Below are positions 1-32,000 of a DNA stretch of 32,000 bases, piece by piece (the stretch's first letter is position 1; every line of letters begins with the position of its first letter). The translations under genes were made by a program, and so were the position numbers. Source of the DNA: an uncultured Pseudomonadota bacterium. Lineage in GTDB: Bacteria > Pseudomonadota > Alphaproteobacteria > Acetobacterales > Acetobacteraceae. The notes under the pieces were generated by a model that was not told the DNA's origin, did no database searches, and worked only from the letters and a program-made list of their open reading frames with translations. Where the stretch lies: positions 1,631,573 through 1,663,572 of the forward strand of contig CAWIZE010000002.1 of assembly GCA_963840545.1 (NCBI GenBank), in the 5' to 3' direction.

Positions 1-552
1 GATCAGCCCGCCAAGGACGATCGCGCCGACCTGGCCAAGCGCGGAGGGCAGGGCGAGCGCCAGCACGGCCATGGCGATCGCGATCGTGACGCGCATGCGG
101 TCCGGGCAGAGGGCGCGGGCCATGCCCCAGAGCGCCTGGGCGACGACCGCGACGGCGACGATCTTGAGGCCGTGCAGCCAGGGCGCCTGAGCGAGAGCGG
201 CGAAGCGGCCGGTGCCGTACGCGAAGAGGATGAGGGCCGCGGCCGAGGGCAGGGTGAAGCCGAGCCAGGCGGCGAAGAGGCCGGGCAGGCCCGCCCGCAT
301 CAGCCCGATGCTCGCCGCGACCTGGCTGCTCGCGGGCCCGGGCAGCGACTGGCAGAGCGCCACCATGTCGGCGTACTCGGCCTCGCCGAGCCAGCGCCGG
401 CGGATGACGAACTCGGCGCGGAAGAAGCCGAGATGGGCGATCGGGCCGCCGAAGCTCGTGCAGCCGAGCCGGAGGAAGATGGCGAGGACCCGCGCCGCCC
501 GGAGGCCGGGTGCCGCCTTGCATCCGCCGCACGGAGGGGCCAGAGGCTGCAT
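1..552 (-). CDS. chrA: chromate transporter (CHR/ChrA family), N-terminal part; 3' end lies beyond the window edge
   Basis: Absent from the ORF track because it runs off the window. Reverse complement from the ATG at 552-550 reads MQPLAPPCGG...LGCTSFGGPIAHLGFFRAEFVIRRRWLGEAEYADMVALCQSLPGPASSQVAASIG..., which matches the CHR-family FGGP...LPGP.SSQ signature. The rest is hydrophobic. Confidence 0.85.
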   Translation of the reverse strand, partial: MQPLAPPCGGCKAAPGLRAARVLAIFLRLGCTSFGGPIAHLGFFRAEFVIRRRWLGEAEYADMVALCQSLPGPASSQVAASIGLMRAGLPGLFAAWLGFTLPSAAALILFAYGTGRFAALAQAPWLHGLKIVAVAVVAQALWGMARALCPDRMRVTIAIAMAVLALALPSALGQVGAIVLGGLI

Positions 553-635
553 CGGAACGTTCCTCTCGAATCGCCGGATCGCGCCGCGTGGTGCCCCGCG
601 GGGGCGGCCGGCATAGCCCCAGCATAGCCAAGGCC

Positions 636-2765
636 ATGCACGCCTTCGTCAGCCATCTCGTCAACCATGTCGTCGCCTTCGCCGCCGACCACGCGTTGCT
701 GGCGTACGCGCTCGGGCTGGCGCTGGCGGCCGCCGAGGCCCTGCCGGTGGTCGGCGCGCTGGTGCCGGGCACCGCCGTCATCGTCGCCTTCGGCGCCCTG
801 ATCGCTGCCGGGGCGCTCGAATTCTGGCCGCTGACCGCGGCGGCGGCGCTCGGCGCCATGCTCGGCGACGCCTTCGGCTATTGGTTCGGCCGGCGTTACA
901 AGGACGCCGCCTTCCGCCTCTGGCCGCTGCGCAGCCATCCCGAGCTGGCCGAGCGGGGCGCGGCGCTGTTCCATCGCCTGGGCGGCACCAGCATCGTGAT
1001 CGGACGGTTCACGCCCGGGGTGCGGGCCGTGATCCCGATGCTCGCGGGCATCCTGGCGATGAAGCCCGCCCGGTTCTTCCCTCCCGACATCGTCTCGGCC
1101 GTCCTGTGGGCGGCCTCGCACGTCCTGTTCGGACTGCTGGTGGGCGCCTCGCTCGTGCTGCTGGGCGCGGTGGCCGGCCGGCTCGCCGGGCTCGCTTTGC
1201 TCCTGCTGGTGCTGGCCTACGCGGTGGTCTGGGTTTCGCGCTGGGCGATGCGCCGCCTGCCGCAGGCGCTCGGCCGGCTCGCCGAGCCGCTCGCGGCGTG
1301 GGCGGCGCGCCGGCCGGGCGGTCCGCAGCGCCTGCTCGCCCGCGCGCTCGCCACCGACCGGGCCGAGGCGTTCGGCCTCGCCGCCATGGCCGGGCTGATG
1401 GTGGGCGGCGTCTGGCTGCTGCTCGGGGCGGTGGAGGGCCTGCTCGCGCTCGAGCCGATCGCCCGGCTCGACGGGGTCGTGATGATCGGGCTCGGCACCC
1501 TCCACGCCCAATGGGCGGACGCGGCGATGCGGCTCCTCGCCGCCACCGGCAGCGCCCCGGCGCTCGGGCTGCTCGGCGCCGGCGTGCTTCTCGTCCTCGC
1601 CCTCGAGCGCCAGTGGATGTTCGCGCTGGCCTGGATCGTCGGGCTTGCCGCCGCGCTCGCGCTCGGCCTCCTCCTGAGCCTGCTGCCGCATGCGCTGCCT
1701 GCCGCGCCGGGCGCAGGCCTGGGAGGCATAGGCCGCCCCGGGCATTGGGATGCGATGGTCGCGGCCGTGGCCTACGGGCTCGTCGGGCTCTTCGTCTCGC
1801 GGGCGGCGGCGCCGGGATTGCGCCCGGCGATCGCCAGCGGGATCAGCCTGGTCGTCGTCTTCGGCGCGGCGGCGCGGCTCTATCTCGGGCTCTCCCTCTT
1901 CTCGACCGAGGTCATCGCGATCGCCTTCGCGCTCGCCTGGCTCGGGCTCGTCGGGTTCACCGCGCAACTGCGCCGGGCGCCCGCGGGCCGCGCGCTGCCG
2001 CTCGGGCTGCTCGCCCTGGTGGTGATGCTCGCAGCACTCGGCGCCCAGGCGGGCGGAGGGGGCCTCGTCCCACCGCCGGTGCTGCCGCCGGCCCCGCCGC
2101 TCCGCGCCATGGCGCTGGCCGAATGGCGCGCCGGCGGCTGGGCGAGCCTGCCGGGCAGCCGGGTCGGGCTGCTCGGCAATTTCGCGCAGCATTTCGTCCT
2201 GCAATGGGCCGGGACGCTGCCCGCGCTCGAGCGCGGCCTGGCAGCGCAGGGCTGGCAGAAGCCGCCGCCCTGGAGTGGGGGCAGCGTGCTCGCCTGGCTC
2301 GCGCCGACCATCGATCCGGCGGCGCTGCCGGTCCTGCCGCGCTTCGCGGACGGCATGCCGGAGGCGCTGGTGCTCGCACGGCCGGTGGCCGGCGCCCCAC
2401 CGGTGGCCGGCGCCCCACCGGCGGCCGGCGCCCCACCGGTGGCCGGCGCCCCACCGGCGGCCGGCGCCCCAACGCGCCTCGTGCTGCGGCTCTGGCCGAG
2501 CGATGCGGTGGTTCTGGTGGGCGAGAGGCGGCTCCCGCTCTGGCTCGGCGCGATGTCGGAGGAGCGGTTCGTCCGCGTCGCCGGCGTGCTCACCATCCTC
2601 CGCTCGGCGCGGGCCGCTCCGAGGCCGCTGGCCGCGCTCGCCGCCGCCCTGCCGCATTCGGATGAGGTGCGGGAGAACATGGTGCCGCCGGCGCCCGGCC
2701 ACCCGGCCGCCGGTGTTCTCGTCCTGCTCGGCTGGGCCGATCCGGCGCCGGCCAAGGCGCCGTGA
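636..2765 (+). CDS. polytopic membrane fusion protein: N-terminal DedA/VTT domain, central multi-TM region, C-terminal LssY_C-like domain
   Basis: The ORF frame opens at 510, but the ATG at 636 (MHAFVSHLV...) fits the DedA N-terminus. DedA-like run: GDAFGYWFGRRY...HRLGGTSIVIGRFTPGVRAVIPMLAGI. C-terminal 250 aa (AGGWASLPG...LAAQGWQKP...TRLVLRLWPS...PLWLGAMSE) resembles the LssY C-terminal family. No PAP2 motifs were seen. Confidence 0.7.
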   Translation: MHAFVSHLVNHVVAFAADHALLAYALGLALAAAEALPVVGALVPGTAVIVAFGALIAAGALEFWPLTAAAALGAMLGDAFGYWFGRRYKDAAFRLWPLRSHPELAERGAALFHRLGGTSIVIGRFTPGVRAVIPMLAGILAMKPARFFPPDIVSAVLWAASHVLFGLLVGASLVLLGAVAGRLAGLALLLLVLAYAVVWVSRWAMRRLPQALGRLAEPLAAWAARRPGGPQRLLARALATDRAEAFGLAAMAGLMVGGVWLLLGAVEGLLALEPIARLDGVVMIGLGTLHAQWADAAMRLLAATGSAPALGLLGAGVLLVLALERQWMFALAWIVGLAAALALGLLLSLLPHALPAAPGAGLGGIGRPGHWDAMVAAVAYGLVGLFVSRAAAPGLRPAIASGISLVVVFGAAARLYLGLSLFSTEVIAIAFALAWLGLVGFTAQLRRAPAGRALPLGLLALVVMLAALGAQAGGGGLVPPPVLPPAPPLRAMALAEWRAGGWASLPGSRVGLLGNFAQHFVLQWAGTLPALERGLAAQGWQKPPPWSGGSVLAWLAPTIDPAALPVLPRFADGMPEALVLARPVAGAPPVAGAPPAAGAPPVAGAPPAAGAPTRLVLRLWPSDAVVLVGERRLPLWLGAMSEERFVRVAGVLTILRSARAAPRPLAALAAALPHSDEVRENMVPPAPGHPAAGVLVLLGWADPAPAKAP
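2383..2472. repeat. 18-bp in-frame tandem repeat, 5 units (cggYggccggcgccccac), encoding (PVAGAP/PAAGAP)x5
   Basis: Direct reading: units at 2383-2400, 2401-2418, 2419-2436, 2437-2454 and 2455-2472. They differ only at the T/C position and the last base. Confidence 0.95.
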
Positions 2766-2982
2766 GCGGGCGGTCCGCCCAGGGTCTCGGGGTTCCGCGC
2801 GGGCCGATCGTCGCGCCCGGGGCGCGGGTCGGGGAAAATGCCTATCGCGTGAGATGCCGGTTCGATATGGCTTCCGGTGGCCGCCCTGCCGCCTAGCGAA
2901 GCTGGGCCGCCGCGCGAACACGTGATTTCATCTTGAAAGCGCGCGCCTTGTAAGCTGAACGAACGCAGCCGGGATAGCCTTC

Positions 2983-5055
2983 GTGGAGTTCCAACAGGCG
3001 CTTGCGCTCCATCGCCAGGGCCGCATGGATGATGCCGGGCGGGCCTATGAAGAGCTGCTGCGGGCCGAGCCGGCGCATCTCGATGCGCTGATCCATCTCG
3101 GGGCGCTTCGCCTCGGCCAGGGCCGTGCGGAGGAGGCGGAGGCACTGCTGCGGCGGGCCGTCAGCACGGCGCCCGGATCGCCCGAGGCGCTCGGCAACCT
3201 CGCCGCCGCATTCCAGGCGCTGGGCCGCCACGAAGAGGCGGCCACGCAGTACGAAGCCGCGCTGGCGCTGAGGCCCGCCCTGCCGGACGCCCGCTTCGGC
3301 CTGGCCGCGTGCCTGCAGGCCTGCGGCCGGCATGAGGCGGCGCGCGCGTGCTACGAAACGATCCTCGCCGCCGAGCCCGCACACCCGGAGGCGAATTACG
3401 GGCTGGCGACGCTGCTGGCGCGGCTCGGCCGCGGCGCGGAGGCGTCCGTCCGATACCGCGCCGCCCTGGCCGCCGATCCGGACTTCGCCGAGGCAAGCTT
3501 CGGCCTCGGCACATTGCTCGCGCGCGACGGCGGGCTGGAAGAGGCCATCCTCCGCTTCCGCCAGGCGCTCGAGGTCGATCCCGACTATACCGAGGCGCGG
3601 GCGGCGCTCGGCCTCGCGCTGGCGCGGCGCGACCGGGACGAGGAGGCGATGGCGGCATTCCACGCCGTGCTCGCCTCCGACCCGGGCCATGCCGAGGCGC
3701 ATAACGGCATGGGCATGCTGCTGGAGCGCAGGCTGCGCCACGCCGAGGCGATGACGCATTACGCCGCCGTGCTGGAATCCGACCCCGGGCAGGTCCATGC
3801 CATGGCGGGCATGGCCAACGCCATGAAGAGCACCGGGCTTCATGCGGAGGCGCTGGCGCTGGCGCGCCGGGTGCTGGCGCTGCGGCCGAATTTTTCCCCG
3901 GCCGCCGCCCTGCTCGGCTCCGTCCTGGCGGAGATGGGCGAGATGGAAGAGGCGCTGGCGGAGTGCCGCCGCGCCGTCGCGCTGGCGCCCGACCGGCCGG
4001 ACTCGCTCTACCAGCTGGCGCTGCTGGCCAAGGTGCAGCCCGGCGACGGCACGCTGGAGGCGCTGGAAGCGGCGCTGCCGGCCGCGGAAAAATTCACCGC
4101 GCGCGAGCAATGCCTGCTCCATTTCGCCCTGGCCAAGGCGTACGACGATATCGGCGCGCGCGAGCAGGGTTTTTCCCATCTGCTGCGCGGCAACGAAATC
4201 AAGCGGTCGCAGACGCAATACGACGAGGCGGCCGTGCTGGGCGGCATGGCGCGCCTTGCCGAGATCTTCACGCCGGGGCTGCTGGCGGCGCGGCGGGGGC
4301 TCGGCGATCCGTCTTCGCTGCCGGTCTTCATCGTCGGCATGCCGCGCTCCGGCACCACGCTCATCGAGCAGGTCCTCGCCAGCCACCAAGCGGTGCATGG
4401 CGCCGGCGAGCGGACCGAGCTCACGCAGGCGGTCGTGCGCCTGAACGCCGAACGCCTGGGCGCCGCCGCGTTCCCCGATTCCGTCTGGACGCTTTCGGGC
4501 GAGGCGCTGCGCCGGATGGGCGCGGAGCATGTCGCGGCGCTGAGGGCGCTCGCCCCGGATGCGCTGCGCATCACCGACAAGATGCCCGGCAATTTCTTCT
4601 ATGTCGGATTGGTCCGCCTGATCCTGCCGAACGCGCGCATCATCCATGTCCGGCGCGACCCGGTCGATACCTGTCTCTCGTGCTTTTCCAAGCTGTTCAC
4701 CGGCATCCAGCCATTCGCCTACGATCTCGCGGAGCTCGGCCGCTACTATCGCGGCTATCAGCGGCTGATGGCGCATTGGCGGGAGGTCCTGCCGCCCGAG
4801 ATCCTGCTGGAGGTGGAGTACGAGGCCCTGGTGGAGGATTTCGCGCCGCAGGCGCGCCGCATCGTCGCCCATTGCGGCTTGGCATGGGACCCGGCATGCC
4901 TGGATTTCTACCACACGTCGCGGCCGGTGCGCACCGCGAGCATGGTCCAGGTGCGTCAGCCGATCTATCGCAGCTCGATCGGGCGATGGCGCCCGGATGC
5001 CGCGCTGCTGCGCCCCCTGCTCGACGGGCTGGCGGGCTCTGCTAGCTCCGGTTGA
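2983..5055 (+). CDS. TPR-repeat protein fused to a C-terminal sulfotransferase domain
   Basis: GTG start at 2983. About 400 aa of repeated TPR units (AE..YR.AL...P....A...LG). C-terminus has the PAPS-binding-like loop FIVGMPRSGTTLIEQVL and the tail RQPIYRSSIGRWR typical of TPR-sulfotransferases. Confidence 0.85.
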   Translation: MEFQQALALHRQGRMDDAGRAYEELLRAEPAHLDALIHLGALRLGQGRAEEAEALLRRAVSTAPGSPEALGNLAAAFQALGRHEEAATQYEAALALRPALPDARFGLAACLQACGRHEAARACYETILAAEPAHPEANYGLATLLARLGRGAEASVRYRAALAADPDFAEASFGLGTLLARDGGLEEAILRFRQALEVDPDYTEARAALGLALARRDRDEEAMAAFHAVLASDPGHAEAHNGMGMLLERRLRHAEAMTHYAAVLESDPGQVHAMAGMANAMKSTGLHAEALALARRVLALRPNFSPAAALLGSVLAEMGEMEEALAECRRAVALAPDRPDSLYQLALLAKVQPGDGTLEALEAALPAAEKFTAREQCLLHFALAKAYDDIGAREQGFSHLLRGNEIKRSQTQYDEAAVLGGMARLAEIFTPGLLAARRGLGDPSSLPVFIVGMPRSGTTLIEQVLASHQAVHGAGERTELTQAVVRLNAERLGAAAFPDSVWTLSGEALRRMGAEHVAALRALAPDALRITDKMPGNFFYVGLVRLILPNARIIHVRRDPVDTCLSCFSKLFTGIQPFAYDLAELGRYYRGYQRLMAHWREVLPPEILLEVEYEALVEDFAPQARRIVAHCGLAWDPACLDFYHTSRPVRTASMVQVRQPIYRSSIGRWRPDAALLRPLLDGLAGSASSG

Positions 5056-5905
5056 CCCGGGCGGGCTCGGCCAGCGCCTGCTCCCCCGCCGGGTCGCGGA
5101 GCGGATAGAGCAACTGCCCGACGAGCGAGGCGGGGAGCCGGGTATCGGTGCCGTAGGCGGCGGGCCATTCCGTGGGCAGATGATAGGTGCCGAAGATCCG
5201 GTCCATCCAGGGCAGCATCGAGGCGAAATTGCGGTCCCGGAACTGCGAACGGGTGTGATGCCAATGATGGAAGCCCGGCGTCGTGATCAGCCATTCCAGC
5301 GGGCCGAGGCGCCAGCGCACGTTGGCATGGATGAAGAAGCCCCAGACCGGGACCGCCAGCATGACGAGCGTGACGATCAGCGTGCCGCGCACGCTCTGCG
5401 GAGCGCCCAGGCCGAGGACGTAGATCGGGACCAGGCCGCACAGGCGGATGAACGCACTGTCGATCGGATGGGCGCGCGCGCTGATCAGGAAATAGACATC
5501 CTCCGGGCCGTGGTGCAGCGCATGGAAGCGCCACAGGAAGGGGATTTTGTGCGCCCAGCGATGGCCCCAATAGAAGCCAAGATCGCCGACGACGAACGCG
5601 CCAAGGGCGCGCAGCCATATCGGCCAGGCGGCGATCGCGGCATGCAGGCGCCACGGCACGAAGCGGTACGCGACGTAGGCCGCGATGGAGAGCGGAACCG
5701 CGAGCAGCAGTTGCGGCACAAGCCCCGTGATGAAGAAGAAACCGAGATCGCCGAGGACGGACTTGCGGATGACCTTCCGCTCATGGAGCGCGAAGAGATG
5801 CTCCAGCGGCAGGAAGATGACGGAGAGGATCAGCAGCCAGACGCAAAGCCTGAGCACGCTCAGGAGGATCGCGGCCAGGTGCTGGTGGTGGATGAATGCA
5901 AGCAA
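5042..5905 (-). CDS. fatty acid hydroxylase / sterol desaturase family membrane protein
   Basis: Histidine boxes HRWAH, HALHH and HHWHH in a polytopic hydrophobic protein. TTG start at 5905, so the start is uncertain. Its 3' end overlaps the convergent TPR gene by 14 bp. Confidence 0.8.
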   Translation of the reverse strand: MLAFIHHQHLAAILLSVLRLCVWLLILSVIFLPLEHLFALHERKVIRKSVLGDLGFFFITGLVPQLLLAVPLSIAAYVAYRFVPWRLHAAIAAWPIWLRALGAFVVGDLGFYWGHRWAHKIPFLWRFHALHHGPEDVYFLISARAHPIDSAFIRLCGLVPIYVLGLGAPQSVRGTLIVTLVMLAVPVWGFFIHANVRWRLGPLEWLITTPGFHHWHHTRSQFRDRNFASMLPWMDRIFGTYHLPTEWPAAYGTDTRLPASLVGQLLYPLRDPAGEQALAEPARVNRS

Positions 5906-5976
5906 GGGACTGTCCTGGTTGGGTCGCCCGCTTCCCGCGCCGGAGCCTCATCCGGGCGCCTCGGCTTGCTTGCCGA

Positions 5977-6831
5977 TCAGAGCGATGCGGACGTATTTTT
6001 GCGGCGGCGGCGGGCGAATGCCCCCATGCCCAGAAGGCCGATGCCGAGCAGCGTCAGGCTTGCCGGCTCCGGCACCGGCGCCCCCAGGCCGGGCGGGGAG
6101 TTGACGCCGCCGAGGAACGCGATCGGCGGAAGATTGACGGTGCTGCCGTCGTCGCCGTAGGCGAGGAAGCTCAGCAGGTCGGTGGTGGAGTCCGCGGTCA
6201 GGGTCAGGGTGACATACTGCCAACCGACGGTGCATGTGTAACAGACCGTCATCAGCGACGATTTCACGATGGAGGCGTTCGGGTCCGCATCGGAATAGGT
6301 CTCTGTCGGGCCGTATAGCGGGTTCGTCGGGCCGCCGCCGTTGAGAGTGAGGCCCGCCGTGCCCAGCGAGACGATCCACTGATCGGTGGTCGGCGTGTAG
6401 GCGCCGACATAGTTGTTGTAGCCAAATCCCGTCTGCTCGCTGGCGCCCTGGTAGAAGCTCAGCGTGTATTGCTGGCCAGGCGTCAGCCCTGTCACCAGGT
6501 AATTGAAGCCGCTTTCGTAGCTCGGGTTCCCGTCCGCTTCCACGTAGTTGCCGCTATAGGCTCCGACGGGATTGCCGTAGGTCTGGAGGTAGGTGGAGCT
6601 GTCGGCCTGCGCACCCGGCAGGGTTGTCGAATCGATGAAGATGAGGCCCGATCCCCCGGTCCAGCCCACCGGATCGACAGACGTGAAGCTGCCTTTCGGC
6701 GCGCTCCCCGTATAGCTGGAGAAGTTCAGGTTCGTGAGATTGGGAAGGGCCGGATCCGCCTGGGCAGCCTGGGCCGCGAGCGAGAGGCTGAGGGCAGTGG
6801 AGGCGATATAGAACGACCGGCGGAACACCAT
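5977..6831 (-). CDS. PEP-CTERM sorting-domain secreted protein
   Basis: N-terminal signal peptide (ALSLSLAAQAAQA). C-terminal VPEPASLTLLGIGLLGMGAFARRRRK is the PEP motif, a TM helix and an Arg cluster. The ATG at 6831 is preceded by GAGAAGG (6847-6841). The track's GTG at 6849 overlaps that RBS. Confidence 0.85.
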   Translation of the reverse strand: MVFRRSFYIASTALSLSLAAQAAQADPALPNLTNLNFSSYTGSAPKGSFTSVDPVGWTGGSGLIFIDSTTLPGAQADSSTYLQTYGNPVGAYSGNYVEADGNPSYESGFNYLVTGLTPGQQYTLSFYQGASEQTGFGYNNYVGAYTPTTDQWIVSLGTAGLTLNGGGPTNPLYGPTETYSDADPNASIVKSSLMTVCYTCTVGWQYVTLTLTADSTTDLLSFLAYGDDGSTVNLPPIAFLGGVNSPPGLGAPVPEPASLTLLGIGLLGMGAFARRRRKNTSASL

Positions 6832-6877
6832 GGCGCTCGACCTTCTCACAGTTGCGTGGTTGCCTGTGGCAGCTCAC

Positions 6878-6892
6878 GCAAATGGCGTGCCA
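6878..6892 (-). promoter_or_regulatory. candidate sigma-54 (-24/-12) promoter for the PEP-CTERM gene
   Basis: Minus strand reads cTGGCACgccatTTGCg, i.e. TGGCAC-N5-TTGC, which matches the RpoN consensus spacing. It lies about 47 nt upstream of the ATG at 6831. Confidence 0.6.
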
Positions 6893-7271
6893 GAGGGGGA
6901 AAGAGTTTCTTTTCAAGATGTTGGCCTTCGTCCGGAGATGGCCTGGCTGCGGATGTGTAAGATTCCTCGAACAGATCCGGGCGAAGGCCGGTCAGGCAGG
7001 CCGACATTGGACGCAGGCTGACATTGGAGGTCTGGTCCCGATCGGGATTGCGCCGAGGCCCGCGACGACCGGGCGGCCAACAGCTTTATCCAACGATCGA
7101 TCGGGCGAGCGATGGGGCTTGGCCCGGCTGCGACACGGGAAGCGGGATGGATGAGCGCGAGCGAGCCCGTCCGGCTCCGCGAGGAGAGCCGTGTTGCGCG
7201 GCTGAAGCGGGGGAGGGATGATGGCGCGAAGCGGCGCGGATCGTTGCCGATCGCAGCGGGAAGGGGGGATC

Positions 7272-8030
7272 ATGGCCTATGAAGGGATGATCGCGGAGAC
7301 CAACGCGATCGACGGCGATAGGAACGAGCCGATCTCGGCTTACGTTGCGCGGCCGCTGGGGCCGGGGCCGTTTCCCGGGATCGTGCTCTTTCACCACGCG
7401 CCCGGCTGGGACGAGTGGTACCGCGAGACGACGCGCAAATTCGCCCATCACGGGTACGCGGCGATCAGCCACAACCTCTATCACCGCGCGGGCGAGGGTA
7501 AAGCCGACGATGTGGCGGCCAAGGTGCGGGCCGAGGGCGGCGTTTCCGATGCGCAGGTGATCGGCGACGGCGAAGGCGCGGTGGCGTGGCTCCGCGCGCA
7601 GCCCTGGCTCAACGGCAAGGTCGGCGTGTTCGGCACCTGCTCGGGCGGTCGGCATGCGTTTCTGTTCGCGTGCCGCACGAAAGGCATCGACGCCTGTTGC
7701 GAGCTCTGGGGCGGGCGGGTGGTGATGAGCCGGGAGGAGCTGACGCCGAAGCAGCCGGTGGCGCCGATAGAATTCACGAAGGATCTCTGCTGCCCGCTGC
7801 TCGGCCTGTTCGGCAACGAGGACCGCGCGCCGACGCCGGAGCAGGTGGACCAGCACGAGGCCGAGCTGAAGAGATGCGGGAAGCAATACGAATTTCATAG
7901 ATATGACGGCGCCGGGCACGGGTTTTTCTATTACGACCGGCCGATGTACCGGGTCGCGCAGGCGCTGGACGGCTGGCAGAAGGTATTTTCGTTTTTGCAC
8001 CGGCATCTGCACAAGCCCGCGGCGGCGTGA
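7272..8030 (+). CDS. dienelactone hydrolase family protein
   Basis: ATG at 7272 after GGAAGGGGGG. PGIVLFHHAPGWDEW...VGVFGTCSGGRHAF...YDGAGHGFF matches the DLH-family alpha/beta-hydrolase layout. Confidence 0.85.
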   Translation: MAYEGMIAETNAIDGDRNEPISAYVARPLGPGPFPGIVLFHHAPGWDEWYRETTRKFAHHGYAAISHNLYHRAGEGKADDVAAKVRAEGGVSDAQVIGDGEGAVAWLRAQPWLNGKVGVFGTCSGGRHAFLFACRTKGIDACCELWGGRVVMSREELTPKQPVAPIEFTKDLCCPLLGLFGNEDRAPTPEQVDQHEAELKRCGKQYEFHRYDGAGHGFFYYDRPMYRVAQALDGWQKVFSFLHRHLHKPAAA

Positions 8031-8037
8031 CGCGGGC

Positions 8038-8379
8038 ATGTGCACCTCGATCGTCGAGATCGTAAGCGCGGAGGGCGCGGGGAAGGGCGGGGACGGGTGG
8101 TTCGGGCTGACGCACGCGGTGGTGTCCTACGACCATCCGCACCACGCGCTGCTGGAGGAGGCGATCACCATCGATTTCGTGAATGCGGCGCTGGGGCCGG
8201 GGGCGCGGGCGGCGGTGGAGCTGACGCTGGAGGCGGCGAAGGCGCTGAGCGGGGCGCTGGCGCGGGCGATCGCGGCGGCGGAGCGCGAGGAGGGTGCGCG
8301 AGCGGGGCCGCAACACGAAAATCATCGGCCTCAGCGTCGATCCGATCGCCCGGCACGCGAGCTGGGCCAAGGACATTGA
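8038..8379 (+). CDS. small DUF6295-like protein; its 3' end appears to run on into the alternate frame of a truncated peroxiredoxin
   Basis: MCTSIVEIVSAEGAGKGGDGWFGLTHAVVSYDHPHHALLEEAITIDFVNAALGPGARAAVELTLEAAKAL... matches my recollection of the DUF6295 pattern (MCT...GWF...DHP.H...DFVN...GPGARVAVEL). The last 25 or so codons (RAGPQHENHRPQRR...) look like non-native read-through. Confidence 0.5.
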   Translation: MCTSIVEIVSAEGAGKGGDGWFGLTHAVVSYDHPHHALLEEAITIDFVNAALGPGARAAVELTLEAAKALSGALARAIAAAEREEGARAGPQHENHRPQRRSDRPARELGQGH

Positions 8380-8788
8380 AGAGACGCAGGGGCACGCAGT
8401 CACCTACCCGATGATCGGCGACACCGAATTGAAGGTGGCTAAGCTCTACGACATGCTGCCGGAAGGCGCCGGCGGCACGGCGGAGGGCCGAACCGCCGCG
8501 AACAACGCGACCGTGCGTTCGGTGTTCGTGATCGGCTCCGACAAGAAGATCAAGGCGACGCTCAGCTATCCCATGAGCAGCGGGCGCAATTTCGACGAGG
8601 TGCTGCGACTGCTCGATTCCTGCCAGCTCACCGCGAGACATTCGGTCGCGACGCCGGTGAACTGGAAGATGGGCGAGGGCGTCATCATTCCGCCCGCCGT
8701 CTCGGACGAGCAGGCGAAGCAGAAATTCCCCAATGGCTGGAAAACCGTGAAACCCTATCTGCGCGTGGTCGCCCAGCCGCCCGGCTGA
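8294..8788 (+). pseudogene. 5'-truncated 1-Cys (Prx6-like) peroxiredoxin; lacks the N-terminal segment of about 55 aa that carries the peroxidatic Cys
   Basis: NTKIIGLSVDPIARHASWAKDIEETQGHAVTYPMIGDTELKVAKLYDML...NFDEVLRLLDSCQLT...ATPVNWKMGEGVIIPP is the middle and C-terminus of a Prx6-type enzyme. No FTPVCTTE segment exists upstream in any frame; the upstream DNA encodes the DUF6295-like ORF instead. Confidence 0.75.
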
Positions 8789-8877
8789 ACGCTTCGCGCG
8801 CGAACTCCGGCGCGACGGAGGAGGCGCAGCACCATCCGAGCGGGTTACGGCAAGCGGAGCCGGCGACCTGCCGCTTG

Positions 8878-9165
8878 TCAGTCGCGGGAAGAGGACAGTC
8901 CCGCGAGAAGCGGCACGTACGCGGCGCGCCTGCGGGATACGAACTCCGTGAAGAGCCGAACGCGCCTCGTCTTGCGCGTCTCGCCCTGCGTGAGGAGCCA
9001 GAGCGTTCCGTGCATGCGCAGGGCGGTGCCCGGCACCCTCACCAGCAGCGGGTCTGGATCTCCGACGAAGCAAGGCAGCGTCGTCATCCCGAGCCCCTGC
9101 CGCACCGCGACGATCTGCGCCCCGGCGGCCGTGGTCCTGAACGGAACCTCAGCGGTGGGAACCTC
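8878..9165 (-). pseudogene. LysR-family regulator, C-terminal fragment only
   Basis: The tail of ORF 8878..9582 reads ...FRTTAAGAQIVAVRQGLGMTTLPCFVGDPDPLLVRVPGT...LWLLTQGETRKTRRVRLFTEFV, typical of a LysR substrate-binding-domain C-terminus. No HTH or N-terminal half is present. The boundary with the transketolase part is approximate. Confidence 0.6.
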
Positions 9166-9864
9166 ACGTCGCGCGCCGGCGATTTCTTCCTCGCCCGGCG
9201 CATCGCCATGGGCCTTCTGGGTGCCGGCCTTGGTCGGGAAGCCGAAGCCGATGATGGTCTTGCAGGCGATCATGGAGGGCTGGTCGGTCACCGCGCGGGC
9301 GGCGGCGACGGCGTCGCGGATCGCGTCCGTGTCGTGGCCGTCGATCTCCTGCACATGCCAGCCGGAGGCGCGGAAGCGCTCGAGCTCGTGGTCCGAAACC
9401 GCGAGGCTGGTCGGGCCGTCGATGGAGATGGAATGGTTGTCCCAGAAGGCGATGAGGCGGCCGAGCTTGAAGTGGCCCGCCAGGGAAATCGCTTCCTGGC
9501 TGATGCCTTCCATGAGGCAGCCATCGCCCATGAAGACGTAGGTGAAATGTTTGCAGAGATCGTCCCCGAACCTGGCGTTCACGATGCGCTCGGCAAGCGT
9601 GAAGCCGACCGAGTTCGCGATGCCCTGGCCGAGCGGGTCGGCGGTCGTCTCGATGCCGTCGGCATGCCCCTATTCCGGATGGCCGGCGGTCCTGCTGTCG
9701 ATCTGGCGGAACCGCTCCAGCTCGTCCTGGGTCATGTCCTTGACGCCGGTCGGGTAGAGCAGGCTGTAGAGCAGCATCGAGCCGTGGCCGTTCGACAGCA
9801 GGAAGCGGTCGCGGTCGAACCAATGCGGCCCGGCCGCATCGAGGGCCGGGCCGCGGCGGGCCGG
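9166..9864 (-). pseudogene. transketolase internal fragment (roughly residues 45-300) with an in-frame TAG
   Basis: Minus strand reads ...[136 protein letters not shown]...IGFGFPTKAGTQKAHG. The stop (TAG, plus-strand cta at 9670-9672) replaces the conserved Tyr of GHPEYG. The N-terminus and the C-terminal half are absent. Confidence 0.8.
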
Positions 9865-10332
9865 TCAGGATCGGTCGATCCGGCCGGAGTAGCAGCCCCG
9901 CCTGGCATTGTGGGCGTGGATGTAGCTCACGTCGGGGTTGGCGAAGAACCGGGCGATCAGCGGCTCGATGGCCGCGCCCTCGGTGACGTCCGCATCGAGC
10001 ATCATGCCGTCCGCGTCAAAGGCGCGGAGCGAGAGCAGCCGGACGCGCATGACCTCCGGCACCTGGTCGAGCTGGTCGAAGGTTTTCGTGGCGCCCTCGC
10101 GGACGAAGATGGCGTGCGCGGCGCGATAGGGCGTGGCCGCCGGCTGGCAGGTGTGGTTGAGCAGAATCAGCGTCTCGCCCGGCTCGGCATCGCGCATCTC
10201 GATCCGGCAGGGGAAGCCCGGCTTCGCGTCGGCGATGTAGCGTTTCGCGGTGTGCGCGGCGAGCTCGGCATCGGACAATCCGAACAGGTGCCGGAACGGC
10301 TCGGGCGAGAGCCCGGTGATACGAAAGGTCAA
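9865..10332 (-). CDS. DUF1203 domain-containing protein
   Basis: TTG at 10332 preceded by AAGGAGGG. (M)TFRITGLSPEPFRHLFGLSDAELAAHTAKRYIADAKPGFPCRIEMRDAEPGETLILLNH... matches the DUF1203 family pattern. Confidence 0.75.
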   Translation of the reverse strand: MTFRITGLSPEPFRHLFGLSDAELAAHTAKRYIADAKPGFPCRIEMRDAEPGETLILLNHTCQPAATPYRAAHAIFVREGATKTFDQLDQVPEVMRVRLLSLRAFDADGMMLDADVTEGAAIEPLIARFFANPDVSYIHAHNARRGCYSGRIDRS

Positions 10333-10474
10333 AGGTCCCTCCTTGGTTTGGGGGCGACACCTGAGCAGGACCGCGGCGCGCCCGCCATCCGTTTGTTGCT
10401 GCCGAATTCGGCCGGGGCGCGCGGCGTGCGCCTCCATACCTGCGGCGGGAGGGCGCCGCAGGGACGGGGTCGGT

Positions 10475-11396
10475 TCAGGCGCGGTTGTCGTATTTGCTGT
10501 GGCCTGCGAAATAGCTCGGCCGGTCGAGATCGGGAATGAGGCCGGGCTGTGTCGGGCGCCATCCCAGCCGTTCCTGCGTTTGCGCGCTCGAAGCCGGGCA
10601 GTCGATGCTCACGAAGAACCCGAGAAAGCCGAAATGCCCGGCCGCCTCCGCGGCGGACTTGCCGACGACCGGCAGGTTCAGGCGGCGGCCGATGACGCCG
10701 GCGATGTCGCGGAACGGAACGCCCTCGTCGGCGACCCCGTGATAGCGGGCTCCCGCGGACCCCTTCTCGAGCGCCAGCCTGTAGAGATGGGCAGCATCGA
10801 GCCGGTGGACCGCGGGCCAGCGGTTGAGCCCGTCGCCCACATATGCCGAGACGCCCTTTTCACGCGCGATGCCGATGAGGCGCGGAACGAAGCCGTGATC
10901 GCCGTCACCATGGACGGACGGCGCGAGGCGCAGCAACGACGCGCGGACCCCGCGTGCGGCCAGCGCGGCGGTTGCCACTTCCGAAGCGACGCGGGGAAGC
11001 GCATGGGAGTCGGAACCTAGGCACGATGTCTTCGATGGCGAGGCGGCCTGGCGTAAGGAGGGCGGTCCCGGAGGTGACGATCAAGGGACGGTCGGAGCCT
11101 TCGAGGACGGCGCCGAGCGTCTCGATGGCGCGCCGGTCCATCTCGCAGTTTTCCGCGAACTTCGAAAAATCGTGGTTGAAGGCCGTGTGGATCACGCCAT
11201 CCGACATGGCGGCCCCGCCGCGCAGGCTCTCGAGATCTTCGAGATCGCCGCGATGCGCCGCCGCGCCACCGGCGATGAGAGACTGGGCGCCCGCATCCGA
11301 GCGAGCGAGACCGAGGACCCGATGGCCCGCATTGACGAGCTCCTGAACAATGGCAGAACCGATAAAGCCTGTCGCACCGGTGACGAAGACACGCAT
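10475..11396 (-). pseudogene. NAD(P)-dependent SDR/epimerase-family oxidoreductase, split by a frameshift
   Basis: The N-terminal half ([33 protein letters not shown]...) sits in ORF 10905..11480. The C-terminal half ([46 protein letters not shown]...) sits in ORF 10475..10978 in another frame. The two frames meet around 10980-11025. Confidence 0.7.
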
Positions 11397-11523
11397 CGCG
11401 ACTGATCCCTTGCGCCGTTCGATGGCCGCATGTGCGGCCCTGTGATTGTCGAGATAGGTGATTGAGGGAATACGATCCATGCTGTAAAGTCCGTATTATC
11501 GTCGCAATCGTCCGGGATGGCCC

Positions 11524-12498
11524 ATGGACCCGCTCTCAGATGTGCTGTCGCTGCTGAGACCGCGCAGCTATATGTCCGGTGGCTTCGATGCGGGTGGAGA
11601 ATGGTCGATCCGGTTCCCCCGGCATGAAGGAATCAAATGCTACGCTGTGGTTTCCGGGCGGTGCTGGCTCTCCGTCGAGGGCGTTCCCGACGCGGTGGGC
11701 CTGAAGACCGGGGATTGCTTCCTGCTGCCGAGGGGGCGGCCTTTCCGGCTTGCCAGCGACATGGCTTTGCCGCCGGTCGACGCAAGCAGGCTGTTTTCGC
11801 CGGCGCGGAATGGCGGCATCGCCGCGTGCAACGGCGGGGGCGATTTCTTTCTTGCAGGCGGGCACTTCGCCCTTGCCGGCAATCATGCCGGCATCCTGTT
11901 GGGGGTGCTGCCGCCGATCGTGCATATCCGCAAAGAATCGGACAAGGCGGCGCTGCGGTGGTCCCTGGAGCGGATGATGCGGGAGCTGCGCGAGCGGCAG
12001 CCCGGCGGCTTTCTGGTCGCGGAGCACCTTGCCCACATGATGCTGGTTCTGGCGCTGCGACTGCATCTGGCGGCAGGGTCGAGGGGTGGCGTCGGGTGGC
12101 TCTTCGCCCTGGCGGATAGGCAGATGAGCGCGGCGATCGGCGCCATGCACGACGACCCGGCGCAAGGCTGGACATTGCAGGTGCTGGCGGAGCGTGTCGG
12201 GATGTCGCGATCGAGCTTCGCCCTGAAATTCAAGCAGACGGTTGGGACATCGCCCATGGAATACCTGACGCGCTGGCGTATGCTGCTGGCCGGGGACAGG
12301 CTGGCGAATTCCGGCGATCCCGTCTCCGTCATTGCCCGCTCGCTCGGCTACTGCTCGGAGAGCGCCTTCAGCACGGCCTTCAAGAGGGTCATGGGCTGTT
12401 CGCCGCGGGACTATCGCCGTGGCCGGGCCGCGGCTTCTCCTTCGCCTGGCGAGGGGGAAGCCGCCCGCGCCGATCGGCTCGATCCTGTCGCGGGTTGA
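11524..12498 (+). CDS. AraC-family transcriptional regulator with N-terminal cupin-type sensor domain
   Basis: MDPLSDVLSLLRPRSYMSGGFDAGGEWSIRF... is the AraC-type cupin N-terminus. The C-terminus carries two HTH units (WTLQVLAERVGMSRSSFALKFKQTVGTSPMEYLTRWRM...IARSLGYCSESAFSTAFKRVMGCSPRDY). Confidence 0.9.
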   Translation: MDPLSDVLSLLRPRSYMSGGFDAGGEWSIRFPRHEGIKCYAVVSGRCWLSVEGVPDAVGLKTGDCFLLPRGRPFRLASDMALPPVDASRLFSPARNGGIAACNGGGDFFLAGGHFALAGNHAGILLGVLPPIVHIRKESDKAALRWSLERMMRELRERQPGGFLVAEHLAHMMLVLALRLHLAAGSRGGVGWLFALADRQMSAAIGAMHDDPAQGWTLQVLAERVGMSRSSFALKFKQTVGTSPMEYLTRWRMLLAGDRLANSGDPVSVIARSLGYCSESAFSTAFKRVMGCSPRDYRRGRAAASPSPGEGEAARADRLDPVAG

Positions 12499-12552
12499 TC
12501 TGCGCGGTTGGCGGCTGCCCGGAGCGACGGGATGGGGAACGGCTTCTTTTTG

Positions 12553-12611
12553 TTGTGCCGCGCAGCGCCCAAGGGTCCAAGTATGGGGGGGTCCAGGGGC
12601 CCAGCCCCTGG
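12553..12611. repeat. REP-like GC-rich element, copy A (ttgtgccgcgcagcgc ... gggggggtccaggggcccagcccctgg), ending in an 8-bp-stem hairpin
   Basis: Hairpin ccaggggc-cca-gcccctgg at 12593-12611, 3 nt beyond the stop of the 12615..14585 gene. Both modules recur in reverse complement at 19057-19102. Confidence 0.75.
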
Positions 12612-12614
12612 CGG

Positions 12615-14585
12615 TTAGCCGGGTTCCGGGGTTTTCGTGCGGAAGAGCAGGGACCAGCCCTGGACGTCCTGGAGCATGGCGAGCGCGAGGCCGTGGAGGG
12701 TCGCGCCGAGGGCGGATGAGGCGAGGGGGCGGGAGGTGTCGATCGCCTCGAGCTCCTGCGTCGTCTCCGCGAGCACGCGCAGCATCTGTTGGGACTGAAG
12801 GTGGAGGGGGTCGAACTCGGCATAGGCGCGCAGGCTGACGAAGCCGGCCGAGAGCGCGGCGAGCGTCGTGCAGGCGAAGCCGAGCCAGCGCTCCGCGCCG
12901 GCGCCTTCGGCGGCGTGGAGCCCGCCGTGGAACAGGGCGTGGGCCATGAAGAAAAGCTTGACGAACACGAGCACCAGGGTCGCGGCGAAAGCAAGCTCGC
13001 CAAGGCCGATGAGCCGGCGCGCGGCGACGCGGCTGCGGCGCGCGCGGTCCTGGTGATAGCTGGTCTGCGCGGCGATCGTCTCCGCGCCGATCGCGCGGGC
13101 GCGCGGGACGTGCCCGGCGATCGTGCCGTGCGGCAGCTCCGCCCCGCGCATCGCCGCGCTGACATACCAGGCGACCCAGGCGTCGCGCGGCGGGCCGTGG
13201 GGCTGCGTCTCCGGATGGCGGGCGAGGTCGGCCACCTGGGCGAGCGGCAGCGACCAGCCGAGCCGGGCGAGCATGCGCTGCTTGCGGCACAGCTCGGCGA
13301 GCAGCCGGTAGGCGATCCATCGTTCGTGCCAGCGGCCGAACTCGCTGGCGACGACGATGCAGAAGATGGAGACCAGGGCTGCGAACTCGACGATGGTGGC
13401 AGGCAGGCCGAAGGCCAGGGGCGCGGCCAGCGCCAGGCCCATCGCCGAGACGGTGAGGGCGGCGAGCGCGATGATCAGCACGTAGGAGGAGCGGTAGCGG
13501 TCGGCGTATTTCCGCCCGTGGCGGTCCGCTTCTTCGTGCATCGCGGCCCAGGCGCGCTCGACCGCGTCGGCGGGTTCGGGTGGCTGCTCGGGCGGTGCAG
13601 GCGGCGCAGGCGGGGCGGGCGGGGCGGCGTGGGCCGGCGCGATGCGGTCGAGCGCGCGGGAATAGACGCGCCAGAGGCGCGGCCGCACGCTCTCCTCGCC
13701 TTCCGCGAAATAGTCGGAGAGCGGGTCGCGGCGATGGCCGAGCCGCGCGGCGATCCAGTGCACGGCGGCGCCGACCCAGGTGTGGTGGTGGGGCCCGCCG
13801 GGTGCCGGCGGCGCGATCGTGGCGCGGAGCAGCGCGGCGAGTGCCGCCTCCGCCGCCCGGCCGGCCGGGGCGGAGGCGCGGTGCGCGAGGGACGTCGGGC
13901 CGAGCAGCAGGCGCGGCGGCTGGGCGGCGGCGGGATCGATCCACCACACCGGGACATGGCTGCGCACCGCGTAATGGACGGTCTCCCCGGTGCCGCCGGG
14001 CTTGCCGTGGGCGCCATCCCAGACCGCGATCAGGAGGTCCGCGTTGCGGACGACGAAGCGGCCGACGGCGCGAAAGGACGCCTCCGCGTCCTCGTCGCGC
14101 GCGCCGTCGAGGGCGAGCACCGCGGGGGCGTCGGATTCGGTGCGCGCGGCGGCGAGCAGGGCGCGGAACGGCGCGGGATCTCTGTCGAAGGTTTTTTCGT
14201 AGTCCGCGGCAGGGAAAGGCAGCGGCGCTTCGAGCCGGAGGCCGGCGGCGAGCGCGGCCTCGGCGGCGATGCGGTCGGAGCCCTCGGCGAGCGGGGAGAA
14301 GAGGCGGATGAGCGGCGGGTCGGGCGCGTAGGCCGCCCGGACGGAAGGTTCGGCGGCGAGTGCCGCGATCGTCGTGCGCGCGCGCTGCATGACGGCGGCG
14401 AGCGCATCGGCAAGGGCGGGGAGCGCCGCGGGATCGAGCTTGTTGGGCCGCGCGCCGGTGACCCCGAGGCGGAAGGCGAGCCGGGGCCGGAGGGGGCCGA
14501 GGAAAGGGGGGCCAAGGAAAGGGGGGCCAAGGGAAGGGGGCCCGAGGGAAGGCGGCCCAAGGGAGGATGGTGGCGGAGGCGTCAC
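12615..14585 (-). CDS. SLOG-like (YpsA/DprA/LOG-type Rossmannoid) N-terminal domain fused to two SLATT/DUF4231-like 2TM modules
   Basis: GTG start overlaps the upstream stop (GTGA). N-terminal domain: LGVTGARPNKL...SPLAEGSDRIAAEAALAAG...ADLLIAVWDGAHGKPGGTGETVHYAV. First membrane module: YADRYRSSYVLIIALAALTVSAMGLALAAP...ATIVEFAALVSIFCIVVASEFGRWHERWIAYRLLAE. Second module: QTSYHQDRARRSRVAARRLIGLGELAFAATLVLVFV...WLGFACTTLAALSAGFVSLRAYAEF. Domain names come from motif recognition only. Confidence 0.65.
   Translation of the reverse strand: MTPPPPSSLGPPSLGPPSLGPPFLGPPFLGPLRPRLAFRLGVTGARPNKLDPAALPALADALAAVMQRARTTIAALAAEPSVRAAYAPDPPLIRLFSPLAEGSDRIAAEAALAAGLRLEAPLPFPAADYEKTFDRDPAPFRALLAAARTESDAPAVLALDGARDEDAEASFRAVGRFVVRNADLLIAVWDGAHGKPGGTGETVHYAVRSHVPVWWIDPAAAQPPRLLLGPTSLAHRASAPAGRAAEAALAALLRATIAPPAPGGPHHHTWVGAAVHWIAARLGHRRDPLSDYFAEGEESVRPRLWRVYSRALDRIAPAHAAPPAPPAPPAPPEQPPEPADAVERAWAAMHEEADRHGRKYADRYRSSYVLIIALAALTVSAMGLALAAPLAFGLPATIVEFAALVSIFCIVVASEFGRWHERWIAYRLLAELCRKQRMLARLGWSLPLAQVADLARHPETQPHGPPRDAWVAWYVSAAMRGAELPHGTIAGHVPRARAIGAETIAAQTSYHQDRARRSRVAARRLIGLGELAFAATLVLVFVKLFFMAHALFHGGLHAAEGAGAERWLGFACTTLAALSAGFVSLRAYAEFDPLHLQSQQMLRVLAETTQELEAIDTSRPLASSALGATLHGLALAMLQDVQGWSLLFRTKTPEPG
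14492..14566. repeat. 15-bp in-frame tandem repeat, 5 units, encoding (S/F)LGPP x5 at the N-terminus of the SLOG-SLATT protein
   Basis: Units 14492-14506, 14507-14521, 14522-14536, 14537-14551 and 14552-14566 (gggggccRaggRaag and variants). No alternative start codon lies downstream of the repeat, so it must be translated. Confidence 0.9.
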
Positions 14586-16591
14586 GCGGGCGCCTCATTC
14601 AGCCAGGCCTCGACCGCCCAGGCTTCGACCGCAGCAGCGGCGCGGGGGAATTGCTCGGCGATATGCTGGAGATCGCGCGGCGCGGCGCGCGCGAGGCCGC
14701 GGGCGTGGATGGCGAGCGCGGCGGTCGCGGCCAGCGCCTCCGCCGCCCGCCAGGCGGGCTCGTCGGCGATGTCGATCTCGATCAGCGCGATCTCCTCGGG
14801 AGCGATGGGCGTGGCGGGTGGATGGGCGGGATCCATGCACACGAGGCGGCGGACGGCGCGGCCGGCCTCGCCGGCGATGCGGGGGATTTTCGCGACCGCG
14901 CCGAGATTGTAGGCGCGCGCGGGCGGGGGCAGCGCCTCCCAGTCCACGAGCTGAGGATGCGTCTTTGCGGCCTCGTCGCGCACCGGGCCGTGACGCCATC
15001 CCGCGGCGATGAGGTCGAGGCGCCAGCGATGGTGCTCGGCGCGCGCCATCCGCTCGATCTCGGCCTCCCGCAGGGTGGCGCTGGGCCCAGGGCCGGCGGC
15101 GAGGCGGAGGCCGGCGTGGCCGAGCTTGACCGGAATATGGTCGGCGAAGGCGCGGTTGGCGCGGCGGAAGCGCTCGGCGAGCTGCTCCCAGGGCACGGCG
15201 GCGGGCGCGTCCCGATCCGGGTTCGAGGCCAGGAAATCCTCGTGCACCGCGCGGGCCATGCGGTCCGCCTCGGCCTCGAAGAGCTGCGCCGGCCCGACCA
15301 GGGAGGCGAGGTCGCCGAACCCGCCGAGCCGCTCGGGGCAGAGCGGGCGCGCCGCCATCCGCCCGAGGAGCTCGCTGAGGCCGCGCTCCTGGCGGGTGCG
15401 GACATGGATCGGGGTTGCGAAGCGGCGCTGGCGATCGAGCGCGTCGCGGAGGCCGAAGGCGGCCTCGAGCGCGGCATCGTCGCGGCCGAGCGCGACGATC
15501 ACCGCGGCGGGCGGGCGGGCGGCGAGGTCGGCCTCGATCGCCTGCCACTCGGTGGTCCGGCCCCATTCGTCCGGCGGGCCGAACCAGGCCGGGCGGATCT
15601 CGAGATCGAGGCATTGGCGGAGATGCCGCCCCCAGGGCGACGCGGCGAGCACGGCGGCGCGCGCCTCGGCGTCGCGGTCATAGGCGAGGATGTCGACGCG
15701 CGTGTCCGGCAGCGCGAAGGTCGAGAGGGCGGCGTGGCGGAGGATCGCGACGCCGAGATCGCCGAGGCCGGCGAGGACGATGCGCGGGCGGGCGCCGGCG
15801 GTGCGGACGAAGCCCGCCCCGCCGAGCAGCCGGCGCGCCGAGACCTCCTCGGTGCGGAGCGGATGGACGAGCAGGCCGGGGTCGAAGATTCCCGTGGGCG
15901 GCACCGCCATCGCGTCGATCAGCCAGGGGGCGCGGATCTCGGGGCGCGCGAGGAGGGGCGCCGCGCCGCCGGCGGCCGCGGTTCGCCGGGCGGTGCGCGC
16001 GCCGGCGGCCATCACGATGTCGAGGTTGGTGGCGTCCGAGCCGGTCGTCGCGACCAGCGCGCGCGCCCGGGTGATCCCGGCATGCTCGAGCGTCTCGGTG
16101 CGGGTCGCGTCCCCGCTCAGCACCGGCACGCCGAGGCGATCGCAGAGCGCGATCGCCGCGGCCGCATCCTCGCGCGTGATCGCGACGGCCTTGAGCCCGG
16201 CGCGCTTGAGGCCGCGGACGACCTCGATCCCGGTTTCGCCGAGGCCGCAGACCACCACGTGCCCGCGCATGGCCTGGGCGCGCGCGAGCTGCGCGTCGTG
16301 GCGGAGGTTGTGCACGAAGAGCGAGATGCTGCCCATCAGCCCGGCCAGCACCAGGACCACGAACATCAGGGACTGCGCCGCCACGAGCAGGAACGGAGCA
16401 TGGCCGAAGGGGAAGGATTGCTCGCCGCGGACGAGGAAAATCGTGTCGATCAGCGCGGGCTCGAGCCCCTGTCCGCAATAGGGGTGGCCGTGGCAGGTCA
16501 TGAAGCCGACCAGGCCGAGCGCGGTTGCGAGCAGGGCGAGCAGGGCGACCGGCGCCCATTGCCCGAGCCGGTAGATGCGGAGGCTCAGCAC
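14582..16591 (-). CDS. membrane protein: 2 TM helices + two Rossmann (TrkA-N/RCK-like) domains + RyR domain
   Basis: GxGxxG motifs: HVVVCGLGETGIEVVRGLKRAGLKAVAITRED and RIVLAGLGDLGVAILRHA...DILAYDRD. RyR-domain signature: IERMARAEHHRWRLDLIAAGWRHGPVRDEAAKTHPQLVDWEALPPPARAYNLGAVAKIP. The preferred start is the GTG at 16591, 17 nt after the upstream stop. The track's ATG at 16741 would overlap the upstream gene by 133 nt. Confidence 0.7.
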   Translation of the reverse strand: MLSLRIYRLGQWAPVALLALLATALGLVGFMTCHGHPYCGQGLEPALIDTIFLVRGEQSFPFGHAPFLLVAAQSLMFVVLVLAGLMGSISLFVHNLRHDAQLARAQAMRGHVVVCGLGETGIEVVRGLKRAGLKAVAITREDAAAAIALCDRLGVPVLSGDATRTETLEHAGITRARALVATTGSDATNLDIVMAAGARTARRTAAAGGAAPLLARPEIRAPWLIDAMAVPPTGIFDPGLLVHPLRTEEVSARRLLGGAGFVRTAGARPRIVLAGLGDLGVAILRHAALSTFALPDTRVDILAYDRDAEARAAVLAASPWGRHLRQCLDLEIRPAWFGPPDEWGRTTEWQAIEADLAARPPAAVIVALGRDDAALEAAFGLRDALDRQRRFATPIHVRTRQERGLSELLGRMAARPLCPERLGGFGDLASLVGPAQLFEAEADRMARAVHEDFLASNPDRDAPAAVPWEQLAERFRRANRAFADHIPVKLGHAGLRLAAGPGPSATLREAEIERMARAEHHRWRLDLIAAGWRHGPVRDEAAKTHPQLVDWEALPPPARAYNLGAVAKIPRIAGEAGRAVRRLVCMDPAHPPATPIAPEEIALIEIDIADEPAWRAAEALAATAALAIHARGLARAAPRDLQHIAEQFPRAAAAVEAWAVEAWLNEAPA

Positions 16592-16608
16592 CGACGCCCC
16601 GGCTGTCG

Positions 16609-18000
16609 CTATGGCCCGAGGATCGAGATCACGCTCGGGGCCGGCAAGGTTTTCGCCGAGGTGTTGAGTGCGAGAAGCTGGAGCACGATCTCCATCACCT
16701 CGGACGAGCGGTCGGCGCCGGAAGGATCGATCGAGATGCAATAGCGCGTGCCGTCATAGGCGACGCCGATCTCGCCCGCGATGCCGGTGCAGTCCTCCCG
16801 CACCAGGAACAGCCGGTCGGTTCCGAGCCCGGTGCCGATCTGCGGCGGCGCGAGCCTCTGGCTGACGCCGATATCGAGCTCGCCGCGCGCCAGCTCGCCG
16901 AGATAATAGATGATGCCCTCGACCGAGCGGACGGTGAAATTGACCTGCAACGTCACGGTCCGGGTCGTGCCGTCGGCAGTGCGGACCAGGGCGGGAAAAC
17001 AATTCGCCGGCTCGGCATAGGCGTGGCGCTCGGTGGCCTTCATCCGGAGATAGGGCGACGCGCCGCAGCGCTCGGCGGCGGCCTCCACGGCGCCGGCGGA
17101 GGCGCCAAGCGGCGGGCCGATGATCGTATCGCCGGGCGGCAGCACGCCGAGCGCGATGAGCGTCCGGCTCGCCGCCGGCAGGGCCTGGAGATCGGGATCG
17201 ATGCAGAACCGGCTCTCCCGGGTCGTCTGCTGGAGGCGGAAATATTCCGTCACGCCGCGGCGGGCGAGCTCGGCCTTCTCGCTCGCCGTGAGATCGGGGT
17301 CGGAGGTCGTGGTGAAGCGCTTGAGCGCGGCGCCCTCGGCCAGTGGCGCCAGCGCGCGCAGGCTCGCGATATCCGCCGCGGGAATCGGCGGGCCGACATT
17401 GGTGATGGTCTTGACCACCTCGGAGCTGAGGCCAAGATCGGCGAGCGCGCCGACCACCTGCTCGAAATTGCTGTAATGGTCGCCGAAATAGTTATTGTAG
17501 AAGGCCAGCGGCGTATCGTCGTTCAAGGCGATGTCGATGCGGCCGATCACCAGGGTGAGCAGCAACGCCTTCGGGAAGCCCTGCTCGAGGTAATAGTCGA
17601 TGCTGGTGATCGGGATCGGAGAGAGGATGCCCTGGTAGAATTCCTGCGTGTCGAGATTGGCGACGCTGAAGGCCTGGGTGCCGCTGAGCGTGGCCGCCGG
17701 GCTTGCCGTGTCGGCGTGGGGGAAGGTGGCCGGGCTCGGGCTGAAGGGCAAACTGAAGGCGGCGGTACCGGAGAGCGAGGTCTGGCCCGTGACCTGCGTG
17801 AAATCGGTGAACTGCAGCGGCTCGCGATAGGCGGCGCGCATCACGTTGAGCATCAGCACGCTCTCCTTGATGTCCTCCGCCTGCTGGTTGTAGGCGATCG
17901 CGCGCGGAGCGAAGTAGTCGACGACCTCGCAGCCGGTGAGCGCGAGCAGCGCAGGCAGCAGAAGCAGGGCGATTGGCCCCCATCGCCTTCTCTTCCCCAT
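16609..18000 (-). CDS. lipoprotein of unknown function (no family recognised)
   Basis: MGKRRRWGPIALLLLPALLALTGC is a basic n-region, a hydrophobic core and an L-T-G-C lipobox. The mature part has 5 further Cys residues and no TM segment. It is the first gene of the three-gene operon. Confidence 0.75.
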   Translation of the reverse strand: MGKRRRWGPIALLLLPALLALTGCEVVDYFAPRAIAYNQQAEDIKESVLMLNVMRAAYREPLQFTDFTQVTGQTSLSGTAAFSLPFSPSPATFPHADTASPAATLSGTQAFSVANLDTQEFYQGILSPIPITSIDYYLEQGFPKALLLTLVIGRIDIALNDDTPLAFYNNYFGDHYSNFEQVVGALADLGLSSEVVKTITNVGPPIPAADIASLRALAPLAEGAALKRFTTTSDPDLTASEKAELARRGVTEYFRLQQTTRESRFCIDPDLQALPAASRTLIALGVLPPGDTIIGPPLGASAGAVEAAAERCGASPYLRMKATERHAYAEPANCFPALVRTADGTTRTVTLQVNFTVRSVEGIIYYLGELARGELDIGVSQRLAPPQIGTGLGTDRLFLVREDCTGIAGEIGVAYDGTRYCISIDPSGADRSSEVMEIVLQLLALNTSAKTLPAPSVISILGP

Positions 18001-18330
18001 CGCCCCCTCGTTTCATTGCCGCCCGGGATTCACGCGGGGCTGCAATCGTATCGAGCGTGGCATGGCCTTCTCCGCGCTGGCAAGGCCGGCGCAGGCGGGC
18101 CGGGCCGCCCTCGCGCAGGCGTGAGAGAAGCATGGGCGTCGGGCGGCCGCGGACAATCATTCGCCGACAACCAAGGGTTGCCGGCGCGGCGTCGCGGCCC
18201 CCTCTTGCGCCCCGCTCCGATCAGGTAAAGAAGGCGGGGTCGCGCAATTCGGCGACACCGGGAGCGGCCTCATGCTCGACCACGGCCACCGCGCGCGGCA
18301 AGACGATGCCCGCCCGCCCGCGACCTCGCC

Positions 18331-19032
18331 GTGAGCGCGATTCCCTATCGCGCCGCGCTGATCGTCGGCGCCGGCACGGGCATCAGCGCCTCGCTCGCCC
18401 GCGCCCTCGCCGCCGCGGGCCTCGGCGTCGGGCTCGCCGCGCGCAACGTGGAAAAACTCGCCCCGCTCGCCGCCGCGACCGGGGCCCATCTCTTCGCCGC
18501 CGACGCGGCGGACGCGGACGAGGTGGCGCGGCTTTTCGCCGCCGCCGAGGCGAAGCTCGGCACGCCGGATGTCGTCATCTACAACGCCTCGGCGCGCGCC
18601 CAGGGCTCGCTCGTCGAGCTCGATCCCGAGGCGGTGCGCCGAGCGATCGCCGTCACCGCGTTCGGCGGCTTCCTCGTCGCCCGCGAGGCCGCACGGCGCA
18701 TGGTGCCGCGCGGCAGCGGCGCGATCTTCTTCACCGGCGCGACCGCGAGCGTGAAAGGCTTCTCCGGATCGGCAGCCTTCGCGATGGGAAAATTCGCGCT
18801 GCGCGGGCTGGCCGAGAGCGCGGCGCGCGAGCTCGGGCCGAAAGCCATCCACGTCGCCCACTTCGTGATCGACGGCGCGGTGCGCAGCGCACGCCGCCCC
18901 GACCCGCCCGAGCGGCCGGACAGCACGCTCGACCCCGACGCGATCGCCGGGGTTTATCTCGCGACGCTCGCCCAGCCGCGCAGCGCCTGGGCCTTCGAGG
19001 TTGCGCTCCGGCCCTGGGTCGAGAGCTTCTGA
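18331..19032 (+). CDS. short-chain dehydrogenase/reductase (SDR) family oxidoreductase
   Basis: GTG start. ALIVGAGTGISASLARALAAAG (TGxxxGxG-like)...NASA...TGATASVKGFSGSAAFAMGKFALRGLAES (YxxxK position carried by M/K variants). Confidence 0.8.
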   Translation: MSAIPYRAALIVGAGTGISASLARALAAAGLGVGLAARNVEKLAPLAAATGAHLFAADAADADEVARLFAAAEAKLGTPDVVIYNASARAQGSLVELDPEAVRRAIAVTAFGGFLVAREAARRMVPRGSGAIFFTGATASVKGFSGSAAFAMGKFALRGLAESAARELGPKAIHVAHFVIDGAVRSARRPDPPERPDSTLDPDAIAGVYLATLAQPRSAWAFEVALRPWVESF

Positions 19033-19157
19033 CCAGGTCCAGGGGCCGGGCCCCTGCCAGGGGCTGGGCCCCTGGACCCCCCAAATGCGCTGCGCGGCAC
19101 AAGGTTGCTGCGCGGCACAGGATACGGGGGTCCAGGGCCCCAGGCCCTGGTGGGGGC
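19033..19157. repeat. composite REP-like element, copy B: about 125 bp, imperfect palindrome built from three GC hairpins and a duplicated gctgcgcggcac core
   Basis: Hairpins caggggcc-g-ggcccctg (19041-19057), ccaggggc-tgg-gcccctgg (19057-19075) and ccagggcc-cca-ggccctgg (19132-19150). The core gctgcgcggcac occurs at 19089-19100 and 19107-19118. The element fills the whole convergent intergenic gap. Confidence 0.8.
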
Positions 19158-20108
19158 TTACTTGCCGAGATCCGCCTCGTCCCCGGCGAGGTGAAGGGCG
19201 AGCGCCATCAGCCGGCGGTCGCGCCATTGCTGGCGTTCGGCGAGGCGCGCGCGCGGAACCTTGCGGGCGAGCTCGGTTTCGATGCGTTCCGCAAGTGCAC
19301 CGGACCAGGGCACCGGCTCGGCCTGCGATTTCGCGAGGTGGCGATAGAGGCCCTCGTAGCGGGCGATGTAGTCGGCCACACCGCCGGGCGCGTTGAGGTC
19401 GATGGTCTCGAACGGCCCCATGAACGCCCAGCGGAGCCCGATGCCCTTGCAGATGCCGGCATCCACATCCGCGGCCGAGGCGTAGCCGTCGGCGACAAGG
19501 CGGAAGGCCTCCTGGAGCAGCGCGCCCTGGAGGCGGTTCATGATGAAGCCGTCGAGCTCGCGGCGCATGACGATCGGGACCTGGCCGATGCCGCTCATCA
19601 GCGCGCGCGTGCGCTCGATGATTGCGGGATCGGTCCAGGGCGCGGGCACCAGCTCGACCGCGGGGACGAGGTAGGGCGGATTGATGGGATGGACGACGAG
19701 GCAGCGCTGTCGGCCGGAGAGCGTTGCGGTGAAGCGGGAGGGCAGGATGGCGGAGCTCGAGCTGGCGAGCACGGCGCCGGGGGCGGCCGCTTCGTCGAGC
19801 CGGGCGAAGATCGCGCGCTTGGCCTCAGGATTTTCCGGGACGTTCTCCTGGACGTGGGCGGCGTTCTCGAGCGCGGCGGCGATCGTTTCGACGCCGGCGA
19901 TGCGGCCGATCACGGCGGCGGCGCCCTGGCCCGCGAGCATTCCGCGTGCTGCGAGATCGGCGATGAGATCGGCGGCGGCGCGGAGCGTTTCGCCGACCAT
20001 GGCGGGATCGCTGTCATAGAGCGCCACGTCGCACCCGCCGCGGGCGAAGGTGATGGCCCAGGCGCGGCCGATCAGGCCGGCGCCGATGATCGCGATTTTG
20101 TCCGGCAT
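19158..20108 (-). CDS. 3-hydroxyacyl-CoA dehydrogenase-family NAD-binding protein (L-carnitine-dehydrogenase-like)
   Basis: MPDKIAIIGAGLIGRAWAITFARGGCDVALYDSD is the Rossmann N-terminus of the HBD family. The C-terminal half also fits. The gene lies 11 nt downstream of a BKACE gene. Confidence 0.8.
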   Translation of the reverse strand: MPDKIAIIGAGLIGRAWAITFARGGCDVALYDSDPAMVGETLRAAADLIADLAARGMLAGQGAAAVIGRIAGVETIAAALENAAHVQENVPENPEAKRAIFARLDEAAAPGAVLASSSSAILPSRFTATLSGRQRCLVVHPINPPYLVPAVELVPAPWTDPAIIERTRALMSGIGQVPIVMRRELDGFIMNRLQGALLQEAFRLVADGYASAADVDAGICKGIGLRWAFMGPFETIDLNAPGGVADYIARYEGLYRHLAKSQAEPVPWSGALAERIETELARKVPRARLAERQQWRDRRLMALALHLAGDEADLGK

Positions 20109-20119
20109 CGCATGAGTCC

Positions 20120-21109
20120 CTAGAAGTTCACGCGGTCGGCGCCTTTGAGGGCAAGGATTTCCCGGGCTTCGTCGGGCGTGGCGATGCCAAGGCCCAGCCC
20201 CGCGATGATCTGGCGCACCGCGCGGACCTGCTCGGCGCTCGATTGCGCGAGCTTGCCGGGGCCGATCCAGAGCGAATCCTCGAGCCCGACGCGGACATTG
20301 CCGCCCATCGCCGCCGCCTCGGCCGCGATCGGGAGCTGGTTGCGCCCGGCGCCGAGGACGGACCAGCGGTACTGCGCGCCGAACAGCCGGTCGGCGGTGC
20401 GTTTCATATGCATCACGTCCTCGGGATGCGGGCCGATGCCGCCGAGGATTCCGAACACGGTCTGGACGAAGAGCGGCGGCGTCACCAGGCCGCGCTCGAG
20501 GAAGTGGTGGAGATTGTAGAGGTGGCCCACGTCATAGCATTCGAACTCGAAGCGCGTGCCGGCATCGCTCAGCGTGCGGAGCACGAACTCGATGTCCTGG
20601 AAGGTGTTGCGGAAGATGAGGTCGCGGGAATTCTCGAGATGCTCGCGCTCCCAGGGGTGGCGGAACTCCTTGAAACGGGCGAGCATGGGGAAAAGCCCGA
20701 AATTCATCGAGCCCATGTTGAGCGAGGCGATCTCCGGCTTGAAGGAAGCGGCCGGCTGCACGCGCTCCTGCACGGTCATGTACGGAGCGCCGCCCGTGGT
20801 CAGGTTCACCACCGCGCCGGTGCGCTGCTTGATGCGCGAGAGGAAGCGCCCGAAGGCTTCGGGCGACTGGTCGGGCTTGCCGGTCTCGGGGTTGCGTGCG
20901 TGCAGGTGCACGATCGCCGCGCCCGCCTCGGCGGCACCGATCGCGGCCTGCGCGATCTCGTCGGGAGTGACCGGGAGGTGGGGGGACATGCTCGGGGTAT
21001 GGATCGCGCCGGTGATCGCGCAGGTGATGATGACTTTGCGCTCCCGGGCTGGGCGCTCCCGGGCTGGGCGCTCCCGGGCTGGGTGTTCTCGGGCGGGGGA
21101 TTGTTCCAC
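20120..21109 (-). CDS. beta-keto acid cleavage enzyme (BKACE / 3-keto-5-aminohexanoate cleavage, DUF849) family
   Basis: KVIITCAITGAIHTPSMSPHLPVTPDEIAQAAIGAAEAGAAIVHLHARNPETGKP...VNLTTGG matches the BKACE TIM-barrel pattern. GTG start at 21109. The N-terminus carries a repeat-encoded extension. Confidence 0.85.
   Translation of the reverse strand: MEQSPAREHPARERPARERPARERKVIITCAITGAIHTPSMSPHLPVTPDEIAQAAIGAAEAGAAIVHLHARNPETGKPDQSPEAFGRFLSRIKQRTGAVVNLTTGGAPYMTVQERVQPAASFKPEIASLNMGSMNFGLFPMLARFKEFRHPWEREHLENSRDLIFRNTFQDIEFVLRTLSDAGTRFEFECYDVGHLYNLHHFLERGLVTPPLFVQTVFGILGGIGPHPEDVMHMKRTADRLFGAQYRWSVLGAGRNQLPIAAEAAAMGGNVRVGLEDSLWIGPGKLAQSSAEQVRAVRQIIAGLGLGIATPDEAREILALKGADRVNF
21038..21097. repeat. 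15-bp in-frame tandem repeat (gcgctcccgggctgg x3 plus one degenerate unit), encoding (PARER)n at the BKACE N-terminus
   Basis: Identical units at 21038-21052, 21053-21067 and 21068-21082. A diverged unit lies at 21083-21097. Confidence 0.9.
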
Positions 21110-21145
21110 TGTCGTCGTTCCTCTTTCCTGAATTCGTCTCGGGAT

Positions 21146-22018
21146 TCAGCCGGCGAAGCGGGGTTCGGGGAGGCCGCGCACGCCGAGATCGCGGATGGCG
21201 AAGAGCGAGCCGCGCAGCACGCCGTCGCCGGGAAAGCGCGGCAGCGGCGGCCTGGCCATGCTGGTGACGAAGAGAATATCGAGACCGGGGCCGCCGAACG
21301 CGACGCTCGTCACCTTCTTCACCGGCATCTCGATCACCCGGTCCACGCTGCCGTCCGGCCGGTAGCGCACGATCCTGCCGACATAGACCTGGGCGCTCCA
21401 GACGCAGCCTTCCGCATCCACCGTAGCGCCATCGAACCCGCCGCCATCGTCGGGGCGGGTGCAGAAGGTGCGCTTGTTGGTCGCGGTGCCGCTCTTCTGG
21501 TCGTAATCATAGGCCGAGATCGCGCCCGACCAGGTGTCGGAGAAGTAGAAGATGCGGCCGTCCGGGCTCCAGCACGGTCCGTTGCTGACGATGATGCCGG
21601 TATCGACGGTCTTTACGGTGAGGTCGGGGGCGAGGGAATAGAGGGCGCCGTTGGGGCCTTCTTCCATCGTGTCCATCGAGCCCGCGACGAAGCGGCCCAT
21701 CTTGTCCACCTTGCCGTCGTTGAGGCGGTTGTTGGGCTTGTCCGGCTCGGGATCGTGGATCAGGGAAATTTCGCCGGTCTTGAAGTCGAGCGCATGGAAG
21801 CCGCGGGCAAGGGAAAGAATTGCGCCGCCGGATTCTCGCAGGCACATCGAGCCGATCTTTTGCGGGAGATCCCAGGCGCGGACCTCGCGTCCGTCGGCGG
21901 TGGCGCGGAAGACGCGGCCATCGAAGCTGTCGACCCAGTAGAGGCGCTCTTCCGCGACATCCCAGAGGGGACCTTCGCCGAGCGTGGTCTTCACGTCCAC
22001 CAGCACGTCGATGCGCAT
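21146..22018 (-). CDS. SMP-30/gluconolactonase/LRE-family lactonase
   Basis: LGEGPLWDVAEERLYWVDSFDGRVFR...NRLNDGKVDKMGRFVAGSM...SNGPCWSPDGRIFYFSDT...DGATVDAEGCVWSA...TSVAFGGPGLDILFVTS are the classic six-blade propeller motifs. Confidence 0.9.
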   Translation of the reverse strand: MRIDVLVDVKTTLGEGPLWDVAEERLYWVDSFDGRVFRATADGREVRAWDLPQKIGSMCLRESGGAILSLARGFHALDFKTGEISLIHDPEPDKPNNRLNDGKVDKMGRFVAGSMDTMEEGPNGALYSLAPDLTVKTVDTGIIVSNGPCWSPDGRIFYFSDTWSGAISAYDYDQKSGTATNKRTFCTRPDDGGGFDGATVDAEGCVWSAQVYVGRIVRYRPDGSVDRVIEMPVKKVTSVAFGGPGLDILFVTSMARPPLPRFPGDGVLRGSLFAIRDLGVRGLPEPRFAG

Positions 22019-22139
22019 GACGCTCTCCTTCGTTCAGCCAGGTGCGCGGGCTGCCCGAGCCGCGTCCCGGAGCGGGCCTTCGCCGAGCTCGTTCCGCGCC
22101 CCGAGCAGCAATTCGATCCGGACCAACGCGGGCCTCTCC

Positions 22140-22913
22140 TCAGAGCGTCTCGACATTGCCGCAGACGCCGATCGACTGGCCGGAGATGTTGCGGCCGAGC
22201 GGCGAGGCGAGGAAGAGGACCATTTGTGCCACGTCGTCCGCCGTCACCATGCGGCGAAGCGAGACCTTCTCGAGATACTGCGTCTCCATCTCGGTGTAGG
22301 AGAGGCCGAGCTGTGCCGCGCGGGCGCGGATCACGCCCTCGATCCGCGGTCCCTTGACGATGCCGGGCAGGATCGCGTTGACCGCGATGCCCGCCGGGCC
22401 GAGCTCTTTGGCGAGGCTCCGGGTGAAGCCGATGACGCCCCATTTCGCGGCCGAATAGGGCGTGCGGTAGGCGTAGCCGTGGCGGCCGGCGGCAGAGGAC
22501 ATGTTGACGATGGCGCCGCCGCCGGCCTGCTTCAGCAGCGGCACGGCGCGGCGCGTGCAGAGGAACTGGCCGGTGAGGTCGATATCGATGCAGCGTCGCC
22601 AGGCGGCGGGATCGATCTCCTCGACCGCGCCGGTCGGGCCGGCGATGCCGGCATTGTTGACGAGCACGTCGAGCCCGCCGAGCGTGCGGGCGGCCTCGGC
22701 GAACAGAAAATCGACCTGGGCTTCGTCGGCGACGTCGGCGCGCGTCGTGCCGACGCCGAGCGCGCGGCCGGTGGCGGCGAGTGCGGCTTCATCGACATCG
22801 CAGATATGCACGCGTGCGCCGGCGCCCACCAGGGCGGCGACGATGGCGAGCCCGATCCCGCCGGCGCCGGCGGTGACGACGATTCGCCGGCCCTCGGCCT
22901 GCGGTCCCGCCAT
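22140..22913 (-). CDS. SDR-family oxidoreductase (sugar/alcohol dehydrogenase-like)
   Basis: ATG at 22913 after GGGAGGAAAACC. IVVTAGAGGIGLAIV...NNAGIAGP...MSSAAGRHGYAYRTPYSAAKWGVIGFT carries the TGxxxGxG, NNAG and YxxxK motifs. Confidence 0.9.
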   Translation of the reverse strand: MAGPQAEGRRIVVTAGAGGIGLAIVAALVGAGARVHICDVDEAALAATGRALGVGTTRADVADEAQVDFLFAEAARTLGGLDVLVNNAGIAGPTGAVEEIDPAAWRRCIDIDLTGQFLCTRRAVPLLKQAGGGAIVNMSSAAGRHGYAYRTPYSAAKWGVIGFTRSLAKELGPAGIAVNAILPGIVKGPRIEGVIRARAAQLGLSYTEMETQYLEKVSLRRMVTADDVAQMVLFLASPLGRNISGQSIGVCGNVETL

Positions 22914-22930
22914 GGTTTTCCTCCCTTCGG

Positions 22931-25000
22931 TCAGGCTGCCCGCTCGCGCAGCGCCAGGACGGCGCCGAGCACGACGAGGCCGAAGATGATGTCGCGCGTC
23001 GCGTCGGGCAGCGTCGTGCCGGCGAGCAACGTGGAGAGCGCGGTCAGCAGCAAGACCCCGCCCAACATCCCGAGATAATGGCCGCTTCCGCCCGTGATCA
23101 GCGTGCCGCCGACGACGACCACCGCGATCGAGGGAAGCAGGTACTCGTCCCCCATGCCGAGGCTCGCCTGGCCGGAGAAACCGGAGAGCAGGATGCCGAC
23201 CAGCGCGCTGCAGACCCCCGAGAGCGCGTAGACCCCGATCAGCGTGCCGCCGACGCCGACCGCGGAGAGCCGCGCGACCAGCGCATTGTTGCCGACGGCG
23301 TAGATGCGCCGGCCGAAGACGGTGCGGTCGAGCATGAGAAGGGCGGCGAGCACGAACAGCACCAGGAACCAGACGACCGGCGTCGCGCCCAGGAGATGAC
23401 CAGTCATGAGCCAGCGCTCGGCAGGCGAGGCGAACCCGGCCGGCGTGCCGTTGCAATAGACGAGCGCCGCGCCCTGGAGGATGCCGTTCATCGCCAGCGT
23501 CATCACGATCGGCGGCAGCCCGAGCAGGACGATCCCGAGCCCGTTCACCGCCCCGAGCGCCGCGCCGAGCGCGAGGCCGAACGGAACCGCCCAGATCGCG
23601 GCGATGTCGGCGCCGCGGATCAGCCCGGCCGTGAGGATGCCGATGAAGCCGATCATCCATGGAATGGAAAGATCGAGCCCGCCGGTGAGGATGGCCGCGC
23701 CCTGGCCGAGGGCGAGGATGGCGAGGAAGGAGGAGAGGACGAGGAGCGAGTTGAAATAGCCCGCATTGTCGAGCGTCCCGCCGAAGACCGCCTGCGAGAC
23801 GCCGAGCACGATGGCGAACCCGGCATAGGCGGGGAGGACGGTGCGCAGCGCCGCGCGGTGGCGCGCGAGCCACGCGGCGGGCGCAGCCTGGCCGGCGAGG
23901 GCGGGCGCCGGGAGTCTTGGCGGGGCGGATCTGGCGGAGCGAGCCGAAGCGAGCGCGCCGCGCGCGCGCGCGGCGAGCTTGTCGCGCGCGAGCTTGTCGC
24001 CCGCGAGCCTGAGATAGAACGCGATCGGGGAGTGGCGGTTGAGCGAGGCGGCGAGCACCGCCAGCAGGAGGATCGCGCCCTCCGCGACCGAGCTGTAATA
24101 GGCGGAGACGTTCAGCACGAGGAGGATGTTGACGATGATCATCAAGGTATAGGCGCCGACGATAGAGCCCAGGCATCCGCCGCGGCCGCCGCCGAGCAGC
24201 GTGCCGCCGAGCACCACGGCGGCGAAGACCTCGAGCAGCATCGGCCGCCCCACCAGCGGATCGCCCGATCCCGTCTGGGCGGAGATGAAGGCGCCGGCCG
24301 CGCCGTAGAAGAGGCCGGCGAGCGCATAGGCCCAGAACTTCACCCAGGCCGTGCGGATGCCGGCCGCGTGGGCGGCTTCCTCGTCGCTGCCCACCGCATA
24401 GAGCCCGACGCCGAAACGGGAATTCTTGACCAGCCGCCAGACGAGCCCGGCCGCCAGCAGCACGACGAGCGGCGCGGGCAGCAGGTTCGGGATGGCATCG
24501 CCGCTGAAGAAGGCGGCGAAGCCGGGAGCGATCGCGCCACCCGGCTTCTCCATCACCAGCAGCGTCACGCCCTGGACGATGAACATGGTGGAGAGCGTGA
24601 CGACGATCGACTGCATGCGCACGAAGGCGACGAAGAAACCGTTGACCGCGCCGACCAGCGCGCCGACGGCCAGCGCCACGAAGAAGAATGCGACCTGCGA
24701 GAGGGGCGAGGATCCCATCGTGCTCGCGAGCACGACATTGACGAGCGAGACGACGGCGCCGGTCGAGAGATCGAAGCCGCCGGTGAGGATGACGATGGTC
24801 TGCCCCATCGCCGCGAGCGCCAGCGTCGCCCCGCCCGCGGACATGAAGTGGATCTCGAAATAGCTGAAGGCGCCCGGCGTGATCACGTCCACCGCCAGGA
24901 ACAGCGCGGCGAACACCGCGCAGGCGACGATCAGGCCGCGATGGCGGCCGAGCTCCGGGCGCCGGGCAGGGCGCCCCGTGCCGAGCGCCAGCGTGCTCAT
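22931..25000 (-). CDS. sugar-type ABC transporter permease, two permease domains fused in one polypeptide
   Basis: Single uninterrupted frame of 689 codons. It has two RbsC/BPD_transp_2-like halves (each with ...TGGFDLS... / ...TGGLDLS... and ...YAVG(S/N)...A...GI motifs) joined by an Ala/Arg-rich linker. The ATG overlaps the upstream ATPase stop (ATGA at 24997-25000). Confidence 0.85.
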   Translation of the reverse strand: MSTLALGTGRPARRPELGRHRGLIVACAVFAALFLAVDVITPGAFSYFEIHFMSAGGATLALAAMGQTIVILTGGFDLSTGAVVSLVNVVLASTMGSSPLSQVAFFFVALAVGALVGAVNGFFVAFVRMQSIVVTLSTMFIVQGVTLLVMEKPGGAIAPGFAAFFSGDAIPNLLPAPLVVLLAAGLVWRLVKNSRFGVGLYAVGSDEEAAHAAGIRTAWVKFWAYALAGLFYGAAGAFISAQTGSGDPLVGRPMLLEVFAAVVLGGTLLGGGRGGCLGSIVGAYTLMIIVNILLVLNVSAYYSSVAEGAILLLAVLAASLNRHSPIAFYLRLAGDKLARDKLAARARGALASARSARSAPPRLPAPALAGQAAPAAWLARHRAALRTVLPAYAGFAIVLGVSQAVFGGTLDNAGYFNSLLVLSSFLAILALGQGAAILTGGLDLSIPWMIGFIGILTAGLIRGADIAAIWAVPFGLALGAALGAVNGLGIVLLGLPPIVMTLAMNGILQGAALVYCNGTPAGFASPAERWLMTGHLLGATPVVWFLVLFVLAALLMLDRTVFGRRIYAVGNNALVARLSAVGVGGTLIGVYALSGVCSALVGILLSGFSGQASLGMGDEYLLPSIAVVVVGGTLITGGSGHYLGMLGGVLLLTALSTLLAGTTLPDATRDIIFGLVVLGAVLALRERAA

Positions 25001-26643
25001 CCGGCGGCGCTCCGCCGGGCCTCGCCCTCGCCGAGGGCGGCGCGCATGATCGCCTCCTCCTCGATCGCGCCGCCGGCGAGCTCGCAAACGGTGCGGCCTT
25101 CGTACATCACCAGCGCGCGGTCGCACATATTGACGATCTCGGGGATTTCCGTGGAGTGGAAGAGGATCGCGCCGCCGGCATCGGCGAAGGCGCGCATCAG
25201 GAGATAGATCTGGTGCTTGGTGCCGACATCGACGCCGCGCGTCGGGTCGAAGAGAAGGAGGATGCGGCTCTCGGCCAGCAGCCATTTCGCGATCACGAGC
25301 TTCTGCTGGTTGCCCCCGGAGAAAGCGCCGGCGGGCGTGTAGAGCGCGCGCGGATCGACCTCCACTTCCGCGAGCGCGCGGGCGACGGCTTCGGTCTCGC
25401 GCGCGACGTCGATCACGCCAAAATGGGCGAAGCGGTCGACGATCGGGAGCGAGACGTTGAAGCGCCCCGAGAGCCTGAGGAACAGGCCCTCGGTCTTGCG
25501 ATCCTCCGGCACCAGGCTGATGCCGATGCGGCTGCGGATGGCGTCGCGCGGCGAGGCCAGCACCACCGCGCGCCCGTCGACGAGCAGCCGCCCGGCGGCG
25601 AGCGGGGCCATGCCGAAGCAGGCGAGGAAGAGCTCCTGCTGACCCATTCCCTGCAGGCCGGCGATGCCGAGGATCTCGCCGGGATGAAGGGAAAAACTCG
25701 CGTCGCGGAGTTTTCCCCCAGTCGCGATGGACTCCGCGCCGAGCGCGGCCGTGCCGGCGGCAGGCGGCGCGGTGGGGCGGGCGGGAAAGGTGCTGGCGAG
25801 CGAGCGGCCGATGATCATCCGGATCACCTCGTCGTCGCTCGCCGCCGCGACGTCGGCCGTGCCGATCGTCCGGCCGTTGCGCAGCACGGTGAGGCGATCG
25901 CAGAAGCGGCGCACCTCGCGGATCCGGTGGGTGATGAAGACGATCGTCACCGCCGCGGATCGGAGCGAGGCGATCCGCTCGGCGAGCCAGTCGATGTCGC
26001 GGCCGGAGAGGCTCGAGGTCGGCTCGTCGAGCAGCAGGATGCGCGGGCGGCGAAGCAGGGCGCGCGCGATCTCGATCTTTTGCCGCGTGGCGAGCTCGAG
26101 ATCGCGGATCTCGGCCCGCGGATCGATATCGCCGAGGCCGATCGCGGCGAGATGCTCCACGACGATTCGTTCGCCCTGCCGCCTTCGGAGCTGGCCGAAC
26201 GGGCCGCGCGGCGGGCTCGGGATCAGCATGTTCTCGGTGACCGTGAGGTCGCGGACCAGGGTGAGCTCCTGGAACGCGGTCGCGATGCCATGGCGGCGCG
26301 CGGCCGCCGGGCTCGCCAGCGCGGCGCGCCTGCCGGCGAGCGCGATCTCGCCTTCATCGGGCGCGAGGAGGCCGGAGAGCAGCTTCACCATCGTCGACTT
26401 GCCGGCGCCGTTCTCGCCGAGCAGGGCGTGCACCTCGCCGGCGGCGACGCTGAACGAGGCCTCCTTCAGCGCGACCGTCGCGCCGAAGGATTTCGTCACG
26501 CCCCGGACTTCGAGGGCCGGCGGATGCGCCACCCGAGGCAAGCCGGATGCAGGCGGGAGGATTGCGGCATGACGCCCCCACGCGTCCCCCCGCTCAGCCC
26601 CCCGCTCAGCCCCCCGCTTAGCCCCCCGCTCAGCCAAGATCAT
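24997..26643 (-). CDS. sugar ABC transporter ATP-binding protein (tandem ABC domains, RbsA-like)
   Basis: Walker A GENGAGKST, signature-like LSGRD / FSGGNQQK, Walker B ILLLDEPT / ILLFDPTRGVD. The ATG at 26643 overlaps the SBP stop (ATGA). The N-terminal 40 or so aa are unusual and repeat-encoded, so a GTG at 26532 is an alternative start. Confidence 0.85.
   Translation of the reverse strand: MILAERGAKRGAERGAERGDAWGRHAAILPPASGLPRVAHPPALEVRGVTKSFGATVALKEASFSVAAGEVHALLGENGAGKSTMVKLLSGLLAPDEGEIALAGRRAALASPAAARRHGIATAFQELTLVRDLTVTENMLIPSPPRGPFGQLRRRQGERIVVEHLAAIGLGDIDPRAEIRDLELATRQKIEIARALLRRPRILLLDEPTSSLSGRDIDWLAERIASLRSAAVTIVFITHRIREVRRFCDRLTVLRNGRTIGTADVAAASDDEVIRMIIGRSLASTFPARPTAPPAAGTAALGAESIATGGKLRDASFSLHPGEILGIAGLQGMGQQELFLACFGMAPLAAGRLLVDGRAVVLASPRDAIRSRIGISLVPEDRKTEGLFLRLSGRFNVSLPIVDRFAHFGVIDVARETEAVARALAEVEVDPRALYTPAGAFSGGNQQKLVIAKWLLAESRILLLFDPTRGVDVGTKHQIYLLMRAFADAGGAILFHSTEIPEIVNMCDRALVMYEGRTVCELAGGAIEEEAIMRAALGEGEARRSAAG
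26586..26633. repeat. 12-bp tandem repeat x4 (ccccccgctYag)
   Basis: Units at 26586-26597, 26598-26609, 26610-26621 and 26622-26633, with one C/T difference. On the minus strand they encode (AERG/AKRG)n if the ATPase starts at 26643. Confidence 0.9.
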
Positions 26644-27779
26644 TGCTCGGGCGTGCCGTTCAGGGCAGCCTTCAGCCCGACCTCCGGCGTGTCGGGCGAG
26701 TAGATCGAGGCGAACCATCCCGGATTGCCGATGATCGCCGGCTGGAAGACGTTGCAGCCCGCCTGCATCTCCTGCCAGGTGCCCGCGGTGCAGAGCCTGG
26801 CGGTCGCGCTGGTCACGATCGGCAGCGGCAGCTTGGTGAATTTGGGCACCGTCTTGCCCTCGAGGACATCGACCGCGAGCTTGAGCGCGAGGGCGCCGGA
26901 ATAGGGCGGCGAGGCATAGGAGATGCTGGGCTGGCCCATCGGGGTGTAGGTGCCGTGCGCGCCCTGGACGCCGGTGTCGCCCACCGGCAGCATCTGGATG
27001 CGGTGGCCGTTGGAGCCTTCGCCGGCGCAGGGCTTGAGCTTGTCGTCGGCGATGCCGGCCTCTTTTTCCATGGCAGCCGCGGTGTAGCAGCCGACCTGCA
27101 TCCAGAGCCCGTCGATCTCGCTCCAGGGATGGGTGGTGAGGATCTTGGTGAGCTCGGTGCGCGCGACGGCCTGGCTCCACATGCCGACGCCTTCGGAAAT
27201 GACGTGGATGGCGGGATATTTCGCGAACACGGCCTTGGCGGCCGCGGTGCGCTGGGTGTCGACCGAGGTGCCGGGCACGCCGGTGATGACGACGATGTTG
27301 CCGCGGCCGCCGATCGCCTTGGCGAGCCACTCGGCGGTGACGCGCCCGGCCTCGAGCTGGTCGATATGCACGTTGTAGGCGCAAGGCTCGGTGATCTCGG
27401 CGTCGTAGGCGATGATCACCACGTGGCGCGCGCAGGCGCTCTTCACCACCTGGTTGAGCGCGGTCGGCGAGATCGGATAGACGACGATCGCCTGCGCGCC
27501 CTCCTGGACCATGGCGTTGATCTGCTGGATCTGGCGCTGCGCGTTGGGGCCGGCGACCTGGACCTGGAGGCTGACGCGATCGGCGTAATCCTTCGCGGCG
27601 GCCATGGCTTTCACCATGTTCGCCGCCTCGGCCTGCCAGTCATTGCCGATATAGCTCATCGACAGGAAGATTTTGTACTTTTTGCCGGCGGCCTCAGCCT
27701 GGTGCGCGACCGCGACGAGCCCAAAAGCGACGATCCCCAGGGCGATCGCCACGGCGCGCAAGCTGCCTCTCCATCTCAC
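26640..27779 (-). CDS. ABC transporter periplasmic sugar-binding protein
   Basis: The GTG at 27779 is preceded by AGGAGG with an 8-nt spacer. Signal peptide LRAVAIALGIVAFGLVAVAHQAEA, followed by a Peripla_BP-type fold (KIFLSMSYIGNDWQ...IVVYPISP...VIIAYDA...VVITGVPG). Confidence 0.85.
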   Translation of the reverse strand: MRWRGSLRAVAIALGIVAFGLVAVAHQAEAAGKKYKIFLSMSYIGNDWQAEAANMVKAMAAAKDYADRVSLQVQVAGPNAQRQIQQINAMVQEGAQAIVVYPISPTALNQVVKSACARHVVIIAYDAEITEPCAYNVHIDQLEAGRVTAEWLAKAIGGRGNIVVITGVPGTSVDTQRTAAAKAVFAKYPAIHVISEGVGMWSQAVARTELTKILTTHPWSEIDGLWMQVGCYTAAAMEKEAGIADDKLKPCAGEGSNGHRIQMLPVGDTGVQGAHGTYTPMGQPSISYASPPYSGALALKLAVDVLEGKTVPKFTKLPLPIVTSATARLCTAGTWQEMQAGCNVFQPAIIGNPGWFASIYSPDTPEVGLKAALNGTPEQ

Positions 27780-27869
27780 GGGTGTTTCCTCCTGTTCCGA
27801 AGCGCCGCGGGGAGAAGCGGCGTGGACACGCCGGCCCTTGGGGGACGGCATTTTTCTCTCGACACGAGT

Positions 27870-27884
27870 TTGATCATAGATCAA
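27870..27884. promoter_or_regulatory. perfect 6-3-6 palindrome TTGATC-ata-GATCAA in the divergent SBP/GntR intergenic region; candidate GntR-family operator
   Basis: Read directly. It lies between the ABC operon start (27779) and the GntR gene. A related TTGATCAT half-site recurs at 28675-28682. Confidence 0.45.
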
Positions 27885-27948
27885 GGATCATGGGACATGC
27901 AAGCGGCCGTTGGCGGCCATGGAACGCGAAGGACGCAACGAGGGCGTG

Positions 27949-28647
27949 ATGCAGGACATTGTTGGGCGGGAGACGGGAGGCAGCGCGGAGAGAAGGCTGC
28001 CGCTCAGCCCGGTCGATCGCGAAACGGTGCAGGACCGCGTCTATCGCCGGATCCGGGAGATGATCCTGAACGGCGAGATCGAGCCCGGACAGACCGTCAC
28101 CATCCCGGGCCTCTCCGCGGCGTTCCAGGTGAGCGCCATGCCGGTGCGCGAGGCGCTGCGCCGGCTGATGGCGGAGCAGGCGCTGATGGTCGTCTCGGGC
28201 CGCTCGGTCGGGATCCCGGCGCTGACGCGCGCCCGGCTCGCCGATCTCAGGCGCGTGCGCCGCGAGGTCGAAGGGCTGGCGATGGCCTGGGCGGCGGAGC
28301 GCGTCGGCGCGGCCGAATTGCGGCGGCTTGCCGAGATGGTGAGCGAGATGCAACGGGCGGCGGACGCGCGCGACGGCCGGCGCTACGTGCCGGCCAACCA
28401 CGATTTTCATTTCACCATCTACCGCGCGGCGGGATCGCCGACATTGCTCAGCATCATCGAATCGCTCTGGCTGCAGATCGGGCCCTATTTCCACGTGCTG
28501 CGCGCCTCGGAGAACTGGCACGCCGCCAACGCGCGCCACCGCAGCATGCTCGAGGCGCTCGGGCGGGGCGATGGCGCCGGCGCGGCCGATGCGCTTCAGC
28601 GCGATATCGACGAGGCGGCGGCGGCGCTGGAGGTGCTGCTCGGCTGA
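27949..28647 (+). CDS. GntR-family transcriptional regulator with FCD (FadR C-terminal) domain
   Basis: Winged-HTH segment VYRRIREMILNGEIEPGQTVTIPGLSAAFQVSAMPVREALRRL. FCD-like helices with H residues (NHDFHFTIY...). Start is uncertain: the ATG at 27949 has GAGGG upstream, with alternatives at 27919 (ATG) and 27910 (TTG). Confidence 0.85.
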   Translation: MQDIVGRETGGSAERRLPLSPVDRETVQDRVYRRIREMILNGEIEPGQTVTIPGLSAAFQVSAMPVREALRRLMAEQALMVVSGRSVGIPALTRARLADLRRVRREVEGLAMAWAAERVGAAELRRLAEMVSEMQRAADARDGRRYVPANHDFHFTIYRAAGSPTLLSIIESLWLQIGPYFHVLRASENWHAANARHRSMLEALGRGDGAGAADALQRDIDEAAAALEVLLG

Positions 28648-28743
28648 GAGGTCCGGACCGGAGCGTGATGATTTTTGATCATCGCGCCCGGCGTTTTGTC
28701 CTGGGTGTTGCTTGGGGTTCTGTTTTGGGCCTGGTTTTGGCGG

Positions 28744-29043
28744 TCAACGTCTTGGCTCCGGCGGAGCGCTCCGATTTTTCCGCCGGAAGCCATGTCGATG
28801 TAAGCCGCCGCATGGGCCGCCGCATGGGCCGCAGATCGTGCGGATCGCGTCCGCGCTCAGCACGATCACCGGCTGGATGACGAGCGGATTGCAGCTGTTC
28901 CCCGCGGCGTCCTCATAGGGCTGGCCGAGCAGGCATGGATGCGCGCCGACGACGCCGCTGGTTAGGAACGCGGTGACGCTGAGCTTCGGCCACGGGGCGA
29001 GGTCCTCGCGCACGACGAACGCGATTTTCGTGTCGAAGATCTC
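28744..29043 (-). pseudogene. DUF2000-family gene remnant (N-terminal half only, no clear start codon)
   Basis: EIFDTKIAFVVREDLAPWPKLSVTAFLTSGVVGAHPCLLGQPYEDAAGNSCNPLVIQPVIVLSADAIRTI matches the first half of DUF2000 proteins. Similarity is lost at a 12-bp duplication (gccgccgcatgg x2, about 28804-28827), and the frame then runs to a stop at 28744. Confidence 0.5.
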
Positions 29044-29096
29044 TATTTTTCCCCGTTGGATCGCAATGCGGGCCCTCGCCGAGGCGGCGAAGCGGC

Positions 29097-30227
29097 TCAG
29101 CCGCGGCGATCGCGCGCCGCGATGCCGACGAGCATGGCCAGCGCGGCCGAATAGTAGGAGGCGGTCATGGCCCCTGGGATCGCCGCCGGCGGGACGGGAT
29201 CGCCGATCGGCGCGCCGCTCCATACCGAGCGCGCGAATTGCGCCACGGCCTGCATGCCCGGGAGGGCGGGATAGGCGGCGCGCGCGTCGTCGCGAAGATC
29301 GATCCAGGCCGGCGTGCGCGGCGGGGGGAAATCGCTCCAGAAGGCGAGGAAGCCGGCCTCGACATTGGGCAGGCGGATATCGCCCCAGGCGAGGTTGAGC
29401 GGCACGCGGATCGCGTCATAGGAGAAGCGGGGCGGCCAGGCGGCGGCCGGCGCCAGAGCGCCGTTCGCGCGGGCGACCGCGAGCCAGTCCGGCGGCAGCC
29501 GCCAGCGCCCGAACCGCCCCTCGTCGATCAGCGCCTTGCCGTCCGCGACGAGCGGGGCCCAGAGCGGCGAGGGCGCCCGGCCGGCCAGCTCCGCGAGGGC
29601 GGGAAACACGTAGTAGGAAGGATTGACCACCGCGCCCTCCGGCCGTTCGAACCCCGCAGCGCCCGGCAGCAGCAGCAGGCGCGCACCCACCGGGCGGACG
29701 GTCAGGCGCAGGATGTCCCGCGCGATCGCTGCCGAAGCGGCGGCGCGGTCCGGTTCGCCCCAGCGCCGCGCCGCGAGCGCGAGGGCATAGGCGATCAGGA
29801 GGTCCCCGTCGGTCGCGTTGTTGAGGTCGGCAACCGGTCTGGCCGCGCCCGGGACATAGCGCCAGGCGTGGAGCGCGTCGGCCGGGCGCTTCAGGGTGCG
29901 CGAGGTCCAGCCGAGGATCAGCTCGAAGCTCGCCGGATCGTCGCAGGCGAGGGCGAAGAGCAGGCCGTAGCCCTGGCCCTCGCTGTGCGAGATGCCGCCA
30001 TTGCCGGTATCGACCACCCGCCCGTCAGGGGCGAGGTAGAGCGCCTTGAACCGCGCCCAAGCCACGGCGAGAGCCTCCGCGACGGCGGCCGCGGCAGGCG
30101 GGCCGGCGAGCGCGCCCGCGAGGCCGCCGGTGAGGCCACCGGTGAGGAGCATGCGCCGGCCGAGCGCCCGCCCGCGCGCGGTCATCCGGGGCGGCGGGCG
30201 GGCCGGCGATCGCTGCATGACGGACAT
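29097..30227 (-). CDS. glycoside hydrolase family 8 (endoglucanase, BcsZ/CelC-like), exported
   Basis: ISHSEGQGYGLLFALACDD...WRY...ATDGDLLIAYALALAARRWG...NPSYYVFPA...SYDAIRVPLNLAW are GH8 hallmarks. The N-terminus has a GRRMLLTGGLTGGLAGALAG signal, possibly Tat. Candidate starts are 30227, 30218 and 30185. Confidence 0.8.
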   Translation of the reverse strand: MSVMQRSPARPPPRMTARGRALGRRMLLTGGLTGGLAGALAGPPAAAAVAEALAVAWARFKALYLAPDGRVVDTGNGGISHSEGQGYGLLFALACDDPASFELILGWTSRTLKRPADALHAWRYVPGAARPVADLNNATDGDLLIAYALALAARRWGEPDRAAASAAIARDILRLTVRPVGARLLLLPGAAGFERPEGAVVNPSYYVFPALAELAGRAPSPLWAPLVADGKALIDEGRFGRWRLPPDWLAVARANGALAPAAAWPPRFSYDAIRVPLNLAWGDIRLPNVEAGFLAFWSDFPPPRTPAWIDLRDDARAAYPALPGMQAVAQFARSVWSGAPIGDPVPPAAIPGAMTASYYSAALAMLVGIAARDRRG

Positions 30228-30352
30228 CGTACGCCGAGCAAAGCATATCGGCGCCAAGTTTTCGTAAACCCGGCCCCGGCCCGGATGTGTGGGCATTCCA
30301 CCGCCGGGCGGCGTATGGTCCCGTCCGGTCGGGCAGGGCAGGGGAGGATCGC

Positions 30353-31105
30353 GTGGGCGGACGCATCGAGATTTTCGAGGATCCGCAGGCGCTCGCGCGC
30401 CACGTCGCCGGGTGGATGACGGCGGCGGCCAGGGAAGCGACAACAGCGGCCGAGGGCGGCTTCCGCATCTGCCTCTCCGGCGGCTCGACGCCGCGGCTGC
30501 TCTACCAGACGCTGGCCTCGGGTGAATTGGAGAAAAAATTTCCGTGGCAGCGCGTCTCCTGGTACTGGGGCGACGAGCGCTTCGTTGCCTACGACGACCC
30601 GGAGAGCAACTACCGGATGGCGCGCGAGGCGATGCTCGCCCACGTGCCGGTGCCTCGGGAAAAAATCCATCCGATGCCGGTGGACGGCGCGCCCGAGGAG
30701 GCGGCGCGCCGCTACGAGCTTCTGTTGCAGGACGAGTACGGCGGCGGCAGGCTCGATCGGGCGCGGCCGCTGTTCGACATCATGCTGCTCGGGCTTGGCC
30801 CCGATGGGCACACGGCATCGTTGATCCCGGGCGAGCCGGTGCTGGAGGAGCGGGAGCGATGGGTCGCCGCCGTCTCGCACGGCAGGCCGGAGGTCCGGAT
30901 CACGCTCACCTATCCGCCGATCGAGAGCAGCCGGCAGGTCGCGTTCCTGGTCACCGGCGAGGAGAAGGCGGCGATCCTGGCCGAGATCCAGGCAGGCGGG
31001 AGCCGGGTTCCGGCCGCCCGGCTCCGGCCGGTGGGCGCGCTCACCTGGTTCGTCGACCGCGCGGCGGCGTCGCGGCTGCCCATAGCCGGGACCGGCGCGG
31101 CCTGA
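30353..31105 (+). CDS. pgl: 6-phosphogluconolactonase
   Basis: GTG at 30353 after GGGGAGGA. FRICLSGGSTPRLLYQTLA...WQRVSWYWGDERFV...FDIMLLGLGPDGHTASLIPG...RITLTYPPI is the typical Pgl/DevB pattern. Confidence 0.85.
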   Translation: MGGRIEIFEDPQALARHVAGWMTAAAREATTAAEGGFRICLSGGSTPRLLYQTLASGELEKKFPWQRVSWYWGDERFVAYDDPESNYRMAREAMLAHVPVPREKIHPMPVDGAPEEAARRYELLLQDEYGGGRLDRARPLFDIMLLGLGPDGHTASLIPGEPVLEERERWVAAVSHGRPEVRITLTYPPIESSRQVAFLVTGEEKAAILAEIQAGGSRVPAARLRPVGALTWFVDRAAASRLPIAGTGAA

Positions 31106-31193
31106 GCGCAGGTGGACAGCAACGGGGACCGATCGCTATATTTGGCGGAACATATCGACGATCAAAACAAATCGACGCGAAGGGGGCGTTCCG

Positions 31194-32000
31194 ATGACCG
31201 CAGAGATTTTTGCCAAAGGCCATCCTTTCCTCGACGGCAAGCCGAAACGCATGCTGATCGACGGCAAGTGGGTGGCGGCCGCCTCGGGCAAGACGTTCGA
31301 GACCATCAATCCCTCGACCGGCGAAATCCTCGCCACCGTCGCCGAGGGCGACGCGGAGGATATCGACCGCGCGGTGGACGCGGCGCGGCGCGCCTTCCAG
31401 GGCCGCTGGAGCAAGTTCAAGCCGTATGAGCGGCAAGCCTTGCTGCTCAAGCTCGCCGACCTCGTCGAGCGGAATTTCGACGAGCTGGCCGCCCTCGACA
31501 CGCTCGACATGGGCGCCCCGATCGGCCGCACCCGCGCCAGCCGCCTCCGCTCGCTCGGGATGCTGCGCTACTATGCCGGCCAGGCGGTCTCGATCCATGG
31601 CGAGACGATCGAGAACTCGCTGCCGGGCGAGTATGTCTCCTTCACGCTCAAGGAGCCGGTCGGCGTCGTCGGCGCGATCATCCCGTGGAACTCGCCGCTC
31701 ACCGCGACGATCTGGAAGATCGGCCCGGCGCTCGCCACCGGCTGCACGGTGGTGCTGAAGCCCGCCGAGGAGGCGCCGCTGACGCCGCTGCGGCTGGCCG
31801 AGCTTTGCCAGGAGGCCGGCATCCCGCCGGGCGTGGTGAACGTGGTGCCGGGCTATGGCGAGACCGCGGGGGCGGTGCTCGCCGGCCATCCGGGCGTCGA
31901 CAAGGTGGCCTTCACCGGCTCGCACCTCACCGGCCAGAAGATCATCGCGGCCTCGGCCGGCAACCTCAAGCGCGTCTCGCTCGAGCTTGGGGGAAAATCG
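31194..32000 (+). CDS. NAD(P)-dependent aldehyde dehydrogenase, N-terminal 269 codons (continues past the window end)
   Basis: Absent from the ORF track because there is no stop inside the window. ATG at 31194 after GAAGGGGG. LIDGKWVAAASGKTFETINPSTGE...EPVGVVGAIIPWNSPL...WKIGPALATGCTVVLKPAEEAPLT...KVAFTGSHLTGQKI...LKRVSLELGGKS. Confidence 0.9.
   Translation, partial: MTAEIFAKGHPFLDGKPKRMLIDGKWVAAASGKTFETINPSTGEILATVAEGDAEDIDRAVDAARRAFQGRWSKFKPYERQALLLKLADLVERNFDELAALDTLDMGAPIGRTRASRLRSLGMLRYYAGQAVSIHGETIENSLPGEYVSFTLKEPVGVVGAIIPWNSPLTATIWKIGPALATGCTVVLKPAEEAPLTPLRLAELCQEAGIPPGVVNVVPGYGETAGAVLAGHPGVDKVAFTGSHLTGQKIIAASAGNLKRVSLELGGKS

Follow-up and report, generated by a model that had tools for sequence, protein, structure and literature searches.

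A lipoprotein, an RCK-RyR channel-like protein and a SLOG-SLATT-like protein form a candidate membrane arm of a Thoeris-like system

Introduction

In type VII Thoeris, a TIR protein (ThsB) is paired with a SLATT effector (ThsH), and the signal between them is canonical cADPR (bioRxiv 10.64898/2025.12.03.692087). SLOG domains act as receivers in other types, namely in the SIR2-SLOG protein ThsA of type I and in type III, which combines several TIRs with a SLOG effector; the introduction of the same preprint states that the ThsA SLOG binds 3'cADPR (10.64898/2025.12.03.692087). On the viral side, phage RyR domains bind or cleave 2'/3'cADPR, and in homologues of the phage protein RyDEP the binding is of nanomolar affinity (2026 preprint, PMC13232231).

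We analyzed a window of 32,000 nucleotides from an uncultured Pseudomonadota bacterium, in which positions 12615-18000 of the minus strand hold three intact and closely spaced genes:

16609-18000, minus strand: g1, a lipoprotein of 463 aa
14582-16591, minus strand: g2, a channel-like protein of 669 aa with two TM helices and RCK, RCK-like and RyR domains
12615-14585, minus strand: g3, a protein of 656 aa with a SLOG-fold sensor and a four-TM, SLATT-like membrane part

Related bacteria have a TIR enzyme and a STAND ATPase beside these genes, and so the trio most likely serves as the membrane arm of a Thoeris-like immune system that is as yet undescribed; the genes that would make its signal are missing from the window. 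As in type VII Thoeris, a TIR gene goes with a multi-TM protein of SLATT type, whose predicted action is to breach the membrane once it has bound a TIR-made ADPR derivative. Judged from the description of ThsH, however, g3 differs in its N-terminal SLOG-fold sensor and second 2TM module; moreover, the trio adds a lipoprotein and a channel-like protein with RCK and RyR domains, the TIR of relatives is paired with an nSTAND1-Sel1 NTPase, and the window itself has no TIR. With ThsA and type III Thoeris the trio shares a putative SLOG-superfamily receiver of a TIR-made cADPR isomer, but the predicted output of g3 is a set of membrane helices where that of ThsA is SIR2, g3 matches no PADLOC Thoeris model, and its SLOG is nearest to DprA and ShosA among its Foldseek matches. 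SLOG-SLATT fusions, reportedly listed in the 2015 survey of nucleotide-centric conflict systems by Burroughs et al., and the 2TM/SLATT effectors of CBASS share with g3 the concept of joining a nucleotide sensor to a pore-forming 2TM module, but the trio has no associated cyclase or SMODS gene.

A wider parallel is found in eukaryotic Ca2+ channels that respond to ADPR or cADPR, namely in TRPM2, with its N-terminal SLOG-type MHR1/2, and in the ryanodine receptors, with their R12 domain. The trio places both SLOG and RyR R12 on proteins predicted to permeate membranes, and its locus type is linked to TIR enzymes, the class that produces signals of the cADPR type; TRPM2 is among the weak Foldseek matches of g3 (rank 20, probability 0.06). 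The pore domains are nevertheless unrelated, and the bacterial proteins, known here from sequence, are small and separate. No PADLOC model is matched by g1, g2 or g3, and no characterised system matching the trio was found in NCBIfam or in the literature searched, which agrees with the preliminary description of this locus.

Gene organization

Three co-directional genes with a 17-nt gap and a GTGA overlap had been described, and reading of the stop and start codons confirmed this layout. The g1 stop codon is TAG at 16611-16609 and the g2 start is GTG at 16591, which is backed by an N-terminus common to homologues (M..L.IYRL..W) and by an independent gene call (P0241) of exactly 669 aa and 100% identity. 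An alternative g2 start, TTG at 16741, would give a 133-nt overlap with g1 and was rejected. The second junction is the following:

14582-14585, minus strand: GTGA overlap of the g2 stop (TGA, 14584-14582) and the g3 start (GTG, 14585-14583), translational coupling

There are no terminator-like sites at the g1/g2 or g2/g3 junction, and GC3 is 0.89-0.91 in all three frames, a high-GC coding signature. The three genes are a single operon. All three products are envelope-associated, as was first proposed: g1 has a lipobox, g2 two TM helices, and g3 four, the last of them weaker.

The g1 lipoprotein

The g1 reading frame starts with ATG at 18000, with GAGGGGG just before it.

17929-18000, minus strand: g1 signal peptide and lipobox L-T-G-C (aa 1-24, Cys24), from a hydrophobic segment at residues 9-27 and the alignment

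The lipobox Cys is kept in more than 90% of 39 aligned family members. The family is large, with 3,812 representatives at E<=1e-3, yet g1 has no match in Pfam, NCBIfam or PADLOC models, and a Foldseek search of its AF2 model (pLDDT 78.9) against PDB and BFVD gave nothing above a probability of 0.2.

The g3 SLOG-SLATT-like protein

For g3 there is no in-frame start besides GTG 14585 until Met66, and the alignment of homologues begins at about residue 31. The preceding N-terminus (pLDDT below 50 for residues 1-26 in AF2) carries a tandem repeat that is unique to this genome and missing in 39 g3 homologues. The features of g3 are as follows:

14492-14562, minus strand: 15-bp tandem repeat, 4.7 copies (TRF), encoding PPSLG/PPFLG in the disordered N-terminus
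13896-14477, minus strand: SLOG-fold Rossmannoid domain, aa 37-230, with GVTGxR, SPLAEGxDR and GGTxE motifs (AF2, Foldseek and invariant residues)
13266-13550, minus strand: first 2TM module, aa 346-440, with helix RWHERWIxYRLLAELCRKQ, SLATT/DUF4231-like (DUF4231, SLATT_1)
12636-13109, minus strand: second 2TM helical module, aa 493-650, with predicted helices H493-552, H563-589, H591-614 and H622-650 (AF2)

Profile HMMs gave no SLOG match, and the assignment is supported at the level of the predicted fold: the AF2 model (pLDDT 90.5) matched ShosA (8zva), DprA (3uqz/5mll), LOG (1rcu) and the MoCo carrier protein (2iz7) with Foldseek probabilities of 0.97-1.0. The SLATT match is borderline, at 24.5 bits against a cut-off of 24.7 for Pfam DUF4231 (E=3.9e-5) and 28.5 against 41 for NCBIfam SLATT_1 (E=1.2e-6). 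It recurs in the family, where 22 of 40 members match DUF4231 at E<=0.01 and two each match SLATT_1 and SLATT_3. Hydropathy and AF2 place TM helices at 369-387, 394-412 and 531-549, with a weaker fourth at about 565-587. The second module has no HMM match; given the repeated architecture, it is possibly a divergent second SLATT unit.

The g2 2TM-RCK-RyR protein

The preliminary description of g2 as a 2TM protein with RCK named parts that are indeed present, but it understated their arrangement, which appears to be that of an RCK-gated 2TM channel minus the K+ filter:

16313-16549, minus strand: membrane part, in which TM1 (aa 15-33) and TM2 (aa 75-93) enclose a periplasmic loop that has a helix and a conserved Cys pair (hydropathy)
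15998-16258, minus strand: RCK/TrkA_N domain, aa 112-198, with GLGETG nucleotide-binding loop (Pfam TrkA_N and PDB matches)
15392-15799, minus strand: putative second Rossmann-like (RCK2-like) region, about aa 265-400 (approximate boundaries), with GLGDLG loop
14882-15268, minus strand: RyR (R12-type) domain, about aa 442-570, with H520, W523, H545 and N562 (Pfam RyR and profile comparisons)

TrkA_N is above its Pfam cut-off (E=2.6e-16), and the PDB matches of the RCK are GsuK, TrkA and MthK. As in GsuK (4GX5) and MthK, TM2 leads directly into the RCK, and g2 residues 68-194 are collinear with the inner helix and RCK1 of GsuK and with MthK residues 94-196. GsuK also has two Rossmann-type domains after TM2 and aligns to g2 in two stretches. 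The second G-x-G-x-x-G motif of g2 is well kept in the family alignment (G275 invariant, G277 nearly so), and a g2 homologue at locus L166 has a weak NAD-fold match at residues 263-315; these observations suggest that the region is RCK2-like. Unlike GsuK and MthK, g2 has a conserved Cys pair in its periplasmic loop, an extra RyR domain and a C-terminal extension, and no T[VI]GYG filter can be read in its residues 1-100; the channel itself is predicted from sequence.

The RyR domain is above its Pfam cut-off (E=3.2e-10), and its profile matched animal RyRs at about 1e-37 and 3NRT at 2.6e-16. The phage RyDEP belongs to the same domain family (PF02026), and its similarity to g2 was found with both BLASTP (E=3e-8; 52% identity over 33 residues of the g2 core) and hhalign against g2 alignment A3 (probability 96.6%, E=6.8e-10). 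Three of the four RyDEP ligand residues are retained in g2: H75 corresponds to H520 (kept in 23/23 family members), W78 to W523 (22/23) and H100 to H545 (20/23). The catalytic D117 corresponds to N562, and Asp occupies this position in four of the 23 family members; because of this Asn, g2 probably binds its ligand without cleavage. A further difference is that RyDEP is a small, soluble anti-defence protein of a virus, acting as a glycosidase or sponge, while the RyR of g2 is one among several modules in a host membrane protein of 669 aa. Bacterial RyR domains had been called functionally uncharacterised in the preliminary description, which no longer holds, as bacterial and phage members bind or cleave 2'/3'cADPR (PMC13232231). 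Its domain calls are otherwise upheld, with RyR and TrkA_N passing Pfam cut-offs, SLATT borderline but recurrent, and SLOG supported by the predicted fold.

Recurrence of the trio

The trio was found again in three different gene orders, with identities of 26-45%, and is therefore co-conserved well beyond close relatives. The order g1-g2-g3 occurs in at least nine Acetobacteraceae loci, g3-g1-g2 in two loci at 38-45% identity (L006, L099), and g1-g3 with a convergent g2 in two more at 26-32% (L163, L166), where hhalign of the L166 g3 homologue gave a probability of 99.9%. Incomplete sets are also present: g3 has a g2-like neighbor without g1 in Alphaproteobacteria (L079), Terracidiphilus (L087, L088) and Thermincola (L072), the g2-g3 pair occurs in Acidobacteria and Firmicutes, and g1 and g2 are kept after loss of g3 in L091 and L096, and likewise in L135, L139 and L140. 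Because most g3 homologues occur without g1 and g2, and most g1 homologues without g2 and g3, the trio as read from gene content is one arrangement within a modular set, not an obligate unit.

TIR and STAND neighbors in relatives

In eight loci, divergent genes for an nSTAND1-Sel1 protein and a TIR_2(+DUF4062) protein adjoin g1 (L011, L014, L027, L090, L092, L095, L097, L098). One of these, L090, has the same flanks as the window, with SGL, BKACE and 3HCDH on one side and VTT/LssY_C on the other. The same partners occur in other arrangements: in L140, g2 is followed by SIR2-TIR and then nSTAND1, divergent from g1; in L079, g3 and g2 are followed by TIR; in L166, MAP3K_TRAF_bd is followed by TIR; and in L006, a patatin and two TIR genes lie near the trio, recalling the several TIRs of type III Thoeris. 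Across 79 species-level g3 loci, a TIR-like gene lies within about 10 kb in 27, nSTAND1 is present in 27, and at least one of TIR, nSTAND1, patatin and MAP3K_TRAF_bd in 42. The W-x-x-x-E-L motif is retained in the neighboring TIRs. Seed queries detected no TIR near the g2-g3 pairs of L072, L087, L088, L056 and L077.

State of the locus in this genome

Within 12-14 kb on either side of the trio there is no TIR, cyclase or STAND gene, nor any other gene for defence, and tblastn of the window with the TIR and nSTAND proteins of relatives found nothing. The neighbors are housekeeping genes, and an SDR gene occupies the position of the relatives' TIR and nSTAND1. The preliminary claim that the operon has no signal generator is thus correct for the window, but this is a derived state of the lineage and not a trait of the system. 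The trio is under purifying selection, with dN/dS of about 0.3: values are 0.28-0.31 against the closest relative, L093 (80-82% identity; on its short contig an SDR gene adjoins g1 and there is no TIR there), and no higher than those against TIR-bearing relatives (0.24-0.34). None of the three ORFs is truncated, and all residues that are invariant in the families are retained. REP-like elements lie on both flanks of the trio block, and decayed genes are found nearby (a transketolase/LysR fragment and an epimerase that may be frameshifted).

Alternative explanations

Self-contained systems in which a STAND NTPase acts with a TIR effector are known, such as Avs and bacterial NLR-like systems. 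A TIR beside a STAND NTPase could be a complete NADase system in itself that just shares the location, in which the TIR depletes NAD as the effector of the STAND sensor; the trio would then be an autonomous module, defensive or not, with its own trigger, and the two would often share defence islands. The TIR survey discards such TIRs, g1-g2(-g3) stands without an adjacent TIR in the window, L093, L091 and L096, purifying selection persists without one, and the eight divergent Acetobacteraceae loci could reflect vertical inheritance alone. Against this, the same parts recur in non-homologous arrangements at about 30% identity (L140, L079, L166, L006, L071), which makes inheritance or chance hard to uphold. 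The nSTAND1-Sel1 protein also has no fused effector domain, the TIR being encoded as a separate gene, and SLOG and RyR both come from families shown to bind TIR products. We consider independent systems unlikely.

It is somewhat less probable still that the trio is a physiological ion-channel complex, in which g2 would act as a cation channel that is gated through RCK and tuned by cellular NAD(H), ATP or ADPR, with g3 and the lipoprotein as accessories, serving K+/cation homeostasis or envelope/osmotic stress instead of immunity. The g2 RCK is closest to GsuK, TrkA, MthK and KefC, the window context is housekeeping, the genes are intact and under purifying selection, and a g2 homologue stands alone among transporter and metabolic genes in L008/L009. 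A physiological channel is harder to reconcile with the missing K+ selectivity filter as read from sequence, the patchy distribution and changing gene order, the recurrent TIR, nSTAND1, patatin and MAP3K_TRAF_bd/TPR-S neighbors, a Bradyrhizobium g3 on a mobile element with MobA, TraD and AlpA, and the known role of SLATT-type proteins as cell-killing effectors.

A third possibility, to which we give little credence, accepts the TIR link and makes g2 a signal buffer or off-switch: its RyR would sequester, or in Asp-bearing variants hydrolyse, a cADPR-type signal, setting a threshold that guards against premature firing of the g3 SLOG-SLATT. Phage RyR-domain proteins are sponges or glycosidases for 2'/3'cADPR, the binding residues are retained in g2, the catalytic-acid Asp is present in some family members, and the many g3 homologues without g2 suggest that g2 is accessory. 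A pure sponge, however, needs no two TM helices and two RCK-like domains in a gated-channel layout, and the survival of g1 and g2 after g3 loss implies an independent output of g2. Least probable is that the trio is a functionless relic left by deletion or replacement of TIR-nSTAND1, since the SDR replacement, flanking REP-like elements, nearby gene decay and g3 loss in sister lineages are set against three full-length ORFs with all family-invariant residues, translational coupling still in place, and a dN/dS against SDR-bearing L093 no higher than against TIR-bearing relatives.

Proposed mechanism and role

On balance, we slightly favor reading the trio as the effector part of a TIR/STAND system, a module that senses a nucleotide and permeabilises the membrane; in this window it lacks the TIR but remains under purifying selection. 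The lack of defence genes in the window and of a PADLOC match, the weak SLOG/SLATT profile support, the modular occurrence, the TIR-less g2-g3 pairs and the g3 loss in L091/L096 were counted against it. A membrane module answering a nucleotide made elsewhere had been among the preliminary suggestions, and is favored by the TIR and nSTAND1 genes immediately upstream of g1 in syntenic relatives.

We infer the identity of the ligand, the pore-forming protein, the role of g1 and the anti-phage function as follows. In the complete system of relatives, the nSTAND1-Sel1 NTPase would detect an invader and switch on the adjacent TIR protein, which would convert NAD+ to an ADP-ribose-derived signal, e.g., a cADPR isomer. 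Two cytoplasmic domains, the SLOG of g3 and the R12-type RyR of g2, would read this signal, and the g2 RCK domains may contribute NAD(H) or adenine-nucleotide input. Ligand binding would then lead to opening or assembly of the SLATT-like helices of g3 and the filter-less, channel-like 2TM pore of g2, so that the inner membrane would be depolarised or permeabilised and growth would halt before the phage cycle is completed. Anchored at the periplasmic face, g1 may partner the loops that g2 and g3 expose there, in a structural or a regulatory role.

As the window has no defence genes and the neighbors are housekeeping genes, the system may act otherwise in this genome. Because the trio is intact and under purifying selection without TIR/STAND, it probably answers a signal from another part of the genome, or else an endogenous NAD-derived nucleotide.

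A tightly packed operon of three genes

The three genes under study are co-directional and tightly packed on the minus strand, as the preliminary description had read them, and our examination of ORFs, junctions and start codons bore out all of its details, including the 17-nt gap between the g1 stop and the g2 start and the GTGA overlap of the g2 stop with the g3 start.

Genes of the trio (window positions)
16609-18000, minus strand: g1, lipoprotein, 463 aa
14582-16591, minus strand: g2, 2TM/RCK/RyR protein, 669 aa, GTG start
12615-14585, minus strand: g3, SLOG-SLATT protein, 656 aa, GTG start

GC3 is 0.89-0.91 in all three ORFs, a high-GC coding signature, in a window of about 70% GC, and the nearest homologues of all three products are in Acetobacteraceae MAGs (70-82% identity), which makes an Acetobacteraceae genome the probable source. 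Two observations support the GTG as the start of g2: it matches the conserved N-terminus of 22 homologues, and an independent 669-aa gene call is 100% identical to g2 (P0241; P-numbers are protein entries of relatives). A TTG at 16741 was rejected as the g2 start, as this would make g1 and g2 overlap by 133 nt and the homologues begin at the GTG position. The start of g3 is fixed by the lack of any alternative in-frame start upstream of Met66; its homologues align from about residue 31, ahead of the first conserved strand RLAFRLGVTGAR. A scan for promoters and terminators detected no terminator-like sites at the g1/g2 and g2/g3 junctions; overall such sites occurred at chance frequency, and no promoter was detected. 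Within the 5' part of g3, a 15-bp tandem repeat (14492-14562; 4.7 copies, 89% matches) encodes PPSLG/PPFLG units at the protein's N-terminus that are found in 0 of 39 aligned homologues and are disordered in the model. Because the repeat preserves the reading frame, its length could vary by slippage.

Relatives of g3 were found in at least 545 stretches of the species-representative genome collection, spanning Alphaproteobacteria, Acidobacteria, Bacteroidetes, Planctomycetota, Gemmatimonadetes, Firmicutes and other groups, and most of them have neither g1 nor g2 nearby. The preliminary description had raised the question of synteny in other genomes, and the full trio recurs well beyond close relatives, in three gene orders and down to 26-32% identity.

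Gene orders of the trio (L-numbers are loci of relatives; identities are to the window)
g1-g2-g3: at least 9 Acetobacteraceae loci, 53-82% identity
g3-g1-g2: L006 and L099, 38-45% identity
g1-g3 with convergent g2: L163 and L166, 26-32% identity

Even the g3 homologue of L166 aligns with the g3 family profile with a probability of 99.9% (hhalign, E=3.5e-32). Partial sets also occur: a g3-g2 pair without g1 is found in an alphaproteobacterium (L079), in two Terracidiphilus genomes (L087 and L088) and in Thermincola (L072), with TrkA_N and RyR present wherever this was checked, and a g1-g2 pair without g3 is found at six loci (L091, L096, L135, L139, L140 and L149). GC contents range from 0.43 to 0.73, and this spread, together with the three gene orders, speaks for a functional link between the genes rather than for inheritance alone. 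At L091, a 70%-identical relative that keeps g1 and g2, a BrnT toxin/HTH antitoxin pair (12170-12743) replaces g3.

TIR and nSTAND1 genes beside the trio of relatives

Two genes lie divergently upstream of g1 at all eight of the following loci: L011, L014, L027, L090 and L092, which are metagenomic or MAG loci with orthologous trios at 53-74% identity, and L095, L097 and L098, which have the same layout. One gene of the pair encodes a 470-490-aa TIR_2 protein (E=1.3e-14) that also matches DUF4062, and the other a 1,060-1,400-aa nSTAND1 NTPase (E=2.9e-97) with 11 Sel1 repeats. L090 and the window are syntenic, since they share flanking genes (SGL, BKACE and 3HCDH on one side, a VTT/LssY_C protein on the other). 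The same parts recur in unrelated arrangements. L140, at about 30% identity, has g2, then a SIR2_2-TIR_2 gene and an nSTAND1-TPR gene, all divergent from g1; at L079, g3 is followed by g2 and a gene for a TIR-TM protein; L166 has a MAP3K_TRAF_bd/TPR-S gene and then a TIR gene; a patatin gene in convergent orientation and a pair of TIR genes lie at L006; and TIR and/or nSTAND are present at L071 and L047. The Bradyrhizobium g3 is part of a mobile element, where it has MobA, TraD and AlpA as neighbours and a TIR-nSTAND1-CHASE2 protein comes after it. The following counts are minima, as the 79 species-level g3 loci were searched with only a few seed proteins, within about 10 kb for TIR-like genes.

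Neighbours of g3 at 79 species-level loci
TIR-like: at least 27 of 79
nSTAND1-like: at least 27 of 79
Patatin: at least 8 of 79
MAP3K_TRAF_bd: at least 8 of 79
Any of these four: at least 42 of 79

The Acetobacteraceae TIRs keep a W-x-x-x-E-L segment, which we take to hold the catalytic Glu of TIR NADases. In the TIR proteins at L079 (13856-15070) and L006 (11130-12410 and 12514-13704), a hydrophobic segment, GGxxGGAVVLGGLGWLL, follows the TIR domain, and this suggests that they are membrane-anchored.

We consider it moderately probable that the trio is the membrane module of a TIR/STAND-linked signalling system, present in this window without the TIR and STAND parts. The alternative that TIR-nSTAND1 and the trio are two independent, co-located systems we regard as unlikely.

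Domain architecture of the three proteins

The envelope features of the preliminary description were all recovered, namely the lipobox of g1, the two TM helices of g2 and, in g3, two 2TM hairpins. The g1 signal peptide ends in LLALTGC, and its lipobox (LTGC) fits the bacterial lipoprotein pattern [LVI][ASTVI][GAS]C; more than 90% of 39 family sequences keep the lipobox Cys, and two further Cys are invariant. Searches of g1 against Pfam, NCBIfam and PADLOC gave no match even at E<=1, its family profile gave only chance matches and no relative among PDB sequences, and its AlphaFold2 model (pLDDT 78.9) gave no Foldseek hit over probability 0.2 in the PDB or in BFVD, a set of viral predicted structures. 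The family is large: with a threshold of E<=1e-3 it takes in at least 3,812 sequences, each standing for a cluster at 50% identity, and with E<=1e-30 it takes in 1,184. Neither Pfam nor NCBIfam has a model of this lipoprotein family, and it has no structural relative. Some distant members (27-31% identity) have Crp-like cNMP-binding regulators and guanylate cyclases as neighbours (seven loci, among them L010 and L121), and others in the same identity range adjoin TPP-enzyme genes (11 loci, e.g., L126).

The g2 protein combines the following features.

Features of g2
Residues 15-33 and 75-93: TM helices (hydropathy)
Residues 112-198: TrkA_N/RCK domain (Pfam E=2.6e-16, over the curated cut-off)
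C-terminal to a second Rossmann-like region with a GLGDLG loop: RyR domain, PF02026 (Pfam E=3.2e-10, 40.6 bits vs. a cut-off of 27.4)

The last of these confirms the RyR assignment of the preliminary description. The periplasmic loop between the TM helices carries a conserved C-x(5-8)-C pair, and the TrkA_N/RCK domain comes directly after the inner TM helix, as in GsuK/MthK-type channels: residues 68-194 are collinear with GsuK 83-210 (inner helix and RCK1 of a two-RCK channel), and residues 89-194 align with MthK 94-196. Judged from these alignments, g2 is built like an RCK-gated 2TM channel. We do not class g2 as a K+ channel, as residues 1-100 have no T[VI]GYG selectivity filter and Pfam gives no Ion_trans_2 match. 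A reading of the trio as a physiological channel complex we think rather improbable. The g2 family profile matches animal ryanodine receptors at about 1e-37 and the Bacteroides RyR-like protein 3NRT at 2.6e-16. Two g2-related RCK-RyR proteins, P0264 (818 aa) and P0268 (804 aa), have C-terminal extensions of about 200 aa, and that of P0268 aligns in order with the g3 SLOG motifs VGxxxxx, SxxxxGAE and ADLLCAV (E=0.026, probability 2%). P0268 may be an RCK-RyR-SLOG fusion; the hhalign matches of the P0268 and P0264 extensions to the g3 profile (E=0.026 and 0.069, probability below 2%) were too weak to use, and the fusion was set aside.

The AlphaFold2 model of g3 (pLDDT 90.5, pTM 0.89) has a Rossmannoid domain at residues 37-230. 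Foldseek relates it with probability 0.97-1.0 to ShosA (8zva), DprA (3uqz/5mll), the LOG-family protein TM1055 (1rcu) and a MoCo carrier protein (2iz7), with E-values of only 0.01-0.3 because the query was the whole 656-aa model. Across 40 family sequences, P98, L99, A100, G102 and D104 of SPLAEGxDR are invariant, as are G197 and G198 of GGT, with T199 in more than 90%. Both motifs fit what we take to be the SLOG ligand loops, a GxAxGxD-type loop after strand 2 and a GGxGT-type loop after strand 4. No SLOG-type profile in Pfam or NCBIfam matches g3 at E<=1 or the 40 family members at E<=0.01, and the family profile gave only chance matches among PDB sequences. The SLOG domain proposed in the preliminary description thus stands on fold and glycine motifs and fails on curated profiles; since none of these matches, the modelled N-terminal domain represents a new SLOG-fold family outside the named ones.

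The C-terminal half of g3 is all helical. Its first hairpin and the helix RWHERWIxYRLLAELCRKQ score 24.5 bits against DUF4231 (cut-off 24.7), and g3 scores 28.5 bits against NCBIfam SLATT_1 (cut-off 41). The SLATT match is borderline: g3 itself falls just below the DUF4231 cut-off, and 22 of 40 relatives match DUF4231 at E<=0.01 (best 1.8e-7), with SLATT_1 matched in two and SLATT_3 in two. In Rhodoblastus-like genomes (L004/L005, 11513-14221, and L037), a 902-aa protein joins a SLATT-like region, 28% identical to g3 aa 286-525, to a patatin phospholipase domain, and its gene adjoins a g3 homologue, a g1-like lipoprotein gene, a TIR_2 gene and a MAP3K_TRAF_bd/TPR-S gene.

Ligand residues shared with a phage RyR-domain protein

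RyDEP, a PF02026 RyR-domain protein of phage DyoEdafos, is a glycosidase for 2'cADPR and 3'cADPR that contacts its ligand through H75, W78, H100 and D117, and further phage proteins with a RyR domain sequester the same two molecules as sponges of nanomolar affinity (PMC13232231, a May 2026 preprint). We compared the RyDEP sequence (gene 78 of MN234187) with g2, to which it is 52% identical across the core (BLASTP, E=3e-8), and with the g2 family (hhalign, probability 96.6%, E=6.8e-10).

RyDEP ligand contacts and their counterparts in the g2 family
H75: g2 H520, His in 23 of 23 members
W78: g2 W523, Trp in 22 of 23
H100: g2 H545, His in 20 of 23
D117 (catalytic acid): g2 N562, Asn in 18 of 23, Asp in 4, Val in 1

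Three ligand-contact residues of RyDEP are therefore kept in g2 (H520, W523 and H545), but g2 has Asn at the position of the catalytic D117. From this analogy we infer that g2 should bind an ADPR-type ligand without cleaving it, which is a sensor-like profile. Binding of this kind, and the example of the phage sponges, would also fit a g2 that buffers the signal and is not an effector; its channel-like build speaks against a pure sponge, and we judge buffering very unlikely. Besides RyDEP, DyoEdafos (L174) carries the gene of a small protein (10387-10803) whose annotation is DprA-like, a SLOG-superfamily fold, and this recalls the SLOG and RyR pairing of the trio.

State of the locus in the window

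The 32-kb window contains no TIR gene, so the association of SLATT with TIR is not seen there, and a tblastn search of its sequence, with the TIR, nSTAND1 and patatin proteins of relatives as queries, recovered no TIR/nSTAND remnants (best E=0.58). The preliminary description likewise saw no cyclase, TIR or other signal generator in the operon. A short-chain dehydrogenase (SDR) gene (18331-19032, plus strand) occupies the same place and strand relative to g1 as TIR_2 and nSTAND1-Sel1 in L090, L092, L011 and others, and the same SDR gene also adjoins g1 in L093, which is the closest relative (80-82% identity). REP-like, GC-rich palindromes with a core GGGCCCCTGGACCCC and an arm GCGCTGCGCGGCAC are found at 12550-12612 and 19040-19150 (three copies vs. 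0.27 expected), inverted on both sides of the g3-g2-g1-SDR block, and are possible traces of the rearrangement by which TIR and nSTAND1 were replaced. Also near the operon are an ORF made of two joined fragments, one of Transketolase_N (profile positions 137-276) and one of LysR_substrate, and an epimerase/NmrA-like gene apparently split over two frames (8878-9582 and 10475-11480, both minus strand), which look like pseudogene debris.

Every family-invariant residue is present in the g1, g2 and g3 of the window. All three genes have dN/dS of 0.28-0.31 against L093, which also lacks a TIR gene beside g1, and the ratios against TIR-bearing relatives fall in the same range (0.24-0.34); all of these values are probably overestimates caused by strong codon bias. 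The retention of invariant residues and the dN/dS of 0.28-0.31 indicate that the module still does something, and a functionless relic, to which the missing TIR gene might point, is the least likely of the alternatives. The trio of the window is a membrane module alone that is not decaying, and most plausibly it responds to a signal made elsewhere. On this reading, an effector module stays under selection after the loss of its adjacent signal generator, and this raises the question of whether signals from elsewhere in the genome can drive effectors.

Proposed mechanism and relation to known systems

According to a survey of TIR systems (10.64898/2025.12.03.692087), ThsA, the effector of type I Thoeris, receives 3'cADPR through SLOG, and type VII Thoeris pairs a TIR protein with the SLATT effector ThsH, with canonical cADPR as the signal. 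By homology, the SLOG of g3 and the RyR of g2 are candidate receivers of a TIR product. In the system that we favour, with the trio as the membrane module, the STAND NTPase would sense an invader and activate the TIR protein, which would make an NAD-derived signal. The g3 SLOG and g2 RyR domains would then read this signal, perhaps with adenine-nucleotide input from the g2 RCK domains, upon which the membrane parts of g3 and g2 would open or assemble and the cell would be depolarised. The g1 lipoprotein would work from the periplasmic face, perhaps acting on the Cys-containing loop of g2.

The general logic of a TIR signal and a membrane effector is already known, and for this reason we regard the finding as a variant of it. 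The new elements are the three-protein membrane module, a host RyR-domain protein, the coupling to nSTAND1, a SLOG-fold family fused to two SLATT-like units and a lipoprotein without a recognisable fold. PADLOC has no model that matches g1, g2 or g3, the text and accessible supplementary tables of the TIR-system survey (10.64898/2025.12.03.692087) name no RyR or TrkA partner, and our literature search found nothing linking SLATT with RyR domains in bacteria or a RyR domain with TrkA. We therefore found no characterised system of this composition, in agreement with the preliminary description.

In animals, cADPR/ADPR-responsive Ca2+ channels carry the same two sensor modules as g2 and g3, with an R12-type RyR domain on ryanodine receptors and SLOG on TRPM2. 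A tentative and rather doubtful extension is that eukaryotic ADPR/cADPR-gated cation signalling has a bacterial forerunner in the five-gene system (TIR, nSTAND1, g1, g2 and g3), where a TIR-made cADPR isomer would be read directly by R12-type RyR and SLOG on two membrane-permeating proteins. The R12 domain would then be an ancestral receptor of cADPR, and the system would offer a tractable bacterial model for the long-disputed action of cADPR on ryanodine receptors. If the trio is indeed the membrane module of a TIR/STAND-linked system, it would represent a new multi-component membrane effector of TIR signalling, coupled to a STAND sensor, and would give a bacterial RyR-domain protein its first host-side role, as those characterised so far are all anti-defence versions from phages. 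It would also bring RyR R12 and SLOG together in one TIR-linked apparatus, making cADPR sensing by R12 testable in bacteria.

Follow-up and report, generated by a model that had tools for sequence, protein, structure and literature searches.

A SLOG-fold protein with two SLATT-type membrane modules, a candidate effector gated by NAD-derived signals and encoded without an adjoining TIR gene

Associations between SLOG and SLATT domains were reportedly described by Burroughs et al. in 2015 (NAR 43:10633). As far as they are relayed in the available parts of PMC9503650 and PMC7159879, the prediction is that SLATT forms a pore regulated by nucleotides, with SLOG as its sensor; the protein analyzed here would be alike in this respect, although its N-terminal domain has no Pfam model. 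The Pfam family descriptions spell SLATT out as 'SMODS and SLOG-associating 2TM effector', and a role as a permeability effector regulated by ADPr derivatives has been predicted for it (PMC9503650).

Thoeris systems offer the closest described counterparts. In type I, according to the available part of a 2025 survey (bioRxiv 10.64898/2025.12.03.692087), the SLOG domain of the SIR2-SLOG protein ThsA binds 3'cADPR; it is the receptor of this TIR-made molecule and switches on the fused killing module. ThsA acts through a soluble SIR2 NADase, whereas the output of our protein would lie in membrane modules, and ThsA was not among its best 50 Foldseek matches. The type II effector, as presented in the same part of the survey, joins a Macro sensor to TM helices. 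Like our protein, it unites a cytoplasmic sensor-type domain and TM helices in one chain, in its case a sensor of an ADPR derivative and a cell-killing pore, but its Macro sensor binds His-ADPR and that text does not assign its TM part to SLATT. Type VII, again by this account, consists of TIR and the SLATT protein ThsH, which is activated by TIR-made cyclic ADP-ribose (cADPR) and causes a growth stop. ThsH resembles our protein family in being a SLATT-type 2-TM membrane effector genetically paired with a TIR enzyme. In the text available, however, SLATT is the only domain annotated in ThsH, no separate sensor is mentioned and the ligand is predicted to sit in pockets between SLATT protomers, while in our protein one chain combines a SLOG-fold domain of its own with a connector and two SLATT modules, and no TIR gene adjoins; the two are set apart by description, not by sequence. 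The available part of the survey does not mention the family described here, whose members have so far been annotated only as 'hypothetical' or 'DUF4231'.

The gene was found in a 32-kb stretch of DNA from an uncultured Acetobacteraceae bacterium, hereafter the window, as the third and last gene of a three-gene operon. The features of the locus are collected in Table 1.

Table 1. Coordinates of the SLOG/double-SLATT gene, its domains and its operon partners in the window
Feature	Position	Strand	Residues	Remarks
SLOG/double-SLATT gene	12615..14585	-		656-aa ORF, GTG start
15-bp tandem repeat	14492..14562	-		in-frame, 4.7 copies, TRF score 93
SLOG-fold (Rossmann-type) cytoplasmic domain	13881..14495	-	31-235	AF2, Foldseek
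Conserved helical connector	13626..13880	-	236-320	
Pro/Ala-rich linker	13572..13625	-	321-338	pLDDT ~74
SLATT module 1	13266..13565	-	341-440	
TM1	13422-13490	-	366-388	hydropathy and AF2
TM2	13335-13409	-	393-417	hydropathy and AF2; amphipathic helix after
Cytoplasmic inter-module segment	13122..13265	-	441-488	
SLATT-like module 2	12618..13121	-	489-656	
TM3	12936-13007	-	527-550	hydropathy and AF2
TM4	12825-12893	-	565-587	hydropathy and AF2; two cytoplasmic helices after
RCK/RyR partner	14582..16591	-		669 aa, GTG at 16591; longest ORF to 16741
TrkA_N in partner	15998-16258	-		Pfam 2.8e-16
RyR Repeat12-like domain in partner	about 14867-15274	-		Pfam RyR 3.8e-10
Lipoprotein gene, first of operon	16609..18000	-		463 aa, predicted; lipobox LALTGC
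Intergenic gap, operon to SDR gene	18001..18312	.		about 300 bp

At GC3 0.91 and GC2 0.57, the SLOG/double-SLATT gene has the codon-position composition to be expected of a real gene in DNA of 70% GC, and 176 homologues were found, nearly all of them full length. Its GTG start overlaps the stop of the upstream partner gene (GTGA), to which it is translationally coupled. The AF2 model of the protein reached a pLDDT of 91.1 and a pTM of 0.89, with residues 1-24 below a pLDDT of 50. The tandem repeat, found in none of the 42 aligned homologues, encodes PPSLG/PPFLG repeats in the disordered N-terminal leader (residues ~9-30). All motifs quoted in a first-pass annotation of the sequence were located at the places it had given them in the 656-aa protein, namely GVTGAR at residue 41, SPLAEGSD at 97, ADLLIAVWDG at 182, GGTGET at 197, APPAPPAPPAPPEQPPEP at 321, YADRYRSSY at 360, WHERWIAYRLLAE at 419 and SYHQDRARRSR at 509, and their residues vary little or not at all among 43 relatives of 37-75% identity.

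The N-terminal domain had been proposed to follow the YpsA/DprA/LOG-type layout. The AF2 model is indeed of Rossmann type, with strands at residues 37-44, 92-96, 117-122, 184-188 and 213-216 and helices between them, and GVTGAR, SPLAEGSD and ADLLIAVWDG each sit at a strand's C-terminal end (37-44, 92-96 and 184-188, respectively). The conserved loops of the family read GVTGxR, SPLAEGxDR, which holds a GxD motif, and WDG...GGT(A/G)(E/D); by alignment and AF2 model, the invariant residues (R39, G41, G44, P98-G102, D104, D183, W189, G191, G197 and G198) are located in the loops after strands 1, 2 and 4. For the YpsA clade, GxD/E has been named as the signature predicted to bind substrate (PMC6459960). 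In Foldseek searches, the best PDB matches all belonged to the SLOG superfamily (probability 0.98-1.00), among them ShosA (8zva), DprA (3uqz, 5mll and 4ljk), the Moco carrier protein (2iz6/2iz7; TM 0.52-0.56) and the LOG-like TM1055 (1rcu; TM 0.51). Profile searches, on the other hand, gave no significant Pfam SLOG match for this domain or for those of 37 relatives; the YpsA and YAcAr profiles each matched one of the 37 N-domains at E 0.18-0.35, multi-domain relatives gave YpsA at E 0.0036 and, in one case, DNA_processg_A at E 0.083, both below cut-off, and a profile search of PDB sequences with the N-domain found nothing. SLOG is therefore a fold-and-motif assignment here, not sequence-family membership.

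The best structural matches, ShosA and DprA, bind nucleic acid or act otherwise, so the ligand class is not fixed by them. Their rank at the top of the Foldseek list would suit a domain that senses nucleic acid as they do and couples the detection of foreign ssDNA directly to membrane damage. Their E-values are weak, however (6.8e-3, for ShosA, and above), the small-molecule SLOG proteins (Moco carrier, LOG-like) reach higher TM-scores, the match at 0.083 in one multi-domain relative is the only one to DNA_processg_A, and the links to TIR and RyR domains described below point to ADPR-type ligands. We regard nucleic-acid sensing as extremely improbable.

The same domain might instead be an enzyme, with LOG-like N-glycosidase activity or of a SLOG type by which an ADPr-type signal is produced or broken down. 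The protein itself would then start or end a signal at the membrane, and the lack of a separate enzyme nearby would be accounted for. The LOG motif is PGGxGTxxE, with its acid three residues after the Thr. The GGT(A/G)(E/D) loop resembles it, but its acid lies two residues after the Thr, and although the LOG-like TM1055 was among the structural matches and weak Nuc_deoxyrib_tr and YpsA profile matches occur in relatives, the LOG family (Lysine_decarbox) gave no Pfam match. Nucleotide processing has been predicted for some SLOG domains by Aravind and co-workers (PMC9503650, PMC6459960); the frequent pairing with TIR, by contrast, suggests that another protein makes the signal. An enzymatic N-domain thus appears very unlikely to us.

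TRPM2, a eukaryotic protein, invites comparison as a case of sensing and permeation in one polypeptide: ADP-ribose binds to a SLOG-like domain at its N-terminus, which gates the cation pore formed by the rest of the chain. That pore is a six-TM TRP channel, and TRPM2 entries stood low in the Foldseek list of our protein, at a nonsignificant probability of 0.04-0.05.

Behind the N-domain, a helical connector was modeled at a pLDDT of 88-97 (helices 242-257, 270-281, 288-293 and 303-315) with conserved residues P259, P260, P288, E295 and W305; the Pro/Ala-rich linker that follows differs in length and sequence among homologues, its alignment columns being gapped and variable. In the AF2 model, module 1 comprises helices 341-387, 390-417 and 419-440, and module 2 helices 489-552, 563-589, 591-614 and 622-649; in both, the first helix is cytoplasmic and continues into the first TM helix. 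A long cytoplasmic helix before each TM pair and another cytoplasmic helix after it are thus common to the two modules. The inter-module segment has helices 448-455 and 469-481, with W473 and R480 invariant. Hydropathy and AF2 agree on four membrane-spanning helices, as the first-pass annotation had expected. Lys and Arg together number 6-7 in each of three cytoplasmic flanks, 1 in the fourth, after TM4, and 0 in both short outer loops, a distribution that follows the positive-inside rule. These data support an inner-membrane protein with four TM helices, whose N-terminal SLOG-fold domain, connector and TM-flanking segments are cytoplasmic.

The proposal of two SLATT/DUF4231-like units held for the 2TM layout of both modules. 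In profile searches, module 1 matched Pfam DUF4231 at E 3.9e-5 (24.5 bits, cut-off 24.7) and NCBIfam SLATT_1 at E 1.2e-6 (28.5 bits against 41); the corresponding module of some relatives scored above the Pfam cut-off (31.0, 28.1 and 25.5 bits), and RefSeq names relatives 'DUF4231 domain-containing protein'. Module 2 of the protein itself matched no SLATT-family profile. Among 37 relatives, module 2 gave SLATT_1 at E<=0.1 in 14, the best at 2.9e-4, DUF4231 in two, and SLATT_fungal and each remaining listed family in one; the best score was 24.0 bits against a cut-off of 26.3. It is by these recurrent SLATT_1 matches below threshold that module 2 counts as SLATT-like. The two modules showed no detectable similarity to each other (hhalign probability 0.5%). 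Duplication of SLATT within one chain, which had been called unusual, is fixed across the family: at least 524 species genomes share the full SLOG plus double-SLATT architecture.

The RCK/RyR partner, identical to the 669-aa database protein P0252, combines a GsuK/MthK-like 2-TM channel-like region, two RCK/Rossmann domains, a RyR Repeat12-like domain and a C-terminal alpha/beta domain (AF2 pLDDT 80.9). In Foldseek, GsuK aligned with it over 446-545 columns (E 4.7e-11) and human RyR3 R12 at a TM of 0.5-0.6, and by sequence it matched RyR1 Repeat12 at E 1.2e-20 and RyDEP (PDB 35TM) at E 1.1e-4. The TVGYG selectivity filter is missing; the loop reads RGEQSFPFGHAP. The ligand contacts named for RyDEP (PMC13232231), an H-x-x-W motif and a His that follows 25 residues later, are present in the partner, whereas the counterpart of the catalytic Asp117 would, by spacing alone, be an Asn. 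Moreover, the partner is host-encoded and membrane-bound, whereas RyDEP is a soluble phage protein. RyR-domain partners adjoin relatives of the SLOG/double-SLATT gene co-directionally in 15 of the 80 loci, at identities down to 27%. Sampling from the partner's side (52 loci) found a SLOG-SLATT gene within 3 kb in 17, TIR in 16 and both in seven. Probably the partner modulates the signal to which the SLOG/double-SLATT protein would respond, or is a second sensor/effector for it.

The predicted lipoprotein has no match in Pfam, NCBIfam, PADLOC or PDB, and its stop lies 17 nt upstream of the partner start. It is conserved together with the operon in the closest relative's locus (L008) and in a more distant one (L011). 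All three ORFs of the operon are intact, with GC3 values of 0.89-0.91.

The first-pass annotation had also stated that no signal-generating enzyme lies nearby. Within the 32-kb window this was borne out: neither a TIR HMM nor TIR/STAND queries in tblastn found a match, and no SMODS, cyclase or other signal-making gene was present. The statement was incomplete in that it left out the coupled RCK/RyR partner and the family-wide picture, in which TIR is the commonest neighbor. For most other predicted genes of the window, Pfam gave housekeeping families only; the flanks are housekeeping genes, not a defense island. Gene fragments occur downstream of the SLOG/double-SLATT gene: a partial transketolase, a partial AhpC and a split epimerase.

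In L008, a divergent pair of TIR and nSTAND1-Sel1 genes, 4.8 kb in length, occupies the position of the intergenic gap. By tblastx synteny, L008 767-1498 corresponds to window 19044-18313 and L008 6546-7907 to window 17970-16609, and L008 ~1500-6540 has no matching window sequence. SDR and 3HCDH genes directly adjoin the lipoprotein gene in the window, and the TIR/STAND pair is cleanly missing. The two closest fully sampled relatives carry TIR and nSTAND1 flanking the same operon (gene calls in L004/L006), and the pair is kept both in L008 (71% identity) and in L011 (57%). The clean absence of a pair that both of these loci retain, together with the gene fragments downstream, would be expected if the operon had once worked with the pair, the pair had been deleted in this lineage and the surviving effector genes were silent or decaying remnants without function here. 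The three intact ORFs with coding-type GC3, the retention of every family-invariant residue and the preserved coupling of start and stop argue against decay, and the direction, loss versus gain, rests on three lineages only. A functionless remnant thus seems quite unlikely.

Of 80 non-redundant loci across the family, 35 have a TIR-domain ORF no more than 10 kb away; the distance is at most 3 kb in 27 and at most 500 bp in 17. The ORF is often adjacent and co-directional; contig ends limit the count of loci without TIR inside 10 kb (45 of 80). The association of SLATT with SLOG/TIR signaling thus takes the form of a fused SLOG-fold domain and TIR neighbors in these 35 loci. The commonest neighbor family is a TIR-containing cluster. 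Pfam confirmed TIR_2 in ten neighbors with varied fusion partners, including STAND NTPases, WD40, FGE-sulfatase and hydrolase domains, and the conserved Glu is present in at least 90% of 42 TIR domains. On a plasmid annotated by RefSeq, the order is DUF4231 protein, TIR protein, WD40 protein. The family is patchily spread over many phyla; only two plasmid-borne relatives were found, and none in the phage or viral collections searched. PADLOC-DB v2 held no model matching the SLOG/double-SLATT protein, its partner or the lipoprotein, and no Thoeris feature, whether a TIR gene or a PADLOC-DB v2 model match, was detected at the locus.

Several of these data would also suit a physiological, non-immune module in which the protein and its RCK/RyR partner tune ion flux or membrane potential in response to cellular NAD(H), ADP-ribose and metabolites akin to them, as in redox or nutrient stress, with no TIR or phage involved. 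The window has housekeeping neighbors and neither TIR nor another defense gene, a PADLOC model is lacking, viral relatives are absent and plasmid-borne ones few, and more than half of the relatives' loci have no TIR inside 10 kb. Furthermore, the partner carries an NAD-binding-type TrkA_N/RCK domain and its closest structure, GsuK, has NAD- and ADP-bound entries, and the SLOG protein YpsA acts in oxidative stress and cell division (PMC6459960). Against it stand the rank of TIR, often fused and often operonic, as the commonest neighbor, the patchy phylum distribution, which is typical of conflict systems, and the closest relatives, which have TIR and nSTAND1 beside the same operon. We consider a purely physiological role unlikely.

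On balance, we lean toward reading the protein as a Thoeris-like membrane effector gated by an NAD-derived signal, whose gene lacks a TIR neighbor in this genome. The ligand of the SLOG domain would be a small nucleotide derived from NAD, for example one of the cyclic ADP-ribose isomers, and the connector would relay the binding to both SLATT modules, which may rearrange or oligomerize so that the membrane becomes leaky. Growth stop or cell death would follow, in keeping with the abortive-infection logic of Thoeris-type effectors. The architecture and context fit the earlier idea of a ligand-triggered membrane disruptor. Across the family, the usual source of the signal would be the neighboring TIR-domain enzyme; because the TIR/STAND pair is missing here, the protein would depend on a signal from elsewhere or be an orphan effector.

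A wider reading, which we put forward tentatively and hold to be rather doubtful, is that the lipoprotein, the RCK/RyR protein and the SLOG/double-SLATT protein, joined by TIR in relatives, make up a bacterial membrane signaling system that has not been described. A TIR-made messenger of the cyclic ADP-ribose type might then act on two membrane proteins, the SLOG-gated pore and a K+-channel-like protein gated by its RyR Repeat12; here the two would do so in the absence of a TIR gene in cis. Direct action of cADPR-type molecules on animal RyR domains is an old open question. Binding or cleavage of 2'/3'cADPR by phage RyR-domain proteins was shown only in 2026 (PMC13232231).

If the effector reading is true, the family would constitute a large, unstudied class of single-chain proteins, joining a SLOG sensor to a double SLATT pore, in hundreds of species, and the window would be a natural case of effector genes without the TIR/STAND sensor pair that the closest relatives retain. 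The partner is a second finding, as a host-encoded, membrane-embedded, channel-like protein with a RyR Repeat12 that is genetically tied to TIR and to the SLOG/double-SLATT protein. Should the wider reading prove true, the system would be a prokaryotic example, and possibly an ancestor, of the long-debated axis in animals by which 'cADPR acts on the RyR'. The compact SLOG-SLATT, RCK-RyR and TIR operons of relatives would offer a tractable bacterial setting for the cADPR-RyR question.

The gene under study, a SLOG-like/double-SLATT gene (hereafter the target), was a 656-aa ORF that starts with GTG and overlaps the stop codon of the upstream gene by 4 nt (GTGA). Spurious ORFs are abundant in the approximately 70% GC DNA of the window; the codon-position composition of the target, with a GC3 of 0.91 and a GC2 of 0.57, was that of a genuine gene, and 176 homologues were found in the database, nearly all of them full length at 600 to 660 aa. 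An in-frame tandem repeat encoding residues 9 to 30 adds PPSLG/PPFLG units to the N-terminal leader, and these were disordered in the AlphaFold2 model; the repeat was present in none of the aligned homologues.

Features of the window and of the relatives' loci referred to in the text
Feature	Sequence	Coordinates	Strand	Description
Stretch from target to VTT/LssY gene	window	~2770-12600		~9.8 kb
AhpC fragment	window	8249-8788	+	positions 58-123 of the family only
Transketolase_N fragment	window	8878-9669	-	positions 103-276 of 334, joined to a LysR_substrate fragment
NAD-epimerase	window	10475-10978 and 10905-11480	-	split over two ORFs
Target	window	12615-14585	-	third and last gene of the operon
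Leader repeat	window	14492-14562	-	15-bp tandem repeat, 4.7 copies, within target
RCK-RyR gene	window	14582-16591	-	gene 2 of the operon, 669 aa, 17 nt after the lipoprotein gene
Lipoprotein gene	window	16609-18000	-	gene 1 of the operon, 463 aa, lipobox LALTGC
Site of the TIR/nSTAND1 pair	window	18001-18312		~300 bp
TIR + nSTAND1-Sel1 pair	locus L008	1491-6328		4.8 kb, between SDR gene and lipoprotein gene
Signalling/conflict island	loci L001/L002	1-17842		Rhodoblastus-like genome

The motifs quoted in the first-pass annotation were all found in the target at the positions given there. AlphaFold2 modeling from a 43-sequence alignment (mean pLDDT 91.1, pTM 0.89) predicted residues ~31 to 235 to form a beta-alpha-beta Rossmann-type domain (the N-domain), in which the loops GVTGxR, SPLAEGxDR, and WDG...GGT(A/G)(E/D) were placed at the ends of strands 1, 2, and 4, respectively; these three loops were also the family-invariant positions. 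For the YpsA clade a GxD/E signature has been described (PMC6459960), with which the GxD of the target (G102 and D104) agrees. When the complete model was searched against PDB structures, the best matches were all SLOG-superfamily proteins (probability 0.98-1.00): ShosA (E 6.8e-3), the DprA proteins of three species, the Moco carrier protein of Chlamydomonas (TM 0.52-0.56), and LOG-like TM1055 (TM 0.51). No SLOG model of Pfam or NCBIfam matched the target, and Pfam detected no significant SLOG match in 10 full-length relatives and 37 N-domains. Similarly, phmmer with the target and hmmsearch with the N-domain profile gave no real match among PDB sequences, and the profile search revealed no bridge to a named SLOG family among the best 150 of 10,190 representatives. 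Given that sequence profiles and PDB sequences were unmatched, the SLOG assignment is one of fold and motif layout, not of sequence-family membership; the SLOG-like N-terminus claimed earlier therefore stands on the model and its structural matches, but not as a match to a curated sequence family. The domain is followed by a conserved helical connector (residues 236 to 320) and a variable Pro/Ala linker (residues 321 to 338).

Hydropathy and AlphaFold2 located hydrophobic helices at residues 366 to 388, 393 to 417, 527 to 550, and 565 to 587. This prediction bore out the membrane-spanning character proposed for the C-terminal part. The four helices formed two hairpins. Their outer loops were very short and uncharged and their cytoplasmic flanks Arg/Lys-rich, indicating that every soluble part of the target faces the cytoplasm. 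The first of the two 2-TM modules matched NCBIfam SLATT_1 at E 1.2e-6 and scored 24.5 bits against Pfam DUF4231 (cut-off 24.7), a cut-off that some relatives exceeded. Module 2 of the target itself matched no profile; SLATT_1 was matched by this module in 14 of 37 relatives (best E 2.9e-4; maximum 24.0 bits against a cut-off of 26.3), and nearly each of the other families in the scan was matched by a single relative. The presence of two SLATT-type modules is thus supported, in line with the earlier reading of tandem SLATT/DUF4231-like units. Their origin by internal duplication received no direct support, as hhalign comparison of the two modules, using 43- and then 119-sequence family alignments in local, low-mact, and global modes, gave at best a probability of 0.5% (E 0.11), which is not significant.

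When one genome per species was scanned, at least 524 genomes carried a relative spanning residues ~31 to 654, from taxa including Alphaproteobacteria, Acidobacteriota, Gemmatimonadota, Planctomycetota, Armatimonadota, Verrucomicrobiota, Bacillota, and Gammaproteobacteria. The N-domain profile matched 10,190 cluster representatives at E<=1e-3 (1,730 at E<=1e-30), and nearly all of the best 150 of these 10,190 shared the target's architecture. Because the double-SLATT layout is fixed in such a large family, it is no local oddity, contrary to the first-pass view that SLATT duplication within one chain is unusual. Members are named 'DUF4231 domain-containing protein' or 'hypothetical protein' in RefSeq; PADLOC gave no match and holds no model for the family, and no relatives were found in viral and phage collections. 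Multi-domain relatives were also noted among the best 150 of the 10,190 N-domain matches (database proteins P0123, P0213, P0242, and P0224). Three or four tandem N-domains precede the DUF4231/SLATT part in a few relatives, and one relative of 1187 aa carries the N-domain C-terminally, together with an AAA/nSTAND5-type NTPase.

The target belongs to a three-gene operon on the minus strand. The predicted lipoprotein encoded by gene 1 had no match in Pfam, NCBIfam, PADLOC, or PDB; clear homologues of it (52-69% identity) accompany the operon in L008 and L011, the relatives closest to the target, and the loci L013 and L036 gave only weak partial matches. Gene 2, to which the target is translationally coupled, encodes a GsuK-like 2TM protein with the Pfam domains TrkA_N and RyR (the RCK-RyR protein), and its GTG start agrees with that of an identical database protein. 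Its AlphaFold2 model (pLDDT 80.9) matched the TM and tandem RCK parts of the GsuK K+ channel (E 4.7e-11, up to 545 columns). Since the putative filter loop reads RGEQSFPFGHAP and TVGYG is absent, we termed this protein channel-like, not a K+ channel. In structural comparison, its C-terminal part resembled Repeat12 of human RyR3 (TM 0.5-0.6), and its sequence matched RyR1 Repeat12 (E 1.2e-20; about half of 52 positions identical) as well as RyDEP (PDB 35TM; E 1.1e-4), a soluble phage RyR-domain protein acting on 2'/3'cADPR. Phage RyR-domain (PF02026) proteins, whose fold is homologous to animal RyR Repeat12, either show nanomolar affinity for 2'/3'cADPR or cleave it, and contact the ligand through H75, W78, H100, and D117 (May 2026 preprint, PMC13232231). 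An HxxW motif and a His 25 residues further on are both kept in the RyR domain of the RCK-RyR protein, whose residue-level alignment to RyDEP covered chain residues 73 to 109, with the catalytic Asp117 lying beyond.

The other genes scanned, comprising most of those predicted in the window apart from three at 27.9-32.0 kb, matched housekeeping families only, among them chromate transporter, VTT/LssY, TPR-sulfotransferase, SDR, 3HCDH, BKACE, SMP-30, AraC regulator, and parts of ABC transporters; several were gene fragments. Neither Rfam, run on the entire window, nor scans for promoters and terminators around the operon returned anything informative. In the 32-kb window, neither TIR nor STAND nor any other signal-making gene was found, consistent with the earlier remark that no signal-generating enzyme lies nearby.

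Gene neighborhoods were then compared across 80 non-redundant loci (79 loci from other genomes and the window, with ~16 kb of flank each), in which neighboring ORFs were grouped by all-against-all clustering. The commonest neighbor cluster contained TIR (29 of 80 loci), followed by the RCK-RyR protein (15 of 80). A TIR HMM detected a TIR ORF within 10 kb in 35 of the 80 loci, in most cases on the same strand as the target's relative; the distance was no more than 3 kb in 27 of the loci and no more than 500 bp in 17. Pfam confirmed TIR_2 in ten neighbors, either alone or joined to nSTAND1, CHASE2, FGE-sulfatase, alpha/beta-hydrolase, or PDZ, and at least 90% of 42 domains retained the Glu conserved in the TIR motif. 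According to RefSeq annotation, Caballeronia plasmid pSBC2-4 encodes a DUF4231 protein, a TIR protein, and a WD40 protein on one strand. The RCK-RyR gene adjoined the target's relative co-directionally even at 27-35% identity, and three loci (L066, L071, and L083) had the target, RCK-RyR, and TIR genes in a row. Compact operons of these three genes also occur at L091-L093 and L120. An independent metagenomic sample was taken from the RCK-RyR side; among its 52 full-length loci, many on short contigs, SLOG-SLATT occurred within 3 kb in 17, TIR in 16, both in 7, and either in 26. A fixed universal partner gene is ruled out, as neighborhoods vary and TIR and RCK-RyR are recurrent, neither being universal. 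Some loci apparently hold two close-set SLOG-SLATT copies (93 family ORFs in 80 loci), and at L041 one copy adjoins a TIR-nSTAND1-FGE-sulfatase gene. At L001/L002, the relative lies inside a dense island with genes for PP2C, Ser/Thr kinase, FHA-trypsin, TIR_2, patatin, calcineurin-like phosphoesterase, and TPR-S/MAP3K_TRAF_bd.

L008 (71% identity) and L011 (57%), the closest two of the relatives that lie on long contigs, share the three-gene operon and have a divergent TIR and nSTAND1(-Sel1) pair beside it. Where L008 carries this pair the window has only a short segment, and tblastx showed the flanking genes to be conserved on both sides and to adjoin the operon directly in the window. Three further close relatives, L009, L010, and L017 (66-71% identity), had no TIR in the DNA covered. 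Since L011, the more distant of the two, has the pair as well as L008, the simpler explanation, inferred from three lineages, is that the window's lineage lost it. On the other side of the operon, the stretch that separates the target from the VTT/LssY gene is without counterpart in L008 and includes the transketolase, AhpC, and NAD-epimerase fragments listed in the table.

SLOG domains have been predicted to be sensors or processors of ADPr-derivative ligands, and SLATT to be a permeability effector regulated by such derivatives (Aravind and co-workers; PMC9503650, PMC7159879). A December 2025 preprint (bioRxiv 10.64898/2025.12.03.692087) describes 3'cADPR binding by the ThsA SLOG domain, a pore-forming type II Thoeris effector made of a Macro sensor and TM helices, type VII Thoeris as TIR plus the SLATT effector ThsH with canonical cADPR as activator, and type X, in which TIR is combined with an ion channel; the terms RyR, TrkA, and DUF4231 are absent from its supplementary files. 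The logic of a SLATT pore that is joined to a nucleotide sensor and paired with TIR is known already, and the target is not categorically new. Its architecture, predicted topology, loop conservation, and operon structure, and the statistical link of its family to TIR and RCK-RyR, are supported, and on balance we lean towards the target being a signal-gated membrane effector. Its SLOG domain would bind a TIR-made NAD derivative, and binding would drive both SLATT modules to permeabilize the membrane, while the RCK-RyR protein may respond to the same signal or modulate it. Lacking a cis TIR in the window, the target might be activated in trans, respond to a metabolite, or be an orphan.

The literature search, to which the 2015 paper defining SLOG and SLATT was external, found no description of the SLOG and double-SLATT family, nor of a bacterial RCK-RyR protein tied to TIR. 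The family is uncharacterized, and no curated model exists for its N-domain; neither its tandem SLATT layout nor its repeated coupling to an RyR-domain channel-like protein is described in the literature covered. The greater part of the upside lies in the neighboring RyR-domain gene and its tie to TIR signaling.

Follow-up and report, generated by a model that had tools for sequence, protein, structure and literature searches.

Introduction

RCK-gated 2TM K+ channels, such as MthK and the GsuK channel of Geobacter sulfurreducens (PDB 4GX0/4GX5), are built in the order TM1, pore helix, TM2 and RCK, and each GsuK subunit carries two RCK domains in tandem. The TrkA/KtrA gating rings of the Trk/Ktr K+ transporters likewise contain Rossmann RCK domains in tandem, marked by GxGxxG motifs. 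The Pfam family RyR (PF02026) includes the Repeat12 of animal RyR and the phage protein RyDEP (DyoEdafos gp78), a soluble protein of 138 amino acids that serves phage evasion. Phage RyR-domain proteins of the RyDEP family bind or cleave 2′/3′cADPR, acting as sponges or glycosidases (PMC13232231); the work on RyDEP demonstrates cADPR isomers as a class of ligands for the RyR domain (PMC13232231).

According to the preprint by Yirmiya et al. (bioRxiv 10.64898/2025.12.03.692087), the SLOG domain of ThsA binds 3′cADPR in Thoeris; for ThsH, the SLATT effector of type VII Thoeris (ThsB TIR + ThsH), a response to cADPR made by its TIR is proposed. Reception of a TIR-made ADPR signal is thus shown for SLOG and proposed for SLATT. 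Thoeris systems described so far consist of two genes, a TIR and an effector, with no RyR-domain or RCK partner reported. The preprint also names a type X with an 'ion channel' effector and includes untested 'SLOG and 4TM' candidates.

Here we describe a gene (RCK-RyR) found in a window of 32,000 nucleotides, by which we mean the whole stretch of DNA that was analysed. The source of the window is a soil-metagenome MAG, for which a search of sequencing runs yielded none labelled as RNA.

Gene and domain organization

The minus-strand ORF extending from 14582 to 16753 shows the GC pattern of coding DNA in a high-GC genome (GC1/2/3 = 0.80/0.55/0.90). Its start was placed at the GTG at 16591, in agreement with the N-termini of the homologues (MLSLRIYRLGQW...), and the protein database contains an identical copy of the resulting protein (P0005). 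An ORF on the opposite strand (14567-16744) was considered as a gene and rejected as a compositional shadow.

Table 1. Features of the RCK-RyR gene, its product and the neighbouring cassette genes
Feature	Position in the window	Strand	Residues and remarks
RCK-RyR gene	14582..16591	minus	669 aa; GTG start 16591, TGA stop 14584-14582
TM1	16496..16558	minus	~residues 12-32; AF2 helix 7-32; Gly29 invariant
Predicted periplasmic loop	16394..16495	minus	residues 33-66; Cys pair, AF2 pore-helix-like helix 43-54, degenerate 'filter' VRGEQSFPFG
TM2 / inner-helix equivalent	16316..16393	minus	~residues 67-92; helical linker on to 107; AF2 helix 67-107
RCK/TrkA_N Rossmann domain 1	15797..16267	minus	residues 109-265; GLGETG 116-121; Pfam, conservation, Foldseek
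RCK-like Rossmann domain 2	15317..15784	minus	residues 270-425; GLGDLG 275-280; AF2, conservation
RyR / Repeat12-like helical region	14867..15274	minus	residues 440-575; Pfam RyR 512-567 = 14891-15058
Small C-terminal alpha/beta domain	14618..14860	minus	residues 578-658; AF2
SLOG-SLATT partner gene, downstream	12615..14585	minus	SLOG-fold N-domain + tandem SLATT (DUF4231) membrane modules
Lipoprotein gene, upstream partner	16609..18000	minus	463 aa, predicted, LALTG|C

The protein was confirmed to begin with TM1, a short helix resembling a pore helix and TM2, followed by two Rossmann domains of the TrkA_N/RCK type, a RyR domain of the Repeat12 type and a small C-terminal domain (Table 1). A sequence-only reading of this DNA had proposed a channel-like 2TM module followed by two Rossmann domains and a RyR domain, and profiles, fold and family comparison agree with that layout. 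Both Pfam profiles scored above their cutoffs: TrkA_N matched residues 112-198 (E 2.6e-16, 60.4 bits, cutoff 23.8), RyR matched with E 3.2e-10 (40.6 bits, cutoff 27.4), and the two were detected together in 26 of 26 family members. The AlphaFold (AF2) model of the protein has a pLDDT of 85.9 and a pTM of 0.81. Its top Foldseek match is GsuK (E 1e-10, ~610 aligned columns), followed by the TrkA ring, full-length MthK and human RyR3 Repeat12.

The Foldseek matches to GsuK, TrkA and MthK support Rossmann domain 1. The second GxGxxG domain claimed by the earlier reading was found as GLGDLG, with a conserved Asp305 at the end of strand 2, and its equivalent in the relative P0032 matches TrkA_N. The tandem-RCK fold as a whole matches GsuK and the TrkA/KtrA rings (4J9V, 4G65); NCBIfam TrkA matches were weak, all with scores far under the cutoffs. 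Whereas TrkA is soluble and regulates a pore that is a protein of its own, TrkH, the RCK pair of RCK-RyR shares one polypeptide with a 2TM module and with RyR.

The 2TM module and the lost K+ filter

Two arginines (Arg5 and Arg8) precede TM1 on the side taken as cytoplasmic. The absence of a K+ selectivity filter, inferred earlier from the loop, was corroborated: the loop has no TVGYG-type motif, and Ion_trans_2 gave zero matches at E≤1 among 26 family members. The family comprises 5,213 clusters at E≤1e-30, most of them without a TVGYG/TIGYG filter. The filter is kept at the aligned position by the rare members L129 and P0291 (TIGYG in the latter), and the loop of the window protein is in register with the pore helix and filter of both. 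The domains of L129, Ion_trans_2 (16-93, E 2.3e-16), TrkA_N (110-198) and RyR (512-579), are collinear with those of the window protein.

The 2TM module has very probably descended from a K+ channel pore: GsuK is the best fold match, and a true Ion_trans_2 pore survives in two members of the family. RCK-RyR is probably an inner-membrane protein derived from GsuK-type RCK-gated 2TM K+ channels, in which the filter degenerated and a RyR and a small domain were added on the cytoplasmic side. The earlier reading had the layout 'mimic' RCK-gated channels; the resemblance stands, but homology is probable rather than mimicry. RCK-RyR differs from GsuK and MthK in lacking TVGYG and any detectable Ion_trans_2, in carrying the additional C-terminal RyR and alpha/beta domains, and in having SLATT, SLOG and TIR genes as partners instead of ion-homeostasis genes. 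A profile of filterless N-termini aligned with the L129 pore in register but weakly (10.6 bits); this match and collinearity make up the sequence case for homology of the N-terminus to a K+ pore.

The VRGEQSFPFG loop includes a conserved Arg-Gly, which makes it an unlikely cation filter and ion conduction doubtful; the 2TM part may be a mere anchor. The CxxxxxC pair noticed earlier was confirmed; it lies in the predicted periplasmic loop, and several clades have it as C-x(2-6)-C. Redox or metal sensing by these cysteines is speculation, and they are more simply read as a periplasmic disulfide.

The RyR domain

The RyR assignment, already made by the sequence-only reading, is borne out by the Pfam match, by Foldseek (RyR3 Repeat12) and by the RyR1 repeats in the PDB, which match the region with E 1e-16; repeat 1 of RyR1 Repeat12 is ~50% identical. 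By BLASTP, residues 72-104 of RyDEP align with residues 517-549 of RCK-RyR (52% identity, E 3e-8). RyDEP residues H75, W78, H100 and D117 correspond to His520, Trp523, His545 and Asn562, respectively, the last pairing being obtained by extending the ungapped alignment 13 residues past the BLAST segment. Among the aligned family members His520 is conserved in 26/26, Trp523 in 25/26 and His545 in 23/26, whereas the position equivalent to D117 is Asn in 21/26 and Asp in 4/26.

Three ligand-contact residues of RyDEP (H75, W78, H100) are, by this alignment, kept in the RyR domain. With Asn in place of the RyDEP catalytic Asp, the domain is probably a binder and not a hydrolase. RyDEP is a small soluble phage protein, whereas RCK-RyR is cellular, membrane-bound and multidomain, presumably with a role in host signalling.

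The alpha/beta domain that follows is absent from most of the wider family, in which most representatives stop near profile position 580. No similarity was found between it and the SLOG domain of the partner protein.

The cassette and its relatives

The stop codon of RCK-RyR (TGA, 14584-14582) overlaps the only possible start of the SLOG-SLATT gene (GTG, 14585-14583) in the sequence GTGA, which confirms the translational coupling noted earlier. The SLATT assignment of the partner is supported by DUF4231 in 26/32 members of its family, and Foldseek assigns the N-domain of the partner to the DprA/LOG (SLOG) fold. On the other side, the stop codon of the predicted lipoprotein gene lies 17 nt ahead of the RCK-RyR start. 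No known domain was found in this protein; its homologues adjoin RCK-RyR genes at 16/87 loci in several clades. PADLOC models matched none of the three cassette proteins.

A SLATT-family gene was present within 4 kb at 23 of the 36 well-flanked loci of relatives and a TIR gene at 15; one or the other occurred at 26/36, in many separate clades and phyla. TIR genes stand beside 42-65% of relatives. Adjacency of RCK-RyR and SLATT genes was seen in Acetobacteraceae, Acidobacteriaceae, Bradyrhizobium and Ilumatobacteraceae with differing gene orders; the link is conserved across phyla while gene order has changed. In L165 SLATT, RCK-RyR and a ThsB-like TIR form a co-directional operon, and in a single case (P0202) RCK-RyR is fused to the partner's SLOG family (E 4e-22). 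The conserved module is RCK-RyR with the SLOG-SLATT membrane protein, joined in this clade by the periplasmic lipoprotein, and in many relatives it lies in or beside ThsB-like TIR operons. With a SLATT (and SLOG) membrane effector beside ThsB-like TIR genes, the module of these relatives resembles type VII Thoeris and the 'SLOG and 4TM' candidates. The window differs from type VII in having no TIR gene within its 32 kb.

Proposed function

The explanation that we put first, at about an even chance, is that RCK-RyR is the nucleotide-sensing membrane component of a Thoeris-like (NAD-signal immune) module. Membership in such a module is probable because of the conserved association with the SLOG-SLATT gene and the TIR enzymes in relatives. 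Our literature search found no paper on RCK-RyR as a cellular partner, and the protein is probably an undescribed Thoeris-like component.

For ligand identity, gating, conduction and defence role we infer the following scheme. Upon infection or stress an ADP-ribose-derived signal would be made by a TIR enzyme, whose gene is a neighbour in relatives and may lie elsewhere in the genome of the window. The RyR domain would bind this signal, cleavage being improbable with Asn in place of the RyDEP catalytic Asp, and the SLOG domain of the partner would bind the same or a related signal. The RCK ring would relay ligand binding to the 2TM module, which would either open a leak not selective for K+ or control the SLATT pore of the partner. 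The membrane would be depolarised or permeabilised, as in abortive infection.

RCK-RyR could instead be a membrane-tethered buffer or off-switch, whose RyR domain sequesters the TIR signal (or cleaves it in the Asp-bearing relatives), sets a threshold and prevents self-killing by SLOG-SLATT, the 2TM module merely positioning the protein by its partner. The sponge and glycosidase activities of the phage proteins, the conserved His, Trp and His with Asn or, in a few relatives, Asp at the catalytic position, and the Arg-bearing filter, which speaks against conduction, all fit this explanation. We nevertheless consider it unlikely: thousands of clusters share two conserved nucleotide-binding RCK domains and a conserved pore-like module, which a buffer would not need; real channels exist among family members; and an integral membrane protein would be an expensive means of stoichiometric buffering.

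Quite unlikely, too, is a housekeeping ion channel or transport regulator of altered selectivity that senses nucleotides (NAD(H), ATP/ADP) through its Rossmann and RyR domains and plays no role in conflict, its SLATT/TIR neighbourhood being incidental or clade-specific. The great size of the family, the true K+ channels within it and the missing TIR gene in the window are points in its favour, and the titles of PDB entries record binding of NAD+ and ADP by GsuK itself. SLATT, TIR and lipoprotein neighbours are all missing at 8/36 well-flanked loci; one clade of this kind adjoins transporter and binding-protein genes, and L004 has a gene for a periplasmic binding protein on one side and cobW on the other. 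By the sequence-only reading, unrelated and variable contexts would indicate such a role; most homologues lie in a recurrent SLATT/TIR context, and a minority of clades have neither partner. The frequency of SLATT/TIR neighbours in many clades and phyla argues against a housekeeping role, as do the stop/start overlap in the window and the SLOG fusion. Typical defence-island genes (nSTAND, patatin and DUF4062-NACHT) are also found near relatives.

It is very unlikely that the cassette is a decaying remnant, orphaned and non-functional after loss of its TIR/STAND partners: the TIR_2 and nSTAND1 genes that flank it in L001, L007, L009, L021, L087 and L089 are replaced here by an SDR gene, with no TIR remnant where the syntenic L001 has its TIR, and broken genes, among them a transketolase/LysR chimera and a piece of an epimerase gene, lie in the adjacent ~9.9 kb, but all three cassette genes are intact with a strong coding signature, start/stop coupling is preserved, several other relatives also have SLATT with no nearby TIR gene, and dN/dS of the three genes against L001 is 0.25-0.34, compared with 0.20 for a flanking housekeeping gene.

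Domain organization of the RCK-RyR protein

The GC content of the window is approximately 70%, so GC3 served as the criterion for choosing coding frames. On the minus strand, frame 14582-16753 shows GC1/2/3 values of 0.80/0.55/0.90. A plus-strand ORF running over the same bases (14567-16744) and a long minus-strand ORF (11536-14598) encode Arg/Pro/Gly-rich products and were rejected as compositional shadows. The start codon was assigned to the GTG at 16591, 17 nt past the stop of the upstream lipoprotein gene. The resulting N-terminus is common to the homologues, and the 669-aa product has an identical entry in the protein collection.

The sequence-only reading had described this product as a filterless, channel-like protein with two transmembrane (TM) helices, two Rossmann domains and a RyR domain. 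All of these elements were found in the translated protein: two hydrophobic helices connected by a loop of ~34 residues lacking TVGYG, two GxGxxG motifs (GLGETG and GLGDLG), and Pfam matches, both above the gathering score, to TrkA_N at residues 112-198 (E 2.6e-16, 60.4 bits) and to RyR at residues 512-567 (E 3.2e-10, 40.6 bits vs a cutoff of 27.4). NCBIfam gave nothing above threshold: models for TrkA, Kef and Kch matched the first Rossmann domain with scores below their cutoffs.

The AlphaFold2 monomer, built with an alignment of 26 sequences, was confident (pLDDT 85.9, pTM 0.81). Foldseek comparison of the model with the PDB returned at the top full-length chains of GsuK, a 2TM K+ channel in which each subunit has two RCK domains in tandem (~610 aligned columns, E 1e-10), followed by the TrkA gating ring, full-length MthK and Repeat12 of human RyR3 (170-190 aligned columns). 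As in RCK-gated channels of the MthK/GsuK type, an RCK/TrkA_N Rossmann domain with a GxGxxG motif directly follows the inner helix. The glycine motif is kept in both Rossmann domains, GLGETG being conserved and domain 2 also keeping an Asp at the end of strand 2, which makes nucleotide binding by both domains plausible. The C-terminal domain (residues 578-658) was tried as a SLOG domain and rejected (hhalign probability 0.1%), and it carries no assignment.

Genes of the cassette (window positions) and structural elements of the RCK-RyR protein (residues)
Feature	Position	Strand	Remarks
Lipoprotein gene	16609-18000	minus	upstream of the RCK-RyR gene; no known domain
RCK-RyR gene	14582-16591	minus	
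SLOG-SLATT gene	12615-14585	minus	downstream of the RCK-RyR gene; DUF4231/SLATT plus fold of N-domain
Helix (TM1)	7-32		AlphaFold2
Short helix	43-54		AlphaFold2
Helix (TM2 and linker)	67-107		AlphaFold2
Rossmann domain 1	112-265		AlphaFold2
Rossmann domain 2	270-425		AlphaFold2
Helical region	440-575		AlphaFold2
Small alpha/beta domain	578-658		AlphaFold2

The 2TM module compared with K+ channel pores

In the AlphaFold2 model the topology TM, short helix, TM is retained, and the loop between the two TM helices reads ALIDTIFLVRGEQSFPFG. A K+ selectivity filter of the form T-V/I-G-Y/F-G was not found after the short helix in this loop, and none of the 26 members of the first family alignment had an Ion_trans_2 (PF07885) match at E<=1. 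True channels do occur in the wider family. Proteins encoded at two relatives' loci, L129 and L130, contain Ion_trans_2 (16-93, E 2.3e-16), TrkA_N (110-198) and RyR (512-579), a layout collinear residue for residue with the window protein, and the representative P0291 from the protein collection carries WWTLVTMTTIGYGDIFP at the collinear pore position. In L129 (9680-11434), L130 and P0291 a canonical pore (Ion_trans_2, TVGYG/TIGYG) is thus joined to the RCK-RCK-RyR cytoplasmic part that the window protein also has.

When the family is aligned, three motifs fall opposite the K+ pore helix and filter: the family consensus d.lY.tlqLF.lesg, ALIDTIFLVRGEQSFPFG of the window, and PWqLevARf, which is conserved where TM2 starts. 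A profile built from N-termini that lack the filter matched the L129 pore in register, albeit weakly (10.6 bits). On these comparisons, the probable origin of the 2TM module is a K+ channel pore whose filter was lost. A conserved Arg-Gly follows the pore-like helix, which argues against a cation filter at this place. The family spans true K+ channels and filterless relatives, and offers a natural series for studying the re-use of a channel scaffold. Neither a SLATT nor a TIR gene was seen in the flanks of L129 and L130, where one side is short.

Several clades share the Cys pair of the window protein's loop in the form C-x(2-6)-C. The loop is predicted to face the periplasm, and the pair is most simply read as a structural disulfide.

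The RyR domain and its predicted ligand

The RyR core is ~50% identical in sequence to repeat 1 of RyR1 Repeat12, and RyR1 repeats in the PDB were matched with E 1e-16. A tblastn search of phages with this core gave only two weak phage matches.

A phage member of PF02026, RyDEP (DyoEdafos gp78), cleaves 2'/3'cADPR, and other phage homologues bind these molecules tightly without cleavage (PMC13232231, 2026 preprint). The catalytic dyad of RyDEP consists of H75 and D117, and the ligand is contacted by W78 and H100; a D117N mutant was made, and the dyad is required for cleavage (PMC13232231). BLASTP aligned gp78 residues 72-104 to residues 517-549 of the RCK-RyR protein without gaps (52% identity, E 3e-8). 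In this segment H75, W78 and H100 correspond to His520, Trp523 and His545, so the ligand-contact residues of the RyDEP family are kept. They are present in 26, 25 and 23 of the 26 aligned homologues, respectively. By ungapped extension past the BLASTP segment, D117, the catalytic Asp of the glycosidase subtype, corresponds to Asn562. Among the same 26 sequences this position is Asn in 21 and Asp in four; the count was limited to this alignment and a fixed-offset count in the wider family was discarded, because indels make it unreliable.

With the ligand residues kept, an Asn in place of D117 and a dyad that RyDEP needs for cleavage, the RyR domain looks like a binder of a cADPR/ADPR-class ligand rather than a glycosidase. 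Such a binder might act, by analogy with the RyDEP sponges, as a membrane-tethered signal buffer or off-switch, which we consider unlikely for a protein built like an RCK-gated channel. We favour a role in sensing the signal.

The SLOG-SLATT and lipoprotein partners

The proposed translational coupling of the RCK-RyR and SLOG-SLATT genes was confirmed: the GTG start of the SLOG-SLATT gene overlaps the TGA of the RCK-RyR gene (GTGA), and there is no other start codon before the conserved domain. DUF4231/SLATT was matched in 26 of the 32 members of the downstream gene's family. Among these 32 members the N-domain had no sequence match to SLOG-type Pfam families, and a PDB profile search with it found nothing. 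In the model of the SLOG-SLATT protein (pLDDT 88.8), Foldseek matched the N-domain to ShosA, DprA, TM1055 and the Moco carrier protein with probability near 1. We take these proteins to represent the DprA/LOG-type (SLOG) fold class, and the fold search, the one source of this assignment, supports a SLOG fold for the modelled N-domain. The protein would then have the layout of a Thoeris-type effector, in which a sensing domain, e.g. SLOG, is fused to a toxic module.

At the N-terminus of the SLOG-SLATT protein stand five (S/F)LGPP units; the corresponding DNA (14492-14566, minus strand) consists of 15-bp repeats. This part of the protein has pLDDT below 50 and is not common to the homologues, which align from about residue 31. 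The repeat length could vary in frame.

The lipoprotein had no Pfam, NCBIfam or PDB sequence match. RCK-RyR genes of several clades have such a domain-less lipoprotein gene beside them (16 of 87 loci; loci listed with it: L001, L002, L007, L009, L021, L087-L089, L104, L112, L114, L117-L120, L122, L152). Relatives of the lipoprotein also occur beside SLOG-SLATT genes without an adjacent RCK-RyR gene (L031, L071, L081, L084). In acidobacterial loci the SLOG-SLATT and RCK-RyR genes are followed by a gene for a secreted protein of ~1,350 aa (L057, L066, L067, L072, L075, L078-L080, L082, L085, L124, L125; e.g. L079:14062-18114), which has a weak match, below the cutoff, to a 5'-nucleotidase C-terminal domain (E 4e-4). 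This protein is possibly the acidobacterial equivalent of the lipoprotein found in the clade of the window.

Gene neighbourhoods of the relatives

Among 79 genome loci found with the SLOG-SLATT family, an RCK-RyR gene adjoins the SLOG-SLATT gene in 17. It lies upstream in Acetobacteraceae and immediately downstream in ten Acidobacteriaceae/Terracidiphilus loci, and the pair is also present in Bradyrhizobium. Many of the 80 metagenome loci found with the RCK-RyR family carry SLATT-family and/or TIR genes. Neighbours within 4 kb were counted in the 36 non-redundant loci with >=3 kb on both sides: a SLATT-family gene was present in 23, a TIR gene in 15, either of the two in 26 and the lipoprotein gene in 9. 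A separate count gave a ThsB-like TIR gene in 15 of 23 loci.

In L165 and L090, SLATT, RCK-RyR and a TIR_2/ThsB_TIR protein are encoded in the same direction within one tight operon. L006 combines RCK-RyR with a TIR-PG_binding protein and DUF4231, and L005 has a DUF4062-NACHT neighbour. In L002 a SLOG-SLATT gene, a lipoprotein gene split into two ORFs and an RCK-RyR gene lie beside patatin and two TIR genes. P0202 (758 aa) is a full RCK-RyR protein whose C-terminal extension matches the partner's SLOG profile (E 4e-22), and is therefore a gene fusion. Extensions of ~200 aa in P0028 and P0032 have SLOG-like motifs (ADLL...W[DN]GA); as SLOG domains they were rejected, BLASTP being not significant and the HMM E values 0.005 and 0.16. 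P0202 is the one clear fusion.

A functional link of RCK-RyR to SLATT/SLOG is well supported by these data, and a link to TIR signalling is supported at the level of the family. A housekeeping channel or regulator would fit the 8 of 36 loci that had no SLATT, TIR or lipoprotein gene within 4 kb. In the family tree these context-free loci are confined to a few clades and the SLATT and TIR contexts extend over many; we regard a housekeeping role as rather improbable.

The wider TrkA_N+RyR family comprises at least 5,213 clusters (50% identity, E<=1e-30), mostly of ~580-610 aa and without the C-terminal domain of the window's clade.

The SLOG-SLATT loci overall form a broad TIR-linked island family. 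In loci L007-L085 the RCK-RyR gene is absent from 62 of 79, and a TIR gene lies within 10 kb in 27 of these 62. Diverse architectures, including TIR-FGE-sulfatase and TIR-STAND, are seen among the TIR proteins near SLOG-SLATT loci. Patatin (8 loci) and TPR-kinase genes are recurrent neighbours.

A proposed role in TIR-dependent signalling

According to a Thoeris survey, the SLOG domain of ThsA binds 3'cADPR, and in type VII Thoeris the TIR protein makes canonical cADPR, to which the SLATT effector ThsH was proposed to respond (10.64898/2025.12.03.692087). We favour, with moderate confidence, the reading that the RCK-RyR protein serves a Thoeris-like module as a membrane component that senses nucleotides. 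A TIR-made signal of the ADPR type would be bound by the RyR domain, perhaps also by the RCK domains; through the RCK ring this binding would act on the 2TM module, which in turn would let ions leak or regulate the SLATT partner.

A more specific form of this model is possible but doubtful. Here the host RCK-RyR proteins would be ADP-ribose-signal-gated channels, in which a RyR Repeat12-type receptor for a TIR-made cADPR-type messenger acts through the RCK ring on the K+-channel-derived pore, paired with the SLOG-SLATT pore as a two-receptor effector. If this is so, the animal coupling of cADPR to the ryanodine-receptor Repeat12 domain would have in them its prokaryotic equivalent, perhaps even its evolutionary origin, and the whole family, with its thousands of clusters, would be added to TIR-based immunity.

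The literature searched gave no account of any cellular RCK-RyR protein within TIR, SLOG or SLATT systems. Among the systems set out in the Thoeris survey are TIR+SLATT (type VII), type X, whose 'ion channel' effector is of a family not stated there, and 'SLOG and 4TM' as candidates without a test so far; neither RyR nor TrkA is mentioned in the text searched (10.64898/2025.12.03.692087). What emerges is a candidate form of Thoeris-like signalling with a previously undescribed partner, RyR-bearing and probably channel-derived. Cellular TrkA_N+RyR proteins, which have had no assigned function, gain a testable role as membrane partners of SLOG-SLATT and TIR nucleotide signalling. They would be the host-side counterpart to the recent demonstration, made in phage proteins only, that an RyR-type domain binds or cleaves cADPR isomers, and would connect bacterial TIR immunity with the long-disputed effect that cADPR has on ryanodine receptors of animals.

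The window locus compared with a syntenic relative

The window derives from a soil-metagenome assembly; a look-up of sequencing runs gave soil-metagenome runs, their kind guessed as DNA, and none labelled RNA. It is syntenic with L001, with 75% nucleotide identity over the cassette. Between its 3HCDH and lipoprotein genes L001 carries nSTAND1-Sel1 and TIR_2 genes, where the window has only an SDR gene. No TIR remnant was found at this position and no TIR gene anywhere within the 32-kb window. Thoeris-type systems have a ThsB-like TIR gene in the same operon or locus, as do many relatives of RCK-RyR; the window locus does not. PADLOC models matched none of the three cassette proteins. Lacking a nearby TIR gene, the window is a weaker test case than L165 or L001, and a sensing component is easier to argue for from the family as a whole than from this locus without TIR. 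That the cassette is an orphaned relic is very unlikely: all three genes are intact, with dN/dS vs L001 of 0.25-0.34, vs 0.20 for the flanking 3HCDH gene.

Relative to L001 the window contains ~9.9 kb of extra DNA (2960-12600) between the SLATT gene and the VTT/LssY_C gene. This region is variable and partly decayed. Intact genes encode a fatty-acid hydroxylase, a dienelactone hydrolase, DUF1203 and an AraC regulator (11524-12498); alongside them are part of a transketolase_N that continues in frame into the tail of a LysR (8878-9669), an epimerase fragment (10475-11080) and a truncated peroxiredoxin (8249-8788).
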